IMG/VR virus record: IMGVR_UViG_3300045988_080954
Strand: one strand, 5' to 3'
Length of the DNA stretch: 64,000 nucleotides
Source of the DNA: a virus
Shown here piece by piece: positions 1 through 64,000 of this stretch. A program made the translations under genes and the position numbers. The notes under the pieces were generated by a model. The model was not told where the DNA came from. It searched no databases and was given only the letters and a program-made list of their open reading frames with translations. Each line of letters begins with the position of its first letter. Within the stretch, counting starts at the first letter, position 1.

Positions 1-156
1 ATGGATGGGATATACACAACATCCGTTCAGAAATCCACAATTGATGAAAGCCCTATGGCCTACAAACCACCGCAAGAAATTATTGATAATATCAAAGATA
101 CTGTAGAAATAGTTGATATTATCAAACCTATATATAACTTTAAAGCAAGTGAATAA
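1..156 (+). CDS. 3' end of an ORF beginning upstream of the window; product not recognised
   Basis: Frame open from base 1 to TAA 154-156 (...ESPMAYKPPQEIIDNIKDTVEIVDII...). Only 51 codons are visible. Confidence 0.35.
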   Translation: MDGIYTTSVQKSTIDESPMAYKPPQEIIDNIKDTVEIVDIIKPIYNFKASE

Positions 157-175
157 CCAGTCAGAGAGCCACATG

Positions 176-222
176 AGAGCCAGACTAAATCCTAAGAAGA
201 AAGGAGGTCTGGCTCTATTTTT
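176..222 (+). terminator. intrinsic terminator/attenuator abutting the terL start
   Basis: AGAGCCAGAC (176-185) pairs with GTCTGGCTCT (207-216), followed by ATTTTT up to the ATG at 223. The AAGGAGG site (201-207) lies in the loop and 3' arm. Confidence 0.6.
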
Positions 223-1965
223 ATGCAAAAAATTATTGAAGAATCGCCGGAATGGTATGTGATGATTGGAAATAACATCATCAACAGTAATCTAAGCCCG
301 GAAACAAAGTGGAATAAGTTATATTCCCTTGTCTACTTAATGGATGAAAAACATTCTTTCAAAGAATACCCGAATTATCGTGAAAAAGGCATAGGATTAA
401 GCGATATCGGAAAAGAAGCTGCGCTTAATCAGTTGCTTCAAACAGGTTCAAAAGAATTTGAAGACCTCTACTACAAATATCTTCTGTTCGAAGCCCGAAA
501 CTATCAGGTTGACAGCGGTCTACTGTATCTGGAAAAGAACAGAATCTTAAAAGAACGCTTCTATCAGCCAAGAAGAAATGTGTTCTTGAAGCACAATATC
601 ATCGGCTCTTTGCAAGACCTGATGGACGATAAACTCGATATATTTGCATTGAGCGTACCTCCTGGCTGCGGCAAATCAACTCTCGAAGACTTTTTTCTTT
701 CGCTTGTTGGAGGATGGTTTCCGAATGATTTTAACTTGTCATCTGCGCATAGTAGTATTTTGACACGTTCCCTCTATGACGGAGTATTGGAGATTATCAA
801 TGACCCTGTTGAATATACGTGGCATGAGATTTTCCCGAATGTAGAAATACAGGGAACAAATGCAAAAGAAACAACGGTAAACCTTGAAAGAAACGGTCGC
901 TTCAAAACATGGACGTTCAGATCCATTGATGGTTCATTGACAGGAGCTACCCGTTGTAACAGATTTCTTACCGCCGATGACCTTGTATCTGGTATCGAGG
1001 AAGCACTGAATAAAAACCGACTGGATACTTTGTGGACAAAAGTAGTAAATGACTTACGTTCCCGTAGACTTGAAGGGTGCAAAGAATTTTACATAGCCAC
1101 TAGATGGTCAGTTCATGACCCTATAGGCAAATTACAACAACTATACGCAGGAAATCCAAGAGCAAGGTTTATAGCAGTGCCAGCACTGACGGATGACGGA
1201 AAAAGCAATTTTATGTTTTCTGTGAATGGCTTTTCTGAAAAATATTTTAATGACGCGAAAGAGTCCATGGATGAAATTTCTTTTAACTGTTTGTATATGC
1301 AGCAACCGGTAGAACGTGAAGGATTGTTGCTTCCGCCAGATAAGCTAAAAAGATTTTTCTTTGTCAGAGAAGACGTGCCCGATGGATGCACAGATGAATA
1401 TGCAATTATACCAGACAGAGAATCAGACGCGATATGGGCGGTATGCGATACAAAAGACAAAGGAACTGACTTTGAATCATTACCTATTGCGTATCAGTAT
1501 GGAGATAAATTTTTCATTGCAGACGTAGTTTTTGACGATAACACAGATTATGGCATTCTTGACAAGAAAACAGCGGATATTCTAATTAGGCACAATCCGC
1601 ACAAAATCAGATTTGAGTCAAATAATGTCGGAAACCGTGTTGCTTACAACGTTCAAAAACTTATTAATGGAAAATGCAGAGCTGAGATTGATCCAAAAAT
1701 CACGTTAGCAAACAAGGAGACAAAAATTCTCGTGAACTCTGACTATATAGCAAAACATTTTTATTTTTTACATCCAAGCCAGTATAAACCTAAATCTGAT
1801 TACGGAATGTTTATGGCAAATGTAACCACATATACAACAAGAGCAAAAGTAGCTCATGACGATGGAATTGACAGCTTGGCGATGATGGCAGAATTTGTAC
1901 AAAATCCATTGGCAGGAAAAGCAATGGCAATACGTAACCCGTTCTGGGGAGGGAGGTATGTATGA
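223..1965 (+). CDS. terL: terminase large subunit
   Basis: 580 aa with a Walker-A-like ALSVPPGCGKST motif. Its size and its position just upstream of the portal gene fit. Confidence 0.9.
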   Translation: MQKIIEESPEWYVMIGNNIINSNLSPETKWNKLYSLVYLMDEKHSFKEYPNYREKGIGLSDIGKEAALNQLLQTGSKEFEDLYYKYLLFEARNYQVDSGLLYLEKNRILKERFYQPRRNVFLKHNIIGSLQDLMDDKLDIFALSVPPGCGKSTLEDFFLSLVGGWFPNDFNLSSAHSSILTRSLYDGVLEIINDPVEYTWHEIFPNVEIQGTNAKETTVNLERNGRFKTWTFRSIDGSLTGATRCNRFLTADDLVSGIEEALNKNRLDTLWTKVVNDLRSRRLEGCKEFYIATRWSVHDPIGKLQQLYAGNPRARFIAVPALTDDGKSNFMFSVNGFSEKYFNDAKESMDEISFNCLYMQQPVEREGLLLPPDKLKRFFFVREDVPDGCTDEYAIIPDRESDAIWAVCDTKDKGTDFESLPIAYQYGDKFFIADVVFDDNTDYGILDKKTADILIRHNPHKIRFESNNVGNRVAYNVQKLINGKCRAEIDPKITLANKETKILVNSDYIAKHFYFLHPSQYKPKSDYGMFMANVTTYTTRAKVAHDDGIDSLAMMAEFVQNPLAGKAMAIRNPFWGGRYV

Positions 1966-2381
1966 ATACAAGAGAATATTTAAACCAAATTCAGCGTTAT
2001 GATAGGGCAATTCATAATAAATATATAGAAATAGAACAGTTAAAAGCTCATGCAACTGGATTAAGTTCCTTTTCGTATGGCGAACGTGTACAAACATCTG
2101 GGAATAAAGACAGAACGGGTGATTTGATTGCGGAAATTGTTGATCTACAAAGGGAAATTCAAGATATCACAGATGAGTACTTAAAGAAAAAAACAGAAGT
2201 CATTAGGACAATTGATTCTGTAAGAAATCCATTACAGTACGATGTCTTATTCAAAAGATATATTGAAGGAAAATCTCTTGATATAATTGCCGATGAAGTT
2301 GGGTATTCGTATCAGCGGACAAAAGAACTTCATTTGTGTGCAATAGAAACGGTAAGAAAAATAAAAGGATTCGAATATTAA
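1962..2381 (+). CDS. sigma-70 region-4-like HTH protein (DUF1492/ArpU-type phage regulator-like)
   Basis: 139 aa with an ATGA overlap with terL. The C-terminus LFKRYIEGKSLDIIADEVGYSYQRTKELHLCAIETVRKI looks like a sigma r4 HTH. Confidence 0.55.
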   Translation: MNTREYLNQIQRYDRAIHNKYIEIEQLKAHATGLSSFSYGERVQTSGNKDRTGDLIAEIVDLQREIQDITDEYLKKKTEVIRTIDSVRNPLQYDVLFKRYIEGKSLDIIADEVGYSYQRTKELHLCAIETVRKIKGFEY

Positions 2382-2424
2382 AACTTCATACTGAATCATA
2401 CTTAGATATTTGATATAATATAAA
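2379..2424 (+). promoter_or_regulatory. conserved intercistronic box, copy A (extended -10 TGATATAAT at 2411-2419)
   Basis: Starts at a TAA stop. CTTCATACTGAATCATAC (2384-2401) and ATATTTGATATA (2406-2417) are identical to copy B at 15729-15762. Confidence 0.5.
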
Positions 2425-2434
2425 ATGTAAAATT

Positions 2435-2463
2435 AAGCACTGGATTTATTCCGGTGCTTTTTT
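2435..2463 (+). terminator. intrinsic terminator between regulator gene and portal
   Basis: GCACTGG (2437-2443) pairs with CCGGTGC (2451-2457) around a 7-nt loop, followed by a T-run at 2458-2463. Confidence 0.7.
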
Positions 2464-2489
2464 CATGCAGAAAAATAGGAGGACAGGCA

Positions 2490-3944
2490 GTGGGGAGAAA
2501 CAAAATTAACTTTGTTGACCTATGCCAAGGCGAGTTTGGCAGAAAAATTGCCTATACTGGCGTAGACCAGATTACTCCCCAGAACGTGGCACAGGTCCTT
2601 TCTGATACAATCGGAATCCATAACAGGAATAGAACCCTGATGGATTATCTTTACAGATATTACAAAGGCGATCAGCCAATTTTATATCGTGAAAAACTTG
2701 TTCGCCCAGAGGTCAACAATAAAGTTGTTGAGAATCATGCCCTTGAAACAGTCAAATTTAAGGCAGGACAGATATACGGAGAACCTATTCAGTATGTCTG
2801 CAAGAAGAAAAAAGCGAGTGAAAAAACAAACGAACAAGTTGACCGGCTTAATGATTATCTGGACGAAGCCAATGCAGACGCCAGAAATATTCAACTTGGG
2901 ATATACCAGAGTGCAGTAGGAACTGCATATAAAGCAATCCTGAGAGAGGATGAATGGACAAAGGATGGAGACTTACCGCCTTTCAGAATATTTATCCCAT
3001 CACCGCAGGATGTATATATTGTTTATTCAAGCGTTACTGGCAAACCAGTGCTTTCCGTCCAGATTTTAAAAGACGAGGACAATCAGCAGTATTACCAGTG
3101 TTATTCTTCCAGACAGTATTTCAAAATTCAAAATGGAGCGGTAACAGAATCTGGAATCAATGGTTTTGGTGGTATTCCTATCATTGAATATCCGAATAAT
3201 CACGACAGACTTTCCGACATCGAAATTGCGATTACAATGTATGATGCAATCAACAAATATCAATCTGACAGACTGAATGGGGTTGAACAGTTCGTACAAG
3301 CTCTGATGAAATTTAAGAACTGTGAGATTGACGAAGCAGAATTTGTAAAAATGATAAAACTCGGTGCTGTATCTGTAAAAGATGTCGGGAATGGAACACA
3401 ATCAGACGTTGACTTAATGACTGCTGAACTAAATCAGTCAGAAAGCCAGGTTGCAAAAGACGATATTTACAACAATATGCTGATTGTAGAAGCAATGCCG
3501 AATCGACAGGGCAATACGGGTGGAGACACAGGAAATGCAGTGTATCTGAGGAATGGTTGGGATTTTGCAGAACGAGACGCAAAATTGGTAGAAGCATTTA
3601 CGAAAGAAGCTGAAAAAGCATCTGCCAGAATTATTTTGAATATCATCCGAAAAACTTCAATGGATGTAAATATTTCAACTAGAGATTTTGATGTAAAAAT
3701 CACCAGAAACCCGACAGATAACATGCTTGTTAAAGCGCAGGCACTGGATTATCTGTTCAAAAATAAAATTCATCCGCTTATTGCGCTGATTACTTGCGGA
3801 TTATTTAGTGATCCGCAAAAAGCATACGAAATGAGCTTGCCATATCTCGGAACCATTTATCCGGAATTGGCAGACCCAGACTCAGAGCTGCAAAAAGCAC
3901 AAAATTTGCTGAATGGCTTTAACAAGGATGTGATTTCAGAATGA
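2490..3944 (+). CDS. portal protein (SPP1 gp6-like)
   Basis: About 484 aa from GTG 2490, with AGGAGG at 2477-2482 and a 7-nt spacer. The 2454 start in the ORF track would lie inside the terminator hairpin. Position after terL fits. Confidence 0.85.
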   Translation: MGRNKINFVDLCQGEFGRKIAYTGVDQITPQNVAQVLSDTIGIHNRNRTLMDYLYRYYKGDQPILYREKLVRPEVNNKVVENHALETVKFKAGQIYGEPIQYVCKKKKASEKTNEQVDRLNDYLDEANADARNIQLGIYQSAVGTAYKAILREDEWTKDGDLPPFRIFIPSPQDVYIVYSSVTGKPVLSVQILKDEDNQQYYQCYSSRQYFKIQNGAVTESGINGFGGIPIIEYPNNHDRLSDIEIAITMYDAINKYQSDRLNGVEQFVQALMKFKNCEIDEAEFVKMIKLGAVSVKDVGNGTQSDVDLMTAELNQSESQVAKDDIYNNMLIVEAMPNRQGNTGGDTGNAVYLRNGWDFAERDAKLVEAFTKEAEKASARIILNIIRKTSMDVNISTRDFDVKITRNPTDNMLVKAQALDYLFKNKIHPLIALITCGLFSDPQKAYEMSLPYLGTIYPELADPDSELQKAQNLLNGFNKDVISE

Positions 3945-4594
3945 GTGTTTCATCATACGATGAATTAAATATCAGACCCCACAATCGCAGAAGTAAACCG
4001 TATAAAGAATATTTCAGCAAAATGTCAATATCAGACAAAGAAAAGCAAGAAAGGATAGCTTTTTCCGAACAAATGGAAGAAGTTGTCCTTTATATTTTAG
4101 CACTGATAGAAACAACCATAGAAAGTGGAGAATCAGATCAAGAATACATTCAGACTCAATTTTATGACAAATATCTGGATGTAATTGCTTCGTATATGCT
4201 TATAGACACATATATCAAGCAATATGTTCTTGACGTGACAAAACAAATTATTGATGCAACATTTGAAAAATTTTCTTCCGAAGATAAAAACATTACTGAT
4301 GATTATTACTTGTCAAATGACCGGGCAATGTTTATTTCAGAATGCGAAGCTAATTCGATACTGAATTACAGACAGTATTCAAAAGCTGTGAAAGCAGGAA
4401 AGACAAAGAAGAAATGGATTGACGTAGGAGACAAAAGGGAACGAAAGACCCACCTTGAAGTTGGAGGAACCACGCTTCCGATTGGTGAACCGTTCTCGGT
4501 TGGAGATAGCTTACTACAATTTCCAAAAGACACCTCGCTAGGAGCTTCGGCAGACGAGATTGTGAACTGTCGGTGCTCAATTCAATACAGTTAA
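3941..4594 (+). CDS. head morphogenesis / minor head protein (Mu F / SPP1 gp7-like)
   Basis: 217 aa with an ATGA overlap with the portal gene. The C-terminal ...ADEIVNCRCS... is typical of that family. Confidence 0.7.
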   Translation: MSVSSYDELNIRPHNRRSKPYKEYFSKMSISDKEKQERIAFSEQMEEVVLYILALIETTIESGESDQEYIQTQFYDKYLDVIASYMLIDTYIKQYVLDVTKQIIDATFEKFSSEDKNITDDYYLSNDRAMFISECEANSILNYRQYSKAVKAGKTKKKWIDVGDKRERKTHLEVGGTTLPIGEPFSVGDSLLQFPKDTSLGASADEIVNCRCSIQYS

Positions 4595-4598
4595 TTTA

Positions 4599-4622
4599 GG
4601 GACGAGAAATCGTCTCTTTTTT
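4599..4622 (+). terminator. intrinsic terminator
   Basis: GGGACGA (4599-4605), GAAA tetraloop, TCGTCTC (4610-4616), then six T (4617-4622). Confidence 0.7.
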
Positions 4623-4715
4623 ATTAAAAAATATGCACCCCGATAGCGTAATCATGGGAGACACCTTGAGCTGAGCGAACAGCGTAAAAAAGCGTATTGG
4701 TGACAGGAGATTTCA

Positions 4716-5342
4716 ATGACAAGAGAAGATGTAAAGAAGATCTTTCCAGATGCAACCGATGAGCAGATTACCTCATTTCTGAATCAATCTAATTCTGATG
4801 TGGCTAAGGAAAAAGCCAAAAATCAGAAATTAAAAGAAGATGCAGAAAAAGCAAAAGCGTTGGAAACAGAACTGGAAGAACTGAAAAAGCAGAACATGAG
4901 TGAAGCTGAAAGAACAGAATTGGAGCATCAGAAAGAAAAAGCAACAAATGAAAAAAGAATTTCTGATCTCGAATCTGCACTTAAAGCAGCTCAGAAAGAC
5001 GCTCTGACAGGTAAAATCACTTCTATTTTTGCGAGTGCAGGAATGAAAGGAGACGCCTACGCAGGAGCAATCAAAGCATTTTCAAATATGGATGCTGAAG
5101 ATGCACTCAAAGAAGCGCAGACTTTTGTTGATGGAATTTCCGAAGTAAATAAATCAACGCTTGATACCGCAAAAGCTGCATGGGAAAAAGAAGCCCTTGA
5201 AAACACACCTAATCCGGGCGGCGGTAAATCTAGTGGAGGACCAGAAAAGAAAAGTGAAGCATCTGAATATGCAAAAGCGTACTCAGCAAAAATGTGTCCA
5301 GAAAATAAACCGGCAGACGATAATGCCCCAGTAAATATTTAA
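4716..5342 (+). CDS. scaffolding protein
   Basis: 208 aa, highly charged coiled coil (KAKNQKLKEDAEKAKALETELEELKKQN). It sits between the Mu-F-like and capsid genes. Confidence 0.6.
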   Translation: MTREDVKKIFPDATDEQITSFLNQSNSDVAKEKAKNQKLKEDAEKAKALETELEELKKQNMSEAERTELEHQKEKATNEKRISDLESALKAAQKDALTGKITSIFASAGMKGDAYAGAIKAFSNMDAEDALKEAQTFVDGISEVNKSTLDTAKAAWEKEALENTPNPGGGKSSGGPEKKSEASEYAKAYSAKMCPENKPADDNAPVNI

Positions 5343-5360
5343 GAAAAGGAGATTTAGATT

Positions 5361-5705
5361 ATGGCTTTTATGAAAACAGAGCAATACGAATCCACACCTA
5401 ATATCCTCGAATCTGAGGTAGGACTGGTACTTAAAACCTATACAGCAGAACAGACAAATGCTGAAACCGTTGGAACTAAAAAGATTATCAAGGCAGGTTC
5501 TGTATATCCGACAAACGCAACTGGTGCTAAAGGTATCGTGTTTGAAGATGTTGATATGACGGACGACACAAAACGACCGATTTCCGTAATTGTTGCAGGC
5601 CGTGTTCTTGAAAAAAGACTTCCGGTAACAGTAGAAACCACTGCGAAAACAGAGCTTGAAAAAGCAGGTATCGTTTTTGTAACCACTACAGACCCAGAAT
5701 TTTAA
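5361..5705 (+). CDS. small head-module protein (decoration/head-fibre-like?)
   Basis: 114 aa with an AAGGAG site upstream. The position between scaffold and capsid genes is the only functional evidence. Confidence 0.4.
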   Translation: MAFMKTEQYESTPNILESEVGLVLKTYTAEQTNAETVGTKKIIKAGSVYPTNATGAKGIVFEDVDMTDDTKRPISVIVAGRVLEKRLPVTVETTAKTELEKAGIVFVTTTDPEF

Positions 5706-5717
5706 GGAGGTAATCAG

Positions 5718-6752
5718 ATGCCATTTAATATTTTAGAATCAATCACACAGGAAGAAAGACTTAACTTTTCTCAGGATTTCAGCGTAAAAAGACCGGGCAT
5801 TCTTGACACCATCTTCCCGGATATCAAAACCCAGTTCCTGAAAGCTGAATACTACAGACTTATGGCTGGACAGAGACTGCCAGAGGTAGCATTCGTTCAC
5901 GCTCTTGATACCGAAGCAGAAATTGGCTCCAGACCGGGATTCGAAAAAGTCCTGACTGAAAAGCTTTTTATCAAGAGAAAAATCAATCAGTCTGAGAGAT
6001 TACAGCAGGCAATTGAAAATGGTGTGCCGGATGATGAGAATTTAAAGAAGTTCGTATTTGATGATGCGGCAAACCTGTTTGAAGGCGTTGTTGCCAGAGC
6101 AAATGTTATGAAAGGGCAATTCCTCTCTACTGGCGCAGTAAAAGTCAAAGAGAACAACGTGGATATGAGCATTGATTACGGCGTTCCGTCCAGCGCAAAG
6201 GTAGAAATGACAGACTGGTCTAAACCGGATGCAGATATCATGGGCGATATCCAGAAGATGGTTGCTATCGCAGAGGATAATGGATTTGTGGTAAACAAAG
6301 CCCTGACATCACTTAAAATGATTAATTATATGAGAAACAACACTGCAATGCAGACCGCAGTTTTAGGAGCAGCTAACAAACGTCTTCTGACCAAACAGGA
6401 ACTCGCTAATCTGCTTATGCAAGAATACGGAATCACAATTGATCGTTGCGACGAGAAATTCAAATTCAGAAAAGCAGATGGTTCACTCAAAACAGGAAGA
6501 TACTTCAAAGAGGATGTATTCACTCTGTATGAAGCAGAACCGAACGGTTCATTTGGTACTGGACTCTGGGGCGTAACACCGGAGGAACTTGAATATAGAC
6601 AGTTCATTCAGGAAGAAAATCGCTCCTTCGTAACTCTGTCCATGTGGGCTACACAAGACCCAGTTGCAGTTTGGACTAAAGCATCAGGCATGTTTGTTCC
6701 AGTAGCAGCAAAAGCTAATGGTGGTATCGTAATCGGTACAAAGGGGGAATAA
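5718..6752 (+). CDS. major capsid protein
   Basis: 344 aa with a GGAGG site upstream, in the canonical position. The N-terminus ...FPDIKTQFLKAEYYRL... resembles the capsid protein E-type family. Confidence 0.8.
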   Translation: MPFNILESITQEERLNFSQDFSVKRPGILDTIFPDIKTQFLKAEYYRLMAGQRLPEVAFVHALDTEAEIGSRPGFEKVLTEKLFIKRKINQSERLQQAIENGVPDDENLKKFVFDDAANLFEGVVARANVMKGQFLSTGAVKVKENNVDMSIDYGVPSSAKVEMTDWSKPDADIMGDIQKMVAIAEDNGFVVNKALTSLKMINYMRNNTAMQTAVLGAANKRLLTKQELANLLMQEYGITIDRCDEKFKFRKADGSLKTGRYFKEDVFTLYEAEPNGSFGTGLWGVTPEELEYRQFIQEENRSFVTLSMWATQDPVAVWTKASGMFVPVAAKANGGIVIGTKGE

Positions 6753-6832
6753 ACGGGCATAGTCTTGATGAGAACAGCCAGTCACCATCTGTAGCAAGTA
6801 AACACAAGTATACAGAAAGCGAGCTGTCAAGC

Positions 6833-6937
6833 ATGACAGTGGTTCAGCTGAAACAACTCGCAAGTGACAATGGCTATGCCCTGATATCTACAAACAAGGC
6901 TGGTATTATCTCGGAAATTTTATCTCAGCAAGGGTAG
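6833..6937 (+). CDS. Rho-N/HeH-like small protein, or the C-terminal extension of the capsid protein via a -1 frameshift at 6740-6746
   Basis: MTVVQLKQLASDNGYALISTNKAGIISEILSQQG matches the helix-extended-helix pattern of Rho N-terminal domain proteins. The frame is open back to 6719 with no canonical start before 6833. Confidence 0.45.
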   Translation: MTVVQLKQLASDNGYALISTNKAGIISEILSQQG

Positions 6938-6947
6938 GTGATCTTAA

Positions 6948-7274
6948 ATGAACGAACAGCTTGTAAATGACCTGAAAGAATATCTAGCCGATGATGCGGA
7001 AACTGACGGTATGATTTCTTTGTCTGTAAAACGCGCAATTCGTTCATTCAAAAAGAAGCGCAACTATCCGTCTGGATATACAGAGGAAAAAATCAATACC
7101 GATATGGAATATTGCTATGATTGCATATTTGATCTGGCTCTCTATTTCCTTGTGAAACAGGGAGCCGAGTTCCAAGAATCACATTCTGAAAATTCAGTAA
7201 GTCGAAACTGGGAATCAGAAACGGAAATATATATCAATCATGGCGTTTTTCCATTTGCAGGAAGTTTAATTTAA
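6948..7274 (+). CDS. head-tail connector (gp6-like DNA-packaging/connector protein)
   Basis: 108 aa with N-terminal LVNDLKEYLADDAETDGMISLSVKRAI, as in gp6-like connector families. It follows the capsid gene. Confidence 0.6.
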   Translation: MNEQLVNDLKEYLADDAETDGMISLSVKRAIRSFKKKRNYPSGYTEEKINTDMEYCYDCIFDLALYFLVKQGAEFQESHSENSVSRNWESETEIYINHGVFPFAGSLI

Positions 7275-7386
7275 TAAGATGGTTGGGTCACGTGGCACAG
7301 TATTTTTGTCCTCCCGGAGTGCCGCTGGGTTGCTTATATTCAGTAGGGAAAAGCAAATGTTAAGGGAGTGAAGAAAGGAACTGGCG

Positions 7387-7698
7387 ATGGGATGTGAACA
7401 TGAATGTTTTAATGAACACCGCATAGAAGAATTAGAGAATAGTCTTCGACAGATGCAAGAGAGACAATCCGACCGCCACAAAGAGTTTTATGAGCGTATC
7501 GGGGAACTGGAAAGAAAGACAGCATTAAGTGAGAATGACTTGAACCATATCAAGTCAACTGTGGATGAGATGAATAACAATATAAAGACTCTCATGGCAG
7601 TCCCGGGAAAGCGTTACGATACAATCATTGTATGTGTTATTACATCTATTGTCAGCGCAGTTATCGGTTTTATGTTAAGCGGTATTCTTCCAGTTTGA
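7387..7698 (+). CDS. XhlA-like membrane protein (PBSX lysis-cassette family)
   Basis: 103 aa: a coiled coil, then ...MAVPGKRYDTIIVCVITSIVSAVIGFML. The PGKR(W/Y)D motif plus a C-terminal TM helix match XhlA as I recall it. Confidence 0.65.
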   Translation: MGCEHECFNEHRIEELENSLRQMQERQSDRHKEFYERIGELERKTALSENDLNHIKSTVDEMNNNIKTLMAVPGKRYDTIIVCVITSIVSAVIGFMLSGILPV

Positions 7699-7727
7699 TT
7701 CCACTTGTAAGGGAGGACGGTGGAAAT

Positions 7728-7982
7728 ATGAATTATACAGACTTTTCAGAAGATGAAAGAAAATTTTATTTAAAAGAAGCAGGCTTCGATTCCAGAGAAG
7801 AAAAACTGTTTCGATTACGGGCCTATGGCGAAAAGACACTATGGGAAGCATCTGAACTTATGGGGTATAGTCCAAGAACCATAGACCGAATTAATAAAAG
7901 AATAAAGAAGAAAATTTCTAAAGTTGCCCCGATGTACTGTCGGGGCTTTTCTTTGTATTGTGGCGAAAACGTGGCGAAATAG
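7728..7982 (+). CDS. small HTH protein (sigma region-4 / LuxR-like)
   Basis: 84 aa from ATG 7728 with GGAGG upstream. Contains ...TLWEASELMGYSPRTIDRINKRIKKKI. The last 19 codons overlap a terminator hairpin. Confidence 0.5.
   Translation: MNYTDFSEDERKFYLKEAGFDSREEKLFRLRAYGEKTLWEASELMGYSPRTIDRINKRIKKKISKVAPMYCRGFSLYCGENVAK
7926..7954 (+). terminator. intrinsic terminator
   Basis: GCCCCGA (7926-7932) pairs with TCGGGGC (7940-7946), then TTTTCTTT. Confidence 0.6.
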
Positions 7983-8137
7983 TGACGTTCAAAAACAGAG
8001 TTCCTTCCTATATAATATAATCATAGGAGAAAACACAACGATTATGTTAAGAAACCCTTACGAGGGTATATGGGAAAAGCATCGTTCCATAGATGATATG
8101 GACATGATTCTTGAATCCCGGACAGGAGGAACAGATT

Positions 8138-8635
8138 ATGGCAGGTTATCCGTATTATCCGCAACAGCCAATGATAAACAACCCATACGGACAAATACAG
8201 CCGTATCAGGACAGGCTAGCGCAATTGCAGAATAATTATCAGCAGGCAATGCCTTATGGTCAAATACAGATGCAACAGTTACAGCCGGTTCCACAATCAC
8301 CTATGCTTCAAGGACAGATGGTGGATGGAATTGATACTGTAAAGGCTAAAGATGTGGATATGTCCGGCAATCCTGTTTACTATCCAAAAACAGACGGAAC
8401 TGAAATTTACAGAAAACAGCTTCAATCCGATGGAAGGAGCAGGATTTTTGTTTACCGACTCGTAAATCCAGATGAACAGCAATCTAAGCAAGATGAAAAG
8501 CAGATTGACATTGAAGCAATGTTTAATCAGCTTCGGAATGATGTTTGTTCGGAGATTTCTGAAATAAAGAGTATGTTTCCGACACAGATGTCGGGGACAC
8601 CAGAGTCTAAGCAGAACGGAGGTAGGCAGAGATGA
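8138..8635 (+). CDS. P/Q/Y-rich protein, function unknown
   Basis: 165 aa from ATG 8138 with AGGAGGA at 8124-8130. The N-terminus is MAGYPYYPQQPMINNPYGQIQPYQ...; the C-terminal half looks globular. Confidence 0.5.
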   Translation: MAGYPYYPQQPMINNPYGQIQPYQDRLAQLQNNYQQAMPYGQIQMQQLQPVPQSPMLQGQMVDGIDTVKAKDVDMSGNPVYYPKTDGTEIYRKQLQSDGRSRIFVYRLVNPDEQQSKQDEKQIDIEAMFNQLRNDVCSEISEIKSMFPTQMSGTPESKQNGGRQR

Positions 8636-8877
8636 CATTCAATCCAAACGCCATAATGAAAAAGCAATTTGAGAAAATGATTTCTCAGAGGTTCGGAAGT
8701 GTTGACAACATGATGAACGATATGAGTAAATTTGCAGGAAATAATCCAACATTGAAGAATGCGTTGGATTTATACAAAAAAGGTGATACGGACCAGTTAC
8801 ATCAAATACAGCAAAATGTATTTAATGAAAAGCACTTATCACCAGATGGAATTATCCAGAAATTCCTTGGATTATAA
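8632..8877 (+). CDS. hypothetical protein
   Basis: 81 aa with an ATGA overlap with the upstream gene and GGAGG upstream. No family recognised. Confidence 0.45.
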   Translation: MTFNPNAIMKKQFEKMISQRFGSVDNMMNDMSKFAGNNPTLKNALDLYKKGDTDQLHQIQQNVFNEKHLSPDGIIQKFLGL

Positions 8878-8973
8878 CACTTCCCCACAATTGGGTGATT
8901 AAAAATCGCTACAATTCGGGACGACAGCCGCGGATGTCTCCTATTGTAAATAAAATTTAAGGAGACTAAAAAC

Positions 8974-9783
8974 ATGATGAATGGTTCAAATTACAGTCTT
9001 AGTGACATTGCTGCCGCTACAGGCTCTAATAATCGCGCCAATGATATGTGGGGCGGTGATGGCTTTTCACTTATCTGGCTCGTCCTGATCTTTGCCATCT
9101 TTGGATGGGGAGGTTTTGGCGGCTGGGGCGGCGGCTTCGGCGGTAATGGTGGAAACGGTGCGAACGGTGCCGGATTCCAGGGATGGGCTACCCGTGCTGA
9201 TATCAACGAGGGGTTTGCTCTTAATGATATCCAGAACGGCATCAGAGGCATTCAGCAAGGTATTTGTGATAGCACATATGCTCTTAACAATACCATGCAA
9301 AGTGGCTTCAATGGCGTGAACGTTGGAATGCTTCAGGGCTTCAACGGCGTTCAGCAGGCAATTAACGCTGATACAGTGGCTAATATGCAGAACACCAATA
9401 CATTACAGTCTCAGTTAGCAAACTGTTGCTGTGAAACAAGAGAGGCTATCCAGGGCATCAACTACAACATGGCTACCAACACTTGTGCTCTCCAGAACAC
9501 AATGAACAATAACACCAGAGACCTTCTGGAAAACCAGAATAGCAATACAAGAGCAATCCTTGATTTCCTGACTCAGGATAAGATTGCAACATTACAGGCA
9601 GAAAATACTGATCTGAAACGTGCTGCATCTCAGGATCGCCAGTCCGCATTGCTTACAACTGCTATGGCTTCGCAGACTCAGCAGTTAATCAATGCAATTA
9701 ATCCGGCAGCCATCCCGGCATACGTTGTTCCTAATCCGAATACCTATTACGGCGGATGCGGATGCAACAGTGGATGCTGCTAA
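8974..9783 (+). CDS. membrane-anchored Gly-rich, N/Q-rich, Cys-tailed protein
   Basis: 269 aa with AAGGAG upstream. It has a TM helix FSLIWLVLIFAIFGW, a GGFGGWGGGFGGNGGNGANGAG tract, a CCC triplet and a C-terminal YYGGCGCNSGCC. Confidence 0.6.
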   Translation: MMNGSNYSLSDIAAATGSNNRANDMWGGDGFSLIWLVLIFAIFGWGGFGGWGGGFGGNGGNGANGAGFQGWATRADINEGFALNDIQNGIRGIQQGICDSTYALNNTMQSGFNGVNVGMLQGFNGVQQAINADTVANMQNTNTLQSQLANCCCETREAIQGINYNMATNTCALQNTMNNNTRDLLENQNSNTRAILDFLTQDKIATLQAENTDLKRAASQDRQSALLTTAMASQTQQLINAINPAAIPAYVVPNPNTYYGGCGCNSGCC

Positions 9784-9813
9784 GTAACTCACCCTTAGAG
9801 GTTGACTAATTCT

Positions 9814-9845
9814 AAGAGGTGGGTTACGGCTCACCTCTTATTTTG
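9814..9845 (+). terminator. intrinsic terminator
   Basis: AAGAGGTG (9814-9821) pairs with CACCTCTT (9832-9839), then ATTTTG. Confidence 0.6.
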
Positions 9846-9861
9846 ATTGAGAGGTAAAAAT

Positions 9862-10287
9862 ATGAGTTGTAAGAATGTTTGTAAACTTTGCAGTCATCTT
9901 GTAATCAGTCAAGCTGTTGCGTTTACAGGTGGTAATCTTGTAATCACACTCCCAGCAGGCAGTTACAACAATGGAGAGAAATATTGTATTGTTGTTGCAC
10001 AAAGTATACCGGAAGCCACCACAATTACCGCCCCGGTAATGATTCAAATAGGAACAGGAACAACTTTGTATCCGCTAGAGAATCGTTGCTGTGCACAGGT
10101 TACGGCTTGCGGAATAAGAACCAGAACGAAGTACGCAACCAGAGTAGCTACAAGTGCAACTGGTGGAGTATTCAAGATGTTAGGAAATCCAGCTTGTAGT
10201 CCGAGTAACAATTTAACAGCAATTAATGGTGCAGCCCCAACGACAGACACACCTGTTACACAGGCTGCCAGAAAGGGGGCAATGTAA
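9862..10287 (+). CDS. Cys-rich beta-rich small protein, family not recognised
   Basis: 141 aa from ATG 9862. It has MSCKNVCKLCSH at the N-terminus, then NRCCAQVTACG and NPACS (8 Cys by my count). Confidence 0.55.
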   Translation: MSCKNVCKLCSHLVISQAVAFTGGNLVITLPAGSYNNGEKYCIVVAQSIPEATTITAPVMIQIGTGTTLYPLENRCCAQVTACGIRTRTKYATRVATSATGGVFKMLGNPACSPSNNLTAINGAAPTTDTPVTQAARKGAM

Positions 10288-10919
10288 TGCATAAAGTTGC
10301 AATGGAAATGGGAAAATGGGCTATGGAGAAAGCTAAAGCACATGGCTTTGATACTCTCAACGCTCAAGACTGGGACGATTTGAAAGACTGCATGGAAGCT
10401 GTAAAGTGTGCGATTTGTGCAGATAAGGATTACAGAATCGTAGAAGCTATGGACGAATGCGAGCAGGAAGAGAAATATCTTGGACGTATGGGATATGACA
10501 GATATCGTTATTCCAATGGCAGATTTGCCCCAAAAGGCAGAGGAAGCCGCATGGGATATATTCCTTATCTTCACGCACAGGATGATGACTGGATGAATGA
10601 ATATCTGAATAATCCAGAATTTGAACGCAATATGTACCGCATGGGATATCACCCAGAATATTCGGACAGGAATATGGGGAATGATGGCATGAATCGTCAG
10701 CAATCCAGATATGGTGAAACCTACGACAGATACAGCGAGAATCGCAGACATTACCATGATTCCAAAGACGCTGAGTCCAAGAGAAAAATGGATGATTCCA
10801 TGAAAGAGTATACAGAAGATATCATCCGCAATATGAAAGAAATGTGGGATGATGCAGACGCATCAATCAGACAGCAGATGAAAACTGACTTGACACGTTT
10901 TATACAGCAGATGAATTGA
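10287..10919 (+). CDS. Tyr/Arg/Met/Asp-rich protein with three RMGY repeats
   Basis: 210 aa with a start overlapping the upstream stop. Contains GRMGYDRYRY, SRMGYIPY and YRMGYHPEY, and an N-terminal 4-Cys segment. Confidence 0.55.
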   Translation: MHKVAMEMGKWAMEKAKAHGFDTLNAQDWDDLKDCMEAVKCAICADKDYRIVEAMDECEQEEKYLGRMGYDRYRYSNGRFAPKGRGSRMGYIPYLHAQDDDWMNEYLNNPEFERNMYRMGYHPEYSDRNMGNDGMNRQQSRYGETYDRYSENRRHYHDSKDAESKRKMDDSMKEYTEDIIRNMKEMWDDADASIRQQMKTDLTRFIQQMN

Positions 10920-10935
10920 ATATGAAATGAATTTT

Positions 10936-10968
10936 GCCCTTGTTACAGGAATGTAGCAGGGGCTTTTT
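10936..10968 (+). terminator. intrinsic terminator
   Basis: GCCCTTG (10936-10942) pairs with CAGGGGC (10957-10963, one G-U), then TTTTT. Confidence 0.55.
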
Positions 10969-10987
10969 GGTTATGGAGGTACATAAT

Positions 10988-11149
10988 ATGTCGAGAAAAA
11001 AAGCGGAAGTCAAAATTAAAATGATTTGTGAGAAATGCGGAAAACCACAGAAACCAAGTGCTGACAAATCAACAACTAATTGGAATGTATATGACTGTCA
11101 TGAAAAATGTGAATGCGGTGGAAAATTCGTAATGAAATTCGAGGATTGA
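10988..11149 (+). CDS. zinc-ribbon-like small protein
   Basis: 53 aa from ATG 10988 with GGAGG upstream. Contains CEKCG...CHEKCECGG. Confidence 0.45.
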   Translation: MSRKKAEVKIKMICEKCGKPQKPSADKSTTNWNVYDCHEKCECGGKFVMKFED

Positions 11150-11151
11150 TT

Positions 11152-11502
11152 ATGGAAAATTTGACTGTAAATATTTTAGGAACCGAGTACAAAATATATT
11201 TCAGGAATGAAAAAGACGACGATTTACTTGATGGAAAAGGCAGAGATGGATACACGGATATGTCCGCGCACGAAATTATAGTGTGTAACAAAAAAGATGA
11301 TTGTGAATTAAGAGATTACGAAAATTGGAAGAAAAACATTCTACGTCATGAAATTGTTCATGCTTTTTTATTTGAAAGTGGACTTGATTCTTCGTCTGCC
11401 AATTTTTATGGAGCATGGGCTACGAACGAAGAAATGGTTGATTGGTTTGCAATTCAATCTCCAAAGATTTTTAAAGTATTCCAAGAACTTGATTTAATTT
11501 GA
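11152..11502 (+). CDS. HExxH metallopeptidase-like protein (ImmA/IrrE- or SprT-like)
   Basis: 116 aa containing ...ILRHEIVHAFLFESG. Confidence 0.5.
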   Translation: MENLTVNILGTEYKIYFRNEKDDDLLDGKGRDGYTDMSAHEIIVCNKKDDCELRDYENWKKNILRHEIVHAFLFESGLDSSSANFYGAWATNEEMVDWFAIQSPKIFKVFQELDLI

Positions 11503-11520
11503 AAAGGATGGTGATAAACC

Positions 11521-11907
11521 ATGCTAAGACAATTTTATATGAACGGAGACCTATGGAGAGTGCAGTTTGTATCTCCGCACGACAGCGTGTTAATTGACCG
11601 TACAGGCAATAGAACGCTTGGAGTATCGGATTATTCAACCCACGTTATTTCAATCGCAAATAACTTGTATGGAGAACTTCTGAACCGTGTATTTATTCAT
11701 GAGTTAGGGCATTGTGTGATGTTCAGTTATGGTCTATTACCAGAACTTCATCGTATGGTTAAGAAACGGTATTGGGTGGACGCGGAGGAATTTGTATGTA
11801 ATATTCTGGCAGACTATGGACAGTTTGTTATTGGCACGGCCAGAGATATCTTAGGAAACCAGTTCACATATGTGGCTCCTATCGGGGCAGAAAGGATGAT
11901 TGCATAG
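11521..11907 (+). CDS. second HExxH metallopeptidase-like protein
   Basis: 128 aa containing ...VFIHELGHCVMFSYG. It is in tandem with the previous gene. Confidence 0.5.
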   Translation: MLRQFYMNGDLWRVQFVSPHDSVLIDRTGNRTLGVSDYSTHVISIANNLYGELLNRVFIHELGHCVMFSYGLLPELHRMVKKRYWVDAEEFVCNILADYGQFVIGTARDILGNQFTYVAPIGAERMIA

Positions 11908-12150
11908 ATGGCAAAAGCAGAAAACACAATTATTTTTGATGGCATTCAGTACAATCCCGGTGATGAATTGCCGGATTTAGGTAGTTGGGTATGTACAGAT
12001 GCAAGAGGTATGGTTCGTGATTACGAGGGACTTTCAAAAGACGTATCAAAGCTCCCGCATTATGTAGAGAGCGGTTCTTCGGCGCTGTGCCTTGATACTT
12101 CTGAATTATACGAATATCACAAACCTACCGATACATGGTACAAACTGTAA
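11908..12150 (+). CDS. hypothetical protein
   Basis: 80 aa, starting immediately after the upstream stop, with GAAAGGA upstream. Confidence 0.4.
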   Translation: MAKAENTIIFDGIQYNPGDELPDLGSWVCTDARGMVRDYEGLSKDVSKLPHYVESGSSALCLDTSELYEYHKPTDTWYKL

Positions 12151-12163
12151 AGGAGAAGCGCAT

Positions 12164-13462
12164 ATGGCATTAACAGCAAAGAAAGTATATGCAATATTAA
12201 AACGCCAGATTTCCGATATGGAAGCAAAATTAAATAGCCCTGTAAGATACAGAGGTACAGTTGCGACTGCTGATTTGCTTCCATTAAATCCAGATATTGG
12301 CGATATGTACAATATCGAGTCTAAGTCGGTCTACGGCGAAGCAGGAATGAATGTGGCATGGAACGGCGTAGTTTGGGACACTATGGGCGCTCCAATTGAT
12401 ATGTCACTGTATCTCACAAAAGAAGAAGCAGAGACGGTAATACAAAGATTAGTTACGGAATATTTTGAAAAGAATCCAGTCAAGCCTGGAGCCACGACAG
12501 AACAGGCACAGCAGATCGAGCAGAACAAGACAGACATTGCTTCACTGAAAACGGAAACTGGTTCACTGAAGGAAGATATATCCACCAAAATCACCAAATT
12601 CTATGCAAGTTCACAAGGTGAAACTCATATTACTGATTCTGACAATGGCAAGATTCAAGATATGATGATATATGGCAAATCATCACAGGATGGAACACCA
12701 ACGCCAGAGAATCCAGTTGAGATTAAAAGCGTGGTGAATCCAACGGTGAAGGTGTCAAACGAAGATGGAACACAATTTAAGACCGTCACTCTCCCATACA
12801 CATTAAATGCAATCCCTGTAAGTTCAGGTGGTAACGTCACAATCGACGGACAGCAGTATATTGCGGATTATGTGGATGTGGAACGTGGGAAACGAGTACA
12901 GAGAATTATTAAGTATAAAATAACAGGTGATGAAAACATTTATGAACACGCAAGTGGTTGGATATATTGCGATACCGATTTAAAACTGGTTTCTCAAATA
13001 TGTGCAACTAATATTGCGAAAACAATAACTGATCAATATATTTTATCGGGCAATTATATCAGATCAGGAGCAACTGGTTTCTATTTTACACATAATGATA
13101 TATTCACTGATGTTAATGCGTTTAAAAACTATGTGAAAAATAACGATGTGTATGTTTATACTGCATTATCAACACCCGAAGAAATCGACCTCACCACCGA
13201 AGAAATTGCCGCATTCAAAGCACTTACAACATATTACCCGACTACAAATATCAGCGTCAATTCCGAACAGCTTGACGGATATACAATATTCAATTATCCA
13301 ATTTCAATGGAGAACGGTTGGAACTATGTAAAACAGCAGATAGGCGATACGAGGGATTATATCTATGATATGGACGCACGTACTCAGGATACTGATTTAC
13401 AGGCGGCAGAAGCCTACGTTAACAGCGAATACGCAGTAGCACTTACAGAATTGGAGGTATGA
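12164..13462 (+). CDS. tail-fibre / receptor-binding-like protein
   Basis: 432 aa from ATG 12164. The N-terminal YRGTVATADLLPLNPDIGDMYNIE...NVAWNGVVWD motif is one I associate with Firmicute phage fibre proteins. It is followed by an XkdX-like gene. Confidence 0.55.
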   Translation: MALTAKKVYAILKRQISDMEAKLNSPVRYRGTVATADLLPLNPDIGDMYNIESKSVYGEAGMNVAWNGVVWDTMGAPIDMSLYLTKEEAETVIQRLVTEYFEKNPVKPGATTEQAQQIEQNKTDIASLKTETGSLKEDISTKITKFYASSQGETHITDSDNGKIQDMMIYGKSSQDGTPTPENPVEIKSVVNPTVKVSNEDGTQFKTVTLPYTLNAIPVSSGGNVTIDGQQYIADYVDVERGKRVQRIIKYKITGDENIYEHASGWIYCDTDLKLVSQICATNIAKTITDQYILSGNYIRSGATGFYFTHNDIFTDVNAFKNYVKNNDVYVYTALSTPEEIDLTTEEIAAFKALTTYYPTTNISVNSEQLDGYTIFNYPISMENGWNYVKQQIGDTRDYIYDMDARTQDTDLQAAEAYVNSEYAVALTELEV

Positions 13463-13464
13463 TT

Positions 13465-13605
13465 ATGTTATACAGAACATTATTAAAACTTAAAAAAAGA
13501 AACGGACTGACAGACGATTTAAAAAATAAGATTGATATTTTCTTCGCAACGGGCAGGATTACCGAGGAACAGTATAATGAGCTGATGGATGCTTTAGTTA
13601 ATTAA
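13465..13605 (+). CDS. XkdX-like small protein
   Basis: 46 aa, MLYRTLLKLKKRNGLTDDLKNKIDIFFATGRITEEQYNELMDALVN. The ...G.IT.EQY..L pattern and the position after a fibre gene match PBSX. Confidence 0.5.
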   Translation: MLYRTLLKLKKRNGLTDDLKNKIDIFFATGRITEEQYNELMDALVN

Positions 13606-13675
13606 AAATCTCTCATAAATTCGCTAAAATATCTATTCAGATAGAGCGAACAGTGCTATAATCACTATAACAGAA

Positions 13676-13743
13676 CACAAAAAGAGGAGCTGGACTCCCG
13701 TCTACCAAACAAAAAGTCCAACTCCAAGCACCACAAAGGGTAC
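13676..13743 (-). ncRNA. candidate cis-antisense small RNA opposite the recombinase 5' leader
   Basis: Minus-strand promoter TTCACA (13778-13773), 17 nt, TATAAT (13755-13750), with TG at -15/-14. The hairpin 13725-13715/13696-13686 pairs best on the minus RNA (G-U) and is followed by TCTTTTTGTG. Confidence 0.4.
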
Positions 13744-13799
13744 GGGTATATTATAGCACAGTACTCTCCCTTTGTGAACCCAAAAGGAGGGTATTTTTT

Positions 13800-14795
13800 A
13801 TGAGAGAAAAATTCGTGAATGGGTTCATGACAAATCTGTATGAAGAAATTCCGGAAGAATATCTTGAAACAGTCAGAAACAAACTGGCGTTGTATGTAAA
13901 TGATTTTGATATCAGTCAAAGAGAAACAGCAGTTGTAAAGTATACTGGATATTTGCCAGATTTTTACAAAACTTACATTGTAAGCAGGAAGATCGAGGGT
14001 TTGAGTAAAAAGACTCTCGAACTCTACAATCTTTATCTGGATGATTTCTTTTTCACAGTCAATAAAAAAGCTGAAGATATTACCGCAAATGACATTCGTG
14101 TATATCTGTATAATGCTCAGGAGAGCAGAGGGTTGAGTAATCGAACGCTTGATAGTAGAAGAACTGCCATACACGCTTTCTTCGAGTGGGCTGCAAACGA
14201 AGGATATATAGGCAAGAACCCGTGCAGAGTTATCAAAAATATCAAGTATGAACGTGTAGAGAAGAAACCTCTGACAGATATGGAACTGGAAAGAATCAGA
14301 CAGGTATGCGAAACGGTACGCGAAAAGGCAATGATTGAATTCTTATACAGTACAGGAGCCAGAGTGACAGAAGCATGCGCTGTCAAGAAACAAGATGTGG
14401 ATTTTCAAAATGGCGAAGTAATTGTTTTAGGAAAAGGAAATAAGCATAGAAAAGTATATCTAAATGCTCGCAGCAAACTTCTTTTAGGACAGTACCTTGC
14501 ATTCAGAAATGATGATTCGGAATATCTTTTTGTAAGTGAAAGAAAACCCCACAACGTATTAAAAAAAGAAGCAATTGAAAGAATTGTACGAATAATCGGT
14601 GAGCGGTCAGAACTGGACAGGCCTCTGACACCGCATCTATTTAGGCATACTCTTGCGACTCTTATGCTTCAAAGAGGTACGCCGATTACTGAGGTGCAGA
14701 AGATTCTTGGACATGTCAACATTAACACGACAATGATCTATGCAAAGGTATCTGATGAAGATGTAAAAGTGTCTCATATGAAATATGCAATATAA
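13800..14795 (+). CDS. tyrosine recombinase (XerC/XerD-phage integrase family)
   Basis: 331 aa with AGGAGG upstream. Contains ...STGARVTEA..., ...HLFRHTLAT..., ...LGHVNINTTMIYAKV (R, H-x-x-R, H and Y catalytic signature). Confidence 0.9.
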   Translation: MREKFVNGFMTNLYEEIPEEYLETVRNKLALYVNDFDISQRETAVVKYTGYLPDFYKTYIVSRKIEGLSKKTLELYNLYLDDFFFTVNKKAEDITANDIRVYLYNAQESRGLSNRTLDSRRTAIHAFFEWAANEGYIGKNPCRVIKNIKYERVEKKPLTDMELERIRQVCETVREKAMIEFLYSTGARVTEACAVKKQDVDFQNGEVIVLGKGNKHRKVYLNARSKLLLGQYLAFRNDDSEYLFVSERKPHNVLKKEAIERIVRIIGERSELDRPLTPHLFRHTLATLMLQRGTPITEVQKILGHVNINTTMIYAKVSDEDVKVSHMKYAI

Positions 14796-14818
14796 GATTT
14801 TTGAAGGGAGAAATCGCC

Positions 14819-15217
14819 ATGAGAGGATTAAAACGCCAAAAACAGATAGTATATTGGTCAAGGGCAACTGAAGACCTTGACGGGATAGACACAATCAAAA
14901 CGTACCAAAAGCCAGAATTGCATCACCTCTCCGTGTCTGCGACCGCCGGAACGCCAGAGGAATTATCCGCCGGTTATATCCCGGACTACGACAGATACAT
15001 CACGAACTTTGACCGTGACTTCAAGCCGCAGACCGCCGATGTATTCTGGATAGACTGCAAGCCGGAACTGAATGAAGCAGGCGAACTTATCTTAGGCGAA
15101 GATGGAGAGCCTACAGTCCCACCAGATTACCGTCTAAAAAAGATTCTTGATACCCAGAAAGGGAATGTGGCACGATATGGTATCAAGTATATAGGAGATG
15201 GTTCAGATGGCGAATAA
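14819..15217 (+). CDS. head-tail joining module protein (family not assigned)
   Basis: 132 aa from ATG 14819 with GAAGGGAG upstream. It is the first ORF after the island, in the position expected for a head-closure/adaptor gene. Confidence 0.4.
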   Translation: MRGLKRQKQIVYWSRATEDLDGIDTIKTYQKPELHHLSVSATAGTPEELSAGYIPDYDRYITNFDRDFKPQTADVFWIDCKPELNEAGELILGEDGEPTVPPDYRLKKILDTQKGNVARYGIKYIGDGSDGE

Positions 15218-15725
15218 GACTATCAAAATGGAATTGTCGCATAAATCTATACAAGACACGATAAAACAGCTCAGAGCGTATCAGAAGTCACTTGCAAGTA
15301 AGAATGAGGAATTTGTCCGCAGGCTAGCAGAACTTGGAATCCCGGTCATAGATGAAAACATAGCATTGGCACAAGGCGATTCTGACAAAAACCATAACAC
15401 CTATATCAGAATCAATAACTTTGGCGGCTATTCTCAGGCGACGCTTGTGTGCGAAGGCTCTGACCTCCTGTTCATTGAGTTCGGTTCGGGTATTTCGTAT
15501 AACACTCCGGCAGGAACTAGCCCGCATCCTAAGGGGCAAGATTTTGGTTACACAATCGGTTCATACGGACAAGGGAATGGAAAGAATGAATCGTGGGTTT
15601 ATTATTCCGATTCTGGCGAATGGGTACGTTCTTACGGTACTGAAGCCACCATGCCAGTTTATAAGGCAAGCGTGGAGATTATGCAAAACATCAGAAAAAT
15701 TGCAAATGAAGTGTTTGGTTCCTAA
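15207..15725 (+). CDS. neck/tail-completion module protein (possibly HK97 gp10-like)
   Basis: 172 aa from ATG 15207; the 15198 ATG abuts the AGGAG site. The call is positional. Confidence 0.4.
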   Translation: MANKTIKMELSHKSIQDTIKQLRAYQKSLASKNEEFVRRLAELGIPVIDENIALAQGDSDKNHNTYIRINNFGGYSQATLVCEGSDLLFIEFGSGISYNTPAGTSPHPKGQDFGYTIGSYGQGNGKNESWVYYSDSGEWVRSYGTEATMPVYKASVEIMQNIRKIANEVFGS

Positions 15726-15770
15726 AAACTTCATACTGAATCATACCTGCATATTTGATATACTATACCA
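15723..15770 (+). promoter_or_regulatory. conserved intercistronic box, copy B (extended -10 TGATATACT at 15756-15764)
   Basis: Starts at a TAA stop. 15729-15746 and 15751-15762 are identical to copy A. Confidence 0.5.
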
Positions 15771-15777
15771 TATAAAA

Positions 15778-15805
15778 GCATCTACCTGAGCGGTGGGTGC
15801 TTTTT
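15778..15805 (+). terminator. intrinsic terminator
   Basis: GCATCTACC (15778-15786) pairs with GGTGGGTGC (15792-15800, two G-U), then TTTTT. Confidence 0.6.
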
Positions 15806-15824
15806 CTTATAACGAGGTGATTCT

Positions 15825-16232
15825 ATGCCAGACACGATCAGCAACCCGGTATCAGAAGTATTTTCTAGGTGGAGTAAAGACATTCAATCAACAGTCGGCA
15901 AAGGCAATTTTTCCATGGAGAAAAGCCAGACAATAGCATCTGGCAAAACAAAATACGCCAGATTATTCATGATGGGGAATCCTACGCAGTCAACAAGTCT
16001 CGAAGGTCACGAATGCGCAACAGTTCTTTCGTTTCAAACGGAAAGTTATGCATCTGGGACAAAGGCTTTATCGACTGCATACGAAATCGACAGCAAAAGT
16101 CATCAGGCCATGATTTCAATGGGCTTTCGCCGGACATACGGACCGGAAGAAGTTGCAAACTCCGAAAAGAGTTTCAAACGAATCATAAGCCGGTACAGCA
16201 GAATTTACACCGGGCAATTATTGGAAGCGTAA
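15825..16232 (+). CDS. tail-completion / minor structural protein (family not assigned)
   Basis: 135 aa with GAGGTGA upstream. The call is positional. Confidence 0.4.
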   Translation: MPDTISNPVSEVFSRWSKDIQSTVGKGNFSMEKSQTIASGKTKYARLFMMGNPTQSTSLEGHECATVLSFQTESYASGTKALSTAYEIDSKSHQAMISMGFRRTYGPEEVANSEKSFKRIISRYSRIYTGQLLEA

Positions 16233-16275
16233 CAGCTTCTATTTTTTTATACCAAAAAGAAAGGAGAGTGTCCCT

Positions 16276-16488
16276 ATGAGTAAAGATAAATTACAATGGC
16301 TGAAAGCTGCGGGAATCAGAGCTGTTAAGACAATTGCTCAGACAGCAGTTGCGACAATCGGAACCGCAACAGTCCTTGGAAGCGTTGACTGGAAGATGGT
16401 CGTATCCGCGTCCGTTCTTTCCGGCGTTTTATCCTTGCTTACATCTGTAGCAGGGCTTCCAGAACTGAAAACAGGCACAGATGAATAG
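16276..16488 (+). CDS. holin-like membrane protein
   Basis: 70 aa, ...AAGIRAVKTIAQTAVATIGTATVLGSVDWKMVVSASVLSGVLSLLTSVAGLPE. It has two hydrophobic helices and a pattern seen in Firmicute phage holin annotations. Confidence 0.55.
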   Translation: MSKDKLQWLKAAGIRAVKTIAQTAVATIGTATVLGSVDWKMVVSASVLSGVLSLLTSVAGLPELKTGTDE

Positions 16489-16533
16489 AAAGGACGGTGA
16501 TCCTTTTATCTCCCGGATGCAGGGTTACGCATC

Positions 16534-16554
16534 AGAGCCATGTGGCTCTTTTTT
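16534..16554 (+). terminator. intrinsic terminator
   Basis: AGAGCC, ATGT loop, GGCTCT, then TTTTT. Confidence 0.65.
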
Positions 16555-16594
16555 ATTGTAATTTTATAGCTGAAAAAGCAGAAAGGAGCCGAAT

Positions 16595-17089
16595 ATGGCA
16601 GACAAAGGAAATATAGCAGGCGTAAGTACCGTTGGTTCGCTTACTGGATATGCAGTTGAAACAACAGCAGGTACTAAACCGACAACATTTAAACTTCTTC
16701 ACAGAATCAATGCTTCTGATGAAATCAAAATTGACGTAGAAACAATCGACGCTTCCGCACTTGAAGATGAAGTCGAAAGAACTATTGCAGGACGTGGTTC
16801 TACAGGTGGTACATTTAACGTAACTGTAAACGTAACTGATGAAACTATCACTGAATGGGAAACCTTAATCAGCGAGTACAAAACAGGAAAAGCCGACGGA
16901 AAATCTATGTGGTACGAAGAATACTTCCCTTCTCTTAAAAAAGCATTCTTCACAAAAATCGAGCCGCCGACAATCATTCCTAAACCAGCGAGAGATCAGA
17001 ACGGCCTGTTAACCGTCGAAATGTCTCTTACTATTAATGAATATGTCGGCCCGAGTGAAGCAGTAGTTCCAACTGACAGCGGCCTTTAA
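16595..17089 (+). CDS. major tail protein
   Basis: 164 aa with AAAGGAG upstream. It lies upstream of the chaperone pair and tape measure and has a T/G/V-rich beta-type sequence. Confidence 0.7.
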   Translation: MADKGNIAGVSTVGSLTGYAVETTAGTKPTTFKLLHRINASDEIKIDVETIDASALEDEVERTIAGRGSTGGTFNVTVNVTDETITEWETLISEYKTGKADGKSMWYEEYFPSLKKAFFTKIEPPTIIPKPARDQNGLLTVEMSLTINEYVGPSEAVVPTDSGL

Positions 17090-17112
17090 ACACATTTGGG
17101 AGGACAAATAAT

Positions 17113-17607
17113 ATGTATAAAGTTTTAAAAATCGGCGGCAAAGACTACAAACTTGAATATGGAATTGAAGCATCACTGTTTGATGATTGCGTGAAATCCG
17201 TAATGAATATGCTGGTTTCCACAAGCGGTGGAACGGACAGGAGTCTTAAAGAAATGGTTTCTGGAATGAGTAGCATCCCGAATACTGCGCTTAATGCGTT
17301 CTATGCCGGATTACTTCAATATCACGGCAACCATTCTGACGGTGATGGCACTGTCCCGGATTTACAGACCGCCAAAAAACTTGCAGCACAGTATATGACC
17401 GAGCATAAAGATGATGAGCAGGGAAACTTCTACGGTCTGTTTTCTATGTGCATTGAACAGATGGAGGAAGATGGTTTTTTCAAATTAACCGGTCTGGAAA
17501 CGTTCATGGACAACATGAATGCGGCAATGGACTCTGTGAAAGCGAAGAAAGCGAAGAAAGCGCCGAAGAAGCCAACAGATCATCTGAAAAAAGCTACAGC
17601 GAAATAA
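17113..17607 (+). CDS. tail assembly chaperone (G-like)
   Basis: 164 aa directly upstream of the tape measure gene, with a basic KAKKAKKAPKKP tail. Confidence 0.7.
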   Translation: MYKVLKIGGKDYKLEYGIEASLFDDCVKSVMNMLVSTSGGTDRSLKEMVSGMSSIPNTALNAFYAGLLQYHGNHSDGDGTVPDLQTAKKLAAQYMTEHKDDEQGNFYGLFSMCIEQMEEDGFFKLTGLETFMDNMNAAMDSVKAKKAKKAPKKPTDHLKKATAK

Positions 17608-18008
17608 TCTGGGATGAATTGTACCCGATGGCTGTGCGTATTGGGATGTCAAAGAAAGAATTTCTCAGGAGCACTCTTAAAGATCTGAGAATCCGTATAG
17701 AACAATATGGAGTTTCAAAAAAAGAAGAAATTCAGTCACAGTTAATAAACATGGACTATCAGGCATGGCTGACCGGATTGTATGTCAAGACGAGTATTTC
17801 GTGCGCATTATCTCCGAGAAAAGTTAGTTATCCGAGTAAACCAATTACGCAGGAAAAACAAAATAATTGGGTTGAACCAAATCCAGATACGCCGAAGAAA
17901 TCAGAAGCAGAACTAAGACAAGAAGAACGTTACTACGAACTTCTTATCAGGCAGGCAAATGCAAATATATCTGAAATAGGTAATGAAAAGGGCAAGCAGG
18001 ATGAATAG
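17113..18008 (+). CDS. tail assembly chaperone G-T fusion by -1 frameshift at T_TTT_TTC (17475-17481)
   Basis: The -1 frame is open from 17457 to 18008. The heptamer is in the correct zero-frame phase (GGT TTT TTC). The downstream ORF has no SD or ATG of its own (TTG 17619). Confidence 0.6.
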
Positions 18009-18054
18009 TAGTCTTGCTTGCCCTTTATTTTTTTGAAATAAAGGAGGTGCTTAT

Positions 18055-21000
18055 ATGCCTGACAACACAATAGATAGCCTTGCGATAGAGGTCAGCAGTA
18101 ACGTATCAAATGCAAGCAAATCCATTGATGATTTATGCAATAAACTGAATCGTCTGAGTAGCCGTATGTCTGAGAGCATCAAGTATCTTAGAGACTTTTC
18201 AGCTTCCGTAGGCACGGCCAATTCTGCTGTTCAAGCACTTAAATTAGACAGGCTTGATTTATCAACGATAAACAGTCAATTGCAACAGTTTGTTCAGTCT
18301 ATGAGTGTGCTCGGTAGCCTGAACTTGAGAAACAACGGATTAAACTCATTCGTAAATGCAATCCGCAGACTGAACGAAACATTAAACTCCACAGGTGATG
18401 TGTCTGGAAAGATTCAGAACATGATTTCCGAATTATCTGGTCTTGGCAGTATTCCAGATGTATCAAACAACGTGAACAGGTTTATTTCTTCACTGGCAAG
18501 ATTGGCGAATGCCGGCAGTTCTATTGATGCAGTTGTATCAAAACTTCCAAAACTTGGTGAAGAACTTAGAAAAATCATAGTTTCATTCTCTGGAATAGGC
18601 AATATTTCTCAGCCAATTAATACTTTTGTTCAGTCAATATCTCAGTTGGCAAATGCAGGAGACAAAACCGGAAAGACAGCAACTCAGCTTAATGATCTGG
18701 CAAATAGCTTAAAATCATTCTTCCAGACGATGAGTACCGCTCCTAGAATCAGTAGCAGTACAATTCAAATGACTCAGGCTATTGCTCAGCTGGCAAATTC
18801 TGGGGCGAATGCTGGTAGAGCAGCAAGGTCTACTGCAAGTGCATTTTCAGGATTGGGGCAGGGTGCGGCCACTTCGACAGGAAAGGTCAGAAAACTTGCA
18901 AACGCCGTTGGAAGTGTAGGAAGCAAGGCAAAGAAAAGTTTGCCTAGCATCATGTCTCTGGTGGCAAAATTCTGGACGTTGAAATTTGTTGTTGAAAAAT
19001 TTGGAAGCGCAATTGAAAGTTCCATGAATTTTCTCGAAGATTACAACTACTTTCAAGCGGCGTTTCGCCAGGTAGCAGATAAAGCGGGTAAAACTTGGTC
19101 AGAAGCGGGCTATGATTCCGCAGAAGCATATGCAAATTCATTCAGCCAGAGAGCCAGAGAACTTACATCCAAAATGTCTGGATTCGATGTTTCCGATAAT
19201 GGCATTTTGTCGGCAAATAAAACCGGTAAGTCACTTGGCATGGATCCGTCCATGCTTTTAAATTATCAAGGCCAGTTTGCACAGTTATCATCATCTATGG
19301 GAACAACTTCTGAACAGGCTTTAAAGCTGTCGAATGCGTTAACTATGATCGGTGCAGACCTTGCATCTGTTAAAAATCTTGATTTTAATACAGTTTACGA
19401 AAACTTATCCTCTGGATTGGTAGGAATGAGCCGTGCCGTAGATAAATATGGTGCGAACATTCGTGTGGCAAACTTACAGCAATACGCTTCGAATCTTGGA
19501 CTGCAAACAGCTGTATCAAAGATGGATCAGGCAAGCAAAGCAATGCTGAGGACAATAGTGATACTGGATTCTACACGGTACGCATGGGCGGATATGGCAA
19601 ATACGATAAATATGCCAGCCAACCAGTTACGTATACTTCGTGCAAATTTAGTGTCCTGTGCTAGAGCATTAGGGAACATCTTTATGCCAGTCGTTGCAGC
19701 AGTATTGCCGTACATTAATGGCCTTGTAATTGCATTCCAGAGACTCCTGACATACATTGGTTCACTTCTTGGAGTTGATACCAAAATTGGAAATATGTTC
19801 GGTTCTATCGGAAGCGGAAGTGAAAATCTCTCAAACGCACTTGATACTATAGACGATTCTAGTCTTTCAGATGTTGATGATACTACAAAAGATACCAGTG
19901 ACAATCTGAAAAATGCGACTAAAAACGCAAAGAAGCTCAAACAGTTCCTTGCATCCTATGATGAATTAGAGGTTATGAGCAAAGACGACAGTTCTCTGTC
20001 AAACCTTGCAAATTCTAAGATTAAAACGCCTGCTCTTGACACATCTGCCCTTGACGCAGGAATTCTCAATGATGCACTGGATAAACTTTTGAACGAATAC
20101 CAGAAGAAATGGGATGCCGCCTACAATTCCATGGAAAATAAGGCCATGGCATTCGCAAATAAAGTTACAGACACATTTAAGAAACTTGCAAAAGTCGCAG
20201 AGCCTACCACAAAAGCGCTGAAAAATCTTTGGAACAATGGATTGAAACAGCTCAGAGATTTCACATGGACAGCATTAAAAGATTTCTGGAATCATTTTTT
20301 AGTTCCGCTTGGCAAGTGGACACTTGGGGAAAAAGGATTACCACGACTAATCAATGCTTTTAATGATTTTCTCGTGAAAATTAACTGGGATAAAATCAAC
20401 GCTTCCCTTGTGCAGTTATGGGATGTGTTAGAGCCATTTGCTGAGAATGTCGGAACAGGATTACTTGATTTCTTTGATGATTTCTTTGATAAGGCGGCAG
20501 ATGGAGTTAATAAACTTCCTGATCTGATTGACAGGTTCAAAGAGTTTATCGCAACATTTTCGCCAGAACAGGCACAGTCTATTGGCTATTTCCTCGGACA
20601 ACTCCTGACAGCTTTTGCAGCATTTAAAGGACTTACATGGTTCGGTGGTATTTTCGGCAAAGAAGGAGTGATAGGCAAAGGAATCACCATGTTAGCAGCG
20701 CATCCATATGCTTCGATAGTGGCAGGACTTGGTCTTACTGTTGCCGCACTTGATAAATTCGGAGTGATTGATGTTGATTGGGACGGGTTATGGACAAGAA
20801 TCGGGAATCTTAAAGACGTAATTGTGAATTTCATCAAAAATATTAATTGGGATTCGTTAATAAAAACAATCGGTGATGTATGGGATGTATTCCAGCCATT
20901 TGCTGAGGGATTCGCAGATGGATTTATCAGCTTTTTCGATATAATGCTGAACGATATCGGCGCCCCCCTGATTAACGCATTAGTAAGCGCCTTAGATGCT

Positions 21001-23031
21001 TTCGCAAAAGCCTTAGGAAAGCTTGACGATAAACAGATAGAAGCTCTTGGCGAAGCTCTGGCACGGTTTTTTATTATAAGGGGAAGCATTAAGTTTGCCC
21101 GAAATATATACAATGTAGTCAGTTCTATCAGCGCACTCAGAACAATCTTCGGTGGGTTAGGAACGGTTCTTTCCACAACCAGTGGTGCATTACAGGCATT
21201 CTTTGGCTCTGGGCTAGGTTCTACACTTGTAGCAGGATTCGCAGACAGTATGGTTGTCTTAGGAACTGCAATAGCAGGATTCAATCTCGGAAAATGGATA
21301 AGTGTTAATCTGTTCGGCGGCGAAGACAAAACCTTCGGTGAGTTTTTGGAAGATAATGTATTTGGCTATCAAAAAGGAGATTTCACCGGAGCTATGAACG
21401 AATGGCTAAAGGACATTTTTGGAGTTGGAAACAATCTCACAGAGGATGATTTGAAAATATTCCAGGAATATGAAGATGCCATTCTTAGTCTGGTTCGTGC
21501 AAGCCAGATTTCAGGCGAACAAGCATATCCTTTATTAACATTCCTTTCTGAATTGAAAGATAACGGATATAGCACAGAGCAGGCATTGCATGAACTTGAA
21601 CTTAAGCTCAATAATCTCGGGGTTTCTTCAGAAGATTTTGAGAATGCGATAGCAGGAGTAAATAAACCAGTCAAAGACCTTGGAGATACAGCAGAAACAT
21701 CCTCTAATCAGTTCTCGAATATGGCTGATCGGATTAACAATGTTTCGTTTGAGGATATCTCAGAACAGCTTACAGGATTCCAGACACTTATCCAGACTGT
21801 TGATTTTGCGACTCTGGTAACAGATACAGCAAATGCAATTGATGAGATGGGTGGTATTTGGGAAAACGGAAAGCAGATTCTTGGCGAAAAAGCATTACAA
21901 ATCTATCAAGAAATTTCAAAAGGATTGGAACCAGATGAGAACGGTTACTATACTTTGGCAAACGGACAGATGGTGCAGTTCGGAAAAGGTATTTCTGACT
22001 ATGAAAGCACTCTGCAAAGCACAATGGACTCAACTCTGCAAGGGGCAATCAACGGCGTTCTGGATAACAATTCTGGTTTCGAATTAGTTACAAAACTCGG
22101 AAAGAATCAGATTCTTGCCGTAGGCAGTGGAATTGAACAGAACGGCAGTAAAGTCACCGAAAAACTCAACTCAACAATTCAATTATCTGCAAAAGGCGCA
22201 CAAGAAACTGCAAAATCAAGTGGTAAAACCCTTGGAAGCAACATTGCGGAAGGATTACAGTCTGGAATTGACGGAAAGAAAGATTCCACAAAGACTTCGA
22301 TTCTTGATTTAATGAACAACAGTGTAAAAGCCCCCGCGCAGGAAGCAGTAGACTCCCACTCTCCGTCCAGATGGTTCAAACAGCTTGCGGAATACTGCGG
22401 TCAAGGGTTCCAAAACGGATTAGAGCCGGGCTTTTCCTCATCATTTACATGGTTTGGAAGAATCCGAACCAGAATCAGCAATTCTATTGGAAACCTGTAT
22501 AATGTCGGCTGGAACTCTATTATTGGCTTAAACAATGGAATCGTAAGCGCGGCACAACAACTTTATGCAAATGTGCAAAAAATCGCACAAAATATATCAA
22601 ATACGTTCCGCAAAGTTCTTAAGATCCATAGTCCGTCGCAGGTAATGATGGAACTCGGCGGATTCACCATTGAGGGATTCCAACTCGGTATGCAAAGTAT
22701 GCTTCCAAAAGTCGAATCAACCATCAATGATATAAGCGCCGAAGTGCAGAAGATTAATACACCGACTGCGGACATTATCACAAAGAGTACATCCTATCAG
22801 GAAGTAAAAAACAGAATGTCTGTTGATACAGATGATTTTGTTGATGACATTCGGAAAGAAGTCATGGCAATCAGTAGTAACACGTTTGACAATAATCAGA
22901 TGATCGGGCAGGCAGTCAAAAACGCTCTAAACGGCATGGCAATCTATGCAGACGGACATCTGATTGGATATCTAAAAGAAGAAAATCAGCAGTTCAGAAA
23001 TCGTAATGGATACGGAATATTTGAAGGGTAG
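18055..23031 (+). CDS. tape measure protein
   Basis: 1658 aa, alpha-helical and repetitive, following the chaperone pair. Confidence 0.9.
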   Translation: MPDNTIDSLAIEVSSNVSNASKSIDDLCNKLNRLSSRMSESIKYLRDFSASVGTANSAVQALKLDRLDLSTINSQLQQFVQSMSVLGSLNLRNNGLNSFVNAIRRLNETLNSTGDVSGKIQNMISELSGLGSIPDVSNNVNRFISSLARLANAGSSIDAVVSKLPKLGEELRKIIVSFSGIGNISQPINTFVQSISQLANAGDKTGKTATQLNDLANSLKSFFQTMSTAPRISSSTIQMTQAIAQLANSGANAGRAARSTASAFSGLGQGAATSTGKVRKLANAVGSVGSKAKKSLPSIMSLVAKFWTLKFVVEKFGSAIESSMNFLEDYNYFQAAFRQVADKAGKTWSEAGYDSAEAYANSFSQRARELTSKMSGFDVSDNGILSANKTGKSLGMDPSMLLNYQGQFAQLSSSMGTTSEQALKLSNALTMIGADLASVKNLDFNTVYENLSSGLVGMSRAVDKYGANIRVANLQQYASNLGLQTAVSKMDQASKAMLRTIVILDSTRYAWADMANTINMPANQLRILRANLVSCARALGNIFMPVVAAVLPYINGLVIAFQRLLTYIGSLLGVDTKIGNMFGSIGSGSENLSNALDTIDDSSLSDVDDTTKDTSDNLKNATKNAKKLKQFLASYDELEVMSKDDSSLSNLANSKIKTPALDTSALDAGILNDALDKLLNEYQKKWDAAYNSMENKAMAFANKVTDTFKKLAKVAEPTTKALKNLWNNGLKQLRDFTWTALKDFWNHFLVPLGKWTLGEKGLPRLINAFNDFLVKINWDKINASLVQLWDVLEPFAENVGTGLLDFFDDFFDKAADGVNKLPDLIDRFKEFIATFSPEQAQSIGYFLGQLLTAFAAFKGLTWFGGIFGKEGVIGKGITMLAAHPYASIVAGLGLTVAALDKFGVIDVDWDGLWTRIGNLKDVIVNFIKNINWDSLIKTIGDVWDVFQPFAEGFADGFISFFDIMLNDIGAPLINALVSALDAFAKALGKLDDKQIEALGEALARFFIIRGSIKFARNIYNVVSSISALRTIFGGLGTVLSTTSGALQAFFGSGLGSTLVAGFADSMVVLGTAIAGFNLGKWISVNLFGGEDKTFGEFLEDNVFGYQKGDFTGAMNEWLKDIFGVGNNLTEDDLKIFQEYEDAILSLVRASQISGEQAYPLLTFLSELKDNGYSTEQALHELELKLNNLGVSSEDFENAIAGVNKPVKDLGDTAETSSNQFSNMADRINNVSFEDISEQLTGFQTLIQTVDFATLVTDTANAIDEMGGIWENGKQILGEKALQIYQEISKGLEPDENGYYTLANGQMVQFGKGISDYESTLQSTMDSTLQGAINGVLDNNSGFELVTKLGKNQILAVGSGIEQNGSKVTEKLNSTIQLSAKGAQETAKSSGKTLGSNIAEGLQSGIDGKKDSTKTSILDLMNNSVKAPAQEAVDSHSPSRWFKQLAEYCGQGFQNGLEPGFSSSFTWFGRIRTRISNSIGNLYNVGWNSIIGLNNGIVSAAQQLYANVQKIAQNISNTFRKVLKIHSPSQVMMELGGFTIEGFQLGMQSMLPKVESTINDISAEVQKINTPTADIITKSTSYQEVKNRMSVDTDDFVDDIRKEVMAISSNTFDNNQMIGQAVKNALNGMAIYADGHLIGYLKEENQQFRNRNGYGIFEG

Positions 23032-23039
23032 GTGATAGA

Positions 23040-23465
23040 ATGAGCGACTTTATTGCAGGAAGTAGTTTCCAAGGTTGGCTTTTAAAGTTCGGGGGAAGTG
23101 TTCTCCCGAACAAATTCTTAGCCTATGATGATTACTCCGCAACTCCGAATCAGCGAACAGAGATAGAAGCGTACAGAGACTTAAACAATCTCTTGCACAG
23201 GGACACAAGCCCGAATTTTAAGACAAAAATTGATTTCAACACACGACCGATGTGGTTGCCGGACAAAATAGAGATGCAGTCTGTTTTCAAATCGGGATTA
23301 GTCAATAAGGCGCAGCGGAAGTACAAGGTCACATACTGGGACGACGAGGAAAACACCTACAAAACAGGTGTTTTTTATATGCCTGATATTGAGTACAAGC
23401 CTATCAGAATTGTAGGGAATAACATTTTGTATAACAAAATCCGAATCGCACTGATCGAATACTAA
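23040..23465 (+). CDS. small distal-tail-like protein
   Basis: 141 aa immediately after the tape measure gene. The call is positional only. Confidence 0.4.
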   Translation: MSDFIAGSSFQGWLLKFGGSVLPNKFLAYDDYSATPNQRTEIEAYRDLNNLLHRDTSPNFKTKIDFNTRPMWLPDKIEMQSVFKSGLVNKAQRKYKVTYWDDEENTYKTGVFYMPDIEYKPIRIVGNNILYNKIRIALIEY

Positions 23466-23470
23466 CAACC

Positions 23471-23510
23471 AGAGTGCATGGGTGTCACAGCTCATGTGCT
23501 CTTTTATTTT
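23471..23510 (+). terminator. intrinsic terminator
   Basis: GAGTGCATG (23472-23480) pairs with CATGTGCTC (23493-23501, two G-U), then TTTTATTTT. Confidence 0.5.
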
Positions 23511-23529
23511 TATAAGCAGGAGGAAAATT

Positions 23530-26500
23530 ATGGCTATACTTACTGCAAATATTGGTTCTGTTACTGATACAGATATAGTTGCAACTTTAGATACAGATAC
23601 CGGAATATTGAGTGTTTCTGGAATTGGTGCAACAAAAGAAATACAGCAACCGAGTCGAGATACAGGGGGAATTTTTGATGATGGTGGAGAATATTCTTAT
23701 TTTGTAAAAAAAATTTCAATATCTGAAGGAATTACGGAACTTAATGGTGATTGCTTCTACTATATGAAGAATGCAACTGAGGTTGAAATTCCTTCTACAT
23801 TACAGGTCATAGGTGAAAGATGCTTCTTTTACTGCTCTTCTGTTCCTGAGTTTGTGATACCAGATGGCTTAAAGACTATCAAAGATGATGCGTTTTATGG
23901 ATGTACAAATAGTGTTGCTGTAATACAAAGCAGAGATGTAGTTATTTATAATACTCTTTCGAGTATATTTCCAAATACATTAAATGTTAAAAAAATCAAA
24001 GGATATTCCGGCTCAACAGCAGAAACATACGCAAAAACATATGATGTTCCGTTCGAGTTTATTGACCCTCAGATAACTTATCCTATTCAAATAGGAACGC
24101 CAAATGCTGAAAATGTGTCTCTTACGTTCGATTCTGATACAGGAATTATGACTATTTCCGGAAATGGTGAGTTTTTGCCGCTGGGTTCCATCGAAAACCT
24201 TCCGAGTTCAATAACAAAAGACACAAAGATTTTAAATATCGGAAATGGAATTACTAAGATACCCGCCTCAATGTTCTCTTCTAATCCGGAAAGCCTTGAA
24301 CAAATCTCTTTTCCAGATACATTGTCCGAAATTGGAGGTGGAAATTTTAATTCTTGTTCCAAAATAACAGAACTCGCATTTCCAAAATCTCTAAGAAAAA
24401 TTAGCGGAGGGTGTTTTGTTTCACTCACTAGCTTGCAGACTGTAACATTTAGCGAAGGGCTTGAAACGATAGAAGGTGGAGCATTTTCGAATTGCCCACT
24501 TGTTAAAAATTTAGTGTTCCCATCAACTCTTAAAACTATGCCTATGGCTTTTGGGAGCAGCACTCTTGAGAGTGTTGAGATCGGTGGAGAAAATGTATCT
24601 TTTGTATCTAGTGGGAGCGGAATTGCAAATGTATCCGCTAAGAATTTAATAATTCGTGGTGGTACTATATATAGTGGGGCATTTTCTGGTAAAAATATAG
24701 AAGCCTTAGAACTAAAATCAACTGTGAAATTAAATGGCTCTGCACAATTTGTTGGATGTAGAAAATTAAAAAGTGCTTTAATTGAAAACGGAATCACGGG
24801 CATATCAACTGCTTGTTTTAATAACTGTGTTCTTATTGACAGCATTGAACTTCCAAATAGTGTCGTGGAATTAGGTGAAAGTGCTTTTGCAGGATGCAGT
24901 TCTTTAAAAAGCATAACATTATCAATAAATATAAAAAAAATCCCTAACTCTTGCTTTTCTGGTACTGGGTTTGAGACGTTTTCTATACCCAATGAATCGG
25001 GCGTAGAAGAAATCCAGGATGATATATTTTATAATTGTTCTAGTTTGAAAAATATATATATCGGAAAAAATGTTAAAACTATTAATAGTAAGGCTTTTCG
25101 AAATGTAGATAGTCCTATTATTAAAATTAGCCAAGAAGAAAACTCCATATCCGGTGCGCCATGGGGAGCTACAAACGCAACAATAGAGTGGATAAGTAAG
25201 TATATCACGAAAATTGAAGTAATTTCTTTGCCAAACAAAGTCAAGTATAAAAAAGGTGAATCTTTCGATACCTCCGGATTGACAGTAAAGGCGATTTATA
25301 GTGATGAAACGGCAGAGGAAATAACAGATTACGCATTATCTTCACCTGATATGTCATCTGTTGGGACGAAGAAAGTAACCGTAACGTATCAAAACCAAAC
25401 CACCGCGTTTAATATCAGTGTCATTGATATAATCAAAATTGAAATTACAACACTCCCGTCAAAAATCGAATACCGAAAAGGCAGTAAACTTGATACATCA
25501 GGTATGGTAGTTTCAACAGTCTGGACAGATGGTTCAAAAGAAGTTTTAGCAGACGGATATACTGTGTCTGATTTAGATAGCACTGAAACAGGTGAGAAAA
25601 CTATCACAGTCACGTATCAGACTTTTACAGCAACATTCGTAGTAACGGTTGTTGCAAGCACCGCAGGAATCCGTATCTCTCATTATCCGGATAAAATTTA
25701 TTACAAAATAGGCGATCAATTAAACACTTCTGGGTTGTCTGTTATGAAATACAGAGAAGATGGAAGCGAAGAAGAGGTTTTTCGGTACAATGTATCGGGT
25801 TTTGATAGCTCTAAATCTGGGAATAGCACAGTTAGAGTTTTTTATACCGAAATCATAAGTAGCACAGAATCTGAAACTTTTAGCACAACATTTAGTGTTA
25901 AAATCACGAATGATGGGCGGAATCCTTTTGAAGAAAATTCAGATCCTATCAATATTACTGTACACTGGATAAACGGCGAATTTGAGGATTTAACAAATGA
26001 GAATATCCAGCAAAGTTCCGTAACCTTACAGGAGTCAATTTGCTCTGAAAACTACTTTATTTTCGGCGGCTGTGTGTGCAATCAGATAAGTTTTTCAGCG
26101 CACCATAAACAGTTTGACGGTACCGGAGAAGAATGTTATCCGACCGGAAAAATTGAAGTTTATTTGGAACGAAACAAAACCAAATTAAAGATTTTCACAG
26201 GGGAAATTGATACCGCAGAAAGAGCATCAAATTCCCTGACCAGAAATTTTGTTGCGTATGATTATCTGTATAAATTACGAAACACTGATATTGCATGGTG
26301 GTATAAAAATCGTACGGTTGATAGTCAAATGGTGTTCTCACAGAAACAATTCAGAGACGCATTATTTGACTATTTGGGAATTGAACAGGTTGAAACAGCG
26401 CTCGAATATGACAATGCTTCTGTGCCGAATACGAACGTTTCAAACGAGATAAATGCAATTAATACAATCAAAGATTTATGTCTCCAAAATAGTGTTTTTG

Positions 26501-27354
26501 GATGGATGAACAGGGATGGAAAATTCGAGTATTTGAAACTCCCAGAGAACAGTTATCAGTTCGGAACAACTGTCTCAGGCGTAAAAATATATAAATATTT
26601 TGAAGCACAAATTCATCTGGATACGTTCAAAAGTTTCTACGCAAAAGAGGGCAGAATTTGGTTCCCACAGGAGTTTATGGCAGACCCATATCCGGGCATC
26701 TTTTCATCCGGCGAACCATCAGCTCAGGAAGCATATGAAAAGAACATTTTTCACAACCGGAACAGTTTTTTTGTCGGCAATCAGGACTGGTTAAATATGG
26801 CTTTCGACGCAGACGAATACGGCGTATATACACGCTCAAAACCGCTGGTAAATCTCTGTTATGGAACGACATCCAAATTAGACCCGTCACACCTATATCG
26901 GGCACAGGAATACACGGCAGAAGTTGTAGGAAATCCGTTTAATATGGTTGGCCAGACTGTAGAGATGAAAACTATCAAATATCTGGACGATGGTACCGAA
27001 CTTCCGGTATTGGTAAACAGCTATATTATGAGCCGCACATTAAAGATAAGTGGCGGCACGAGTTTGATTGATGCCTACAGCGCGAAAAACAGCCCATATA
27101 ACGGAAATAATCAACAGCTTGGTAAATATACCCCTGAGATATCTGCAACAGTAAATCAGACCCGTTCCGAGCTTCCTACGATCAGTTACGAGGAGTTTTC
27201 CGACGGTACTGATATTGAGATGCTGGCAGACGATATAACGACCGTTAAAAAGGCTCAATTGCGTTGCATAAAACGAATTAAAAAAGCCGATTATGACGCA
27301 CTTGTAGCGTCAGGCAATGACAGAAAAGACACATTGTATTTTACTTACGAATAG
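23530..27354 (+). CDS. tail-tip protein: N-terminal BspA-type leucine-rich repeats, three Big_3-like Ig domains, C-terminal siphovirus tail-tip/endopeptidase-like region
   Basis: 1274 aa from ATG 23530 with AGGAGG upstream. LRR units look like FYGCTN...IPDGLKTI.DDAF. Three ~75-aa repeats look like ...P.K..Y.KG..LDTSG..V... Confidence 0.65.
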   Translation: MAILTANIGSVTDTDIVATLDTDTGILSVSGIGATKEIQQPSRDTGGIFDDGGEYSYFVKKISISEGITELNGDCFYYMKNATEVEIPSTLQVIGERCFFYCSSVPEFVIPDGLKTIKDDAFYGCTNSVAVIQSRDVVIYNTLSSIFPNTLNVKKIKGYSGSTAETYAKTYDVPFEFIDPQITYPIQIGTPNAENVSLTFDSDTGIMTISGNGEFLPLGSIENLPSSITKDTKILNIGNGITKIPASMFSSNPESLEQISFPDTLSEIGGGNFNSCSKITELAFPKSLRKISGGCFVSLTSLQTVTFSEGLETIEGGAFSNCPLVKNLVFPSTLKTMPMAFGSSTLESVEIGGENVSFVSSGSGIANVSAKNLIIRGGTIYSGAFSGKNIEALELKSTVKLNGSAQFVGCRKLKSALIENGITGISTACFNNCVLIDSIELPNSVVELGESAFAGCSSLKSITLSINIKKIPNSCFSGTGFETFSIPNESGVEEIQDDIFYNCSSLKNIYIGKNVKTINSKAFRNVDSPIIKISQEENSISGAPWGATNATIEWISKYITKIEVISLPNKVKYKKGESFDTSGLTVKAIYSDETAEEITDYALSSPDMSSVGTKKVTVTYQNQTTAFNISVIDIIKIEITTLPSKIEYRKGSKLDTSGMVVSTVWTDGSKEVLADGYTVSDLDSTETGEKTITVTYQTFTATFVVTVVASTAGIRISHYPDKIYYKIGDQLNTSGLSVMKYREDGSEEEVFRYNVSGFDSSKSGNSTVRVFYTEIISSTESETFSTTFSVKITNDGRNPFEENSDPINITVHWINGEFEDLTNENIQQSSVTLQESICSENYFIFGGCVCNQISFSAHHKQFDGTGEECYPTGKIEVYLERNKTKLKIFTGEIDTAERASNSLTRNFVAYDYLYKLRNTDIAWWYKNRTVDSQMVFSQKQFRDALFDYLGIEQVETALEYDNASVPNTNVSNEINAINTIKDLCLQNSVFGWMNRDGKFEYLKLPENSYQFGTTVSGVKIYKYFEAQIHLDTFKSFYAKEGRIWFPQEFMADPYPGIFSSGEPSAQEAYEKNIFHNRNSFFVGNQDWLNMAFDADEYGVYTRSKPLVNLCYGTTSKLDPSHLYRAQEYTAEVVGNPFNMVGQTVEMKTIKYLDDGTELPVLVNSYIMSRTLKISGGTSLIDAYSAKNSPYNGNNQQLGKYTPEISATVNQTRSELPTISYEEFSDGTDIEMLADDITTVKKAQLRCIKRIKKADYDALVASGNDRKDTLYFTYE

Positions 27355-27365
27355 GAGGGTGACAG

Positions 27366-28574
27366 ATGATTTACAGGGCTTTTGCAAATGGCAAAGAAAT
27401 TACAGATTTCCCTATCTCTGGTGTAAACACCGTCGCTGTATATGGCGGCGATACGCTGTTATGGAAAAAAGAGAGTGGCGGAATGTTCTCAGATTGGATT
27501 GTTAGAAATGTAATTCATTGTGGCCAATGCTCACTTTTGTCATTAACTGCTACAGGTAATGCTACAGGTAATGCTAAAAAGCATCCGTATATGATTGCTA
27601 CGCCAAAATCATATGCCCCATACTATGAAAAAATTTATGAAATAGGAGACTATAACAGCTATGTATGTGATGCGTCTGTAGGTGTTTTTAATGAAGAACT
27701 GTACGTCATGGAATGGTCTATGGCTCAGAATGTAGTTCCAAATTCAACAGATACCATTTCGTACATTAGAATCTTAGGTTTTTATATTTATTCAAGTGAT
27801 ATGAAACTCAAAAGCCACTTTAAAGTGGACTATCTCCTTGAATTTGACAAGAGCAAAGTTTCCCAATGCGGGGGTGTATATCCGTACAAAATGTGGGTTG
27901 AAAATAATCGTTTTCATTTTATATGTTCATATTGTACATCAGCAGACTGGATCCATGGAAAATATACACCACTTTCGTTAGAAACGCTTGTTTTTGAAGA
28001 AGGGAAATTGATTGAACGACAGCAAAGTTCAACATTGAATTGTAACTATAAATATGATTTATATGACGATTGGTGTGTTTACACTACAACTATATCTTCA
28101 GAGCCACACAATGGAAATTATTATTATATTGCAACTGAGGGAGTGGCTTATAATTCAGATTCACGTTTAACAGAAGTAAACACAAAAGAACCGTCGCTCA
28201 AAGTTTTATCAGGAACACAACGCGATTTTCACAGTTATTATGCAGGATGCCACAACGGAAAATCTTTATGGAGGCGTAATGAAAGTATTTGTGAACTTAT
28301 AGATACTAATTATACAGTAAAATGCCGAGATTCTGATTTTTCTGCAAGCCGCGGATTTGTACCTTACAAAAATGAATATTTATGCCTAGGGTTCTCAAAT
28401 CGTTATCCGGCAGTAAGAAGTAGTAAAAACGGAGCAGTCGGTAAAGATGATATTATATATGCATCAAGTCAAAGAGCTATTGGAGCTGAAGGAATCATTA
28501 TAGAAAACGGAATAGTATATGTCTATTCACAACCTTCTGCTTTTACAACCTATTGCGATATATTCAAAGTTTAG
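27366..28574 (+). CDS. tail-associated protein of unknown function
   Basis: 402 aa, the last ORF of the tail block, with GGAGGGTGA upstream. Confidence 0.45.
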   Translation: MIYRAFANGKEITDFPISGVNTVAVYGGDTLLWKKESGGMFSDWIVRNVIHCGQCSLLSLTATGNATGNAKKHPYMIATPKSYAPYYEKIYEIGDYNSYVCDASVGVFNEELYVMEWSMAQNVVPNSTDTISYIRILGFYIYSSDMKLKSHFKVDYLLEFDKSKVSQCGGVYPYKMWVENNRFHFICSYCTSADWIHGKYTPLSLETLVFEEGKLIERQQSSTLNCNYKYDLYDDWCVYTTTISSEPHNGNYYYIATEGVAYNSDSRLTEVNTKEPSLKVLSGTQRDFHSYYAGCHNGKSLWRRNESICELIDTNYTVKCRDSDFSASRGFVPYKNEYLCLGFSNRYPAVRSSKNGAVGKDDIIYASSQRAIGAEGIIIENGIVYVYSQPSAFTTYCDIFKV

Positions 28575-28598
28575 AAGATGGATAAAAAACAGCGATCA

Positions 28599-28627
28599 TT
28601 GATTTTTCGCCTCAAATACGCTATAAT
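28599..28627 (+). promoter_or_regulatory. near-consensus sigma-A promoter TTGATT-17-TATAAT
   Basis: -35 at 28599-28604, -10 at 28622-28627, with exactly 17 nt between them. Confidence 0.5.
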
Positions 28628-28633
28628 AAAACC

Positions 28634-28709
28634 ATAGAAATTTGAATCTGAAATTAGAGCCGAACGGAGTGAGCCAAACCGAAATGGGCTCAATTCCTCG
28701 GCTCTTTTT
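28634..28709 (+). ncRNA. candidate ~75-nt small RNA (promoter plus nested-hairpin terminator)
   Basis: AGAGCCGA (28656-28663) pairs with TCGGCTCT (28698-28705). The inner helix is TGAGCC/GGCTCA, followed by TTTT. The only ORF across it is a TTG-started one with no SD. Confidence 0.4.
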
Positions 28710-28890
28710 GCTTATTTTAATGTTAATTTTTGCAAATAAGAACCCCAAAATAGCAAATAAGAGCGCATTTTCCATAAAAATCGAAATAAGCCCTTATTCG
28801 TCCAAAAACCATCAAAATTCCAGTCCCGACCGTGCTAAAATGTAACTATATTAAAAATAAAAAATGAATAATTTGTAAACGTAAATTTTA

Positions 28891-28959
28891 CTTGTTTTCA
28901 GAATAAATCAATTATCTTAGAAATTATAAAAAATCGGATGAAAGTTTTCTGAAAACAAG
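28891..28959. repeat. 13-bp perfect inverted repeat CTTGTTTTCAGAA / TTCTGAAAACAAG with 43-nt spacer
   Basis: Arms at 28891-28903 and 28947-28959. Confidence 0.7.
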
Positions 28960-28983
28960 CAATTTTCATTTACATAATATCTC

Positions 28984-29030
28984 AATGTAACGTTACAATA
29001 ACGTTACCAGTAACGCAATGTAACGCAATA
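28984..29030 (+). promoter_or_regulatory. four phased TAACG-containing repeats (operator/activator-site candidates)
   Basis: TAACG occurs at 28988, 28999, 29011 and 29021 (spacing 11, 12 and 10 bp). Copy 1, TGTAACGTTACA, is a perfect 12-bp palindrome. A TATAAT lies at 29058-29063. Confidence 0.45.
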
Positions 29031-29061
29031 GAATAAGAATAAGAAATAGAATAAGAATATA

Positions 29062-29090
29062 ATTAATATATATACGAGATATATATTAAT
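29062..29090. repeat. 12-bp perfect inverted repeat ATTAATATATAT / ATATATATTAAT, 5-bp spacer
   Basis: Arms at 29062-29073 and 29079-29090. Confidence 0.7.
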
Positions 29091-29170
29091 CGTCAAATAA
29101 GGCTTATTTGACCCTGACATTCTTAATTCGTTTCAGCCCGAATCGAACTATTTTATTAACGACCTCGTAT

Positions 29171-29199
29171 TTGACTTGTATAACGATTTTATGTGTAAT
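29171..29199 (+). promoter_or_regulatory. promoter-like TTGACT-17-TGTAAT upstream of the endolysin
   Basis: -35 at 29171-29176, -10 at 29194-29199. Confidence 0.4.
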
Positions 29200-29290
29200 T
29201 CGATAAAAACCTCGAATGACGTATAAAAATTGATTCTAGGGGCAGATACGGAGCTTGCAAGGTATATTTAACAGAAAGGAGCAACGTGAT

Positions 29291-30721
29291 ATGACAAACG
29301 AGCAGAAAGCAGTTCTCAGAAAGATTATTTATGCAGTCGAAACCGGCGGACAGATTTACGGACAGCAAGATTATTCGGACTTCACAGAAGCCTACACTAA
29401 TTCTTCTGAAGAACACGCAATCACAATCGGGGCAGGAGCATGGTATGCAACTGAAGCCAAGATCCTTCTGGAACGGATTTACAATGCTGACCCGGAACAA
29501 TGGGAGAAGATAGATAAGGTCAGACTTCTGGAACAGGTCCAGACCGCAAACTGGGAGTGTTTCAATATTTCCAGAGTGTCACAGCTTGCCGACACCATAG
29601 TTGCCCTTATTTCGTCCGATTTGGGCGTTAAATGCCAAGATAACCTTATGGATGAACAATTAGCCACATATGCAGATGAAGCCCTTAAACAGGGCGTTAC
29701 GGATGCTAGAGCGCAAGCCATGTGCGTGAACTTTAGGCACCAAGGCGGACAGGGAGCAGTAACGAGAATTTTGGCAAAGACTCAGAAGCCATACACACTC
29801 GATAATCTCTATGCAGCCTGCCAGACGGACACAGGGAACCAAGTCGGGGTATATAAGAGCAGACAGAAGTTTGTTTACGATGCATTAAAGACATATTTTC
29901 CAGAAAGTGAGGATAAGAGCATGAACGCAATCGACAAATTAATCCAGATCGCAAAGAATGAAGTTGGTTATCTCGAAAAGGCAAGCAATAGCCAACTTGA
30001 CAGCAAAACAGCGAACGCCGGAGAAAATAATTATACAAAATACTGGCGAGATATTAAGCCGGATTATCAGGGGCAGCCATGGTGCGCAGCGTTTGTTTCA
30101 TGGTGCATGATGAAAGCATTCGGATTAGACGCAGCAAAGAAACTTTTGAAACACTGGCCATACGTTTACTGCCCGACAATGGCAGATTTGTTTACTTTGA
30201 ACAGCAATCCAAAAGTCGGAGACATTGTTATTTTCTACAGAAACGGAGAATTTACGCATACTGGAATCGTAATAAAAGTGTCAGGAGATCGGTTCTGGAC
30301 AGTCGAAGGAAACACTTCTGGCGGCTCAACGGTCATTGCAAACGGCGGTGGCGTGTGCCAAAAAAGCTACTACAATAGTAATCTCCCGGGAACAAAATTC
30401 TGCACTCCAAACTACAGTTTAGTCAAAAATACAACGCCAGTATCTGGGTCAGATACAGTCAAAAAACAGAACACCAGAGCCTACATTGCACAGATTAAAA
30501 AAGACACAAAATGTTATGTGGAATCAAACAAAAATAGCCCATCTAAACTGTTTCCAAAGTTGAAAAAAGGTGCAATTGTAGAGGTAATGAAGTACACAGA
30601 AACTGACAGTTCGGGATTGAAATGGTACTTCATTCGCATTCCTTATCCGAATGACGACGGGTTCGTTTTTGAATTTATTCCAAAAGGAACATTCACCAGA
30701 ATTACAGATATTTCCAAATGA
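29291..30721 (+). CDS. multidomain endolysin (lysozyme/transglycosylase-like N-domain, CHAP/NlpC-P60-type domain, SH3-like C-terminus)
   Basis: 476 aa from ATG 29291 with AAAGGAG upstream. The CHAP-type signature is ...GQPWCAAFVSWCM...FTHTGIV...TVEGNTS. The N-terminal part contains AVETGGQIYG. Confidence 0.8.
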   Translation: MTNEQKAVLRKIIYAVETGGQIYGQQDYSDFTEAYTNSSEEHAITIGAGAWYATEAKILLERIYNADPEQWEKIDKVRLLEQVQTANWECFNISRVSQLADTIVALISSDLGVKCQDNLMDEQLATYADEALKQGVTDARAQAMCVNFRHQGGQGAVTRILAKTQKPYTLDNLYAACQTDTGNQVGVYKSRQKFVYDALKTYFPESEDKSMNAIDKLIQIAKNEVGYLEKASNSQLDSKTANAGENNYTKYWRDIKPDYQGQPWCAAFVSWCMMKAFGLDAAKKLLKHWPYVYCPTMADLFTLNSNPKVGDIVIFYRNGEFTHTGIVIKVSGDRFWTVEGNTSGGSTVIANGGGVCQKSYYNSNLPGTKFCTPNYSLVKNTTPVSGSDTVKKQNTRAYIAQIKKDTKCYVESNKNSPSKLFPKLKKGAIVEVMKYTETDSSGLKWYFIRIPYPNDDGFVFEFIPKGTFTRITDISK

Positions 30722-30807
30722 CAGTTGTAATATAATCTTTGTAATGCTATAATAAATGCGTTCGATGTAATAGTTCGTATTAACTTAACCCCTTTTAGTA
30801 CGATAGT

Positions 30808-30851
30808 AAAAATGACCGCCAATCACTCCTTCCCGATTTGGCGGTCATTTT
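30808..30851. terminator. bidirectional terminator between lysin and response-regulator genes
   Basis: TGACCGCCAA (30813-30822) pairs with TTGGCGGTCA (30838-30847), extended by flanking A-T pairs. An A-run precedes it and a T-run follows. Confidence 0.7.
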
Positions 30852-30855
30852 GCTG

Positions 30856-31560
30856 TCAGCTTATATATTCTTCATACATTTTTTTGATTTCTTTTGCTCC
30901 ATTTTGTCTTATCCGAACAACATCCCCGGAATCCATGATGAAATTGTCACCTGCCGACTGAATGTGATCCATGTTCACCAGATAGCTCTGATGGCAACGT
31001 AAGAATCGCTTATCAGACAGTTTTTCTTCCAGATCATTCAGCTTGCAAGTAGTCACAAAACATCGGTTATCTGTCGCGAAAATATGACAAACTCTTGCCC
31101 GGCTTTCGATGTATTCAATTTCTCCATACTTGAGCCGGTTAATCTGTCCACGGAACTTAAAAGTCAGTGTTTCGTCCCTCATTTGCGACAAGATTTCATC
31201 AATGGCTCGATATATCCTGCCGTATTCCTTGCCTTTTACCGCATATTGAACAGCACCAATATCGAACGCTTCTCGTAGATAATTATTGTCACCCGTCCAG
31301 AATATAATGTTTCCGTTGTATCCAACATCACGAAGCCTGTTTGCGATTTCCAGACCATTTTCTCTTTCTAGAACCATATCTAGCACGATTACATCGTACC
31401 ATTTTCCCTCTTTGACATCCTCAACCAGTGGATAACCTGCCGAATATTCGCTGATTTCGTAGCGATAGTCGCCTTTGCTTCGCAAGAATCCCGATATGCG
31501 GTCTTTAAACAGATCAATGTCAAGCTGGCAGTCGTCGCATATAGCTATTCTCATGCGCAT
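30856..31560 (-). CDS. LytTR-family response regulator (receiver + LytTR DNA-binding domain), no kinase gene nearby
   Basis: 234 aa. The receiver is IAICDDC...DVIVLDMVL...; the C-terminal half ...FLRCHQSYLVNMDHI... is a typical LytTR domain. Confidence 0.8.
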   Translation of the reverse strand: MRMRIAICDDCQLDIDLFKDRISGFLRSKGDYRYEISEYSAGYPLVEDVKEGKWYDVIVLDMVLERENGLEIANRLRDVGYNGNIIFWTGDNNYLREAFDIGAVQYAVKGKEYGRIYRAIDEILSQMRDETLTFKFRGQINRLKYGEIEYIESRARVCHIFATDNRCFVTTCKLNDLEEKLSDKRFLRCHQSYLVNMDHIQSAGDNFIMDSGDVVRIRQNGAKEIKKMYEEYIS

Positions 31561-31770
31561 TTCCCCTTTCTCGTCTCAATTTTGTCAAAATAGATAATGA
31601 TTTTGACAGTACACACATTTTATTCCGTATTTGTGATACAATTCGTGTATCAAATAAAGTTTAGCACTTGAAATTAACAGTGTAAAGCATTAAAGCTAGA
31701 CAAAATTCGCAAATTGGTTTCTGTGTCCGGGAGGATGTGTGGATAAAGAGACTGCCTGTAAGAACGACAG

Positions 31771-31800
31771 GTAAAGAGAAAGAGGGGCGGTTGCCCCTCT
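31771..31800 (-). terminator. intrinsic terminator after the secreted-protein gene
   Basis: AGAGGGGC/GCCCCTCT hairpin (31781-31800), then a T-rich tail on the minus strand. Confidence 0.6.
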
Positions 31801-31803
31801 TGT

Positions 31804-32604
31804 TTATTTCACTAAATACAAAACTGAAACAGTATCTATTTTTACGCACATTCCATTCTCTAACGGTAGATTCCCAATTTCACTGGAATATAAAGAATTA
31901 ATGCTTTCTAAGTCAGAACCAAGACTTTCTTTATATTTTTTTGAAGCGACATGGTATTCTTCTGAATGTTCGTAATCATCATTTTTATAATCATCATAGC
32001 TGTCATATACGCTGATAATTCCTGCTCCGTCGGTTATTGAAAAGGTGTACTTTCCAGCAGGAATATCTTCGCCAATAATATAAACACCTGGATTTAGCCT
32101 TCCGACATCATCAAGAGAATCGTTTTCCTGAGAATTAGAATTTTCACTTTCCACGTCTTTTAAAACAGCTTCTTTTAATTTAGTTCCGTCTGAAAGACGC
32201 GTGATTGATAGTGAATCATCCCAAATTGAGCAAGCCAGAGTATCATTTTCGAAATTCCAAACGTTTGTTAGAATTACTCCATCATAACCACTCTTATAGA
32301 AATCATCAGTAACATAATCATAATCATACCAATCCTGCTGAGATGCTTCCGACAATACACCGGAAACCTTTGAAGCAAATGCGCCAACTTCATCATCTGG
32401 CACGTTCTCGCTTATAACGATGCTTAGATGCAAGGATTTAGTGTTTTTGTCAATCACACATTCAGATGCTTCGACAAACCCATCTTCGCCATTGATCTTA
32501 TTAAGCATTTCATTAATGTTGTCAAAGGAAGTAGCACTGGCATTGACAGGCGAAATGCATAAAAAAGCACACATCGTTATAATTCCACAAACTCTCTTTT
32601 TCAT
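31804..32604 (-). CDS. secreted (signal-peptide) acidic protein, unknown function
   Basis: 266 aa with N-terminal MKKRVCGIITMCAFLCISPVNASA. It is rich in D/E/Y/S. Confidence 0.55.
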   Translation of the reverse strand: MKKRVCGIITMCAFLCISPVNASATSFDNINEMLNKINGEDGFVEASECVIDKNTKSLHLSIVISENVPDDEVGAFASKVSGVLSEASQQDWYDYDYVTDDFYKSGYDGVILTNVWNFENDTLACSIWDDSLSITRLSDGTKLKEAVLKDVESENSNSQENDSLDDVGRLNPGVYIIGEDIPAGKYTFSITDGAGIISVYDSYDDYKNDDYEHSEEYHVASKKYKESLGSDLESINSLYSSEIGNLPLENGMCVKIDTVSVLYLVK

Positions 32605-32620
32605 AAAGCCCTCTTTTCTG

Positions 32621-32869
32621 CTAAAGAAATCTCATATACTGTACTGCAATAAAAACTACTTCAATGATTCCGGCGATAATTCCAAACCAAGCACCTATAT
32701 GTCGGTATTCTTCTTTTTTAGTTCCGATATCCACCAAACCAACAATCGCTCCTGCCAGAGCTAACGGAAACGACAAGATGATTGGTAACGGAAGAATGAA
32801 CGCTACGCCTGCCAGAATACAAGAAATCACACTTAGGGTAGAATCCTTTTTCTTTTCTCTATTACCCAT
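32621..32869 (-). CDS. small two-TM membrane protein
   Basis: 82 aa with GGGAGGG upstream. An extended -10 TGGTATAAT promoter lies upstream on the minus strand. It is the first gene of the cargo operon. Confidence 0.5.
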   Translation of the reverse strand: MGNREKKKDSTLSVISCILAGVAFILPLPIILSFPLALAGAIVGLVDIGTKKEEYRHIGAWFGIIAGIIEVVFIAVQYMRFL

Positions 32870-33446
32870 ACTATTTCCCTCCCTTGTTAAAATTTTACAA
32901 TATTATACCACTTCATACAAACTGTGTATAGTAAAATATCAAAAAAGTAAATTATTTTTGCAGAAATACTCCGTGATTTTGCGCTTTCCAGAAAAACCAC
33001 ACAAATTCGTGCTATAATGTGAGATATATTTTTAGAAAGAGCTGGTAATATGGAGAAGAACAGATACAGGATAGTCGTACTCATTCTGATATTTTGTGAA
33101 ATATTCTGTGCGGTGCATATACCGCCGCATGATATGTCAGAACGCCGCCAAAGAGATGCACAGATCATAAAGGAAGTTGCAAAGCAAATCTACCCCGTCC
33201 AGATGCAGGAGTCGAGCGAGGCCAAGGAAATTTGCAATGTCAAATGTTATATTCGCAAAAGCACAATTTTCTTTGAGATTGCGAAGTTTGCCTACGAAAT
33301 AGCAAAAGTCAATGTATATATTTGGCAGTTGCCAAGGGGGAATATCGGTGGTATAATGATGAAAACGAACTAATGTTCGGTTCTATTTCCCACAAGCCGG
33401 ACATATGCTGTAATGTAGGTGGTAGTTGTGACAGGGAGGGTTATTT

Positions 33447-33557
33447 ATGGATTATAAGAAGGAAATTATTGAGATGATACAGAAGATAGATAGCGAAAAA
33501 TTTATGAAATTCTTATACAATATGATTATTTCGTTCAAGAGCCAATGGGGATATTAG
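33447..33557 (+). CDS. small protein (36 aa), unknown
   Basis: ATG 33447 with AGGGAGGG upstream, MDYKKEIIEMIQKIDSEKFMKFLYNMIISFKSQWGY. It ends at a bidirectional terminator. Confidence 0.4.
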   Translation: MDYKKEIIEMIQKIDSEKFMKFLYNMIISFKSQWGY

Positions 33558-33589
33558 AAAAAAGCAGGGAATTAATCCCTGCCTTTTTT
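33558..33589. terminator. bidirectional terminator
   Basis: GCAGGGA (33564-33570) pairs with TCCCTGC (33576-33582), with an A-run before and a T-run after. The repressor stop codon lies in the loop. Confidence 0.6.
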
Positions 33590-33925
33590 GTGAAGAAATT
33601 CAATCATGTCGAAAACGCTTTTCTTATCAGATTCGCTTAATTCAATTAGCAACTTAACATGTTCAACGACATTTGAATTTGACATCAATTTTGGAATAAA
33701 ATCTGTGTCTGTTTCTAAATTTTCCTCCCATCCCATTAAACAAGCGGGTGTCGTACTAAGTGCTTTTGCTAATACATTCATATATTCGGCAGGAACTTTA
33801 TCAATATCGCCTTTTTCATATCTGAATATAGTAGACCTTGACACTCCCAATTTTTCTGCCAACTCATCAGCACTCATATTAAGTTGTTTTCTTCTTTCTT
33901 TTATTCGTTCGCCAGTTTCCGACAT
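33572..33925 (-). CDS. XRE-family (CI-like) repressor
   Basis: 117 aa with N-terminal HTH ...RRKQLNMSADELAEKLGVSRSTIFRYEKG. It is divergent from a Cro-like gene. Confidence 0.8.
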   Translation of the reverse strand: MSETGERIKERRKQLNMSADELAEKLGVSRSTIFRYEKGDIDKVPAEYMNVLAKALSTTPACLMGWEENLETDTDFIPKLMSNSNVVEHVKLLIELSESDKKSVFDMIEFLHKKGRD

Positions 33926-33949
33926 TTTTCACACCTCCTTTCTAAATAC

Positions 33950-34039
33950 ATAATAACACTAATGATGCAAAAGTGCAACAAAAATAATTGCAAAAATGCG
34001 ATTTTATATGTTGACACATGCGACACTTTGGTGTAATAT
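33950..34039. promoter_or_regulatory. genetic-switch region: divergent promoters with repeated TGCAAAA(G/A)TGC(A/G)A boxes
   Basis: Rightward promoter: TTGACA (34011-34016), 17 nt, TAATAT (34034-34039). Leftward promoter: TTGCAC (33978-33973), 17 nt, TATTAT (33955-33950). Boxes lie at 33965-33977 and 33989-34001. Confidence 0.6.
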
Positions 34040-34084
34040 ATAACCACAAAGTTGCATTAATGCTACTGGAAAGGAGGAGCGCGA

Positions 34085-34297
34085 ATGGTTGTTAATATAG
34101 CTAGACTTAAAGGAAAAATCGTTGAACGTGGAAACACTCAGGAAGCTGTTGCAAATGCAATTGGAATGGACAGAAGCACATTCTACAGAAAACTAAAAGA
34201 TGGCGGAGAGAAATTTACAATCGGAGAAATCCACGGAATCGTAAATGCAGTTCCTTTAAGCAAGGAGGAAGCTATAGATATTTTTTTTACATCATAG
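34085..34297 (+). CDS. Cro-like HTH protein
   Basis: 70 aa with AGGAGGAG upstream. Contains ...QEAVANAIGMDRSTFYRKLKDG. Confidence 0.65.
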   Translation: MVVNIARLKGKIVERGNTQEAVANAIGMDRSTFYRKLKDGGEKFTIGEIHGIVNAVPLSKEEAIDIFFTS

Positions 34298-34339
34298 TCG
34301 CAATAATGCGACTTAAATATATTACACGAAAGGAGATAA

Positions 34340-35056
34340 ATGAACAGCTTACAGATTTTTAACTCAGAAGAGTTCGGAGAAATCCGAACAATAGAAATTG
34401 ACGGGAAACCGTACTTTGTGGGAACTGATGTTGCGAAAGCTCTTGGATATAGCAATCCAAGAAAAGCGATTATTGACCATTGCAAGGGAGTAACGAAACG
34501 TGACACCCCTACATCTAGTGGCATTCAGTCAATGTCATACATAAATGAGGGAGATTTGTACCGATTGATTATGAAGTCGAAACTTCCGTCAGCAGAGAAA
34601 TTCGAATCATGGGTTATGGATGAGGTCATTCCGACAATTCGAAAGACAGGTTCTTACCAGAAACCAATGACCTTGGAAGAACAACTTCAAATCGTCGCAA
34701 AAGGAACGCTCGAAGTAAAGGAAGAAATCCGAAAGGTCAACGAAGATTTACAGGAATTCAAAAAAGATATGCCACTTCTGGCACTGGAATGTCAGAAAAT
34801 CACAAAGGCGAAGAATCAGAAAGTTGTCCCGCTGCTGGGCGGTAAGGACTCTCCGGCATACAAGGATAATTCCATCCGTCAGCAGGTTTACAGCGACATT
34901 GATGCGCAGCTTCGAAGAGAATTTGGCGTGAACACTTACAAGGCAATCAAGAGAAACCAGTGTGATCTGGCGGTGAAAATCATCAATGAATATGAATTGC
35001 CAATGTATCTGAAAGACCAGATTGACAGTTCTAATGCGCAGGAAAGTTTCTTATAA
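34340..35056 (+). CDS. phage antirepressor (Bro-N domain)
   Basis: 238 aa. The N-terminus LQIFNSEEFGEIRTIEIDGKPYFVGTDVAKALGY... is typical of Bro-N. Confidence 0.75.
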   Translation: MNSLQIFNSEEFGEIRTIEIDGKPYFVGTDVAKALGYSNPRKAIIDHCKGVTKRDTPTSSGIQSMSYINEGDLYRLIMKSKLPSAEKFESWVMDEVIPTIRKTGSYQKPMTLEEQLQIVAKGTLEVKEEIRKVNEDLQEFKKDMPLLALECQKITKAKNQKVVPLLGGKDSPAYKDNSIRQQVYSDIDAQLRREFGVNTYKAIKRNQCDLAVKIINEYELPMYLKDQIDSSNAQESFL

Positions 35057-35073
35057 GAAAGAGAGGTGGAAAA

Positions 35074-35322
35074 GTGACGGAATTAAAAGTTGTCAGAAAT
35101 CTCGAATCAGGAAAACTGATGCGTGGAGATAACGAACTCGGAAACGCAAAGTATTTCTTGCGGAAAGAAAACGGCGAAGAAGTGTATTTGGAAGATATAA
35201 TCGCAAGCCTGGCATTCAGCTTTGGAGAACAGGTGGAAGAAAATATTAAAAATGGCATAGATGAACCATATCTTGCCTATGCCCTTGATGTTTTGTCTAA
35301 CGTACGCAGATTAGGTATTTGA
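35074..35322 (+). CDS. hypothetical protein
   Basis: 82 aa from a GTG start with GAGAGGTGG upstream. Confidence 0.4.
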   Translation: MTELKVVRNLESGKLMRGDNELGNAKYFLRKENGEEVYLEDIIASLAFSFGEQVEENIKNGIDEPYLAYALDVLSNVRRLGI

Positions 35323-35339
35323 AACACTGGATGAATATT

Positions 35340-35514
35340 TTATTTCTTTCCCAAATTTAAGAAAAAATGTTCATCGTGTGCTTCCAGAAGTTCAGAGAAC
35401 TCTTTGCGAATTTGAAAATACTTTTGGCAAATATGAGCATCGTCAAAATAAGCATGTTCCAATTCGTGACTTATTCAAAATAGCTAAATCATGAGCAATT
35501 TGTAACTTGTCCAT
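35340..35514 (-). pseudogene. small gene apparently split by a one-base frame change
   Basis: Strong GGAGGTG site and ATG 35514 give only 23 codons (MDKLQIAHDLAILNKSRIGTCLF). The adjacent frame continues as ...ELEHAYFDDAHICQKYFQIRKEFSELLEAHDEHFFLNLGKK, ending at 35340. Confidence 0.35.
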
Positions 35515-35560
35515 CGTTATCACCTCCTTCAAGGTGATTATAACACAGAAGGAGTAGAAA

Positions 35561-35788
35561 ATGTTCAACCATGAAAAGTTAAGAGGAAGAATCGTTGAGA
35601 AATACGGGAGCCAGAGAACCTTCTGCGGATTCTTCGGGAAAAATGAAATCACTCTTTCTCGGAAGATTAACGGGGAGGTTGACTGGAAGCAAAGCGAAAT
35701 CATGAAGGCAATACGCCTTCTGGGACTTTCAGTAAAAGACATCCCAGAGTATTTCTTCAACGAAATAAAGAAAGGGACAGAGAAATGA
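35561..35788 (+). CDS. HTH protein paralogous to the Cro-like protein
   Basis: 75 aa. ...EKLRGRIVEKYGSQRTF... parallels ...ARLKGKIVERGNTQEAV... in the 34085 product. Confidence 0.5.
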   Translation: MFNHEKLRGRIVEKYGSQRTFCGFFGKNEITLSRKINGEVDWKQSEIMKAIRLLGLSVKDIPEYFFNEIKKGTEK

Positions 35789-35949
35789 GAAAATCGTTAA
35801 TCCTGTCAACAATCATCGGCGGCATGAGTCCATATCTCCCGTTCTGGAGATTTGACAATGCTTCTGACCCGGTGATTGTTGGACTGATAGTTGGGTTTCT
35901 TACATTTGCCGTTCTGTACCCGGATGAGGTGGTGAAAAAAGATGATTAA
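35785..35949 (+). CDS. small membrane protein
   Basis: 54 aa with an ATGA overlap, MRKSLILSTIIGGMSPYLPFWRF...VIVGLIVGFLTFAVLY. Confidence 0.4.
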   Translation: MRKSLILSTIIGGMSPYLPFWRFDNASDPVIVGLIVGFLTFAVLYPDEVVKKDD

Positions 35950-36454
35950 AACAGAATACGGTCATACAAACCTGAGAGGGAACAATGCAATGGTCATTAC
36001 AGATTTTATCTCAGCCACGGAAGCCGTTAAGGACATGTTGGTAAGGGACTGCTACATGACCGAAGCGCAGGCAAAACGGAAGATTTTAGAGTCTGTGGAT
36101 ATTGCGTTGGAAGGCTGCACCATCCTGAAAAAGGATAAGGTGGAGAAGCCAGAGACGGTAGGTATTATTGAAAAGAAAGTGGAGGAAAGAAAGATGATTA
36201 ATACAAAAGTGGGAAAAATCACACTCGAAGGCAGTAAAGCAGAATTAATATCTGACTTAGCTGTTATCGTTCGGGGAATCAAAGAAACTATTATGGAAGA
36301 CGATAAAGAAACAGAGGAATCTGTGAAACAGGATATTGACGAAGCGGTCAAAGTCGGATTGATGAACGAAGAAGAATTTAACAAAAAAATCAAGGAACCT
36401 GTAGCAACGCTTATTAAAGATTTATTCAGAGGGCTTTTCGATGAAGACAAATGA
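35942..36454 (+). CDS. acidic hypothetical protein with an internal duplication
   Basis: 170 aa with GAGGTGG upstream. Confidence 0.45.
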   Translation: MIKTEYGHTNLRGNNAMVITDFISATEAVKDMLVRDCYMTEAQAKRKILESVDIALEGCTILKKDKVEKPETVGIIEKKVEERKMINTKVGKITLEGSKAELISDLAVIVRGIKETIMEDDKETEESVKQDIDEAVKVGLMNEEEFNKKIKEPVATLIKDLFRGLFDEDK

Positions 36455-36770
36455 ATTTGATAAGACCGTAGATGAACTGTACCAGTTGTGCAGGAGAGTT
36501 CAGAAAGAAACAAATGTAAGTGTAGGCTTTGAAGTCATAAATTATGAAGACGGAAGAATTGCAAGTGTAAGAATTTATGACGGAATATTCACAGCAAAAG
36601 CAAACATGAAAATGTATTATATCTGTGAAAACGGTGATGAAGAAGAAAACATTCAGGAAACTAAGAATCACTTGAATCAGTTGCTTATAAACAAGCCGTG
36701 TCCGTATTGTGAGGAGGATTGCAATGGAGAAAGAAAACAAGATGGATTTCAGAGCAGAGACCGTAGCTGA
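36441..36770 (+). CDS. hypothetical protein
   Basis: 109 aa, overlapping its same-strand neighbours. Confidence 0.4.
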   Translation: MKTNEFDKTVDELYQLCRRVQKETNVSVGFEVINYEDGRIASVRIYDGIFTAKANMKMYYICENGDEEENIQETKNHLNQLLINKPCPYCEEDCNGERKQDGFQSRDRS

Positions 36771-36903
36771 AGAGTATGCAGAGCTGGTAGGCAGATTAAA
36801 GGCATTTGAAGCGTATCTGAACACAACCGAAGCAAATACGTATTTAAAGAAAGAAGTTTGTGCAGCTATGCTCGGACTGAATTTGGAGGACAAGGAAAAA
36901 TGA
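36724..36903 (+). CDS. hypothetical protein
   Basis: 59 aa from ATG 36724, with an ATGA overlap with the next gene. Confidence 0.35.
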   Translation: MEKENKMDFRAETVAEEYAELVGRLKAFEAYLNTTEANTYLKKEVCAAMLGLNLEDKEK

Positions 36904-37631
36904 AATGCTATAAGGGATTTGACAAAGACTTAAAATGCTGTGATTTTCAGTATGAAATCGGTAAGGAGTATGAAGAAGAAAGAGCCGAGATTTGCGATAC
37001 TGGATTTCATGCTTGTGAGAATCCGTTGGATGTATTTGGATATTATGCACCGGCTGATTCCAGATATTGTGAAGTCGAGCTGGATGCAAACGATCAGAAA
37101 TCTGACGACAGCAAGAGAGTAGGAAAGAAGATTTCTATTAAAGCAGAAATCGGAATTGCCGGAATTATTAAAGCCGGTCTGGAGTACATCAAAGATCAGG
37201 TTAACTGGGACGATGATAAAAAGTCCAACACCGGATACCGCTCAGCGGCAACCAACACCGGAAACTGTTCAGCGGCAACCAACACCGGATACCGCTCAGC
37301 GGCAACCAACACCGGATACCGGTCAGCGGCAACCAACACCGGATACCGCTCAGCGGCAACCAACACCGGATACCGGTCAGCGGCAACCAACACTGGAGAT
37401 CAGTCAGCGGCAACAGTAGAAGGAAAAGAAAGCGTCGCAATGGCCATTGGATACAATTCTAAAGCTAAAGGTTCGCTTGGATGCTTTATTGTACTGGCAG
37501 AATACAAAAATCTGGGACGTGAATACCACATCGTAGATGTGAAAAGTGCAAAAGTTGACGGTAAAAAGATTAAGCCAGATACATTCTACAAACTCATTAA
37601 CGGCGAATTTGTAGAAGCAGATAAAGAGTAA
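36900..37631 (+). CDS. nonapeptide-repeat protein (N-terminal MKCYKGF...GFHACENPLD domain, 7 x NTGYRSAAT-type repeats)
   Basis: 243 aa from ATG 36900 with GGAGGAC upstream. I recall the N-terminal domain plus S-A-A-T-N-T-G repeats as a recurrent phage protein of unknown function. Confidence 0.6.
   Translation: MKCYKGFDKDLKCCDFQYEIGKEYEEERAEICDTGFHACENPLDVFGYYAPADSRYCEVELDANDQKSDDSKRVGKKISIKAEIGIAGIIKAGLEYIKDQVNWDDDKKSNTGYRSAATNTGNCSAATNTGYRSAATNTGYRSAATNTGYRSAATNTGYRSAATNTGDQSAATVEGKESVAMAIGYNSKAKGSLGCFIVLAEYKNLGREYHIVDVKSAKVDGKKIKPDTFYKLINGEFVEADKE
37227..37415 (+). repeat. 27-bp tandem repeat, 7 copies (last one degenerate)
   Basis: Units start at 37227, 37254, 37281, 37308, 37335, 37362 and 37389. 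Units 3 and 5 are identical, as are units 4 and 6. Confidence 0.9.
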
Positions 37632-37758
37632 GAAAGCCCTGCGGGTGCGACCACACCACGCAGAGCCGTGTATCTAACTTGATTAGGAAGTTAAATACAG
37701 GTTAAGTATATCACACCTTCCTGTATTTATCAATAAATAATTTAGGAGGGCATTTTTT

Positions 37759-37953
37759 ATGTCAAACACACACACATCCAAAACACAGAAGCCTCTTGCA
37801 AGCGAGATTATTTCTGATCTGGAGACAGATATTGAGAAACTCGAAGCAAGAAACCAGAAACTTAGCAACATCATTTTGAAACAAGCAGCACTCTTTATCG
37901 AGGTGTTACTACTTTTAAACGAAGAAGGTGATTTGAAAAATGAAGATGCGTGA
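37759..37953 (+). CDS. hypothetical coiled-coil protein
   Basis: 64 aa with AGGAGG upstream. Confidence 0.4.
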   Translation: MSNTHTSKTQKPLASEIISDLETDIEKLEARNQKLSNIILKQAALFIEVLLLLNEEGDLKNEDA

Positions 37954-38548
37954 TGAGAACCAGGTACTGTTGTCCGGTGATATCCCGGCAGGGTTTGCTT
38001 TTTCTCATGAAGAATGTGGCGGCCGGAAAATGTACATCGGAGACATGATTATATTCAGAAAAGGCAACCCTATTTACGATATTCTTCCGGTGATTGTGCC
38101 GGAAGAAATGTACCGGGAAGGTACAGAACATCTTGTTTACGTAATCGGAGAAATGCGTAGCAGAAGAATTTGGGATGGGGAACGAAAAACGACATTAAAC
38201 TACATCAGAGCTATAGATATCAAATATCTGGAAAAACCAGAGGAAAACGATGCAAACGAAGTTTGCCTGATCGGAGAGAGTGCATTTGAACCGGTATCTG
38301 TAAAAGAGTGCAAAAAAAAGAAGTTTTCCAGAGTTATTCTGAATGTAAAAAGAAGCAAGAGAAGTAATGAGACAAAATTTGACAGTATTTGTTGTCAATT
38401 CTGGAATGAAAATGCAGAGCTGGCAGCAGGATTGAGACAGGGGCAGAAAGTAAAAGTATCCGGAAGATTTCAGAGCTACGAGAAAAAGGGATGCGATTTG
38501 CAGGAACAGGTATATGTATATGTGAACAGCTTGGAGGTTTTGAAGTGA
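37940..38548 (+). CDS. OB-fold single-stranded-DNA-binding-like protein
   Basis: 202 aa. NQVLLSGDI...FSHEECGGRKMY...DILPVIV resembles phage SSB-like OB proteins. It is adjacent to the recombination genes. Confidence 0.4.
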   Translation: MKMRDENQVLLSGDIPAGFAFSHEECGGRKMYIGDMIIFRKGNPIYDILPVIVPEEMYREGTEHLVYVIGEMRSRRIWDGERKTTLNYIRAIDIKYLEKPEENDANEVCLIGESAFEPVSVKECKKKKFSRVILNVKRSKRSNETKFDSICCQFWNENAELAAGLRQGQKVKVSGRFQSYEKKGCDLQEQVYVYVNSLEVLK

Positions 38549-40572
38549 CAAAAGTTGAATTGAAGGAAATGACACTGACCGATTTTAAAGGTCAGCCAGA
38601 AAAGAAAGCAACATTCGGGCACAGAACGATCGTATCCGGTCCGAACGGATGCGGAAAAACCACACTGGCAGACGCCTTTATGTGGGTATTCTGTGACAAG
38701 GACTACAGTTTAAAGAGTAACCCAGATATAAGGCCAGATGATGGCAGAGAATGCTTGCCAAGAGTTGACATTGACCTTGTGATTGACGAAAAACCAGTAA
38801 GCGTAGCGAAGTTCCAGAAACGCACAGAAAGCAAGCCAAAGGACGGAAAGCCAGGAAAGGTTGCATTGTCAAATAAATATGAAATCAACGGCGTTCCAAA
38901 AGCTGAAAGAGATTTTAAGGCTGATTTAAAAGAGAGAGGATTTGATTTTGACAATTTCCTGATGTTGTCCCACATGGAAATCTTCACAGACCTGAAAGAT
39001 GCAGATGCCAGAAAAATTCTGTTTTCCATGTCAGACGGTGCCGGGAAATCAGATTTAGAGATTACCAAGACAGTTCCAGATTGCGCCGAACTGGTACCAC
39101 TTCTGGAAAACTACAAGGCAGATGAAATTAAAGCCATGAACAGCGCAACGCTGAAAAAGGCAGAAGAACAATTAAAAGCCATTCCAAACCAGATCATCGG
39201 TATGGAACAGTCAAAGGTTGACGCTGATCTTTCCGAATTGGAATTGCAGAAGAACGCCTTGCAGGAACAGATTTCAGACCTCGAAAAGCAGATTGCACAG
39301 GCAGGGAACGAGAAAGCCGAAGAGATTAAAGCGGAACTGGCAGGGTTAAGAACCAAACTGTTAGAGATAGACTCAAAGGCTAAAGCAGACTTGTTAGAGC
39401 AGAAATCATCGGTTTGCAATAAAGTTAGCACTCTTGAATTAGACAGGAATGTCAAAACATCAGAGTTGAACAGAAAGGCTTCTGCATTGGAGTACCTGAG
39501 AGCACAGAAAAAAGATCTTCTTGAAAAATTGCAGAACGCCAGAACGCAATATCCCAAAATCAAAGATACAGAATGGGACAACACAGCTTTGGAATGCGTT
39601 AAATCTGAGACATTCAAGGACGCGGATACCATTTGCCCGACTTGCGGTCAGAATCTTCCACCTGAGCAGATTGAACAGTTAAAGAGCAGATTCGAGCAGA
39701 AGAAGCAGGAAAGAATCAATCAGCAGTTAAAAGCCAAGGAAGAATGGGAACAGGACAAGAAACGCAAACTTGATGAAATTATTCAAGTTGGTAATAAAGC
39801 GTCAGCGGATATGAAAGAAGCGCATAAGCAGGAAGAAACTCTTACATCCGAGATTTCTAAACTGACAGATGAATTAGAGCAGATCAAGACTTCTCTTGAT
39901 GCAGAAAATAAGAATCTGGAAGCTATACCGAAAGAGCCAGACTTATCAGGAAATGCCGAATATCAGCAGATTCTTGCATCAATCAAAGAGAAACAGCAGG
40001 AGCTTAATTCTCTGGACGATGGTAAAGAAGCAAAGAAACAGTTTTCGGAGAAGTTATCCGGAAAGAAACAGGAATTGGAAGTAGTCAACCAGAAAATCGG
40101 AGAAGCCAACAACAATGTCCGAATTGACGAGCAGATTGAGAAACTTCAGGAAAACCAGAAACAGTACGCACAGAATAAAGCTGACGCACAGATGATTCTG
40201 GACGAATTAAAATCACTGAGCATGGCAAAGAATACAGCCCTTGAAGATGCAGTAAATAAGTATTTTGACGGAGTTAAAGTAAAACTGTTTGATACACAGA
40301 AGAACGGCGAAGTCGTAGATGCTTGCATCTGGTACGTGCAGGACAAGGACGGCAACTGGAAGAAACTGATCGGGAACGCCAATACAGCCCTGATGATGAA
40401 AGGCAAAATTGCTATCATGGACGGCTTGCAGAAGTTTTATGGCGTGAGTTATCCGATTTTTGTTGACTGTGCGGCAGAACTGGACAACAGCAGTCTGGCA
40501 GGTATTAAGGCAGATGCGCAGTTGATATTCTTGAAAGTTGCTGAGGGGGATATGACAGTAACGGAAGTTTAA
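38545..40572 (+). CDS. SbcC/Rad50-like AAA ATPase with coiled coil and CxxC hook
   Basis: 675 aa from GTG 38545 with GGAGG upstream. It has Walker A GPNGCGKTT, a long coiled coil, a central CPTCGQ motif and C-terminal ...IFVDCAAELD. Confidence 0.7.
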   Translation: MTKVELKEMTLTDFKGQPEKKATFGHRTIVSGPNGCGKTTLADAFMWVFCDKDYSLKSNPDIRPDDGRECLPRVDIDLVIDEKPVSVAKFQKRTESKPKDGKPGKVALSNKYEINGVPKAERDFKADLKERGFDFDNFLMLSHMEIFTDLKDADARKILFSMSDGAGKSDLEITKTVPDCAELVPLLENYKADEIKAMNSATLKKAEEQLKAIPNQIIGMEQSKVDADLSELELQKNALQEQISDLEKQIAQAGNEKAEEIKAELAGLRTKLLEIDSKAKADLLEQKSSVCNKVSTLELDRNVKTSELNRKASALEYLRAQKKDLLEKLQNARTQYPKIKDTEWDNTALECVKSETFKDADTICPTCGQNLPPEQIEQLKSRFEQKKQERINQQLKAKEEWEQDKKRKLDEIIQVGNKASADMKEAHKQEETLTSEISKLTDELEQIKTSLDAENKNLEAIPKEPDLSGNAEYQQILASIKEKQQELNSLDDGKEAKKQFSEKLSGKKQELEVVNQKIGEANNNVRIDEQIEKLQENQKQYAQNKADAQMILDELKSLSMAKNTALEDAVNKYFDGVKVKLFDTQKNGEVVDACIWYVQDKDGNWKKLIGNANTALMMKGKIAIMDGLQKFYGVSYPIFVDCAAELDNSSLAGIKADAQLIFLKVAEGDMTVTEV

Positions 40573-40597
40573 TAATTATCAGAAAAGGAGAATTGTT

Positions 40598-41548
40598 ATG
40601 GCAAACAAAACACAGTTAGCAACAGCAGGAGAACAGCAGGCAGCAGTCGTAATCAATAATTCATTCATTGATGGTCTGACTAAACAGCTTGAAGAAAAAT
40701 GCAAATATGGTCTTTCTTTTCCAAAAGACTATAATCTCAGCAATGCACTTATGGGAGCATATCTGGTTTTGAAAGAAACAAAAGATAGAAACAACAAACC
40801 AGTTTTGGAATCTTGCACATCTACTAGCATCGCAAACAGTCTTATGAATATGGCAACCCTTGGCTTGTCAGTTCAGAAAAAACAGGGCTATTTTATCGCT
40901 TACGGCGGTCAATGCCAGTTCCAGAGGTCGTATTTCGGAAACATTACAATCGCCAGAAGATATGGAATGAAAGATATCCATGCTGAGATCATCTATGATG
41001 GTGACAATTTCAAATACCACATTGAAGATGGGAACAAAGTTCTTGATATTCATGAGCAGGACTTTATGAACATTGACAACGATAAAATTCTTGGGGCTTA
41101 TGCAGTTATTCAGATGGAAGATGGAACGAAGCATCTGGAAGTAATGAATATCAAGCAGATTAAGCAGGCTTGGAAGCAGGGCTACGGTTTCAAAGAAGAT
41201 GGAAATGGAACACATCAGAAATTTACTGACCAGATGGCAAAGAAAACTGTTATCAATCGTGCATTAAAGCAGATTATCAATAGCCATGGTGATGTTTTCG
41301 TTCAGGAAGTTGAGGAAGCTACAGAAGAAATCCCAAAACAGGACATCATCGAACATGAAGTTGCTTATGAAATCGAACAGAACGCCAACGCAGAAGAATT
41401 TATCCCAGACGAACCAGTAGCAATCGAAGAACAGCCTAAACAGACAACGGTCGCAGAAGTCGTAAAGACTGCCGAGAAAGAACCAGTTCCGGCAGCAGGC
41501 AAACAGGAAACAGAGATTCCAGATTTTATGAAGCCAGAAGAGATGTGA
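40598..41548 (+). CDS. recT: RecT-family single-strand annealing protein
   Basis: 316 aa. The pattern ...GLSVQKKQGYFIAYGGQCQFQRSYFG... and the acidic tail fit RecT. Confidence 0.75.
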   Translation: MANKTQLATAGEQQAAVVINNSFIDGLTKQLEEKCKYGLSFPKDYNLSNALMGAYLVLKETKDRNNKPVLESCTSTSIANSLMNMATLGLSVQKKQGYFIAYGGQCQFQRSYFGNITIARRYGMKDIHAEIIYDGDNFKYHIEDGNKVLDIHEQDFMNIDNDKILGAYAVIQMEDGTKHLEVMNIKQIKQAWKQGYGFKEDGNGTHQKFTDQMAKKTVINRALKQIINSHGDVFVQEVEEATEEIPKQDIIEHEVAYEIEQNANAEEFIPDEPVAIEEQPKQTTVAEVVKTAEKEPVPAAGKQETEIPDFMKPEEM

Positions 41549-41554
41549 TCGCAT

Positions 41555-41737
41555 ATGATGTACTTCGACTGCATCAATTTTGATCGGTGCGACTCAGGAA
41601 AGTTTGGAAAATATATGGCTTGTATCGGGCGGTGTGAAAACTGCCCGTACTATGAGTCAGTAAAAGACTATTTCGAGAAACGAGGCGAGAACTATGAGGA
41701 TTATATCGCAGAACGGAAAGATAAATATTCCGTATGA
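41555..41737 (+). CDS. small Cys-rich protein
   Basis: 60 aa containing CINFDRCDSG...CIGRCENCPYY. Confidence 0.35.
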   Translation: MMYFDCINFDRCDSGKFGKYMACIGRCENCPYYESVKDYFEKRGENYEDYIAERKDKYSV

Positions 41738-41930
41738 AATGACAGCGTTGCTTGTTTCAGACAACTACATACAGGCGGTATTTGCCGGAGGAATACAGCA
41801 GAGTCCATATGTGATGGCAATGTACTCGACACAGGATAAATTACTGAGCGCATTGGATGCGCTTGACGAAAAATTCATTGTAAGCAGAGGTAATGGGATA
41901 TTTAGATTCCCGGAGAATGATGAAGTATAA
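41694..41930 (+). CDS. hypothetical protein
   Basis: 78 aa; start uncertain. Confidence 0.3.
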   Translation: MRIISQNGKINIPYEMTALLVSDNYIQAVFAGGIQQSPYVMAMYSTQDKLLSALDALDEKFIVSRGNGIFRFPENDEV

Positions 41931-41956
41931 ATTTTTGATACAGAAAAGAGGGAATT

Positions 41957-42586
41957 ATGAGTTATAGCAGTTTAGTAGTTATCACTTCGGATTATTATGG
42001 AAAAGAAAAGGAAATTTTTAGAAATTCATGGTTATTTTCACCTATCATCTGGGATGTTTTAGCTGAGAAGTATATTCCTTATGAAGAACTTTTTAAATAC
42101 GGTTTTAAGCGAAACTTAATTCACGACCGAAAACTTTTCAAAGAGCTTAATAACATTATAAATGGCTGTCAGGACACACCAGATCGTATTTTATGGGAAC
42201 TGTCTAATCAGCAGATATTCTTCACAAAAGATAAAGATTTTATCGAAGAGTGTATTTATGCCTTTCTTAAACAGAATGAAAACTACTGCACCGATTATGA
42301 CAGTGAAAACCACATTGCAGTTCTAAAAATCAAACATATTCTGGAAAGGTTTTGCGATATTGCACATCATATCAAATCGCTTGAAGCAGAAGAAACTCCA
42401 TACTTTGTGTTCAAAAATACATCGGTTGACGATAGTGTATCTAATTGGTTCTCTTGCTTTAATGAGAATACCGGGAAATGGGAATATTCTAAGTTAAGTG
42501 AAAACAAAAAATTTTGTGCAGAATTTGTAGTGATTGAGGATAACAAAATAAAGAAATTTATCAGCAATCTGGATTACAAATATTAA
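41957..42586 (+). CDS. hypothetical protein
   Basis: 209 aa with AGAGGGA upstream. Confidence 0.45.
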   Translation: MSYSSLVVITSDYYGKEKEIFRNSWLFSPIIWDVLAEKYIPYEELFKYGFKRNLIHDRKLFKELNNIINGCQDTPDRILWELSNQQIFFTKDKDFIEECIYAFLKQNENYCTDYDSENHIAVLKIKHILERFCDIAHHIKSLEAEETPYFVFKNTSVDDSVSNWFSCFNENTGKWEYSKLSENKKFCAEFVVIEDNKIKKFISNLDYKY

Positions 42587-42620
42587 GGTAAAAACAATGT
42601 AGAAAGCGAGGTGATTCAAA

Positions 42621-43364
42621 ATGTTCATGCGAGTAATAAATACAGGAAGTCAGCCGGGAAACTGCTATGCGCTTAAATCTGAATCTGGTGAAACATTGAT
42701 TCTGGATTGTGGATGTAGATATTCAGAGATTCTAAAAGGAATTTCCTACAGGATATCAGAAATTTCGGGATGCCTGCTAACCCATGAACACGGTTAAGGA
42801 GATCACCGAAAATCGTTTAAGGAAATCCTTAATGCAGGAATCCCGATTTACACCAACGATGAGACAGAAGAACATATAAAAATCATCTCCGGAGAGCTGA
42901 TGATCGGCTTACCAGAAAAGAAACCAAAGGACATAGGTTCGTTCCGGATAACGCCGTTCTACGTCCCGCACGACAATACACCAAACTTCGCGTACCTGAT
43001 ATCTCATGAAGAATGTGGACGACTGATATATGCGACAGACTTCTCATATTTGCCGTTCACATTCAAGAACATGAGAATAAATCACTTCCTTATAGAATGC
43101 AATCATCTGGACGAATCGCCAGAACAGGATTCGTTTAAGTTTGAGCACTCCGTCCGGGGGCATAGCAGCTTATCTACTGTAAAAGAGATTATCCGAGTGA
43201 ACAAGACCGCTTCGCTCAGAACTATAACGCTATGCCACCTGTCAGAGGGATGGGGAAATCCAGAAGTGATGAAGAAGGAGATACAGGGCGTTGCCGGGGA
43301 TGATGTTCTGGTGCAGATCGCAAGACCGGGACTGGATGTTGACTTGAATTTGTGTCCGTTTTAA
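42621..43364 (+). pseudogene. MBL-fold metallo-hydrolase gene interrupted by an in-frame TAA (42795-42797) inside the HxHxDH motif
   Basis: GAGGTGA site and ATG at 42621. The translation reads ...CLLTHEHG*GDHRKS... and continues in the same frame to 43364. There is only one stop. Confidence 0.6.
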
Positions 43365-43376
43365 AAGGAGAAAAAA

Positions 43377-43640
43377 ATGGGAAATGAATGGATTCCAGTA
43401 AGCGAGAAAATGCCAGGAGAAAGAGATTCAATATTTGCTAAGTTTAAAGGGACAGACAAATGGAAAGAAGCAATGTTCGAGAAAATTTCCAAAGATGTTT
43501 TGGTTACGATTTTGTTTAAACAGAGTTTGTTTGTACAAAGTGCGCATACAGTAGATGGTCAATGGAAGAATGATTTATTGAAATTTGGTGGGAAAGTTGT
43601 GGCATGGATGCCATTCCCGGAACCATACAGGGAAAATTAA
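43377..43640 (+). CDS. DUF551-like protein
   Basis: 87 aa. The pattern MGNEWIPVSEKMP...VVAWMPFPEPY is typical of DUF551. Confidence 0.5.
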   Translation: MGNEWIPVSEKMPGERDSIFAKFKGTDKWKEAMFEKISKDVLVTILFKQSLFVQSAHTVDGQWKNDLLKFGGKVVAWMPFPEPYREN

Positions 43641-43650
43641 AAAGCACCGA

Positions 43651-43803
43651 TTATTTATCGGCACTTTTTACAAAATCTTGGAGAATGGTAATGACCAGAT
43701 TATTAAAACTTCTGTTCTCCTGCTTGGCGATCTGCTCGAGTTGTTCTTTGAGCTGTATCGGGAACGTGATATTAGTTCTGGTTTTATCAGACTTGATAGC
43801 CAT
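43651..43803 (-). CDS. ribbon-helix-helix (CopG/Arc-like) regulator
   Basis: 50 aa from ATG 43803 with GGGAGGG upstream. MAIKSDKTRTNITFPIQLKEQLEQIAKQENRSFNNLVITILQDF shows a beta-strand plus two helices pattern. Confidence 0.6.
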   Translation of the reverse strand: MAIKSDKTRTNITFPIQLKEQLEQIAKQENRSFNNLVITILQDFVKSADK

Positions 43804-43830
43804 ATGAAATCCCTCCCTTGTTTTTAGAAC

Positions 43831-43926
43831 ATTGTAGCATTTTTGCCTATCGGTGTCAATTAGATACCAAAGTGATACCATTTTTATCTTGCAATATAGG
43901 TGTTAAAGTGGTATCATGATGGTATC
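43831..43926. promoter_or_regulatory. divergent promoters with four GATACCA operator boxes
   Basis: Minus strand: TTGACA (43859-43854), 17 nt, TACAAT (43836-43831). Plus strand: TTGCAA (43889-43894), 17 nt, TATCAT (43912-43917). GATACCA lies at 43863 and 43874; TGGTATC lies at 43909 and 43920. Confidence 0.6.
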
Positions 43927-43963
43927 AAAAACACACCAAAGAATGAATCGAGGTGATAAGTTT

Positions 43964-44560
43964 TTGAATAGTAACTATAAAAATTTTGCAAAAGCTAAGG
44001 CGATTGAAGCTGAGAACCGAAAGAGATGGTTAAAAGTCGACCCGCACCTGAACGACAATCCCGGAATCTACATTTTGACAAGAATTGATGAAGACGGTTT
44101 TAAGTTTGGGTATGCAGGACAGGCAAAGAAACTAATTACCAGATTATGTCAACATAGTGCAGGGCATCAACAACACATTGATCTTAGTTTGAAAAAACAT
44201 GGATTATATTCAGAAAAAAATCCATATGGTTGGCGTGTAGTGCATACTAATTGTCCAGAATCAGAACTTGACGAAAAGGAACAGTATTATATCAGATGGC
44301 TTGCAGAGCAAGGGTATCAGCTTAGAAACAAGACTGGTGGCTCTCAGGGAACAGGTAAGAAACAGATTGATGAGTACAGACCGGCAAAAGGCTATTACGA
44401 TGGTTTAAAGCAGGGTAAGAAAGTCCTTGCCAGAGAGCTGTCGCATATCATAGATACGCACTTGCAAGTTTCGCTGAAACCAGAGAAGCAGGACAACAAA
44501 GTATCAATCCGGGCTTTTGAAAAGTTCCAGAATTTGATTGATGAGAAAACGTACGAATAA
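43964..44560 (+). CDS. GIY-YIG nuclease
   Basis: ...NPGIYILTRIDEDGFKFGYAGQAKKLITRLCQH...EKEQYYI...LRNKTGG gives the GIY, YxGQ, R, E and N signature. The start is uncertain: TTG 43964 has a GAGGTGA site, while ATG 43916 and ATG 43943 have none and 43916 lies upstream of the predicted TSS. Confidence 0.7.
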   Translation: MNSNYKNFAKAKAIEAENRKRWLKVDPHLNDNPGIYILTRIDEDGFKFGYAGQAKKLITRLCQHSAGHQQHIDLSLKKHGLYSEKNPYGWRVVHTNCPESELDEKEQYYIRWLAEQGYQLRNKTGGSQGTGKKQIDEYRPAKGYYDGLKQGKKVLARELSHIIDTHLQVSLKPEKQDNKVSIRAFEKFQNLIDEKTYE

Positions 44561-44617
44561 AAAATGAAAGGAGCTTGCCTTCATGTGACGCAAGGGTGCA
44601 CCGGGCTTCTTTGAAAT

Positions 44618-45451
44618 ATGAAATTAAAATGCGAAATATACAGAGACTCAATGCAAAATTACAAGAAATATGCAATTCCAAGAGCACAGCTCGTTATAGC
44701 TGATGTTCCGTATAATGTAGCGAATAATTTTTATGGGAGCAACCCTATGTGGTATGTAGGGGGGGATAATAAAAATGGCGAAAGTAAACTAGCGGGAAAA
44801 GCTGCCTTTAATTCAGATTTTAATTTTAACTTATATGAATACTTTCACTTTTGTTCAAGAATGTTAAAAAAAGAAGATACAACACCTGTACCAAGAGGAA
44901 GAAGTAGCAATTCTCCATGCATGATTGTATTTTGCTCGTTTGAACAAACACAAACATTGATTAAAGCTGCTGAAAAACATGGTTTTGTACATTATATCCC
45001 GCTTGTTTTCATAAAAAATTACAGCCCTCAAGTATTAAAGGCGAATATGCGTGTGGTTGGAGCTACGGAATACGCATTATTGTTTTACAGAGACAGGCTT
45101 CCTAAGTTTAGGAACGGCGTTCAGACTGACGAAAACGGAAAAACAATCAGAGGTACAGGGCACATGGTTTTTAACTGGTTCGATTGGGAGAAAGATGGAA
45201 AAGATATTCCTAAAATTCATCCGGCACAAAAGCCAGTAAAACTTTTAAAAAGATTGATTGAAACGTTTACTGATCCCGGAGATGTAGTAATAGACCCATG
45301 TTGCGGAAGTGGGACAACGTTAAGAGCTGCACATGAAATAGGAAGAAATGCTTTCGGCTTTGAAATTGATAGAAATTTCTTTAAGAGAGCAAAAGAAGAA
45401 ATGCTTGTTTTTGAGGAAAACAGTCAGATAAGCATAGAAGATTTTTTATAA
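44618..45451 (+). CDS. DNA methyltransferase (beta-class N4-C/N6-A type)
   Basis: 277 aa. It has IADVPYNV (DPPY-like motif IV) near the N-terminus and VIDPCCGSGTT (motif I) near the C-terminus. Confidence 0.8.
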   Translation: MKLKCEIYRDSMQNYKKYAIPRAQLVIADVPYNVANNFYGSNPMWYVGGDNKNGESKLAGKAAFNSDFNFNLYEYFHFCSRMLKKEDTTPVPRGRSSNSPCMIVFCSFEQTQTLIKAAEKHGFVHYIPLVFIKNYSPQVLKANMRVVGATEYALLFYRDRLPKFRNGVQTDENGKTIRGTGHMVFNWFDWEKDGKDIPKIHPAQKPVKLLKRLIETFTDPGDVVIDPCCGSGTTLRAAHEIGRNAFGFEIDRNFFKRAKEEMLVFEENSQISIEDFL

Positions 45452-45464
45452 AGGAATCGTAAAA

Positions 45465-45722
45465 ATGGATAATTTTAGACATCGGAAACATATGGAATGG
45501 AAGCAGAACCGCAAGGACATCTATTACTTCATCAGAAAATATGCGAAATATCATAAATCAACGCCGCCAACAAAGAAGATTTCCGAAGAACTTGATATCA
45601 GCGTTAGCGCAGTTCAAAGGCATCTGAGACAGTTTGAAGAAGATGGCCTGATTGCATTTAACGGAACTGGTTCGCACAGGACATACGAACTGATAGGAGT
45701 AAAGAAACATGAAACTGTATGA
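45465..45722 (+). CDS. winged-helix/HTH protein
   Basis: 85 aa containing ...KKISEELDISVSAVQRHLRQFEEDGLIAF. Confidence 0.45.
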   Translation: MDNFRHRKHMEWKQNRKDIYYFIRKYAKYHKSTPPTKKISEELDISVSAVQRHLRQFEEDGLIAFNGTGSHRTYELIGVKKHETV

Positions 45723-45966
45723 CGTATACGACGGTTCAAAGTATATCGGGGAGCTGACGCTTGCTGAAATATCAGAATTGACAGGAAGGACAAGAAGTCA
45801 GATATCGCAGGCAATCAGCGGGGCATATGACATTAACGGAAGATATGCGGTCATATATGATGGGCAGCAAACAATCGCATACTCAAACGAGAATGATCGC
45901 AGGATGTTGATGGAATTTGACATTCTGACTCAGAAGATAAGGAGGGCTGTTGGTTGGGAAAGTTAA
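45709..45966 (+). CDS. hypothetical (possible HTH) protein
   Basis: 85 aa containing ...LAEISELTGRTRSQISQAISG. Confidence 0.4.
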   Translation: MKLYDVYDGSKYIGELTLAEISELTGRTRSQISQAISGAYDINGRYAVIYDGQQTIAYSNENDRRMLMEFDILTQKIRRAVGWES

Positions 45967-46334
45967 AAATCAAGCAGAAAAAGAAAGCATTCATTCCGTA
46001 CACGAATCAGCAGGCTCATATGTTTGCGCAGTCTATCCAGAACTGCCAGAAAGAGTTAAAAGAGATGGAGTTGAAAGCCTTTGATGATGGGTTTGAGGAT
46101 GGAAAGAACTGGTCTGACGTGCTGAATTTTGTGATTTTGTTTTATGTAATGCACGAATTGCACGGATGGGGATGGAAACGTTACATGAAGTCCGTAAAAA
46201 GAATTAATAACTACATCAGTGATATCAATTCTGGAAAAACATCGTTGTCTGAAATGGTTGATAATCTGGAAAAGAAGCATCATATTCGGATTTGCGATGA
46301 TTATAAGGAGTTAATCAAGAGATATGGAGCGTAA
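45954..46334 (+). CDS. hypothetical protein
   Basis: 126 aa from a TTG start, overlapping the upstream gene. Confidence 0.35.
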   Translation: MGKLKIKQKKKAFIPYTNQQAHMFAQSIQNCQKELKEMELKAFDDGFEDGKNWSDVLNFVILFYVMHELHGWGWKRYMKSVKRINNYISDINSGKTSLSEMVDNLEKKHHIRICDDYKELIKRYGA

Positions 46335-46604
46335 AGCTGCACCGGTGATTTACATGCAGACTAACGGGCAGGTAGCATTCGAATAGGAGAAAGATGAAGT
46401 TTAAACATAGAAAGGAATAACACTTATCCTCGTGAAACGAGGTTCCGCCTAATCAGAATAGGTCGGATAAAATTTGATAAATGCTAGACTGGAATGCCTT
46501 GGTTCTCCTGCGTAGTGCAGAACAGACTAACGGTCAGAGATAATAACTCCCAAGGCTATAAAGCAGATTGTAAAATTGCCATACGGATATTTGTAGTATG
46601 GCGT

Positions 46605-47498
46605 GTGAAAGAATTAATTGAAAAATCCATAGATAGATTGAAACTGGCAAGTGATATTTCATTGAAACATTATAATAAACCACTTGTATGTGAGTATTCC
46701 GGCGGAAAAGATTCGGATGCGCTTCTGGAACTATTCAGAATGTCTGGAATCCCGTTCGAGGTTCATAATTCGCATACCACTGTTGATGCACCGCAGACAG
46801 TAAGGCATATCAAAAATGTGTTTTCTGAATTGACAGAAAAAGGTATTAAATGCGAGATCGACTATCATGTGCAGGAAAACAACAACCGTCTTACAATGTG
46901 GAATCTTATTCCCAGAAAGCTAATGCCACCTACCAGAATCGTTCGGTATTGCTGCTCAGAACTGAAAGAGGGCGGTAATCCAAACAGAATGATTGCAACA
47001 GGCGTTAGATGGGCTGAAAGCAGTAAGAGAAGCGTCAGAAGCCCATTTGAAGTATTAGGGCAGACGGCAAACAAAAGTATTGGCGTTTCTGACGAGAAAA
47101 TGCTTATCACAGACAATGGTGATACTCGAAGGTTGTTTGAAAATTGCCAGATGAAAGCAAAGACGGTAGTCAATCCAATCATTGATTGGACAGATCAGAA
47201 TATCTGGCAGTTCATTGGAGAGAAAGATATTCGGGTATGTGAACTGTATCAATGCGGATATGATCGGCTAGGTTGCTTAGGATGCCCGCTTGTATCAAAG
47301 AAGCAGAGAGAAAAAGAAATGTATGATTTTCCAAAGTACAAACGAGCCTACATACATTCTTTTGACAGAATGCTCCAGGAACGCCGCAGACGTGGAAAAG
47401 ATACGAAGTGGAGCTGTGGCGAAGAAGTCTATCTATGGTGGATGCAAGATAACAATGTAGTTGGTCAGATGGAATTATCTGATTTTATTGAATATTGA
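46605..47498 (+). CDS. PP-loop ATPase / PAPS-reductase-family protein
   Basis: It has the SGGKDS PP-loop (...CEYSGGKDSDALLEL...). The start is uncertain: GTG 46605 was chosen because homologues, as I recall them, begin near ...KELIEKSIDRL. The track start at 46494 has no SD. Confidence 0.65.
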   Translation: MKELIEKSIDRLKLASDISLKHYNKPLVCEYSGGKDSDALLELFRMSGIPFEVHNSHTTVDAPQTVRHIKNVFSELTEKGIKCEIDYHVQENNNRLTMWNLIPRKLMPPTRIVRYCCSELKEGGNPNRMIATGVRWAESSKRSVRSPFEVLGQTANKSIGVSDEKMLITDNGDTRRLFENCQMKAKTVVNPIIDWTDQNIWQFIGEKDIRVCELYQCGYDRLGCLGCPLVSKKQREKEMYDFPKYKRAYIHSFDRMLQERRRRGKDTKWSCGEEVYLWWMQDNNVVGQMELSDFIEY

Positions 47499-47560
47499 GA
47501 AATCATGGAGGACTGCACAATAGCGTGTCAGTTGCTTACATGGGGAAAGTGAGGATGACA

Positions 47561-47941
47561 ATGGGAAAATTAAACCCGATAAATAAAGATGATTTAAAAG
47601 TTGGAGATGTGGTTGGAATTGCAAGAAAAGTGTGGAGTGGATATGGAGTAGGGTTTAGACACGTCATGGTGTATCCGGCAAAGATCATTCGCATAACTCC
47701 TAAACGAACCAAAATTGAAACCGACATTGGAAAATACAATAAATATGAAGTGTTTTATAAATACGATTCCGATGCCATAAAAGAAAGTGAAATGGCGAAG
47801 GAGTTTAAAACAATCAAAAATGGTGTATATGTTATCGAAGACTTTAAGTCGAGACATGGGCTGACAGCAATCAAAGATGAAGATTTAGATACACTGTCAG
47901 AACATATCAATGCAGTTGCAGAAGTTTTGAAAAGATATTGA
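47561..47941 (+). CDS. hypothetical protein
   Basis: 126 aa from ATG 47561, preceded by AAAGTGAGGATGACA. Confidence 0.4.
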   Translation: MGKLNPINKDDLKVGDVVGIARKVWSGYGVGFRHVMVYPAKIIRITPKRTKIETDIGKYNKYEVFYKYDSDAIKESEMAKEFKTIKNGVYVIEDFKSRHGLTAIKDEDLDTLSEHINAVAEVLKRY

Positions 47942-47955
47942 AAGTGAGGATGAAA

Positions 47956-48180
47956 ATGAAAAATAATAATTACACTTCATTCTTTAAAACGAAACTAAAG
48001 AAAGTAGAGAGATATATTCGTTGCAGAAAATGTGGCGGAAACATGGAATGGATCGAATACTATCCACCACAAATCAAATGTCCGAAGTGCGGATATACGG
48101 TATATCCAAAACCTTATGAGCCAGATTGTATCAAGCTGTCAGAAGCATCGGAAGAATATTTGAATTATATGAGAAAGTGA
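47956..48180 (+). CDS. zinc-ribbon protein
   Basis: 74 aa from ATG 47956, preceded by AAAGTGAGGATGAAA. Contains CRKCGG...CPKCG. Confidence 0.4.
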   Translation: MKNNNYTSFFKTKLKKVERYIRCRKCGGNMEWIEYYPPQIKCPKCGYTVYPKPYEPDCIKLSEASEEYLNYMRK

Positions 48181-48189
48181 GAATTAGAA

Positions 48190-48768
48190 ATGAATATTGA
48201 TAAAGCAAAATTGAAATTAGGAATTTGGTACGAAGATGAGAATGGAAATGTGATTAATCAAAAAGAAGATTTAATGTGGGAAGCACCGGAAAAGGCAAGA
48301 ACGTATCATTCTTGTTTCCCACTGCAAATAACGGAAAGCATTTATGCGGTACATAGCAAATCTCAAAAGGAAACGTGCAAACACAAAAGAAAATATTGGA
48401 AAAAGGATACAGGTCTGATAAAGGGATTAAAAGGCCATATATGCACTAATTGTGGGTGTAGCCAAACAAGAAAGTGGTGGCAACCATGGGGAAGAAAATG
48501 GGATTATGGAACGGGTACTACGCCACTTATTGACTTACATACAAGTATTGGAGGCGGGAATCAAGATGTCATAATGGCAATGGTAAGCAGCGGAGATTAT
48601 ACACTACAGGAAGCACTCGTTGTTTTTTCTACGGCCTGTGAAAGATGTATGAATGTGCTTACATACAAGTATTTGAATGGAGCGGATGGATATGAAGAAT
48701 ATTCAGACGAGTGGAAAAAATGCAATACTGAATGCGATTTTTGTAAGATTAAGGAGGACACAAAATGA
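48190..48768 (+). CDS. Cys-rich hypothetical protein
   Basis: 192 aa, ending ...CKIKEDTK with an ATGA overlap. Confidence 0.4.
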   Translation: MNIDKAKLKLGIWYEDENGNVINQKEDLMWEAPEKARTYHSCFPLQITESIYAVHSKSQKETCKHKRKYWKKDTGLIKGLKGHICTNCGCSQTRKWWQPWGRKWDYGTGTTPLIDLHTSIGGGNQDVIMAMVSSGDYTLQEALVVFSTACERCMNVLTYKYLNGADGYEEYSDEWKKCNTECDFCKIKEDTK

Positions 48769-49052
48769 AATTCAAAAGTAATGCTAAGTATAACGAAGAA
48801 CCAAAAACTGGAAGTATTTTCGCCTTGAAATACAATTCTTTAAAAATCGTTATTCACAAATACGTTGGCTATGGAGATACGCTGTTCCTTAACTGTAACA
48901 CATTGGGTATTTACAACTACAATCTTGGAACAGAGGATTTTGAGGAAGCTGTCAGCAAAACGAAAGAAGTTGTCATGCGTGAAGTTAAGAAAATCAGAGA
49001 GGATTCATACAGATTCTGTTCAGACAACAATATTGAATTTGATAGATATTAG
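48765..49052 (+). CDS. hypothetical protein
   Basis: 95 aa with AAGGAGGAC upstream. Confidence 0.4.
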   Translation: MKFKSNAKYNEEPKTGSIFALKYNSLKIVIHKYVGYGDTLFLNCNTLGIYNYNLGTEDFEEAVSKTKEVVMREVKKIREDSYRFCSDNNIEFDRY

Positions 49053-49061
49053 GAGGACGTA

Positions 49062-49418
49062 ATGACAGAGCAGGAAAAGAAAGAACTTCTGGACGAAATT
49101 GAAAAGCGCATGGACGAGAAATACAAAGGTTGCCTTACCAGAGAAGACGTCGCAACCACATTAAAGACACCAAGAGAAAAGTGGTTCAAAGACGAGAACG
49201 GGAACGGAAGCCATTCTCTTATGACAGGAGCTTTCGATTCTTCTATTATCTCGTGGCAGGTCTGGGAAACAATCAGAAAGTTGACTTGTGTTATCTGCGG
49301 TAAGCAGTATGTTAGACAGCTTGCAAATGTAGAGAATGCAGATGAGGTTGCAGAGAAGCTTTGCCAGTTTGTCTATGATTTAAAGATGGGATTTAAAGAG
49401 CAGGAGGACGAAAAATGA
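49062..49418 (+). CDS. hypothetical protein
   Basis: 118 aa with AGGAGGAC upstream. Confidence 0.4.
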   Translation: MTEQEKKELLDEIEKRMDEKYKGCLTREDVATTLKTPREKWFKDENGNGSHSLMTGAFDSSIISWQVWETIRKLTCVICGKQYVRQLANVENADEVAEKLCQFVYDLKMGFKEQEDEK

Positions 49419-49576
49419 GTTATTGTAACGGAACTTGTGAGTATCTAAATGTCAGAAAACACAAATGCGAATTGACAGGAGAAAAACTCACATACATGAA
49501 ACAGAGTTGTGGAATCGAATATTCAGTGCATGAACACAGAGGATTCTGTGAGAAAGATAAGGAGGACGCAAAATGA
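49415..49576 (+). CDS. small Cys-rich protein
   Basis: 53 aa, MSYCNGTCEYLNVRKHKCELTGEKL..., with ATGA overlaps at both ends. Confidence 0.35.
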   Translation: MSYCNGTCEYLNVRKHKCELTGEKLTYMKQSCGIEYSVHEHRGFCEKDKEDAK

Positions 49577-49938
49577 AATTATATTTCTACATTTTGGACA
49601 GGAATGAAAAATTTAATCCAGAAACCAGAACATTTGAGAAGCCTGTTTTCAAAATAAGAGCTGAAGAATGCGAGGTAATCGAGAAACCAAAAACTTACAG
49701 AGCATTAACCAAGTTCCCAGAAGGACTTTATATTGGATACGTGAGTAAGGATAATATTGGAAAAATTCTTGATTCTTTAACAGAGTACATTGTGTTGAAA
49801 GAACCAAATTATCAGTTCGTAAAAGAAAAATTCTTAGAAAAATATAACATTGAAATCAGCAGACTCAAAAAAGCAATCGTTATGTACGAAAATAAGATAG
49901 CTGCGGTTGAGAATTACAAGGAGGACACAAAATGTTAA
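49573..49938 (+). CDS. hypothetical protein
   Basis: 121 aa with AAGGAGGAC upstream. Confidence 0.4.
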   Translation: MKLYFYILDRNEKFNPETRTFEKPVFKIRAEECEVIEKPKTYRALTKFPEGLYIGYVSKDNIGKILDSLTEYIVLKEPNYQFVKEKFLEKYNIEISRLKKAIVMYENKIAAVENYKEDTKC

Positions 49939-50171
49939 TCAGAAGTCAGGATAAAAGAATGATTGTAAATTTCGACAATATTTGCACAGTATCAGCCTTT
50001 CCTGAAAAGGATAGTGAGGATATCTATGTCGAAGATGGCACAGGCTCACTCATAGTCGGAAGATATTCCACCAAAGCAAAAGCCATGAAAGTACTGGATA
50101 TGATTCAGGAAGCCTATGTAAACGGGCATATTGATTATCAGATGCCAGATGATAGTGAGGTGGTTGTATGA
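49932..50171 (+). CDS. hypothetical protein
   Basis: 79 aa with AAGGAGGAC upstream. Confidence 0.4.
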   Translation: MLIRSQDKRMIVNFDNICTVSAFPEKDSEDIYVEDGTGSLIVGRYSTKAKAMKVLDMIQEAYVNGHIDYQMPDDSEVVV

Positions 50172-50472
50172 AGTACAGAAAGAAGCCAGTTGTAATTGAT
50201 GCAGTACAGTGGACTGGTACAAATAAGCGAGAAATATTTGATTTTCTAACAAATGGCAATTGTCCGGTGAGTATACGACATCTGATTTTCCGATTGTATC
50301 TGACAACTTCTACATCGACAAATGGAAGGTTCCAGGCGGTCTGGTTATTAAGACACTCGAGAGCGAACATCTGTCGAATATTGGTGATTATATCATCCGC
50401 GATGTTCACTGTGAATTTTATCCGTGCAAGCCAGATATATTCAGAGAAACTTATGAGGAGGTGGAAGCATGA
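50168..50472 (+). pseudogene. small conserved phage gene needing a -1 frame change near 50242-50262
   Basis: The frame-A N-terminus is [27 protein letters not shown]. The frame-B C-terminus is ...[45 protein letters not shown]. Together they resemble one ~100-aa phage protein I recognise. The frame-A continuation looks like noise. Confidence 0.45.
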
Positions 50473-50975
50473 ATAAGCTTGTATTGGACGCTACGTGCGG
50501 TTCAAGAATGATCTGGTTCAACAAAAATAATGAGTTAGCTGTTTTTGTGGATAAGCGTGAATTGGATTGCGAGGCAATATGGACGAGTGGAAGCGGGCAA
50601 GCTACAAGGTACTGCAACATTCACCCTGACGTTATGGCAGATTTTACGGATCTTCCGTTTGAGGACAACACTTTCTATCATGTTGTGTTTGACCCACCAC
50701 ATCTTATTCAGGGCGGAGATAATTCATGGATGGTAAAAAAATACGGGAAACTTAATAAGAATACATGGAAGCAGGTATTGCATGATGGCTTTTTTGAGTG
50801 TATGCGTGTATTAAAGCCCTATGGCACATTGATTTTTAAATGGAACGAAGTGCAAATTCCTGTAAAAGATGTAATTGCAGCTATCGGAGTAGAGCCGCTG
50901 TATGGTAATAGATCTGGCAAACAGGGAAAAACACACTGGATGGCATTCATAAAGACTGAGGAGATGGAAGTATGA
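50469..50975 (+). CDS. SAM-dependent (probably nucleic-acid) methyltransferase
   Basis: 168 aa with [11 protein letters not shown] (SAM-binding-like) followed by VVFDPPHL (DPPY-type motif). Confidence 0.55.
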
Positions 50976-51073
50976 TTACATTCTTATTAGGACTTACACT
51001 TGGAATCATAGTCGGAGTGGTCGGTCTTGCATGCGTAGCGATCATGTACGACAAGCACCACTCAGACAAATAG
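50972..51073 (+). CDS. 33-aa single-TM peptide
   Basis: [33 protein letters not shown], with an ATGA overlap. Confidence 0.3.
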   Translation: MITFLLGLTLGIIVGVVGLACVAIMYDKHHSDK

Positions 51074-51086
51074 AAAGGAGAACGGT

Positions 51087-51401
51087 ATGCTGACAAGGAA
51101 TAAGAAGCTGAAAGATTACGGTATTCTGGCTGAAGACATTGAAAAACTGAATACGATGCTGAAAGACTTCCCGGCAGAGTACGGATACCTGCTTTCCAGT
51201 GCCGCCTTGTCAGCCTGCCCGAAAAACACGGTGATAGCGGATATGGTTATTGATAATATCCTACACCGGAAAAGTTACAGAAAAATCAGCAGAGAAAGAT
51301 ATATCCCGATGAACCCGAAAGACTTCTACGGATACAGGCGCAAGACCGTCGCTGTACTGTATGAGAGAATGCGGTTGTTGGGAGTGTGGGAGGATGAATA
51401 A
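51087..51401 (+). CDS. hypothetical protein
   Basis: 104 aa with AAAGGAG upstream. Confidence 0.4.
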   Translation: MLTRNKKLKDYGILAEDIEKLNTMLKDFPAEYGYLLSSAALSACPKNTVIADMVIDNILHRKSYRKISRERYIPMNPKDFYGYRRKTVAVLYERMRLLGVWEDE

Positions 51402-51647
51402 ATGCGTTTAATTGATGCAGACAAAATAATTGACTCTCTTGGAATTTCGGATATGGATTTTGCAATAGGTGCAGTTATTGACGAACAACCGACAGTTTTT
51501 GATGTAGATAAGGTTGTGGAGCAGTTGGAAACAAGAAAGACAAGAGCTGCTGCATTACAGAAGGAAAATATATCAGAGTATTTCGAGGGTGAAACTGATG
51601 CGTTTGAATTTGCAATCAAAATCGTGAAAGGTGGCGGAGTTGAATGA
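51402..51647 (+). CDS. hypothetical protein
   Basis: 81 aa with GGGAGGATG upstream. Confidence 0.4.
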   Translation: MRLIDADKIIDSLGISDMDFAIGAVIDEQPTVFDVDKVVEQLETRKTRAAALQKENISEYFEGETDAFEFAIKIVKGGGVE

Positions 51648-52066
51648 GAGAGATTCTTTTTAAGGCAAAGAGGATTGATAACGGCGAATGGGTTGAGGGA
51701 TATTACTTAAGAGATCAATATCACATAGGGGGAAAGGACATTATTTTTTATCGAAAGGATTCAGATCGGTTTACAGTATATACCAATATAATTGATATAG
51801 AAACCATCTGCCAGTTCACGGGACTGACCGACAAGAACGGGAATAAAATTTGGGAAAATGATATATTTCAATACACAGATGAAACAATGGTAACTCAAAA
51901 AGATTTAATCGAATATAACGAAACCCATGCGTCATTTGTACGACTTCGCAATACAGAGAAGTTAGGTTTGCAATACTTATGGATTGATGAAGCTACTTGT
52001 AATCATGGAGAGGTTATTGGAAATATCTTCGATAATCCAGAATTGTTACAGGAGGAACACAAATGA
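51644..52066 (+). CDS. YopX-family protein
   Basis: 140 aa. The N-terminus MREILFKAKRIDNGEWVEGYY and ...FTGLTDKNGNKIWENDI are typical of YopX. Confidence 0.7.
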   Translation: MREILFKAKRIDNGEWVEGYYLRDQYHIGGKDIIFYRKDSDRFTVYTNIIDIETICQFTGLTDKNGNKIWENDIFQYTDETMVTQKDLIEYNETHASFVRLRNTEKLGLQYLWIDEATCNHGEVIGNIFDNPELLQEEHK

Positions 52067-52305
52067 GTAGCGCAAGCGTAAGATTCGGAACAAAAGCGTA
52101 TGTATGTGCAAGGTACTTCCTTAGACCGGGAAAGTGCTTCAAATACATCGACCAGCGTGCCGAAGATACCACAGAACACGTCTATGAGGTCATAGCATTA
52201 TATCCTTATTGTGTATTGTTAAGAGATACAAGAAACGGAGTCAGAATTTGCCCGGGATATAACGTTTTGAGCCTGATGCTGAGAGGAAGTGAAGCGAGTG
52301 AGTAA
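52063..52305 (+). CDS. hypothetical protein
   Basis: 80 aa with an ATGA overlap and AGGAGGA upstream. Confidence 0.4.
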   Translation: MSSASVRFGTKAYVCARYFLRPGKCFKYIDQRAEDTTEHVYEVIALYPYCVLLRDTRNGVRICPGYNVLSLMLRGSEASE

Positions 52306-52449
52306 AGGCAAAGATATTTCTACTATGTTTACAAGAGAAGAAAACAAAAAGAACGGAAGACTTGGATATTGTCAGGCTACAAGAGAAAAAGACACTATCA
52401 TTAGCCCTTCGCAATATGGAGCATTCTTGCAGAAAAGAGGTAAGAGAAG

Positions 52450-52725
52450 ATGAGCAAGTCAGTATTAGTGATTGATACACCAGAGGACTGCGGAAAATGT
52501 AAATTTATAAGCGGATTTTGGTGCAGAGCAATGGATGATAGGAGAGTTTCAAACAATGATGTAATCCCTGGCTGGTGTCCATTGAAGCCATTGCCGGAGG
52601 AGAAAGAAGAGGAATATTGGAGAAGTAAACTTAGTCTTGCATGGATTCGAGGTTGGAACACTTGTATTAGCAAAATTACAGGAGGCGAAGCAGATGGAGA
52701 GATTAACAGATTATTCAGACGATGA
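52450..52725 (+). CDS. hypothetical Cys-containing protein
   Basis: 91 aa with AGAGGTAAGAG upstream. Confidence 0.35.
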   Translation: MSKSVLVIDTPEDCGKCKFISGFWCRAMDDRRVSNNDVIPGWCPLKPLPEEKEEEYWRSKLSLAWIRGWNTCISKITGGEADGEINRLFRR

Positions 52726-53125
52726 ATGCACATATATCATTGGCGTTGGGAATAAAACTTGCGAAGAATTTTGTAAATACGTAGTAGATGGATGCAGGAA
52801 TTGCTATATCCAACAAGCGTTTAAAAAACTTGCTGACTATGAAGACTTGGAAGACCAGGGCTTGCTTGTGAGATTGCCAGTTAATAAGAATAATGAAATA
52901 TATATCATATCTTCCAGATGGACAGTCTGCTCAGAATGCGGTTCAAGATTTGATGAATACAGTTGTAGTGGCTGCGAATACGAATGCGATAGTAAAAAAG
53001 AATATTATGTGTATCCAACTTATCTTTCGCTTATAGATGTAACCACTTATGCTAACCAATTTGGGAAAACAATATTTCTTACGTACGAAGAAGCTAAGAA
53101 GAAGCTGGAGGAGATGAAAAAATGA
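52694..53125 (+). CDS. Cys-rich hypothetical protein
   Basis: 143 aa from ATG 52694 with AGGAGG upstream. Confidence 0.4.
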   Translation: MERLTDYSDDECTYIIGVGNKTCEEFCKYVVDGCRNCYIQQAFKKLADYEDLEDQGLLVRLPVNKNNEIYIISSRWTVCSECGSRFDEYSCSGCEYECDSKKEYYVYPTYLSLIDVTTYANQFGKTIFLTYEEAKKKLEEMKK

Positions 53126-53322
53126 CAATCGGAAAAAGAATTAGAGAGGTGCGTTTGCAAAATGATATGTCTCTCAGAGATTTTGCAGAACTTATCGAAG
53201 TTACTGATACCGCAGTCATGGAATGGGAGAAAGGAATCAGCAATATTCCGTTTGTGTGTGCGATAGAGATTGCTGACCGATTCGATGTGAAATTAAATTG
53301 GTTAGCCGGATTGGAGGATTAA
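53122..53322 (+). CDS. XRE-type HTH protein
   Basis: 66 aa containing ...IREVRLQNDMSLRDFAELIEVTDTAVMEWEKG. Confidence 0.6.
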   Translation: MTIGKRIREVRLQNDMSLRDFAELIEVTDTAVMEWEKGISNIPFVCAIEIADRFDVKLNWLAGLED

Positions 53323-53323
53323 C

Positions 53324-53692
53324 ATGAAACCAGAAGAAGCATTAAAAGAATTAAGCTATGATGGCACAGCCTATGGTGGTAACTGTACTTACGAAGTTAG
53401 AATGGTTGCAGTTAAGGCATTAAAAAAGCAGATTCCAATGAAAGTTTTGTACGAAGATGTAGGATACGACCAATATCACGATGTTAATTTATATGCTTGC
53501 ATCTGTCCGTCATGTGGACTGCATATTATTGGTTTTTCGGATGACGATGTAGATTCTAAATGCAACAGCGATAACCCAGAAGATATGTTTCATTCCAGTA
53601 TGGTACATCATGCATATATTGGCATGAATAATTATTGTAACAGATGCGGGCAGAAATTAGATTGGAGTGGAAAAGATGGCGTACAGCATTGA
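53324..53692 (+). CDS. zinc-finger-like hypothetical protein
   Basis: 122 aa containing CPSCG...CNRCG. Confidence 0.4.
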   Translation: MKPEEALKELSYDGTAYGGNCTYEVRMVAVKALKKQIPMKVLYEDVGYDQYHDVNLYACICPSCGLHIIGFSDDDVDSKCNSDNPEDMFHSSMVHHAYIGMNNYCNRCGQKLDWSGKDGVQH

Positions 53693-53975
53693 TGAAAGTA
53701 TTATTGCCAAAAGCATCAAGCATTACGGAGCAGAAATTCAGTCGACCGTCTGTATGGAGGAATGCGCAGAACTGATACAGGCGATCAGCAAAGCGAAGAG
53801 AGGAAAGTTTGATGAAAACAATATGACAGAAGAAATCGCAGATGTACTGATATGTGTTGAAACACTCAAGCAATTGTACAATATCTCAGATGAATATATC
53901 AGCAAATTGATATCATACAAGCAGAAAAGAGTAAAATGTGGATTGGAGAAATTCATTCGAAAATCAATGCGGTAA
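53676..53975 (+). CDS. MazG-like nucleotide pyrophosphohydrolase
   Basis: 99 aa from ATG 53676. Contains ...MEECAELIQAISK...EEIADVLICVE. Confidence 0.5.
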   Translation: MAYSIDESIIAKSIKHYGAEIQSTVCMEECAELIQAISKAKRGKFDENNMTEEIADVLICVETLKQLYNISDEYISKLISYKQKRVKCGLEKFIRKSMR

Positions 53976-54012
53976 GGGTGGAAACGTCCTTACCAGACGG
54001 GAAGGTGGCTAA

Positions 54013-54840
54013 ATGACAAAAGTGAGTTGGATTCGATTAGAAATAGATATGTTCGACAACAAGAAAATCCGGCATATCAGAAAACTTCCAGAGGGGAACA
54101 ATATCGTGCTGATCTGGATGATGCTCCTGACGATGGCAGGACGTTGTAATTCAAACGGAATTATTTTTCTGGCAGAGAATATTCCGTATACAAACAAGAT
54201 GCTGGCTGACGAACTGGATTTTGATGAAAGTGTGATCGAGCTTGCACTCACAATTCTTGAAAAGTTCGGCATGATAACCAGAGACGGAACATTGCTTTCA
54301 ATTCCCGGATGGGAAGAACATCAGAACATTGACGGGCTTGAAAAAATCAGAGAGCAGACAAGAAAACGAGTTGCTGAGCATAGAAAACGCCAGAAAGAAT
54401 TGTCAGAAGAAGAATGTATGCCGGAAATTCCAGAACAGATTTCTTGTGAAAAAGATTTAGTCAAGCCCGGTGATGTGCAGAAAGTAGTCGATGAATGGAA
54501 TAAGCTTCAGCAGTTCGGCATTCAGCCAGTCGTAAGAATGACGGCAAGGCGAACGCAAATGCTGAAAGCAAGAATCCGCGAATACGGCATGGACAAGGTA
54601 ATGGAAGCAATTGAAAAAGTCAAAAAAAGTGATTTTCTGACAGGAAGAAAGAAAGATTTCATAATAACTTTTGAATTTTTTATAAACCCTAATAAATTTA
54701 TAAAAATACTCGAAGGGTTCTATGACAATAGAGATGAGGATGTGCATAATGGATTTAACAGAAAAACTCAAAGAGATGTCAGCCCACTTATCCCCCTCGG
54801 AGAATGGGACGGAGGAGAATCAGATACCCCGTTCGCTTGA
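54013..54840 (+). CDS. phage replisome organiser (replication initiation, N-terminal Phage_rep_org-like domain)
   Basis: 275 aa. ...WIRLEIDMFDNKKIRHIRKLPEGNNIVLIWMMLL... is typical. Confidence 0.7.
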   Translation: MTKVSWIRLEIDMFDNKKIRHIRKLPEGNNIVLIWMMLLTMAGRCNSNGIIFLAENIPYTNKMLADELDFDESVIELALTILEKFGMITRDGTLLSIPGWEEHQNIDGLEKIREQTRKRVAEHRKRQKELSEEECMPEIPEQISCEKDLVKPGDVQKVVDEWNKLQQFGIQPVVRMTARRTQMLKARIREYGMDKVMEAIEKVKKSDFLTGRKKDFIITFEFFINPNKFIKILEGFYDNRDEDVHNGFNRKTQRDVSPLIPLGEWDGGESDTPFA

Positions 54841-55582
54841 ATGCTCTGAATGCGGGGACAGCGGGTGGAGATGGGTAAGAGACGCAAGTGGTATTCCTTA
54901 TTGTGAGGAATGCCCTTGCGGAATCAGAAAGAGAACAATCCTTGAAAATCAATTGAAATTCGCAGAGCTTCCAAACGTGTTTAAAGACTCAAATTTCAAC
55001 GATCTGAAGTCAAATGTATATTTGAACGTCGAGAGCCGAAAAGTATTTTCTCAGGCGGCTCAGGCGGTAAATTACTGGTTTAAAAATCTTCCTGATATGC
55101 AGGAGAAAGGAATAGGGTTATATCTTTTCTCAAATGTAAAAGGTTCTGGCAAAACCAAAACAGTATGCAGCTTGGCGAATGAAATCATGAAAAAATACCA
55201 GAAGCCTGTAAAATTCACCACGTCTCTCAGAATTCTTGATGAGATCAAGAACACATGGGGAGCTAAAGAGAATGCAGAGGGAAAGTTGATAGAGGATTTA
55301 TCCAGAACAGAAATCCTTATCATCGACGACTTCGGTGCTGATTCTGGCAAGGACTGGATTAACGAAAGATTCTATAGCATTATCAACGGGCGGTATGTTG
55401 ACAGGAAAATTACTATATTCACAAGTAACTGCCAGATTTCAGAGCTGAAATACGATGAGAGAATCACAAACAGGATTCTGGAGCGGTCGCTCGAAATCCC
55501 TTTTCCAGAGGAATCTGTCAGGGAACATATCGCACAGAACTTGAGAATGCAGATGGTTCAGGGAATAGGAAAGAAAGGGTGA
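54749..55582 (+). CDS. DnaC/IstB-like helicase loader ATPase
   Basis: It has Walker A NVKGSGKTKT and Walker B ILIIDDFG, plus an N-terminal CxxC...CxC zinc motif. The start is uncertain (54722-54749). Confidence 0.7.
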   Translation: MDLTEKLKEMSAHLSPSENGTEENQIPRSLECSECGDSGWRWVRDASGIPYCEECPCGIRKRTILENQLKFAELPNVFKDSNFNDLKSNVYLNVESRKVFSQAAQAVNYWFKNLPDMQEKGIGLYLFSNVKGSGKTKTVCSLANEIMKKYQKPVKFTTSLRILDEIKNTWGAKENAEGKLIEDLSRTEILIIDDFGADSGKDWINERFYSIINGRYVDRKITIFTSNCQISELKYDERITNRILERSLEIPFPEESVREHIAQNLRMQMVQGIGKKG

Positions 55583-55776
55583 GTAAGGCAGACTACGATA
55601 TTACACCAGAAATGGTCGGGATGTGTCGGAATATAATCATGGATTACTGCCGGATGGCGAGTAACAAATGCGAGGATTGCGCTCTGAGAGTTACCTGCCA
55701 GCGCAGTTTTAAAATCCCGCCGTTCGCATGGAAGAAAGGGGGAATAATCAATGATGACGATAGCCGAGATGTATAA
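55579..55776 (+). CDS. hypothetical protein
   Basis: 65 aa from a GTG start overlapping the upstream stop. Confidence 0.35.
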   Translation: MSKADYDITPEMVGMCRNIIMDYCRMASNKCEDCALRVTCQRSFKIPPFAWKKGGIINDDDSRDV

Positions 55777-55966
55777 GCGTTCCGGCGGCTCAGCATACAA
55801 ACATACATGTGCGGAGTGCAGGTTTTACCGGGACGGCAAGAGAGTAGGGAAATGCCTGTTGTACGGCGACAATGGAGCTTGGTACGGACGGTACATAGCT
55901 TGCAAGTTTTTCAATCTGGAGGACGACATGCCGGACGGGCAGATGAATATTTTTGATTATGTGTGA
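55751..55966 (+). CDS. hypothetical Cys-containing protein
   Basis: 71 aa with AAAGGGGGA upstream. Confidence 0.35.
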   Translation: MMTIAEMYKRSGGSAYKHTCAECRFYRDGKRVGKCLLYGDNGAWYGRYIACKFFNLEDDMPDGQMNIFDYV

Positions 55967-55989
55967 ATATAATCTAATGAGGTGATTGA

Positions 55990-56097
55990 ATGGAAAAAGC
56001 TATTTTGATGGCAATAAATGAAAGACTTTACAAACTCGGATTGATTGATGAAGATACAAAAAACAAAGTAACTGCTGAAATTAATACTACAAAATAA
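55990..56097 (+). CDS. 35-aa protein
   Basis: MEKAILMAINERLYKLGLIDEDTKNKVTAEINTTK with GAGGTGA upstream. Confidence 0.35.
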   Translation: MEKAILMAINERLYKLGLIDEDTKNKVTAEINTTK

Positions 56098-56109
56098 CAA
56101 AAAACTATT

Positions 56110-56153
56110 GAACGGAGCCGGAAAATGTGATTATAATAATTCTGACTCCGTTC
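56110..56153. promoter_or_regulatory. 44-bp imperfect inverted repeat overlapping the recombinase promoter (operator or att-core candidate)
   Basis: GAACGGAG (56110-56117) and CTCCGTTC (56146-53), with further partial symmetry. TATAAT at 56132-56137 sits in the centre. Confidence 0.4.
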
Positions 56154-56176
56154 CTTAGTTGGAAGGGAGAAAGTAT

Positions 56177-57892
56177 ATGAACATATATCATGCAAGAGAA
56201 ACACTCAGAACGTGCTCTATTTACGATTTAAAGTTAAGAGTTGCATACTACGCAAGAGTCAGCACTGATCGAGCCGAACAGCAGGTGTCTATAAGCCACC
56301 AGACAGAGTATTTTGAAAATCTGATACGTTCAAATCCTAACTGGGAATTTGTGGGCGCATATGTGGATGACGGAATTTCCGGAATGCACGCAGAAAAAAG
56401 AGAAGATTTTCAAAATATGCTTCGTGATGCAAAGGCTGGGAAAATTGATATGATTATCACGAAAGAAATATCCAGATTTGCCAGAAACACACTTGACAGT
56501 ATAAAATATACAAGAGAATTGCTTTCATGTGGTGTATGCGTGTGGTTTCAGAACGACGGAATTAACACGATTGATGAAGACAGCGAGCTTCGATTGACCA
56601 TCATGGCAGGTGTAGCTCAGGACGAGTTGAGAAAACTTTCAAGTCGTGTAAAATTCGGTCATGCCAGATCAATACAGAATGGCGTTGTGCTTGGAAACAG
56701 AATCTATGGATATAAGAAGAAGGACGGTAAACTCACTGTCATTCCAGAAGAAGCAGAAATGGTGCGTATGATATTCAGAGACTATGCAGCCGGCGTTTCG
56801 ACTCCTAAAATTGAAAAAAAGCTCTGGGATATGGGGTACAGAAATTCTAAGGGAAGCAAAATTGATAGGAATGTTATCAGACATATCATCAAGAATCCCA
56901 AATATAAAGGATACTTCTGCGGAGGAAAAGTGAAGATCGTAGACATGTTTACGAAGAAACAAGAGTTCATACCGGAATCCGAATGGATAATGTTCAAGGA
57001 TGACGGAAGCCGAGTGCCACAGATTATAGATGAAGAGACATGGGAAAAAGCTAATCAGTATATGACCATGCGTGGTGATGCCATAAAAACCAGAAGAACT
57101 TCATTTAAGAGTGAAAATCTCTTTACTGGAATGATTTTTTGCTCAAATGACAATGCACCATATTGGTTGAAACAACATTATATTAGGGGAAAAGAAGATG
57201 TGAGATGGGTGTGTAGTCATAAAATCAAGAATGGAGCTGCTTCTTGCAATTCGTTCGGAATCAAGGAATCGGAACTGAAAATAATGGTTTCCGACCTCAT
57301 AAATGAATCATCGTGCAATATAGAAGAAGTCATAAAAAAATATCTGGAGTTGTTAAGAAGAGCTATAGATAATAAACCTGATTCTAAAGCAGAGATTGAC
57401 AGGCTTCAAAAGCAGATTGAGTCTATTAATAAAAAGAAAGAAAAAATTCTGGAATACAATCTTGACGGTAATATTTCTGATGAGGAATTTATTCAGAGAA
57501 ATAAGGGATACAATGAGCAAATCCAGAAATTAAATTCTCAAATTTCAGATTTAACGCCGAATCAAGATGATTTTGTTTCAGCAGAAATGCAATTCAAAAA
57601 CATAATTGATACTTTAAAGAAGTTTAACGGAGTTGAGTCAGAAGACATAAACAGGCAGATAGTAGAGGAACTTTTTGAAAAGATTGTAGTAAAATCGTTT
57701 GAAGGAAATAAGGCAACTTTAACTTTTTATTTGAAGACAGGAGAAGTAAAAAAAAAGCAAGTTAGCATGAGTTGTTCTGAATACATGTTATTTAACATTA
57801 TCCCCGAACGACACAAACGGTTTTATAGGAAAACTTGCATTTCTGGAGCGAGCGAAATTGCATTTAACTATGAATATAGAATGGTAATCTAA
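56177..57892 (+). CDS. large serine recombinase
   Basis: 571 aa from ATG 56177. It has an N-terminal resolvase domain (...AYYARVSTDRAEQQVSISHQ...), a recombinase domain, a zinc-ribbon-like domain and a coiled-coil C-terminus. Confidence 0.9.
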   Translation: MNIYHARETLRTCSIYDLKLRVAYYARVSTDRAEQQVSISHQTEYFENLIRSNPNWEFVGAYVDDGISGMHAEKREDFQNMLRDAKAGKIDMIITKEISRFARNTLDSIKYTRELLSCGVCVWFQNDGINTIDEDSELRLTIMAGVAQDELRKLSSRVKFGHARSIQNGVVLGNRIYGYKKKDGKLTVIPEEAEMVRMIFRDYAAGVSTPKIEKKLWDMGYRNSKGSKIDRNVIRHIIKNPKYKGYFCGGKVKIVDMFTKKQEFIPESEWIMFKDDGSRVPQIIDEETWEKANQYMTMRGDAIKTRRTSFKSENLFTGMIFCSNDNAPYWLKQHYIRGKEDVRWVCSHKIKNGAASCNSFGIKESELKIMVSDLINESSCNIEEVIKKYLELLRRAIDNKPDSKAEIDRLQKQIESINKKKEKILEYNLDGNISDEEFIQRNKGYNEQIQKLNSQISDLTPNQDDFVSAEMQFKNIIDTLKKFNGVESEDINRQIVEELFEKIVVKSFEGNKATLTFYLKTGEVKKKQVSMSCSEYMLFNIIPERHKRFYRKTCISGASEIAFNYEYRMVI

Positions 57893-57914
57893 TATACAAA
57901 GAGGAATGGAGTCG

Positions 57915-58565
57915 ATGAACAATATACATACTGCATATGATGTAATGAAAGAATACTTAATAACCGATGCAGAACTTGACGGCCAGTTTCAGGTGCCGAT
58001 GTTGTCAAAATCGGATGTCGTGCCGAGTAAGGGAATAGATTTCGTATCTTCGAAGTCCAGAACCCTGAAAGGGCATAAGGACCTGACCGTGAATTTCTAT
58101 ATCGACGATAAAAGTTTCTTGCAGGTCTGGAATCAACCAGATCAGTACATCGAACATCTGAAATGCTTTCATTCAGTCTGTAGTCCGGACTTTACAATTG
58201 CACACGGGATGCCGACAGCTTTGAATATTTATAACCTGTACCGTAATCATGCACTGGGGTATTACTGGAACATGATGGGCGTTAATATCATTCCGTCGGT
58301 CAATATCATCAGCCTGAAGGACATGCCGTGGATATTCGATGGTACGCCACATAGGAGTGTGGTATCGTGTTGCACGAACGGGAGAGTGAGGTCTAAGTCT
58401 GCCAGAATGGAATTTTGTGAAAACTTCAAGGAAATGTTGGAAGCAATCGAACCAATTAAAGTTGTGATCGTCGGTATTGTACCGGATGAATTAAATGTGG
58501 ACGTGCCGATCATCAATCTCAATTCAAGAAGTCAGAACATGAAAGAGAAATTCAGAAAGGAGTAA
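57915..58565 (+). CDS. DUF4417-like protein
   Basis: ...VNFYIDDKSFLQVWNQP...CSPDFTI...YRNHALGYYWNMMGVNIIPSV... matches my memory of DUF4417. Confidence 0.5.
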   Translation: MNNIHTAYDVMKEYLITDAELDGQFQVPMLSKSDVVPSKGIDFVSSKSRTLKGHKDLTVNFYIDDKSFLQVWNQPDQYIEHLKCFHSVCSPDFTIAHGMPTALNIYNLYRNHALGYYWNMMGVNIIPSVNIISLKDMPWIFDGTPHRSVVSCCTNGRVRSKSARMEFCENFKEMLEAIEPIKVVIVGIVPDELNVDVPIINLNSRSQNMKEKFRKE

Positions 58566-58568
58566 GCC

Positions 58569-58706
58569 ATGGGAACGATCAGTAAAGGAGCAGCGAAACG
58601 TAGGAACAAGGAAACATCCGGTCAGAAAAGACGTAGGAATAAGATTTCTGATATCATGAGAAGAAAGAACATTGCCGGAAAAGATGAATTGAATGTGATG
58701 AGATAA
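58569..58706 (+). CDS. 45-aa highly basic peptide
   Basis: MGTISKGAAKRRNKETSGQKRRRNKISDIMRRKN...; weak support. Confidence 0.25.
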   Translation: MGTISKGAAKRRNKETSGQKRRRNKISDIMRRKNIAGKDELNVMR

Positions 58707-58769
58707 AAATTTACATCGCGTCGAGATACGTTATAGAAAATTATATACAGAATGCACAAAAATAAAAAG

Positions 58770-58809
58770 TCGCAGGTCTGAATTAGTTTCAGATTTCTGC
58801 GATTTTTTT
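58770..58809 (+). terminator. intrinsic terminator ending the plus-strand recombinase operon
   Basis: Nested stems TCGCAG/CTGCGA and TCTGAA/TTCAGA, then seven T (58803-58809). Confidence 0.7.
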
Positions 58810-58810
58810 C

Positions 58811-59577
58811 AGATTTTTCCAGTTCAAACCGACCGGGTTTTGATGCTGTTTCAGACTTGTCGTACATTTTCTTGGTGCCTTTGTCTTTCCCGGGACCGTC
58901 TCGGAAACCTCCAGCCGATCAGGAACAGACCGCCACCGGGAGCCTATGGAACCCCGCCGCCCGGCATGATCTGACAAAGCCAGAGTCAAACAATACAGCC
59001 CGCCGGGGATAACCCGGGAGCGGACCGGGAACAACTGCGGAAGCATCAGACGCAGCCAGAGTCAAAACTAAAACCGGTTCTAATAGAACGTTGTAAAATG
59101 CGTTTAAAAACGTTTTTCGTGCAACTGCGGAAAATATACAGGAAGCACATAAAATGTGCTTAAAAAGCCAAATACGGCGTTATAGAAGCATTTAAGGCAC
59201 AAACACCCAAGCAAAACGCCTAAAAGCGTACAGAAATAAGACCGCCGGAGCGATCACAAGCAAAGCCCGCCTAGCTTCGCACGATCTGGAAAAGAAAGAC
59301 CGAACCGGGCGAAGCGTCCGCGCAACTATACAGAGTAATAATAACCCCGTTGCGTTCTATCGTCAATCCCTATTATTAATTCGACATTTGAAGATTTAAG
59401 GCGGTTTTATATACTTGTGATAAAATATACCAGAATCACGCTAAAAGCCGTTAAAACATCAAATAGAAGCCGATACAGCTATATAATTGTCAATGCACAT
59501 CACACCGGGACACAAGCCCCGGCGAAGTCCCGGCACAGGTCACGAACCACCGCCGCCCGGAGCGGATGCAGGACACC
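58811..59577. other. ~770-bp ORF-free region with G+C-rich patches and short direct repeats (large ncRNA, origin or att remnant candidate)
   Basis: It contains only Arg/Pro-rich pseudo-ORFs. By my count 58921-59040 is about 64% G+C, against visibly AT-rich flanks. GCCAGAGTCAAA occurs at 58979 and 59055; CAACTGCGGAA occurs at 59031 and 59122. Confidence 0.4.
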
Positions 59578-59604
59578 AGAAAAAGAGCAGTGTTTTACTG
59601 CTCT
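59578..59604 (-). terminator. intrinsic terminator of the minus-strand operon
   Basis: AGAGCAGT/ACTGCTCT hairpin (59584-59604), then TTTTT on the minus strand. Confidence 0.65.
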
Positions 59605-59975
59605 AAATATTTTATATTTGCGACCCCGGGCAAGTCCTGGAAGAACTCCCGGAAGCCGCCGTCAGTAACATTGTACTGGCGGTCAGATGTCGGAATCATG
59701 CGACCGCCTTTTATCTCCATGCAGGAAAGTTGCAAACATCCCGGATTTTTCACAGACTTATGCAGGGCATACCGCATAAAAGACACCGCCCCGGACTGAC
59801 ACCGCACCGGAGGCAAGTCGTACCAGATCAGCGGGACAGAGCCGAAAGCGACCGCATCAAATACTTTTCTGGCGTCCTTTTCTGCCAATTCTTTAATTTT
59901 GTCAACTGTGGAAAAATCGCCGCTTTTTATAGCGGCGACAACTTGCTTTTGTGTGGATTTTCTGATTTTGATCAA
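59595..59975 (-). CDS. hypothetical protein
   Basis: 126 aa from TTG 59975, with GGAGG 8 nt upstream. The longer 185-aa version in the track runs through the upstream gene. Confidence 0.45.
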   Translation of the reverse strand: MIKIRKSTQKQVVAAIKSGDFSTVDKIKELAEKDARKVFDAVAFGSVPLIWYDLPPVRCQSGAVSFMRYALHKSVKNPGCLQLSCMEIKGGRMIPTSDRQYNVTDGGFREFFQDLPGVANIKYLEQ

Positions 59976-59976
59976 T

Positions 59977-60189
59977 TTATAATCCTCCGTAAGTTTTGTT
60001 TTTCTTATAACACTTGTTCCAAAATTGCACAATGTTCTCGGCTTCTTTCTTTGTTCCGCAGATATTGGCGGTGGTGATGCCGGGAATCTGTAAGGAGAAT
60101 AACAAGTTTTCGTTTCCGGAAACTTTGAGGACGGAAGCATAATTTTTCCCATCTTGTTTTACGGATATAGCAATATAATGATTCTTCAT
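59977..60189 (-). CDS. hypothetical protein
   Basis: 70 aa, MKNHYIAISVKQDGKNYASVLKVSGNENLLFSLQ... Confidence 0.4.
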   Translation of the reverse strand: MKNHYIAISVKQDGKNYASVLKVSGNENLLFSLQIPGITTANICGTKKEAENIVQFWNKCYKKNKTYGGL

Positions 60190-60232
60190 ACTTTTTCTTT
60201 CTTCCCTCTACCCATGGGAGCCAGGTTATTAA

Positions 60233-60274
60233 AGGCGTTGCCGGGAATCGAACCCGGCAGGAACCGTTACGCCT
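60233..60274 (-). other. tRNA-like acceptor/T-arm minihelix (not a complete tRNA)
   Basis: The minus strand reads AGGCGT-aacggttcct-GCCGGGTTCGATTCCCGGC-a-ACGCCT. It has a canonical GGTTCGATTCC T-arm but no D or anticodon arm. Confidence 0.4.
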
Positions 60275-60279
60275 GAAAA

Positions 60280-60648
60280 CTAAATTCTTTTTGCAAACTC
60301 GATTTCCGTATAGTTTTTTCCGGTTACCTCGTTTACAAATTCCAAAATTCCGGTTCTTGTGAAATCGAAACGCGAAAAATCAAATCCCTTTTGCGCAAGC
60401 CTATATTCATAAAAGCGCCCGCATCCATCAGTGTCGTAATATGTGCCATCGACATGTAATGCGTTAGGCTGCACCACTGGACAGCCTTTTTTATTTGCGT
60501 CGCGTCTCTGGTAGCTGCCAAAGTCTGCGATAACGTGCAATCCGTCCAATGTGTCAAATTCTGTGCGAACTCTGCAATTTGGAACGTCTGAGCCGTTTCT
60601 ATAGCCTGTTCCTGTACATCCGTATTCTACTAATGTTAATTTTTTCAT
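60280..60648 (-). CDS. hypothetical protein
   Basis: 122 aa with AGGAGG upstream. Confidence 0.5.
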   Translation of the reverse strand: MKKLTLVEYGCTGTGYRNGSDVPNCRVRTEFDTLDGLHVIADFGSYQRRDANKKGCPVVQPNALHVDGTYYDTDGCGRFYEYRLAQKGFDFSRFDFTRTGILEFVNEVTGKNYTEIEFAKRI

Positions 60649-60715
60649 GTTTTTAATCCTCCTGATTTTATTTTAAAAGGCCGCCGGGGAAATGCTCCCC
60701 GGTACGCTTGCCGGT

Positions 60716-61108
60716 CTAATTTTCCGTAAGTCTTTTGAAAATATCAATTGTAAGAGCTGCAAGCCCCCTTTTCTTGTCTGACATATAACCATGTCTTTTA
60801 CTTCTCAGCGCTTTTTCGGCAGTTTTCAAACTGTTTACACCGTAAGATGCGGCTTTTTGGAGTGCCTTGTATTCTTCAGAAGTAACCGGAACAGCTTTCA
60901 ATGCATCGGGATTAATGGAAAAATCTTCTTTATCTCCCGGGCGGAGCATCTGGCAAATAGGAATATAAAGATCAGTCCCCATGTTTTCACCAATATTCCA
61001 AACAAAGTAGTTACCCGGGATTTTCTTCACAATTTCAAAAGTATGTGTATTCCATAAAGATGCAGAAATAATTTTGTTTCCCTCGATTTTTACTGTTGCG
61101 TATGCCAT
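60716..61108 (-). CDS. hypothetical protein
   Basis: 130 aa from ATG 61108 with AGAGAGG upstream (MAYATVKIEGNKII...). Confidence 0.45.
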   Translation of the reverse strand: MAYATVKIEGNKIISASLWNTHTFEIVKKIPGNYFVWNIGENMGTDLYIPICQMLRPGDKEDFSINPDALKAVPVTSEEYKALQKAASYGVNSLKTAEKALRSKRHGYMSDKKRGLAALTIDIFKRLTEN

Positions 61109-61185
61109 ATTATTTACCTCTCTTTTTATTTTTTTGAAGTCCGGCGGTTGCGTTGGGGCTACGGCTTGACCGCCGCCGGAGAAAT

Positions 61186-61527
61186 TTATTTGATTTTTGT
61201 ATCTGTCCAGATATCGAGGATACAACGAAAACAATTTAATTCATCAACGGTAAAACCGCCGTCATTTATATGGAATATTGCGTAATCTCCATATTGTTTG
61301 TTGATATCCTGCACATAGTTGTAAAATTCTTCAAAACGCTCTAAACGGTCAAGGTCAAGCATATACCACTTGTGCTCGCTTGGAAGCGTTTTTATAAAGG
61401 CTTCAGCATTTACCGGATAAGCAAATAAACCGGCAACACTCACTTTACTTTTATGATCGTCTTGTGTGCTGCGGTCGATCATTGCGAACACCGCCCAGTT
61501 TAAGTACTTTGTATATTTATTTGTCAT
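61186..61527 (-). CDS. hypothetical protein
   Basis: 113 aa with GAAAGG upstream. Confidence 0.45.
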   Translation of the reverse strand: MTNKYTKYLNWAVFAMIDRSTQDDHKSKVSVAGLFAYPVNAEAFIKTLPSEHKWYMLDLDRLERFEEFYNYVQDINKQYGDYAIFHINDGGFTVDELNCFRCILDIWTDTKIK

Positions 61528-61561
61528 TGTTTTTTACCTTTCACCATGTTATAATAGGCTT

Positions 61562-61627
61562 ACCTTTCTTATTTTTTTGATTGGTGCCGCTAGGTGAGTT
61601 GGTAGCTGACTAGCGGCTATTTTTTTT
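61562..61627 (+). ncRNA. candidate antisense small RNA in a minus-strand intergenic region
   Basis: Extended -10 TGTTATAAT (61547-61555) on the plus strand. Hairpin GCCGCTAG (61586-61593) / CTAGCGGC (61610-61617), followed by TATTTTTTT on the plus strand only. Confidence 0.3.
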
Positions 61628-61829
61628 ATGCAAGTCTAATAATCAGTCCCAGTTCATTGTTTTTGTTTGATCTTGTAATGTAGAAGTCAATGACTACATC
61701 GTCAAAATACTTTTTGCAGGCCTGGAGCATTTTCCCGCTCATTTCCCACTCTACAAATTCACTTTTACCGTTTTTCTGGATTTCAAAAAAATCACAGTGC
61801 ATTGTGTTAAATAAGTCTAAAAACTTCAT
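61626..61829 (-). CDS. hypothetical protein
   Basis: 67 aa with AGGAG upstream. Confidence 0.4.
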   Translation of the reverse strand: MKFLDLFNTMHCDFFEIQKNGKSEFVEWEMSGKMLQACKKYFDDVVIDFYITRSNKNNELGLIIRLA

Positions 61830-61961
61830 AGCTTTTTTTTCTCCTGTTTTCTTTTGATGAGATCATTATAGTGCTAACGGTATATAATTGCAATACCGTA
61901 ATTTTATACAAAATATTATAGCGATATCTGTATAAATTATATATAGTTATCTATATGCGCG

Positions 61962-62059
61962 TATACAGTTAACTATAATATAGATATCTATATATTAGAT
62001 AGCGTTATATTTCTATTGACTTTTATTATACAGTTAACTATAATATAGATATCTGTATA
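61962..62059 (+). promoter_or_regulatory. two 33-bp direct repeats (operators) overlapping a consensus promoter
   Basis: TATACAGTTAACTATAATATAGATATCT(A/G)TATA occurs at 61962-61994 and 62027-62059. The promoter is TTGACT (62016-62021), 17 nt, TATAAT (62039-62044). Confidence 0.65.
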
Positions 62060-62075
62060 AAGGAGGTCTTAGAAA

Positions 62076-62324
62076 ATGGCTATCAGTAAATCACAAGCAA
62101 GAGCCACCGCAAAATATGAAAAGAATAATTATTTTAAAACCCTTGTCCGCTTTAAGAAAGAGGACGAAGAGCGCATAAGAGCCGCCGCAGGCGATAGCCT
62201 GAACGGTTTCATTGTCAAATGTGTTCTGGACGCTCTGAACAAATCAGAAACGCCCACACAAGCCCCGGAAACCGGAGAAGGTGAAGTATTTACTGCCTAC
62301 GCCGGAGAACCTGTGGAAAATTGA
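62076..62324 (+). CDS. ribbon-helix-helix (Arc/CopG-like) DNA-binding protein
   Basis: 82 aa with AGGAGG upstream. ...ATAKYEKNNYFKTLVRFKKEDEERIRAAAGDSLNGFIVKCVLDAL shows a beta-strand plus two helices pattern. Confidence 0.55.
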   Translation: MAISKSQARATAKYEKNNYFKTLVRFKKEDEERIRAAAGDSLNGFIVKCVLDALNKSETPTQAPETGEGEVFTAYAGEPVEN

Positions 62325-62498
62325 TTTCGCATCCCTGAAAAGTAATGTATATTATAAACTCAAGTCAGTCAGCGTTTCGGTGAAGAAGTGACTCGCCAGC
62401 TTTACGGCATGACTGAGTTTGAGTTTAAAAAACTTGCTTTCCCGGAAGAATCGTGATATACTCAAGACGTTAAGAATATCAGCATTTTTAACATCCTT

Positions 62499-62528
62499 GG
62501 GGCTGTGGTACTTTCCACAGCCCTTTTT
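62499..62528 (+). terminator. intrinsic terminator
   Basis: GGGCTGTGG / CCACAGCCC with a TACTTT loop, then TTTTT. Confidence 0.7.
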
Positions 62529-62684
62529 CTATGCGTACATCTTCGAGACGATCAGAAATCTAAGACTTTCGTACTGCCTGCCGGAGATTCCCTCAAAGTC
62601 GTTTTCAATCTGGTCCAGGAGCTTCGCCAGCTTTCTTTTTGTGTGGGCCTTTTCAATCTGGCCAAGATAGATGTTATATCTCAT
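62529..62684 (-). CDS. 51-aa protein
   Basis: ATG 62684 with AGGAGG upstream, MRYNIYLGQIEKAHTKRKLAKLLDQIENDFEGISGRQYESLRFLIVSKMYA. Confidence 0.4.
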   Translation of the reverse strand: MRYNIYLGQIEKAHTKRKLAKLLDQIENDFEGISGRQYESLRFLIVSKMYA

Positions 62685-62926
62685 TTTTTAACCCTCCTGA
62701 GACTCAAAACAACATCGTCTTTCATGTCATAAGTACCGCGACTGTCGAACGTAATGACCACCGGTGCATTATTTTTTAGTCTTGCGTCAAATCCCCATTC
62801 TTCGCCGCGGATGTCGGTTACTGTCTGGGTTTTGCTGTGATATACGCCCGGCATCGTGTAGACGTTGGCGTTCTGCGGTGCGTGGGTGAGTGCGGCGATC
62901 ATTGTCGCAATAATTAATTTCTTCAT
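62681..62926 (-). CDS. small secreted protein
   Basis: 81 aa from ATG 62926 with a signal-like MKKLIIATMIAALTHAPQNA. Confidence 0.45.
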   Translation of the reverse strand: MKKLIIATMIAALTHAPQNANVYTMPGVYHSKTQTVTDIRGEEWGFDARLKNNAPVVITFDSRGTYDMKDDVVLSLRRVKK

Positions 62927-62945
62927 GGTTGTTTCCCTCTCTTTC

Positions 62946-63356
62946 CTATAATGAATTATATTTTTCAAGAATTTCTTTCGTGATTCTCGAATGTGTTTTA
63001 CAGTGTCTGAATTTGTATCTATGAGCTATTTCGTGAGAAATTACACTCTCTAATGTTTCGGGCTCGATGTCGAACCCACCGTTAAAAATAGACTCATATT
63101 TTTCATGAATGAAATAATTGTCAATTGTTATAAAACAATCGGCTTTCGGGCTTTCAGGGTCACTGGTATAAAAGAGTCCTAAGGCGTCTCTATTTCTTCG
63201 GGACATTTTTTCGTGATCTCGGTTTGTGATTTCCAGCCCATCAGTTTCTGGGAGTTTGTGAAACTTAGAAACTACGGAGAAAAACCAATGCAATTCGTCT
63301 GCGGTTAATTCAGTTTCGTTTCCGTAGAAATCTGTATATGTATTTCCAAACTTCAT
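62946..63356 (-). CDS. SprT-like HExxH zinc-metalloprotease-like protein
   Basis: 136 aa from ATG 63356 with AAAGGA upstream. Contains ...ESVISHEIAHRYKFRHC. Confidence 0.5.
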   Translation of the reverse strand: MKFGNTYTDFYGNETELTADELHWFFSVVSKFHKLPETDGLEITNRDHEKMSRRNRDALGLFYTSDPESPKADCFITIDNYFIHEKYESIFNGGFDIEPETLESVISHEIAHRYKFRHCKTHSRITKEILEKYNSL

Positions 63357-63432
63357 TTCGTTTCCTTTCTGCCCTGCCATCATCAGCACCGGGAGGGCGG
63401 TCCCGGTGGACGGTCATTTCTGACCGTTTCGG

Positions 63433-63636
63433 CTATCCGTTTATTACTGCATTCACGGTATCCCATGCCTGTTGATAGCTTCTTAATACTTCTCCCTTGT
63501 GTGGACCTGTGGAAATAATGGTTCCCCACTTCGGAGTGCCGATTCTATCAGTTATCATTTTTTTATCAGGCACATATTTCACTTTAAATATCCTGAGTGA
63601 TTCCATTACGCATCGTTTATACTGTTTCTTTGTCAT
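63433..63636 (-). CDS. hypothetical protein
   Basis: 67 aa with AGAGGT upstream. Confidence 0.4.
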   Translation of the reverse strand: MTKKQYKRCVMESLRIFKVKYVPDKKMITDRIGTPKWGTIISTGPHKGEVLRSYQQAWDTVNAVING

Positions 63637-63653
63637 ATCTATTACCTCTTTTC

Positions 63654-63878
63654 TTAAATTTCTGAAATAAGTCCTTCAGCTTCTTCTAAGTTATCAAATG
63701 CTTCTTCAATGTCTGAAATATATTCTTCCATCTGTTCACCACGCTCACCGTACTGGAAATTTTCCGGAAGATTGTCAAACGCTTCCTGTTCTTCATCTTT
63801 TACTTCGTCCAGGATGTCTTTGGCTTGCGAGATCAGATCAAGTGCCTCTGATAACCTCTTTCTTCTTGCTCTGTTCAT
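63654..63878 (-). CDS. acidic hypothetical protein
   Basis: 74 aa from ATG 63878 with GAGAGGA upstream. Contains ...DEVKDEEQEAFDNLPENFQYGERGEQMEEYISDIEEAFDNLEEA. Confidence 0.45.
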   Translation of the reverse strand: MNRARRKRLSEALDLISQAKDILDEVKDEEQEAFDNLPENFQYGERGEQMEEYISDIEEAFDNLEEAEGLISEI

Positions 63879-64000
63879 ACTTTCCTCTCTTTCTCCCGGC
63901 TCTGCGTCCGGGCTGTTTGTTCTCTGCTGATGGTTATATATTATCACTAAAATTAGAGAATGTCAATATATAAATCACAAAAATAAGAGAAAAATTTTCT

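Follow-up and report, generated by a model that had tools for sequence, protein, structure and literature searches.

The window, i.e. the whole 64,000-nucleotide stretch of gut-phage DNA analysed (IMG/VR record IMGVR_UViG_3300045988_080954), carries an interval (7275-14818) between a connector gene and the next structural genes, in which every plausible gene lies on the + strand (Table 1). The first-pass annotation had listed 17 same-strand ORFs here: the single strand was borne out, while the number came to 14, or 15 when an overlapping small ORF near 8045 is counted. The coordinates of the connector ORF and of the next structural ORF (ATG at 14819) were reproduced, as was the distance of 23 nt separating the latter from the recombinase gene, whose stop codon ends at 14795. 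The block also has terminators of its own, in the form of predicted terminator-like hairpins 3' of sig (7926-7946), gly269 and o210, and the following ORF types described earlier were recovered: XhlA-like, P/Q/Y-rich, an HExxH pair (HEIVH and HELGH), a 52-aa ORF with CEKC, and a tyrosine recombinase. The match of the small HTH protein to sigma region 4 was seen again but was weak, both PF04545 and TIGR02937 falling below their curated cut-offs. The supposed XkdX-like gene gave no match to Pfam XkdX and corresponded only to phrog_2310, a family of unknown function. Promoters, terminators and the antisense RNA of the interval are consensus or folding predictions throughout.

Table 1. Features of the interval and its flanks
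Feature	Coordinates	Strand	Basis
Head-tail connector (gp6-like), left flank, outside block; indirect support	6948-7274	+	PF05135 pass by homologues
XhlA-like coiled-coil protein, C-terminal membrane anchor	7387-7698	+	phrog_937 'hemolysin', E 1.3e-12
Small sigma-70 region-4-like HTH protein (sig)	7725-7982	+	PF04545, E 1.6e-3; TIGR02937, E 2e-7 (both below cut-off)
Moron-like cassette PQY-o81-gly269 with promoter and terminator	7988-9840	+	signal predictions, phrog matches
Sigma-70-like promoter TTCAAA-17-TATAAT (predicted)	7988-8016	+	consensus scan
Small ORF of first cassette	~8045	+	ORF call
P/Q/Y-rich protein (PQY)	8138-8635	+	phrog_21718
81-aa ORF (o81)	8632-8877	+	ORF call
gly269, Gly/Cys-rich 269-aa membrane protein	8974-9783	+	phrog_16490
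Terminator of first cassette (predicted)	9813-9840	+	12-bp stem
Second cassette cys141-o210 with terminator	9862-10963	+	gene order, terminator prediction
cys141, Cys-rich 141-aa protein	9862-10287	+	~5080 homologues with conserved cysteines
o210, Tyr/Arg-rich 210-aa protein	10287-10919	+	ORF call
Terminator of second cassette (predicted)	10936-10963	+	terminator scan
znr (zinc-ribbon-like 52-aa ORF) and two HExxH proteins	10991-11907	+	CEKC, HEIVH, HELGH motifs
hexxh1	11113-11502	+	part of znr/hexxh1/hexxh2 segment
hexxh2	11521-11907	+	part of znr/hexxh1/hexxh2 segment
Fibre locus (o80, fibre, 48-aa ORF)	11908-13605	+	N-terminal fold match, tip domains in relatives
o80, 80-aa adaptor-like ORF	11908-12150	+	fused to fibre domain in family C2
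432-aa fibre	12164-13462	+	AF2 model of N-terminal 130 aa
Constant/variable junction, SLKED motif	12563-12577	+	allele comparison
48-aa ORF	13459-13605	+	phrog_2310
Recombinase-gene leader	13606-13799	+	folding, covariation, conservation
Extended -10 TGCTATAAT in leader (predicted)	13654-13662	+	consensus match
Predicted antisense (counter-transcript) unit	13680-13778	-	promoter scan and folding, in silico only
Covarying hairpin P1	13687-13726	+	compensatory changes
Antisense promoter TTCACA-17-TATAAT with upstream TG (predicted)	13778-13750	-	11/12 positions
Xer/Rin-like tyrosine recombinase, 331 aa	13800-14795	+	PF00589, E 2e-40; NF040815; PDB 4a8e, E 6e-40
Presumed head-closure and neck genes, right flank	14819-15217 and 15198-15725	+	position only

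The identity of the left flank is supported indirectly. The connector protein of the window had no direct hit of its own, while against PF05135 (cut-off 21.2) a homologue in Dulem virus 39 (PP511791), 42% identical to it, scored 22.1 bits and the positional equivalent in MT835477 scored 23.6 bits. On the right, the ORF start at 14819 was confirmed, and the genes of 14819-15725 were syntenic in all relatives and in MT835477. Their earlier designation as head-closure and neck genes follows from position: family and PDB searches gave no hits for either gene, and PHROGs gave none for the 14819-15217 ORF.

Of 52 distinct IMG/VR relatives, about 48-52 had the block from xhlA to o80 in the same place, the XhlA-like gene being present in all 52 and in MT835477, a phage that keeps the same gene order though its capsid and portal are only 25% identical. 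The part that was hypervariable among close relatives was the right third, with a hotspot at 12.15-14.8 kb and an o80-to-neck distance ranging from 1.85 to 8.5 kb. Within the block, znr and hexxh1 behaved as an indel (znr in 10 and hexxh1 in 16 of the 52 relatives, six of these 16 carrying a ~54%-identical allele without znr), and o81-gly269 was replaced by a 42%-identical allele in 12 of 49. The PQY-o81-gly269 cassette has more than 8000 homologues, every one named hypothetical, and is accompanied by sig in divergent phages. In a family of 60-kb phages the trio lies ~330 nt from attL, adjoining a host tRNA gene, in a cassette seen in both prophage and phage form (attP/attL), and sig there is directly upstream of, and overlaps, the gene of a 416-aa integrase. 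The combination of o210 with an HExxH gene is also seen in MT835477, in a Lachnospira prophage and in the 60-kb phages. The HExxH proteins matched the N-terminal part of phrog_1233 (E 5.7e-26 and 1.9e-10), and searches of Pfam, PHROGs, NCBIfam, PADLOC and PDB gave no function for these two, gly269, cys141, o210 or PQY; the AF2 model of cys141 (pLDDT 46) was unreliable.

Both PQY-o81-gly269 and cys141-o210 have the look of accessory cassettes that stand on their own ("morons"). As in the HK97/lambda concept, they are short gene sets bracketed by a predicted terminator (and, for PQY, also by a sigma-70-like promoter), lie between essential late genes, are mosaic among relatives and are att-adjacent in another phage family. 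Unlike typical morons, they are unusually conserved and travel as a multi-gene set with the small HTH and HExxH proteins.

In the fibre locus, the model of the N-terminal 130 aa of the fibre (pLDDT 77.6) matched the N-termini of BFVD proteins named tail or head fibre (E 2e-9 to 1e-4). Every fibre allele diverged immediately after TCRCTRAAGGAAGAT, and the SLKED junction was universal. The tips of relatives carried Metallophos, Peptidase_M14, GDSL, DUF6273 and pectate-lyase-like domains, with esterase, carboxypeptidase, phosphoesterase and lectin-like classes represented. Moreover, the hotspots of some relatives held reverse transcriptases (DGR cassettes), with a TR/VR pair differing at template adenines. 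The presence of reverse transcriptase, TR/VR pair and lectin-like (DUF6273) target in the same hotspot resembles the DGR of BPP-1 Mtd type, whereas in the window itself neither a reverse transcriptase nor a TR/VR pair was found.

The leader stood ~70 nt upstream of a recombinase throughout, and a recombinase followed it in the 75 of 80 fetched IMG/VR loci that included downstream DNA. Its fold had a z-score of -5.4, hairpin P1 showed compensatory double changes in six of nine pairs, and nucleotide identity was 82-88% where the recombinase was only 47% identical in amino acids; no Rfam family matched. Two alternative structures are predicted: an antiterminator (CACAAAGGG/CCCTTTGTG) versus a terminator/RBS-sequestering hairpin followed by a T-run. 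The antisense promoter was the best promoter-like match in a 10-kb scan, and its TGnTATAAT was retained in all leader variants despite base changes. The predicted antisense transcript (~65-70 nt) would end in a terminator-like hairpin (13699-13685) and T-run, and its 5' tail is complementary to the antiterminator's 5' arm. In phiCp-D a similar RBS-containing terminator hairpin lies just before the recombinase ATG. This predicted arrangement resembles rep attenuation in pT181, pIP501 and pAMbeta1: i) a convergent promoter in the leader and a short antisense RNA ending in a terminator hairpin; ii) a sense leader folding as either antiterminator or RBS-overlapping terminator; iii) complementarity of the antisense 5' tail to the antiterminator 5' arm. 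The unit differs from the plasmid systems in that a recombinase and not a replication initiator would be controlled, in being a predicted arrangement throughout, and in having no sequence homology to them.

The recombinase scored 235 bits against NF040815 (cut-off 220) and has all putative catalytic residues (R188, K215, H279, R282, H305 and Y314, placed by motif position rather than by alignment to a solved recombinase). Among the 52 relatives it was full in 30, truncated in eight and absent in 14, with the rest of the block unchanged. Its median dN/dS of 0.065 over 263 pairs indicated strong purifying selection, although no substrate is visible in the window. Homologous recombinases follow the last tail-fibre gene and precede holin/endolysin in Terrisporobacter phage TPELB_ph1, C. 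perfringens phiCp-D and many IMG/VR phages; the resemblance of the interval to a tail-end block, pointed out in the first-pass annotation, was upheld for the trio of fibre, small ORF and recombinase. In other Lachnospiraceae phages the leader and recombinase come after a small tail-fibre gene and its inverted spare tip; the gene order in other phage families ran from Tal through the small fibre, its spare tip in inverted orientation, the leader and the recombinase to the endolysin. Two sister contigs (L300 and L314) were inversion isomers, in which a 742-bp centre was inverted at 99.6% identity and the fibre C-terminus swapped, the flanks being colinear at 99.3-99.6% identity.

A tyrosine-family DNA invertase acting on a receptor-binding protein gene is described for the Rin shufflon of Bifidobacterium prophages (Mavrich et al. 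2018, PMC6109161), a published precedent. The likeness to Rin, which is one of arrangement and of inversion behaviour of sister loci, comprises a phage tyrosine recombinase right after a fibre/receptor-binding gene whose N-terminus is constant and whose C-termini are exchangeable, a spare C-terminal cassette in inverted orientation in sister phages with the same leader-recombinase unit, and two sister contigs related by an exact inversion at short crossover sites. The differences are that the sister-phage switch is a simple flip of one spare cassette and not multi-segment, that the host phylum is another, that a structured leader with predicted antisense RNA is present here and does not figure in the consulted passages on Rin, and that the window contains no inverted cassette, no crossover-like motif or site pair and no second copy of any candidate site. 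The hotspots of 71 relatives likewise contained no inverted segment longer than 86 nt. Therefore the invertase role is extrapolated from 42-67%-identical recombinases, and the present substrate in the window is not apparent; it may lie in trans. Gin, Cin, Pin and Min (of Mu, P1, e14 and p15B) also stand beside fibre genes and switch C-terminal host-range determinants, but they are serine recombinases with a Fis-dependent enhancer, whereas the enzyme here is of the tyrosine (Xer-like) family.

The whole 7.5 kb had initially been read as a nested mobile or cargo element (a satellite or integrative island) inserted between connector and neck genes, with its XerC/D-type recombinase as the mobilising enzyme. 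That reading would account for the recombinase sitting at the right edge, for the absence of most of the block from the compact relative Dulem virus 39 (where the genes after the connector follow at only ~700 bp) and for pieces of the block turning up in other genomic contexts. It is nevertheless largely refuted, and we consider it very improbable. The repeat search at the block edges gave no direct or inverted repeats judged better than chance: ATAAGAT and GCACAGTA exist as first noted, and only short imperfect pairs were obtained, in agreement with the initial remark that no convincing flanking direct repeats are present. Alignment with related phages placed the block mostly between connector and neck genes, largely at the same position for 7387-12150, and it was syntenic even in a phage whose head module is different. 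Moreover, the recombinase comes and goes independently of the block, leader and recombinase form a separate portable unit found beside fibre genes elsewhere, and the four relatives with a shortened version are deletion forms, each with its own breakpoint pair, that share no empty site. Among the points of the original view that stand is the accessory character of the stretch, non-canonical in a head-tail joining region. Could the 7.39-12.15 kb genes instead be ordinary late genes (virion decoration, neck/collar, assembly or lysis) and not lysogenic-conversion cargo? The occurrence of the sig/PQY/gly269/o210/HExxH set in a non-structural att-adjacent region of the 60-kb phages, the promoter-like and terminator-like sites of the cassettes, the swapped o81-gly269 allele, the deletion of most of the block in some relatives, and a membrane segment and Gly/Cys/Tyr-rich low complexity atypical of neck proteins make this unlikely, even though the genes share one orientation within the late operon, are >90% conserved across relatives and in MT835477 are linked with neck and tail genes, not head genes, and even though holin-type genes occur in the region both here (16276-16488) and in Dulem virus 39, where a hexxh1 homologue (67% identity) lies between neck-region genes.

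Somewhat less improbable, though still doubtful, is that the recombinase is a Xer-type housekeeping enzyme (resolving multimers or concatemers, or serving as a second integrase) with an incidental fibre neighbourhood. Its top family matches are XerA, XerC and XerD; unexplained Xer-like genes are on record in structural modules of Tyroviruses, phage Perkons and the Lactococcus 949 group, and a Xer housekeeping role has been proposed for Tyrovirus gp50 (PMC9703825). Like these genes, the one studied here points the same way as the virion gene cluster around it, in a Firmicutes phage whose lysogeny is served by other recombinases. ParM, which phiCp-D carries, suggests a plasmid-like lifestyle, counter-transcript control would be typical of copy-number-sensing plasmid functions, and purifying selection is strong without a local inversion substrate. 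On the other hand, the window already has a gene for a large serine integrase, the recombinase is absent or truncated in ~40% of relatives that are otherwise intact, no palindrome pair resembling dif or att sites turned up close to it or in the rest of the window, and no close homologue was found at a prophage boundary in species-representative genomes. Gp50 lies between neck and tape-measure genes with a proposed attP directly downstream, whereas no such site was found here and the leader-recombinase unit goes with fibre genes, whose cassettes invert in sister phages.

Our preferred reading, with a probability of about 0.6, is that the interval is an inherited mosaic 'accessory arm' in the late region of a ~77-kb temperate Lachnospiraceae siphophage, composed of three layers and not one element. 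The right-hand layer (13.6-14.8 kb) would be a portable leader and recombinase, belonging to Rin-like tyrosine invertases, which in sister phages exchange alternative C-termini of the fibre by inversion; as in pT181/pIP501, a terminator driven by a counter-transcript is predicted to keep the unit from being expressed. The left-hand layer (7.39-12.15 kb) comprises the XhlA-like protein, the sigma-r4-like HTH protein, two moron-type cassettes and the small HExxH proteins. A terminator-like site closes each cassette, and a consensus promoter precedes PQY; the genes of this layer would be expressed without regard to virion assembly, most likely in the lysogen, and may act at the cell envelope. Between the two outer layers (11.9-13.6 kb), a constant N-terminal fibre anchor and shaft up to SLKED would bear an enzymatic or binding tip that is exchanged by recombination at the conserved junction and right flank, and diversified by DGR in some relatives, and this layer would set host or adhesion specificity.

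The stretch between the connector and the neck genes (7275-14818) combines features of known kinds, namely putative morons, a Rin-like invertase and a modular fibre that is joined by DGRs in relatives, and the arrangement is unusual because of its location at the head-neck junction. The window carries the greater part of the genome of a temperate, siphophage-like gut phage from humans. Over 170 close relatives are found in IMG/VR on contigs of about 75-79 kb, and genomes of Lachnospira, Ruminococcus and Eubacterium carry related prophage genes. The large serine recombinase is probably the real integrase of this phage; a DUF4417-like gene comes after it (the two together 56159-58565, plus strand).

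Coordinates and matches of the main genes of the window, and deletion end points of the shortened relatives (in window coordinates)
Feature	Position (nt)	Description	Match
Large terminase	223-1965		
Portal	2454-3944		
Major capsid protein	5718-6752		
Connector	6948-7274	supported by homologues that pass PF05135	
xhlA			phrog_937 'hemolysin', E 1.3e-12
sig		sigma region-4-like HTH protein	weak matches only
PQY		P/Q/Y-rich protein	phrog_21718
o81		81-aa ORF	
gly269		Gly/Cys-rich, 269 aa, hydrophobic segment	phrog_16490
cys141		Cys-rich, 141 aa	
o210		Tyr/Arg-rich, 210 aa	
znr		CxxC mini-ORF	
hexxh1, hexxh2		two small proteins with HExxH motifs	phrog_1233
o80		80-aa ORF	
fib	12164-13462	fibre-like protein, 432 aa	
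48-aa ORF		follows fib	phrog_2310
Leader	13606-13799	upstream of recombinase gene	
Recombinase	13800-14795	331-aa tyrosine recombinase, last gene of block	PF00589, E 2e-40
neck1 (presumed)	14819-15217		
neck2 (presumed)	15198-15725		
Tape measure	18055-23031		
Distal tail protein		1290 aa	
Endolysin	29255-30721		
RecT	40598-41548		
Large serine recombinase	56159-57892		phrog_95, E 2e-115
Deletion, shortened relative 1	8654 to 14819		
Deletion, shortened relative 2	7905 to 13918		
Deletion, shortened relative 3	about 9845 to 13171		
Deletion, shortened relative 4	about 9020 to 12780		

The first-pass annotation had counted 17 same-strand ORFs in the block. They do share one strand, but 14 are convincing, or 15 with a small overlapping ORF at about 8045. 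Its XhlA-like label agrees with the PHROG 'hemolysin' match and not with Pfam, where the XhlA model gave no match at E <= 0.1, while the supposed XkdX-like gene, the 48-aa ORF, matches solely phrog_2310, of unknown function. The presumed neck genes (14819-15725) were assigned from position only, and a PDB sequence search with hexxh1, fib, the connector, neck1 and neck2 returned nothing useful. Elsewhere in the structural region, an r1t-type holin gene (16276-16488, plus strand; PF16945, E 1.9e-13; phrog_443) is placed after neck/tail-completion-like genes and before that of the tail tube, a long way from the endolysin gene; likewise, in Dulem virus 39, a compact relative, a Hol44 holin is encoded between the connector and the neck genes. 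A 139-aa sigma/ArpU-like transcription regulator (1962-2381, plus strand; phrog_36, E 1.5e-18) lies between the large terminase and portal genes as a second HTH regulator within the structural operon. Between the capsid and connector genes, a 34-aa ORF (6833-6937, plus strand; MTVVQLKQLASDNGYALISTNKAGIISEILSQQG) has by eye the look of an SAP/Rho-N-type helix-extension-helix motif. About 680 nt without a convincing ORF (28575-29254) separate a 402-aa tail-associated gene from the endolysin gene, and the G+C content of this stretch is the lowest of the window (0.32 in the 28-29 kb bin).

The same annotation had read the recombinase-bearing block as a nested mobile or cargo element. Every window protein was compared by tblastn with 160 loci. 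The genes xhlA, sig, PQY, o81, gly269, cys141, o210, hexxh2 and o80 occupy the same position in 48-52 of 52 distinct relatives, usually at over 90% identity; znr is found in 10, hexxh1 in 16 and the 48-aa ORF in 25 of them, fib is alignable only in part, and the recombinase is full-length in 30, truncated in eight and absent from 14. The connector-to-neck distance ranges from 1.5 kb to over 12 kb, mostly through variation between o80 and the neck gene, which lie 1.85-8.5 kb apart. Four relatives are shortened by deletions with differing end points. MT835477, a distant relative whose capsid and portal proteins are only 25% identical to those of the window, has a gp6-like connector followed by xhlA, sig, PQY, o81, gly269, cys141, o210, hexxh2, a DGR cassette, o80, a short fibre, neck1 and neck2. 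The most compact case is Dulem virus 39, in which three small genes, including that of the holin, lie within about 700 bp behind the connector gene, and a hexxh1 homologue (67% identical) is found among its neck genes. Neither a precise empty site nor presence or absence of the unit as a whole was found among these relatives (52 distinct, four shortened, and MT835477). A repeat search of 6800-15300 recovered only short, imperfect pairs judged no better than chance; the 7-8-nt repeats of the first-pass annotation are trivial. Thus the block, being conserved and syntenic in relatives and in MT835477, was inherited and is not a recent insertion with defined ends. With no flanking repeats above chance, no common empty site and a syntenic block, the interpretation as a nested mobile element driven by its recombinase fails; the observation behind it is largely real, and the accessory-cargo part of the interpretation holds.

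The conserved left two-thirds of the block appears to be organized as cassettes. Terminator-like hairpins are predicted 3' of sig, of gly269 (9813-9840, 12-bp stem), where PQY-o81-gly269 ends, and of o210 (10936-10963), where cys141-o210 ends. A predicted consensus promoter (TTCAAA-17-TATAAT, 7988-8016) follows the sig terminator and precedes PQY-o81-gly269; promoter-like matches in the region did not in total exceed the shuffled expectation, and this site is a consensus match only. Homologues number over 8000 for gly269 and about 5080 for cys141, every named one being hypothetical, and Pfam, PHROGs, NCBIfam, PADLOC and PDB gave no functional match for the accessory proteins. An Ena-like (DUF3992) spore-appendage identity for cys141 was considered and dropped, as Pfam did not support it and the quality of the AF2 model (pLDDT 46) was too low for a structure search. 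In 12 of 49 relatives, o81-gly269 is replaced by a 42%-identical allele.

A separate family of 60-kb phages carries related genes in another setting. Between the replication genes and the MazG/DUF3310 genes, these phages have, in order, a sig-like HTH gene, a 416-aa integrase, attP, a small ORF, a PQY-like gene, a small ORF, gly269 (63% identical), AntA, an o210-like gene, a hexxh2-like gene and DUF4417. In an integrated form on a 344-kb bacterial contig, a host tRNA gene abuts attL, and the PQY-gly269 cassette begins about 330 nt from attL. The cassette genes lie at the head-neck junction in the window and next to att in the 60-kb phages; therefore the gene set moves between contexts. The att-adjacent spot is the classic position of lysogenic-conversion genes, which is circumstantial support for a moron reading. 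We infer that PQY-o81-gly269 and cys141-o210 are morons, because the gene set moves between contexts, holds this classic position and has promoter- and terminator-like sites of its own. Their products would most likely be envelope-active, given the membrane segment and the Gly/Cys/Tyr-rich composition. Comparison of the prophage and phage forms of the 60-kb family (L260 8200-9120 versus L261 8700-9120) shows integration into a tRNA gene at its 3' end (shared core GGGGTTCAAATCCCTTTTCCGCTACTA), and the gly269 cassette is the first gene set inside attL. A DUF4417 gene closes the sig/PQY/gly269/o210/HExxH region in these phages, and a DUF4417-like gene also follows the serine recombinase in the window.

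The fibre-to-neck stretch (12.15-14.8 kb) is variable around a constant fibre base. The first 130 aa of fib were modelled with a pLDDT of 77.6, and at its core the model is similar to the N-terminal parts of BFVD proteins annotated as tail fibre, head fibre or collagen-repeat protein (E 2e-9 to 1e-4); a homologue search with this N-terminus returned mostly short or truncated proteins and so says little on full-length alleles. Alleles in relatives range from 332 to 854 aa, with tips that include metallophosphoesterase, M14 carboxypeptidase, GDSL esterase, DUF6273 and pectate-lyase-like domains, and one short allele shows tail-fibre repeats in Pfam and also matches a head fibre. Every allele diverges directly after the motif SLKED, encoded by TCRCTRAAGGAAGAT (12563-12577), and mosaic neighbours flank the motif both upstream and downstream. 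Some relatives carry an extra second fibre gene with a reverse transcriptase (PF00078), and one of them (L104) has a 102-nt VR/TR pair whose mismatches fall almost all at template adenines; neither a reverse transcriptase nor a TR/VR pair was found in the window, while both occur in relatives at the same locus. The fibre locus is a host-recognition hotspot. Just upstream of the SLKED junction, fib contains a tandem 21-nt repeat (12527-12568, plus strand) that encodes two SLK-type heptad-like units, of which relatives have one to several. An 86-nt non-coding element occurs in the hotspots of L121 (3337-3422), L083, L095, L107, L092 and L123, and that of L121 is inverted relative to the others. 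In the hotspot of L129, a 507-aa minus-strand ORF encodes an inserted IS-type DDE transposase (DUF772, E 5e-13).

The recombinase scores 235 bits against NF040815 (cut-off 220), and its best PDB match is a XerC-like protein (6e-40). It has the R-K-H-R-H-Y set of the tyrosine recombinase catalytic domain, as R188, K215, H279, R282, H305 and Y314 (assigned from motif position). A scan of one genome per species found no close homologue (best 33% identity). Purifying selection on the gene is strong where it is intact: across 263 pairs with dS 0.4-1.0, the median dN/dS is 0.065. The 195 nt upstream fold much better than shuffled controls (z-score -5.4). This leader has an extended -10 box and a hairpin, P1, with compensatory double changes in six of nine pairs across 13 distinct sequences, and it is 82-88% identical where the recombinase drops to 47% amino-acid identity. 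Two mutually exclusive structures are predicted, an antiterminator (CACAAAGGG with CCCUUUGUG) and a terminator, the latter burying the RBS and ending its U-tract at the ATG. A minus-strand promoter-like match (13778-13750; 11 of 12 positions plus an upstream TG, the best in a 10-kb scan) is directed into the leader, with a terminator-like hairpin behind it, and the TGnTATAAT box of this match is conserved in all leader variants. With its 5' tail, the predicted antisense RNA of about 70 nt would be able to pair with the antiterminator's 5' arm, to which the tail is complementary. Together, leader and antisense RNA would form a counter-transcript attenuator of the pT181/pIP501 design. An Rfam search of 6.5-17 kb gave no matches. 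The predicted antisense attenuator of the invertase is so far undescribed.

The inverted repeat 13644-13662/13750-13768 was also considered as an invertible promoter switch and rejected, as the left arm is missing in relatives with an AbrB-like gene and the arms are explained as face-to-face extended -10 boxes. In L084 and other loci, this 63-aa AbrB/MazE-like ORF (phrog_2329, E 1.3e-16) lies directly upstream of the leader. It replaces the leader's own promoter in 24 of 40 relatives with an intact recombinase, and one protein cluster (P0245) shows an in-frame fusion of this ORF with a truncated fibre.

Other phages with the same unit suggest what this recombinase family does. By pattern scan, the leader core is present in at least 119 IMG/VR contigs. 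Among 80 loci taken, all 75 with downstream sequence have the leader about 70 nt upstream of a recombinase, and these leader-linked recombinases are 42-97% identical to that of the window. About 34 of the loci belong to other phage families, with the order large distal tail protein, 68-aa ORF (some loci), fibre, leader, recombinase and endolysin; the fibre, of about 150 aa, is constant over its N-terminal 68 aa and varies at the C-terminus. In at least 14 of these loci, an inverted partial fibre cassette lies on the minus strand between fibre and leader. Two contigs of the same phage, L300 (IMGVR_UViG_3300045988_089581) and L314 (IMGVR_UViG_3300045988_070467), are exact inversion isomers: a 742-bp segment is inverted between them at 99.6% identity, and the flanks to its left and right are colinear (99.3-99.6% identity). 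The inversion exchanges two fibre C-termini, with crossover directly after GCACTAAATAGTGA and directly before TCACTATAGAG, so that the C-terminal 80 aa of the 150-aa tail fibre are swapped beside a leader-linked tyrosine recombinase (only 47% identical to that of the window). This locus is a tyrosine-recombinase fibre switch with one reported precedent, the Rin shufflon of Bifidobacterium prophages (PMC6109161). In two cultured phages of Clostridia, TPELB_ph1 and phiCp-D, 38%-identical recombinases likewise lie between the fibre and the lysis genes.

Does the window recombinase act in the same way? Its neighbourhood is Rin-like, i.e., fib with a constant N-terminus and allelic tips, the 48-aa ORF, the leader and the recombinase are adjacent. 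However, a Rin-like invertase is expected to have an inverted spare C-terminal cassette bounded by short crossover repeats, which is present in the sister families. Neither the window nor 71 hotspots of its family yielded an inverted cassette or a crossover-like pair. They also gave no inversion isomers, although consensus assemblies cannot show minority orientations. Moreover, the leader, the downstream spacer and the SLKED motif each occur just once in the window, and no invertible segment was found in the distal tail region (23-31 kb). Two candidate sites were discarded: TCTATTCAGATAGA (13632), considered as a core site, is single-copy in the region, and TCACTATAAC, directly behind the -10 box, is similar to the crossover site of the sister phages, but in L300 the sequence at the equivalent position is not that site. 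The putative invertase of the window lacks a visible substrate. The enzyme may act in trans or on a site not recognised in the sequence; it may also serve in Xer-like housekeeping, a role suggested for recombinases in the structural modules of Tyroviruses (PMC9703825).

A more speculative reading is that the recombinase mediates exchange of tip cassettes at the SLKED junction. The fibre locus would then be an integron-like platform, at which the antisense-controlled recombinase captures or exchanges enzymatic, lectin-like or DGR-bearing tip cassettes at TCRCTRAAGGAAGAT between co-resident phages or prophages. The SLKED junction motif does resemble the crossover site of the sister-phage switch (CACTAAATAGTGA). 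Such a platform would explain i) one sharp junction common to dozens of unrelated tips; ii) the many fibre-recombinase deletion fusions in metagenomes; and iii) strong purifying selection on the recombinase in the absence of a local inverted partner. We nevertheless consider it improbable, with a likelihood of about 0.08.

The phage group of the window is abundant in human gut metagenomes, with over 170 near relatives in IMG/VR and thousands of accessory-protein homologues. The sig/PQY/gly269/cys141/o210/HExxH set is a large, wholly uncharacterised gut-phage accessory gene family, whose co-travelling members sit where lysogenic-conversion genes typically do. The attenuator, if real, would provide control of a site-specific recombinase in a compact, portable form, which would be of interest for phage host-range biology and as a genetic tool. 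Furthermore, the analysis provides an explanation, concrete enough to be tested, of at least some Xer-like recombinases that puzzle annotators of Firmicutes phage structural modules. The locus gathers three routes to altered phage binding: modular tip swap, DGR mutagenesis (in relatives) and a recombinase flip switch (in sister phages).

Follow-up and report, generated by a model that had tools for sequence, protein, structure and literature searches.

A portable five-gene operon in phages of gut Clostridia may build a membrane-anchored, cysteine-linked structure

We analyzed a 64,000-nucleotide stretch of viral DNA (IMG/VR record IMGVR_UViG_3300045988_080954; hereafter, the window) and find at positions 8138-10919, on the + strand, an operon of five genes, A-B-C-D-E. 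As judged from sequence comparisons, this module is a portable accessory unit that moves between many phages of gut Clostridia. No recognizable enzyme is encoded, and the module most likely builds a structure. Our tentative proposal, held with somewhat less than even confidence, is a membrane-anchored, Cys-linked assembly of stalk and knob. The genes and neighboring sites are as follows.

7387..7698, + strand: XhlA-like tail-anchored membrane protein, 103 aa (phrog_937 'hemolysin', E=1.3e-12)
7728..7982, + strand: small sigma-70 region-4-like HTH protein (r4), 84 aa (NCBIfam sigma70-ECF region 4, E=2e-7)
7926..7946, + strand: terminator-like hairpin at the 3' end of the r4 gene (9-bp stem with 6 GC pairs, T-run)
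7988..8016, + strand: sigma-70-like promoter candidate for A-B-C (TTCAAA-17-TATAAT, 10/12 consensus matches)
8138..8635, + strand: gene A, 165 aa (phrog_21718, E=1.9e-20; in 98% of loci; dN/dS 0.061)
8632..8877, + strand: gene B, 81 aa (in 87% of loci; dN/dS 0.050)
8910..8954, + strand: conserved non-coding element upstream of C (TACAAT/TACATAA box, spacer, and TTGTAAATAAA at 8944-8954)
8974..9783, + strand: gene C, 269 aa (phrog_16490, E=1.2e-68; dN/dS 0.063)
9813..9840, + strand: terminator-like hairpin between C and D (12-bp stem, T-run)
9862..10287, + strand: gene D, type D1, 141 aa (D1 or D2 in 98% of loci; dN/dS 0.095)
10287..10919, + strand: gene E, 210 aa (in 94% of loci; dN/dS 0.040)
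10936..10963, + strand: terminator-like hairpin closing the operon (12-bp stem with 6 GC pairs, T-run)

A-E are real genes. Every one has a ribosome-binding site, and all are under purifying selection, with dN/dS of 0.04 to 0.10 among close relatives, compared to 0.041 for the major capsid gene. An initial annotation had singled out four proteins, and these open reading frames were found at their coordinates with the sequence features described, those at 8138 and 9862 starting with ATG; the fifth gene, B, had been overlooked. When z-scores are taken against the 51 other proteins of the window, the unusual composition that had been reported is borne out for Gln and Pro in A (z=7.5 and 3.8), Gly and Asn in C (z=4.1 and 5.8), Cys in D (5.7%, z=2.3, the fourth highest in the window), and Met, Asp, and Arg in E (z=4.8, 3.1, and 2.5), whereas the reported enrichment in Tyr is weak (just z=1.4 in E). 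As the initial annotation had stated, no curated family fits the module proteins of the window, the sources here being Pfam, NCBIfam, PADLOC, and PDB sequences, and none is recognizable as a core virion or replication protein. No enzyme or defense family was found among them in Pfam, NCBIfam, or PADLOC. In a PHROG search, A, C, E, and the alternative D type, D2, matched phrogs 21718, 16490, 28802, and 20016, respectively, all of unknown function, and D1 and B had no match. Sequence reading and hydropathy maxima reveal no evident N-terminal hydrophobic (signal-like) segment in A, B, D, or E.

The C protein, the hallmark of the module, is predicted from its sequence to be a single-pass membrane protein with ~160 residues of helix. 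A short N-terminal tail leads into a TM helix (residues 30 to 44), which is the only strong hydrophobic segment among A-E, as the initial annotation had it for C, and is slightly acidic on both flanks. There follow a Gly/aromatic tract (GGFGGWGGGFGGNGGNG) built of GGF, GGW, and GGN units, not G-X-Y triplets, then long helices, and finally a Cys/Gly/Asn tail that ends in ...YYGGCGCNSGCC. Helices 83-126 and 134-242 carry the conserved C98 and the CCC triplet at 151-153. Although C is not unusual in its total Cys content (z=0.9), the Cys positions are conserved and lie in clusters, and the Cys-rich tail is present in nearly all lineages. The core had been described as repetitive and N/Q-rich; the enrichment in Asn stands, and C contains the 20-mer with the lowest entropy in the window, but a long alpha-helical region describes the core better, with a 3.6-residue hydrophobic periodicity that is equaled by 9 of 500 shuffles. 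At least 7,990 protein-database clusters belong to the family. As the secondary structure of C is taken from an AF2 model with a pLDDT of 48, and the model for D has a pLDDT of 65, statements on the folds of both proteins are tentative.

The slot of gene D is occupied by two unrelated types, D1 or D2, which alternate among loci and show no profile relation to each other; D2 is not in the window. D1 begins MSCKNVC and D2 MAEF or MIEL, and the D1 of the window starts MSCKNVCKLCSH and contains NRCCAQVTAC. The layout of D1 is an N-terminal Cys segment (C3, C7, and C10), an eight-strand beta domain with strands spanning residues 12 to 106, and a disordered tail, with further Cys residues assigned to the beta domain at C42, C76-C77, C83, and C112. 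The AF2 model is all-beta, in agreement with the beta-rich character first noted. In alignments, C3, C10, C42, and C77 are invariant, and C7, C76, and C112 are nearly so. With 5,080 clusters, D1 forms a closed family by sequence, its members being essentially always stand-alone proteins of 120 to 170 aa (381 representatives). A Foldseek search of BFVD with the pLDDT-65 model retrieves knob regions of fiber proteins (E=2e-5 to 1e-3, TMq ~0.45), the partners being hyaluronidase tail fibers, T7-type fibers, collagen-repeat proteins, and adhesin stalks. Neither sequence profiles nor Foldseek gave a significant PDB match for D1, the best Foldseek match being T4 gp9 (E=0.028, TMq 0.26). For D2, 2 of 10 members match Pfam BclA_C (PF18573), the C1q/TNF-like knob domain found in the exosporium nap protein of Bacillus, at 30.3 and 24.0 bits (E=4e-7 and 4e-5), below the gathering cut-off of 38 bits. 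The alignment covers profile positions 13 to 127 of 128. The D1 of the window has no BclA_C match at E<=1.

The other three proteins are of low complexity or small. A consists of a Gln/Pro/Tyr-rich low-complexity N terminus of the PYYPQQP/PYGQIQ type, a small conserved domain, and a helix. B is rich in Asn, Gln, and Met, and its start overlaps the A stop (ATGA); no family was found in Pfam, PHROG, or NCBIfam, and PADLOC gave weak PD-T4-6 matches only. In E, whose start overlaps the D stop (TAATG), helical ends flank a low-complexity middle rich in Met, Arg, Asp, and Tyr, with RMGY motifs at residues 67, 88, and 118. The E family comprises 1,477 clusters, none of them named, and its homologues match phrog_28802. 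Neither A nor E has a Pfam or PDB match, and scanning 10 to 11 homologues of each against Pfam and NCBIfam yielded nothing relevant.

The operon is bracketed by sites which suggest that it is transcribed as a unit of its own. The hairpin at the end of the r4 gene is predicted to shield it from upstream transcription, and a terminator-like site before A, scored over ~310 nt, is found in 30 of 64 loci, compared to 4% of random 135-nt windows. The corresponding figures are 30 of 66 loci after C and 17 of 56 after E, again against 4% of random windows. From its sequence, the hairpin between C and D is a probable attenuator which keeps C above D-E, and in most loci examined a hairpin directly precedes the ribosome-binding site of D. 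At other loci, the position of the promoter candidate is taken by a T-run and then ATGCGAAAAT. The non-coding element upstream of C is conserved across divergent loci, its spacer being a short hairpin in other loci. Its motif has 151 matches in 1.9 Mb, 32 of which lie just upstream of C, and the element has no Rfam match. The r4 protein, the true ATG of which is at 7728, is a candidate regulator of the module by sequence (Pfam Sigma70_r4, E=1.6e-3 in the window and 23.7 bits for the homologue at locus L010), and its gene is at most 6 kb away from C in 72% of a set of 47 diverse loci. The XhlA-like protein, with a hydrophobic segment at residues 80 to 94, is kept in 80 of 80 close relatives, and at many loci an Xhl gene or a different small TM (sTM) gene is found upstream of the module.

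Among 47 diverse loci with enough flanking sequence, the order A-B-C-D-E does not vary, with A and D present in 98%, E in 94%, and B in 87%. The module itself occupies four kinds of genomic position in unrelated phage backbones: between portal/minor-capsid and scaffold/MCP genes, after the lysis genes, beside integrase/attP, and after MCP and adaptor. About half of the sampled loci place it in the head-gene cluster (~24 between minor-capsid and scaffold genes). In the window it is found on the late strand, with the head-tail adaptor on one side and the tail genes on the other, and in this lineage and its close relatives it is adjoined by receptor-binding-type genes and a retroelement (reverse transcriptase). 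At locus L016, the module starts ~290 bp inside attL, at a tRNA-Met gene, which places it at the prophage edge; in L016-L018, integrase, ArdA, AntA, and MazG adjoin it, and the structural genes are far away. Some relatives with an MCP at least 97% identical, represented by metagenomic contigs, lack B-E, C-E, or D-E, and in L057 the B-C allele is swapped. The host genomes are Clostridia, including Hungatella and Lachnospiraceae, with one Lachnospira genome; no homologues turned up in host chromosomes outside prophages. A divergent copy is carried by the cultured Butyrivibrio phage Ceridwen (B. fibrisolvens), which lacks an integrase and for which only a lytic cycle has been seen.

These features recall morons, the insulated accessory transcription units described for lambdoid and HK97-like phages. 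Like them, the module combines a promoter-like site of its own, called by consensus match, with flanking terminator-like hairpins, its presence varies among close relatives, and its position varies, extending to the att-proximal prophage edge. Morons usually comprise one or two genes, however, whereas the module is five strictly co-linear genes with a frequent regulator-like partner and often lies inside the head-gene cluster.

We propose the following working. Transcription would start at the module's own promoter, downstream of the terminator and possibly assisted by the upstream r4 protein. A-B and C would be made in excess, with the hairpin after C attenuating read-through into D-E, and A/B and D/E would be translationally coupled pairs. 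C would be inserted by its one N-terminal helix into the cytoplasmic membrane of the host and would carry a flexible Gly/aromatic linker, the ~160-residue helical stalk, and the Cys/Gly tail. D, whether D1 or the BclA_C-like D2, would be a stand-alone beta-sandwich knob with Cys clusters of its own that joins the stalk. As the tail of C does not change with the type of D in the lineages compared and no informative C-D fusion was found, the contact itself is unsupported. Under suitable conditions, disulfide or metal bridges between the clustered Cys residues could fix the assembly in place, and the low-complexity A and E would serve as matrix or as multivalent binding partners. Whereas the sequences show the anatomy, conservation, mobility, and occasional absence of the operon and the architectures of its proteins, we infer that C enters the membrane and associates with D, that the assembly is cross-linked, and that it acts at the level of the cell. 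The assembly would be part of the infected or lysogenic cell and not of the core virion, and its benefit to the phage would be independent of virion architecture.

A serious rival, if a somewhat unlikely one, is an accessory virion appendage (head, neck, or side fiber), dispensable and exchangeable between phages in the manner of side tail fibers and neck-passage structures. C would then be a coiled-coil shaft with a hydrophobic N-terminal anchor, D the distal knob, and A, B, and E adaptors or chaperones. The initial annotation had named an unrecognized virion appendage as its alternative, and this is kept because the D1 model resembles fiber knobs and about half of the loci lie in the head-gene cluster. 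This placement, together with the receptor-binding-type and retroelement neighbors, fits an appendage, as do the position in the window, the presence of the module in Ceridwen, and the swapping of D alleles as in receptor-binding modules. D2 resembles BclA_C, a fold class which also tips fibers, and a crAss-like phage gene with the annotation 'outer capsid protein/viral fiber' is a weak match to C. The likeness of D1 to parts of hyaluronidase, T7-type, and collagen-repeat fibers, however, is seen in the predicted structure only: no module protein falls in a structural PHROG category, and no sequence homology to tail, fiber, or baseplate families was found in Pfam or PHROG, such homology having been named beforehand as what would speak against the spore-layer idea discussed below. 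D1 is essentially always stand-alone, and the strongly hydrophobic TM-like segment of C is unusual for a tailed-phage virion protein. The regulator-like gene, promoter-like site, and bracketing hairpins also argue against an appendage, as does the position in L016-L018. Since the module occurs in unrelated structural backbones, any docking site on the virion would need to be generic.

The membrane protein C could also point to a conflict or egress system acting in superinfection exclusion, receptor masking, or lysis-associated envelope remodeling, in which C would serve as a stalk anchored in the membrane and D would bind in the manner of a lectin. The insulated organization, the moron-typical positions beside attP or after the lysis genes, and the accompanying membrane proteins, including the XhlA-like one, are consistent with such a system; allelic replacement of B-C and D suggests diversification, and C weakly matches the coiled-coil tail of ZorA in PADLOC (E=0.004). 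Yet dN/dS within alleles is low, there is no effector or enzyme domain and no significant PADLOC match, and five co-conserved non-enzymatic genes are unlike known exclusion proteins. The layout of C, an N-terminal TM followed by two hinged helices with Cys residues, recalls i-spanins. Lachnospiraceae and other Clostridia hosts are monoderm, however, and reading of the N termini reveals no signal sequence with a subsequent lipobox Cys in any module protein, so that a lipoprotein partner is not evident. Head-cluster placement is also left unexplained, and we consider a conflict or egress role unlikely.

Prophage-made material resembling spore coat or exosporium, deposited on the forespore surface during host sporulation by mother-cell assembly and Cys/Tyr cross-links, is close to what the initial annotation had envisaged. 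Its resemblance to cross-linked spore surfaces holds for the near full-length, sub-threshold BclA_C match of D2 and for the layout of D1, but fails for coat homology and for Tyr, which is mildly raised at most. Spore coat families (e.g., GerQ, CotF-type, and CotJ) were not matched by module proteins or A/E homologues in Pfam or NCBIfam. GerQ was also tried as an identity and failed on the profile test. S-ENA subunits form inter-subunit disulfides through Cys residues of the N-terminal connector and the core (10.1101/2020.08.21.260141), and Ena1A/B and D1, as modeled, are both small eight-strand beta-sandwiches with no evident signal sequence, a short Cys-bearing N-terminal segment, and core Cys. 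D1, however, has no DUF3992 match in Pfam, no PDB profile match, and no Ena among the 50 PDB Foldseek matches listed, and we know of no counterpart of the TM stalk protein C or of low-complexity A/E in ena loci. F-ENA subunits carry the N-terminal hook M-P-psi-psi-x-P-psi, and L-BclA, the tip fibrilla of endospore appendages, joins a Cys-rich N-terminal connector with a CC motif to a C1q knob (PMC12357932). The hook is absent from the N termini of D1 and D2, and DUF4183 was not matched in Pfam. D proteins likewise pair Cys clusters with a beta-sandwich, but unlike BclA, D lacks a collagen-like G-X-Y stalk within its 141 aa, and the Gly tract of C offers no substitute. D also shows no apparent exosporium leader. 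Soluble proteins without an evident signal-like segment would suit assembly in the mother-cell cytoplasm, and the prophage-edge position in L016 and the Clostridia hosts would suit it as well. Against this, the promoter candidate is sigma-70-like by consensus match, no chromosomal non-phage homologues were found, and homologous modules, phage-borne, occur in Ceridwen and in the Lachnospira genome. Butyrivibrio and Lachnospira do not, to our knowledge, sporulate. As a homologous module is thus carried by a lytic phage of Butyrivibrio, the spore coat serves as an analogy only, and we hold a role in sporulation to be very unlikely.

The same analogy allows a broader, improbable reading, in which the module would be a portable kit for disulfide-locked fibers or matrix in phages of gut Clostridia, akin to endospore appendages with BclA-type tips though unrelated to them in sequence. 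D might then polymerize or cap through its Cys connector, with C as the membrane-anchored stalk and A/E as matrix; the structure would harden once exposed to oxygen and might shield or tether virions, lysogens, or spores on their way from host to host. If so, phages would encode a class of self-assembling surface structure not known before.

With C encoded on more than 500 IMG/VR stretches, and with at least ~8,000 protein clusters at 90% identity for C, ~5,000 for D1, and ~1,500 for E, the module is among the commoner uncharacterized gene sets of human and animal gut Clostridia phages. Strict gene order, strong purifying selection, mobility between backbones, and the lack of an enzyme domain suggest a structural device useful to many phages. 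Knowing its role would annotate thousands of 'hypothetical' genes and could show in what way gut phages modify the surface, survival, or transmission of their hosts or their own particles. With a divergent copy available in the cultured phage Ceridwen, the question is directly testable.

The five genes A to E at window 8138-10919, referred to here as the module, form a widespread, strictly co-linear phage unit that is more substantial than first described. The initial annotation listed four proteins; a fifth gene, B (8632-8877), is part of the set. All five are genuine genes under constraint: each has a ribosome-binding site, A/B and D/E overlap at ATGA and TAATG, respectively, and a comparison of relatives whose capsid genes are nearly identical gives dN/dS values of 0.04-0.10 for the five genes, comparable to 0.041 for the major capsid protein (MCP). 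Every sequence feature noted in that annotation is present. The unusual composition reported there also stands for A (Gln, z=7.5; Pro, z=3.8), C (Gly, z=4.1; Asn, z=5.8; it also holds the window's lowest-complexity 20-mer), D (5.7% Cys, z=2.3) and E (enriched in Met, Asp and Arg), with 51 other window proteins as reference, except that the Tyr content of E is only slightly raised (z=1.4). An ORF of 237 aa lies antisense to D and E (10044-10757, minus strand); it is most likely no gene, because purifying selection on the plus-strand frames is strong.

At 90% clustering, database relatives number at least 7,990 for C, 5,080 for D1 (the type of D protein carried by the window) and 1,477 for E. 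The few that bear a source name are all "hypothetical" and come mostly from gut metagenomes and Caudoviricetes bins, while genome matches fall in Lachnospira, Eubacterium, Hungatella, Ruminococcus and unnamed Lachnospiraceae and Clostridia; prophages of Lachnospira intestinalis CLA-AA-H89B and Eubacterium sp. 14-2 are among the carriers. A profile HMM was built for each component and ORFs were labelled in 69 diverse loci, with rates taken from the 47 that have at least 3.5 kb on each side of C. The order A-B-C-D-E is constant in 47/47. A and D are each present in 98% (D2, the other protein type found in the D slot, in 81% and D1 in 17%), E in 94% and B in 87%; r4, a small sigma-70 region-4-like gene lying just upstream of A in the window, occurs in 72%.

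The phage backbones that host the module are unrelated to the window phage, and its location varies. In about 24 loci it lies between the portal and minor capsid genes on one side and the scaffold and MCP genes on the other; in another large group it follows the lysis genes, beside reverse-strand genes; in L017 and L018 it follows integrase and attP; and in the window lineage it comes after the MCP and adaptor genes. In locus L016 the 3' end of a tRNA-Met gene is the site of the prophage, whose module starts about 290 bp inside attL. Within the window lineage (MCP at least 97% identical), L030 is without B-E, L040 without C-E and L044 without D-E. In L057 (12937-14698), identity to the window is 95-98% for A, D and E but only 28% for the B allele and 43% for the C allele, a pattern that points to recombination within the operon. 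The varied positions, partial losses and allele swap together indicate that the module is accessory, exchangeable and mosaic.

A further small gene, Pep (~125 aa, phrog_3754, unknown function), occurs along with the module, on its upstream or downstream side, in 72% of the 47 loci; examples are L007 7524-7904, L010 7131-7499 and L002 5665-6042, with 47 further matches and none in the window. Its conserved DC...GH...DtwDs pattern suggests a papain-like Cys-His-Asp triad, and the product may act as a peptidase or, in the manner of a transglutaminase, cross-link module proteins.

Known families offer little purchase on these proteins. A, B and E have no match in Pfam, NCBIfam, PADLOC or PDB, the PHROGs of A and E are of unknown function, and PADLOC returned only weak coiled-coil noise for the module proteins. 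PDB sequence searches with C and D as single sequences and with A, C, D1, D2 and E profiles gave nothing significant, nor did Foldseek of the D1 model against the PDB. Two candidate readings, a GerQ-like A and a CotC/U-like E, were dropped when Pfam scans of the window proteins and of 10-11 homologues of each, as well as PDB profile searches, came back empty. No description of the module was found in the literature searched.

Protein C has a short acidic N-terminal tail, one hydrophobic helix (30-44), a Gly/aromatic tract, two predicted long helices (83-126 and 134-242) in which C98 and CCC151-153 are invariant, and a disordered tail enriched in Cys, Gly and Asn. Nearly all lineages keep this tail; the structural model of C is poor (pLDDT 48). 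A YjcZ-like identity for the TM/Gly segment was considered, and NCBIfam gave no match. In D1, the invariant C3 and C10 and the nearly invariant C7 all precede a predicted 8-strand beta domain (pLDDT 65); C42 and C77 are likewise invariant, and C76 and C112 nearly so. By sequence the D1 family is closed: its 381 representatives are small proteins that stand alone, and long matches that might have been Rosetta-stone fusions are chimeras or deletions. Among predicted viral structures outside its own family, the pLDDT-65 model matches segments of hyaluronidase and T7-type tail fibres, of collagen-repeat proteins and of adhesin stalks (E=2e-5 to 1e-3, TMq ~0.45). D2 fills the slot more often than D1, and two of its members match the BclA_C profile along its full length (E=4e-7 and 4e-5), under the Pfam cut-off. 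Distant homology of D1 and D2 was rejected, as hhalign gives it a probability of 0.1 and finds a single match of 8 columns (RCCAQV/GCCATV); here they count as two alternative occupants of the slot. As a possible sign of C-D contact we looked for C tails that co-vary with D type, and found none.

The operon carries the following signals.

7926-7946, terminator-like hairpin at the end of the r4 gene
7988-8016, sigma-70-like site upstream of A (TTCAAA-17-TATAAT), a candidate promoter
8910-8954, conserved non-coding element 5' of C, made up of a TACATAA box, a short hairpin and then TTGTAAATAAA
9813-9840, hairpin between C and D
10936-10963, strong hairpin 3' of E

Across divergent loci, terminator-like sites occur before A in 30/64 (a stretch of ~310 nt), after C in 30/66 and after E in 17/56, compared with 24/600 random 135-nt windows. 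The TTGTAAATAAA copy in the window (8944-8954) lies about 20 nt ahead of the C start codon, and the element occupies the same position in L001, L005, L007, L008, L010-L012, L014, L016, L188 and L195. Of 151 motif matches in 1.9 Mb, 32 are just upstream of C, a ~25-fold enrichment. The hairpin stems differ in sequence and keep their pairing (AACCG/CGGTT, AACTT/AAGTT, AAATC/GATTT), an apparent co-variation judged by eye; RNAalifold yielded no consensus structure for the element because loop lengths vary, and an Rfam scan of window 6700-14000, element included, gave no match. The r4 protein could bind this element, or the element could serve in RNA processing or attenuation. A 139-aa gene directly 3' of the large terminase gene (1962-2381), with a weak DUF1492 match in relatives, also weakly matches our r4 profile (E=1.8e-6) and may encode a late-gene regulator related to r4.

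On these observations the module is best read as an accessory operon, portable and insulated, whose products build a non-enzymatic assembly centred on a membrane-anchored stalk (C) and a knob (D). The clustered cysteines would lock the assembly covalently or through metal, and the low-complexity proteins would be its partners; we infer that C inserts into the membrane, that C and D touch and that the proteins cross-link. The nearest structural logic that we met in published work is that of endospore appendages: in S-ENA, small beta-sandwich subunits are linked by disulfides via an N-terminal Cys connector (10.1101/2020.08.21.260141), and in L-BclA tips a C1q knob goes together with a connector rich in Cys (PMC12357932). 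Tests of family membership placed the module proteins outside F-ENA, S-ENA and the BclA family. The original proposal of spore-coat- or exosporium-like material survives only as an analogy: homology to coat families was not found, the candidate promoter is sigma-70-like, and a homologous module is carried by Butyrivibrio phage Ceridwen (MN882553.2, about 22864-26124, QHJ73766-QHJ73771), which lacks an integrase and is seen only in the lytic cycle. Its Butyrivibrio host is not known to sporulate.

An accessory fibre of the virion is a serious alternative to the stalk-and-knob assembly. The module is often embedded in head clusters, the D model resembles a fibre knob, and in close relatives receptor-binding-type proteins and a reverse transcriptase lie beside the module. 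However, C has a TM-like segment, and the module carries its own regulatory signals, adjoins integrase and early genes in L016-L018, and is portable across unrelated structural modules. We file it as a phage accessory, moron-type unit with a BclA/fibre-knob-class component, outside every family tested.

The window itself is a gut siphophage-type genome with the following landmarks.

223-1965, large terminase
2454-3944, portal
3941-4594, head-morphogenesis protein
5718-6752, MCP
18055-23031, 1,658-aa ORF, the presumed tape measure given its size and position
29255-30721, endolysin-like protein

The 108-aa gene that follows the MCP (6948-7274) probably encodes a head-tail adaptor, judging by a reading of its sequence. 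The region from this pair to the next connector-like gene (14801-) is a non-structural island with genes for an XhlA-like membrane protein, r4, the module, two small HExxH proteins, a protein of 433 aa and a tyrosine recombinase (13800-14795). Close relatives of the window phage are all free metagenomic contigs of 60-80 kb, and as a host clue the MCP offers only a 63% relative in one horse-gut MAG.

The adjacent HExxH genes (11113-11502 and 11521-11907; phrog_1233) show weak SprT-like/DUF6782 similarity; homologues lie a few kb downstream of the module in the unrelated L005, L007 and L011, and their presence varies among close relatives. The 433-aa ORF (12161-13462) looks like the product of a deletion that fused two genes: its residues 2-176 correspond to one ORF of relatives such as L035 and residues 207-433 to another ~0.9 kb downstream, and the DNA between them is gone from the window. 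In the close relatives L234-L241 (~12660-20313) the stretch from module to recombinase holds genes for a variable protein of 598-793 aa (DUF6273 or GDSL/SGNH hydrolase), another of 587 aa and a 391-aa reverse transcriptase (RVT_1), along with small ORFs, and resembles a diversity-generating retroelement together with its targets. The window's island showed no recognisable reverse transcriptase.

The window's tyrosine recombinase is placed among head-tail genes, and it may not be a prophage integrase, since none of the contigs retrieved shows the lineage integrated. In L187 and L189, of a different phage lineage, the head-gene cluster itself contains an integrase gene, which sits between the minor-capsid gene and Pep and immediately upstream of the module. 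A tyrosine recombinase thus neighbours the module in three lineages (window, L017/L018 and L187/L189), and the two may sometimes move together.
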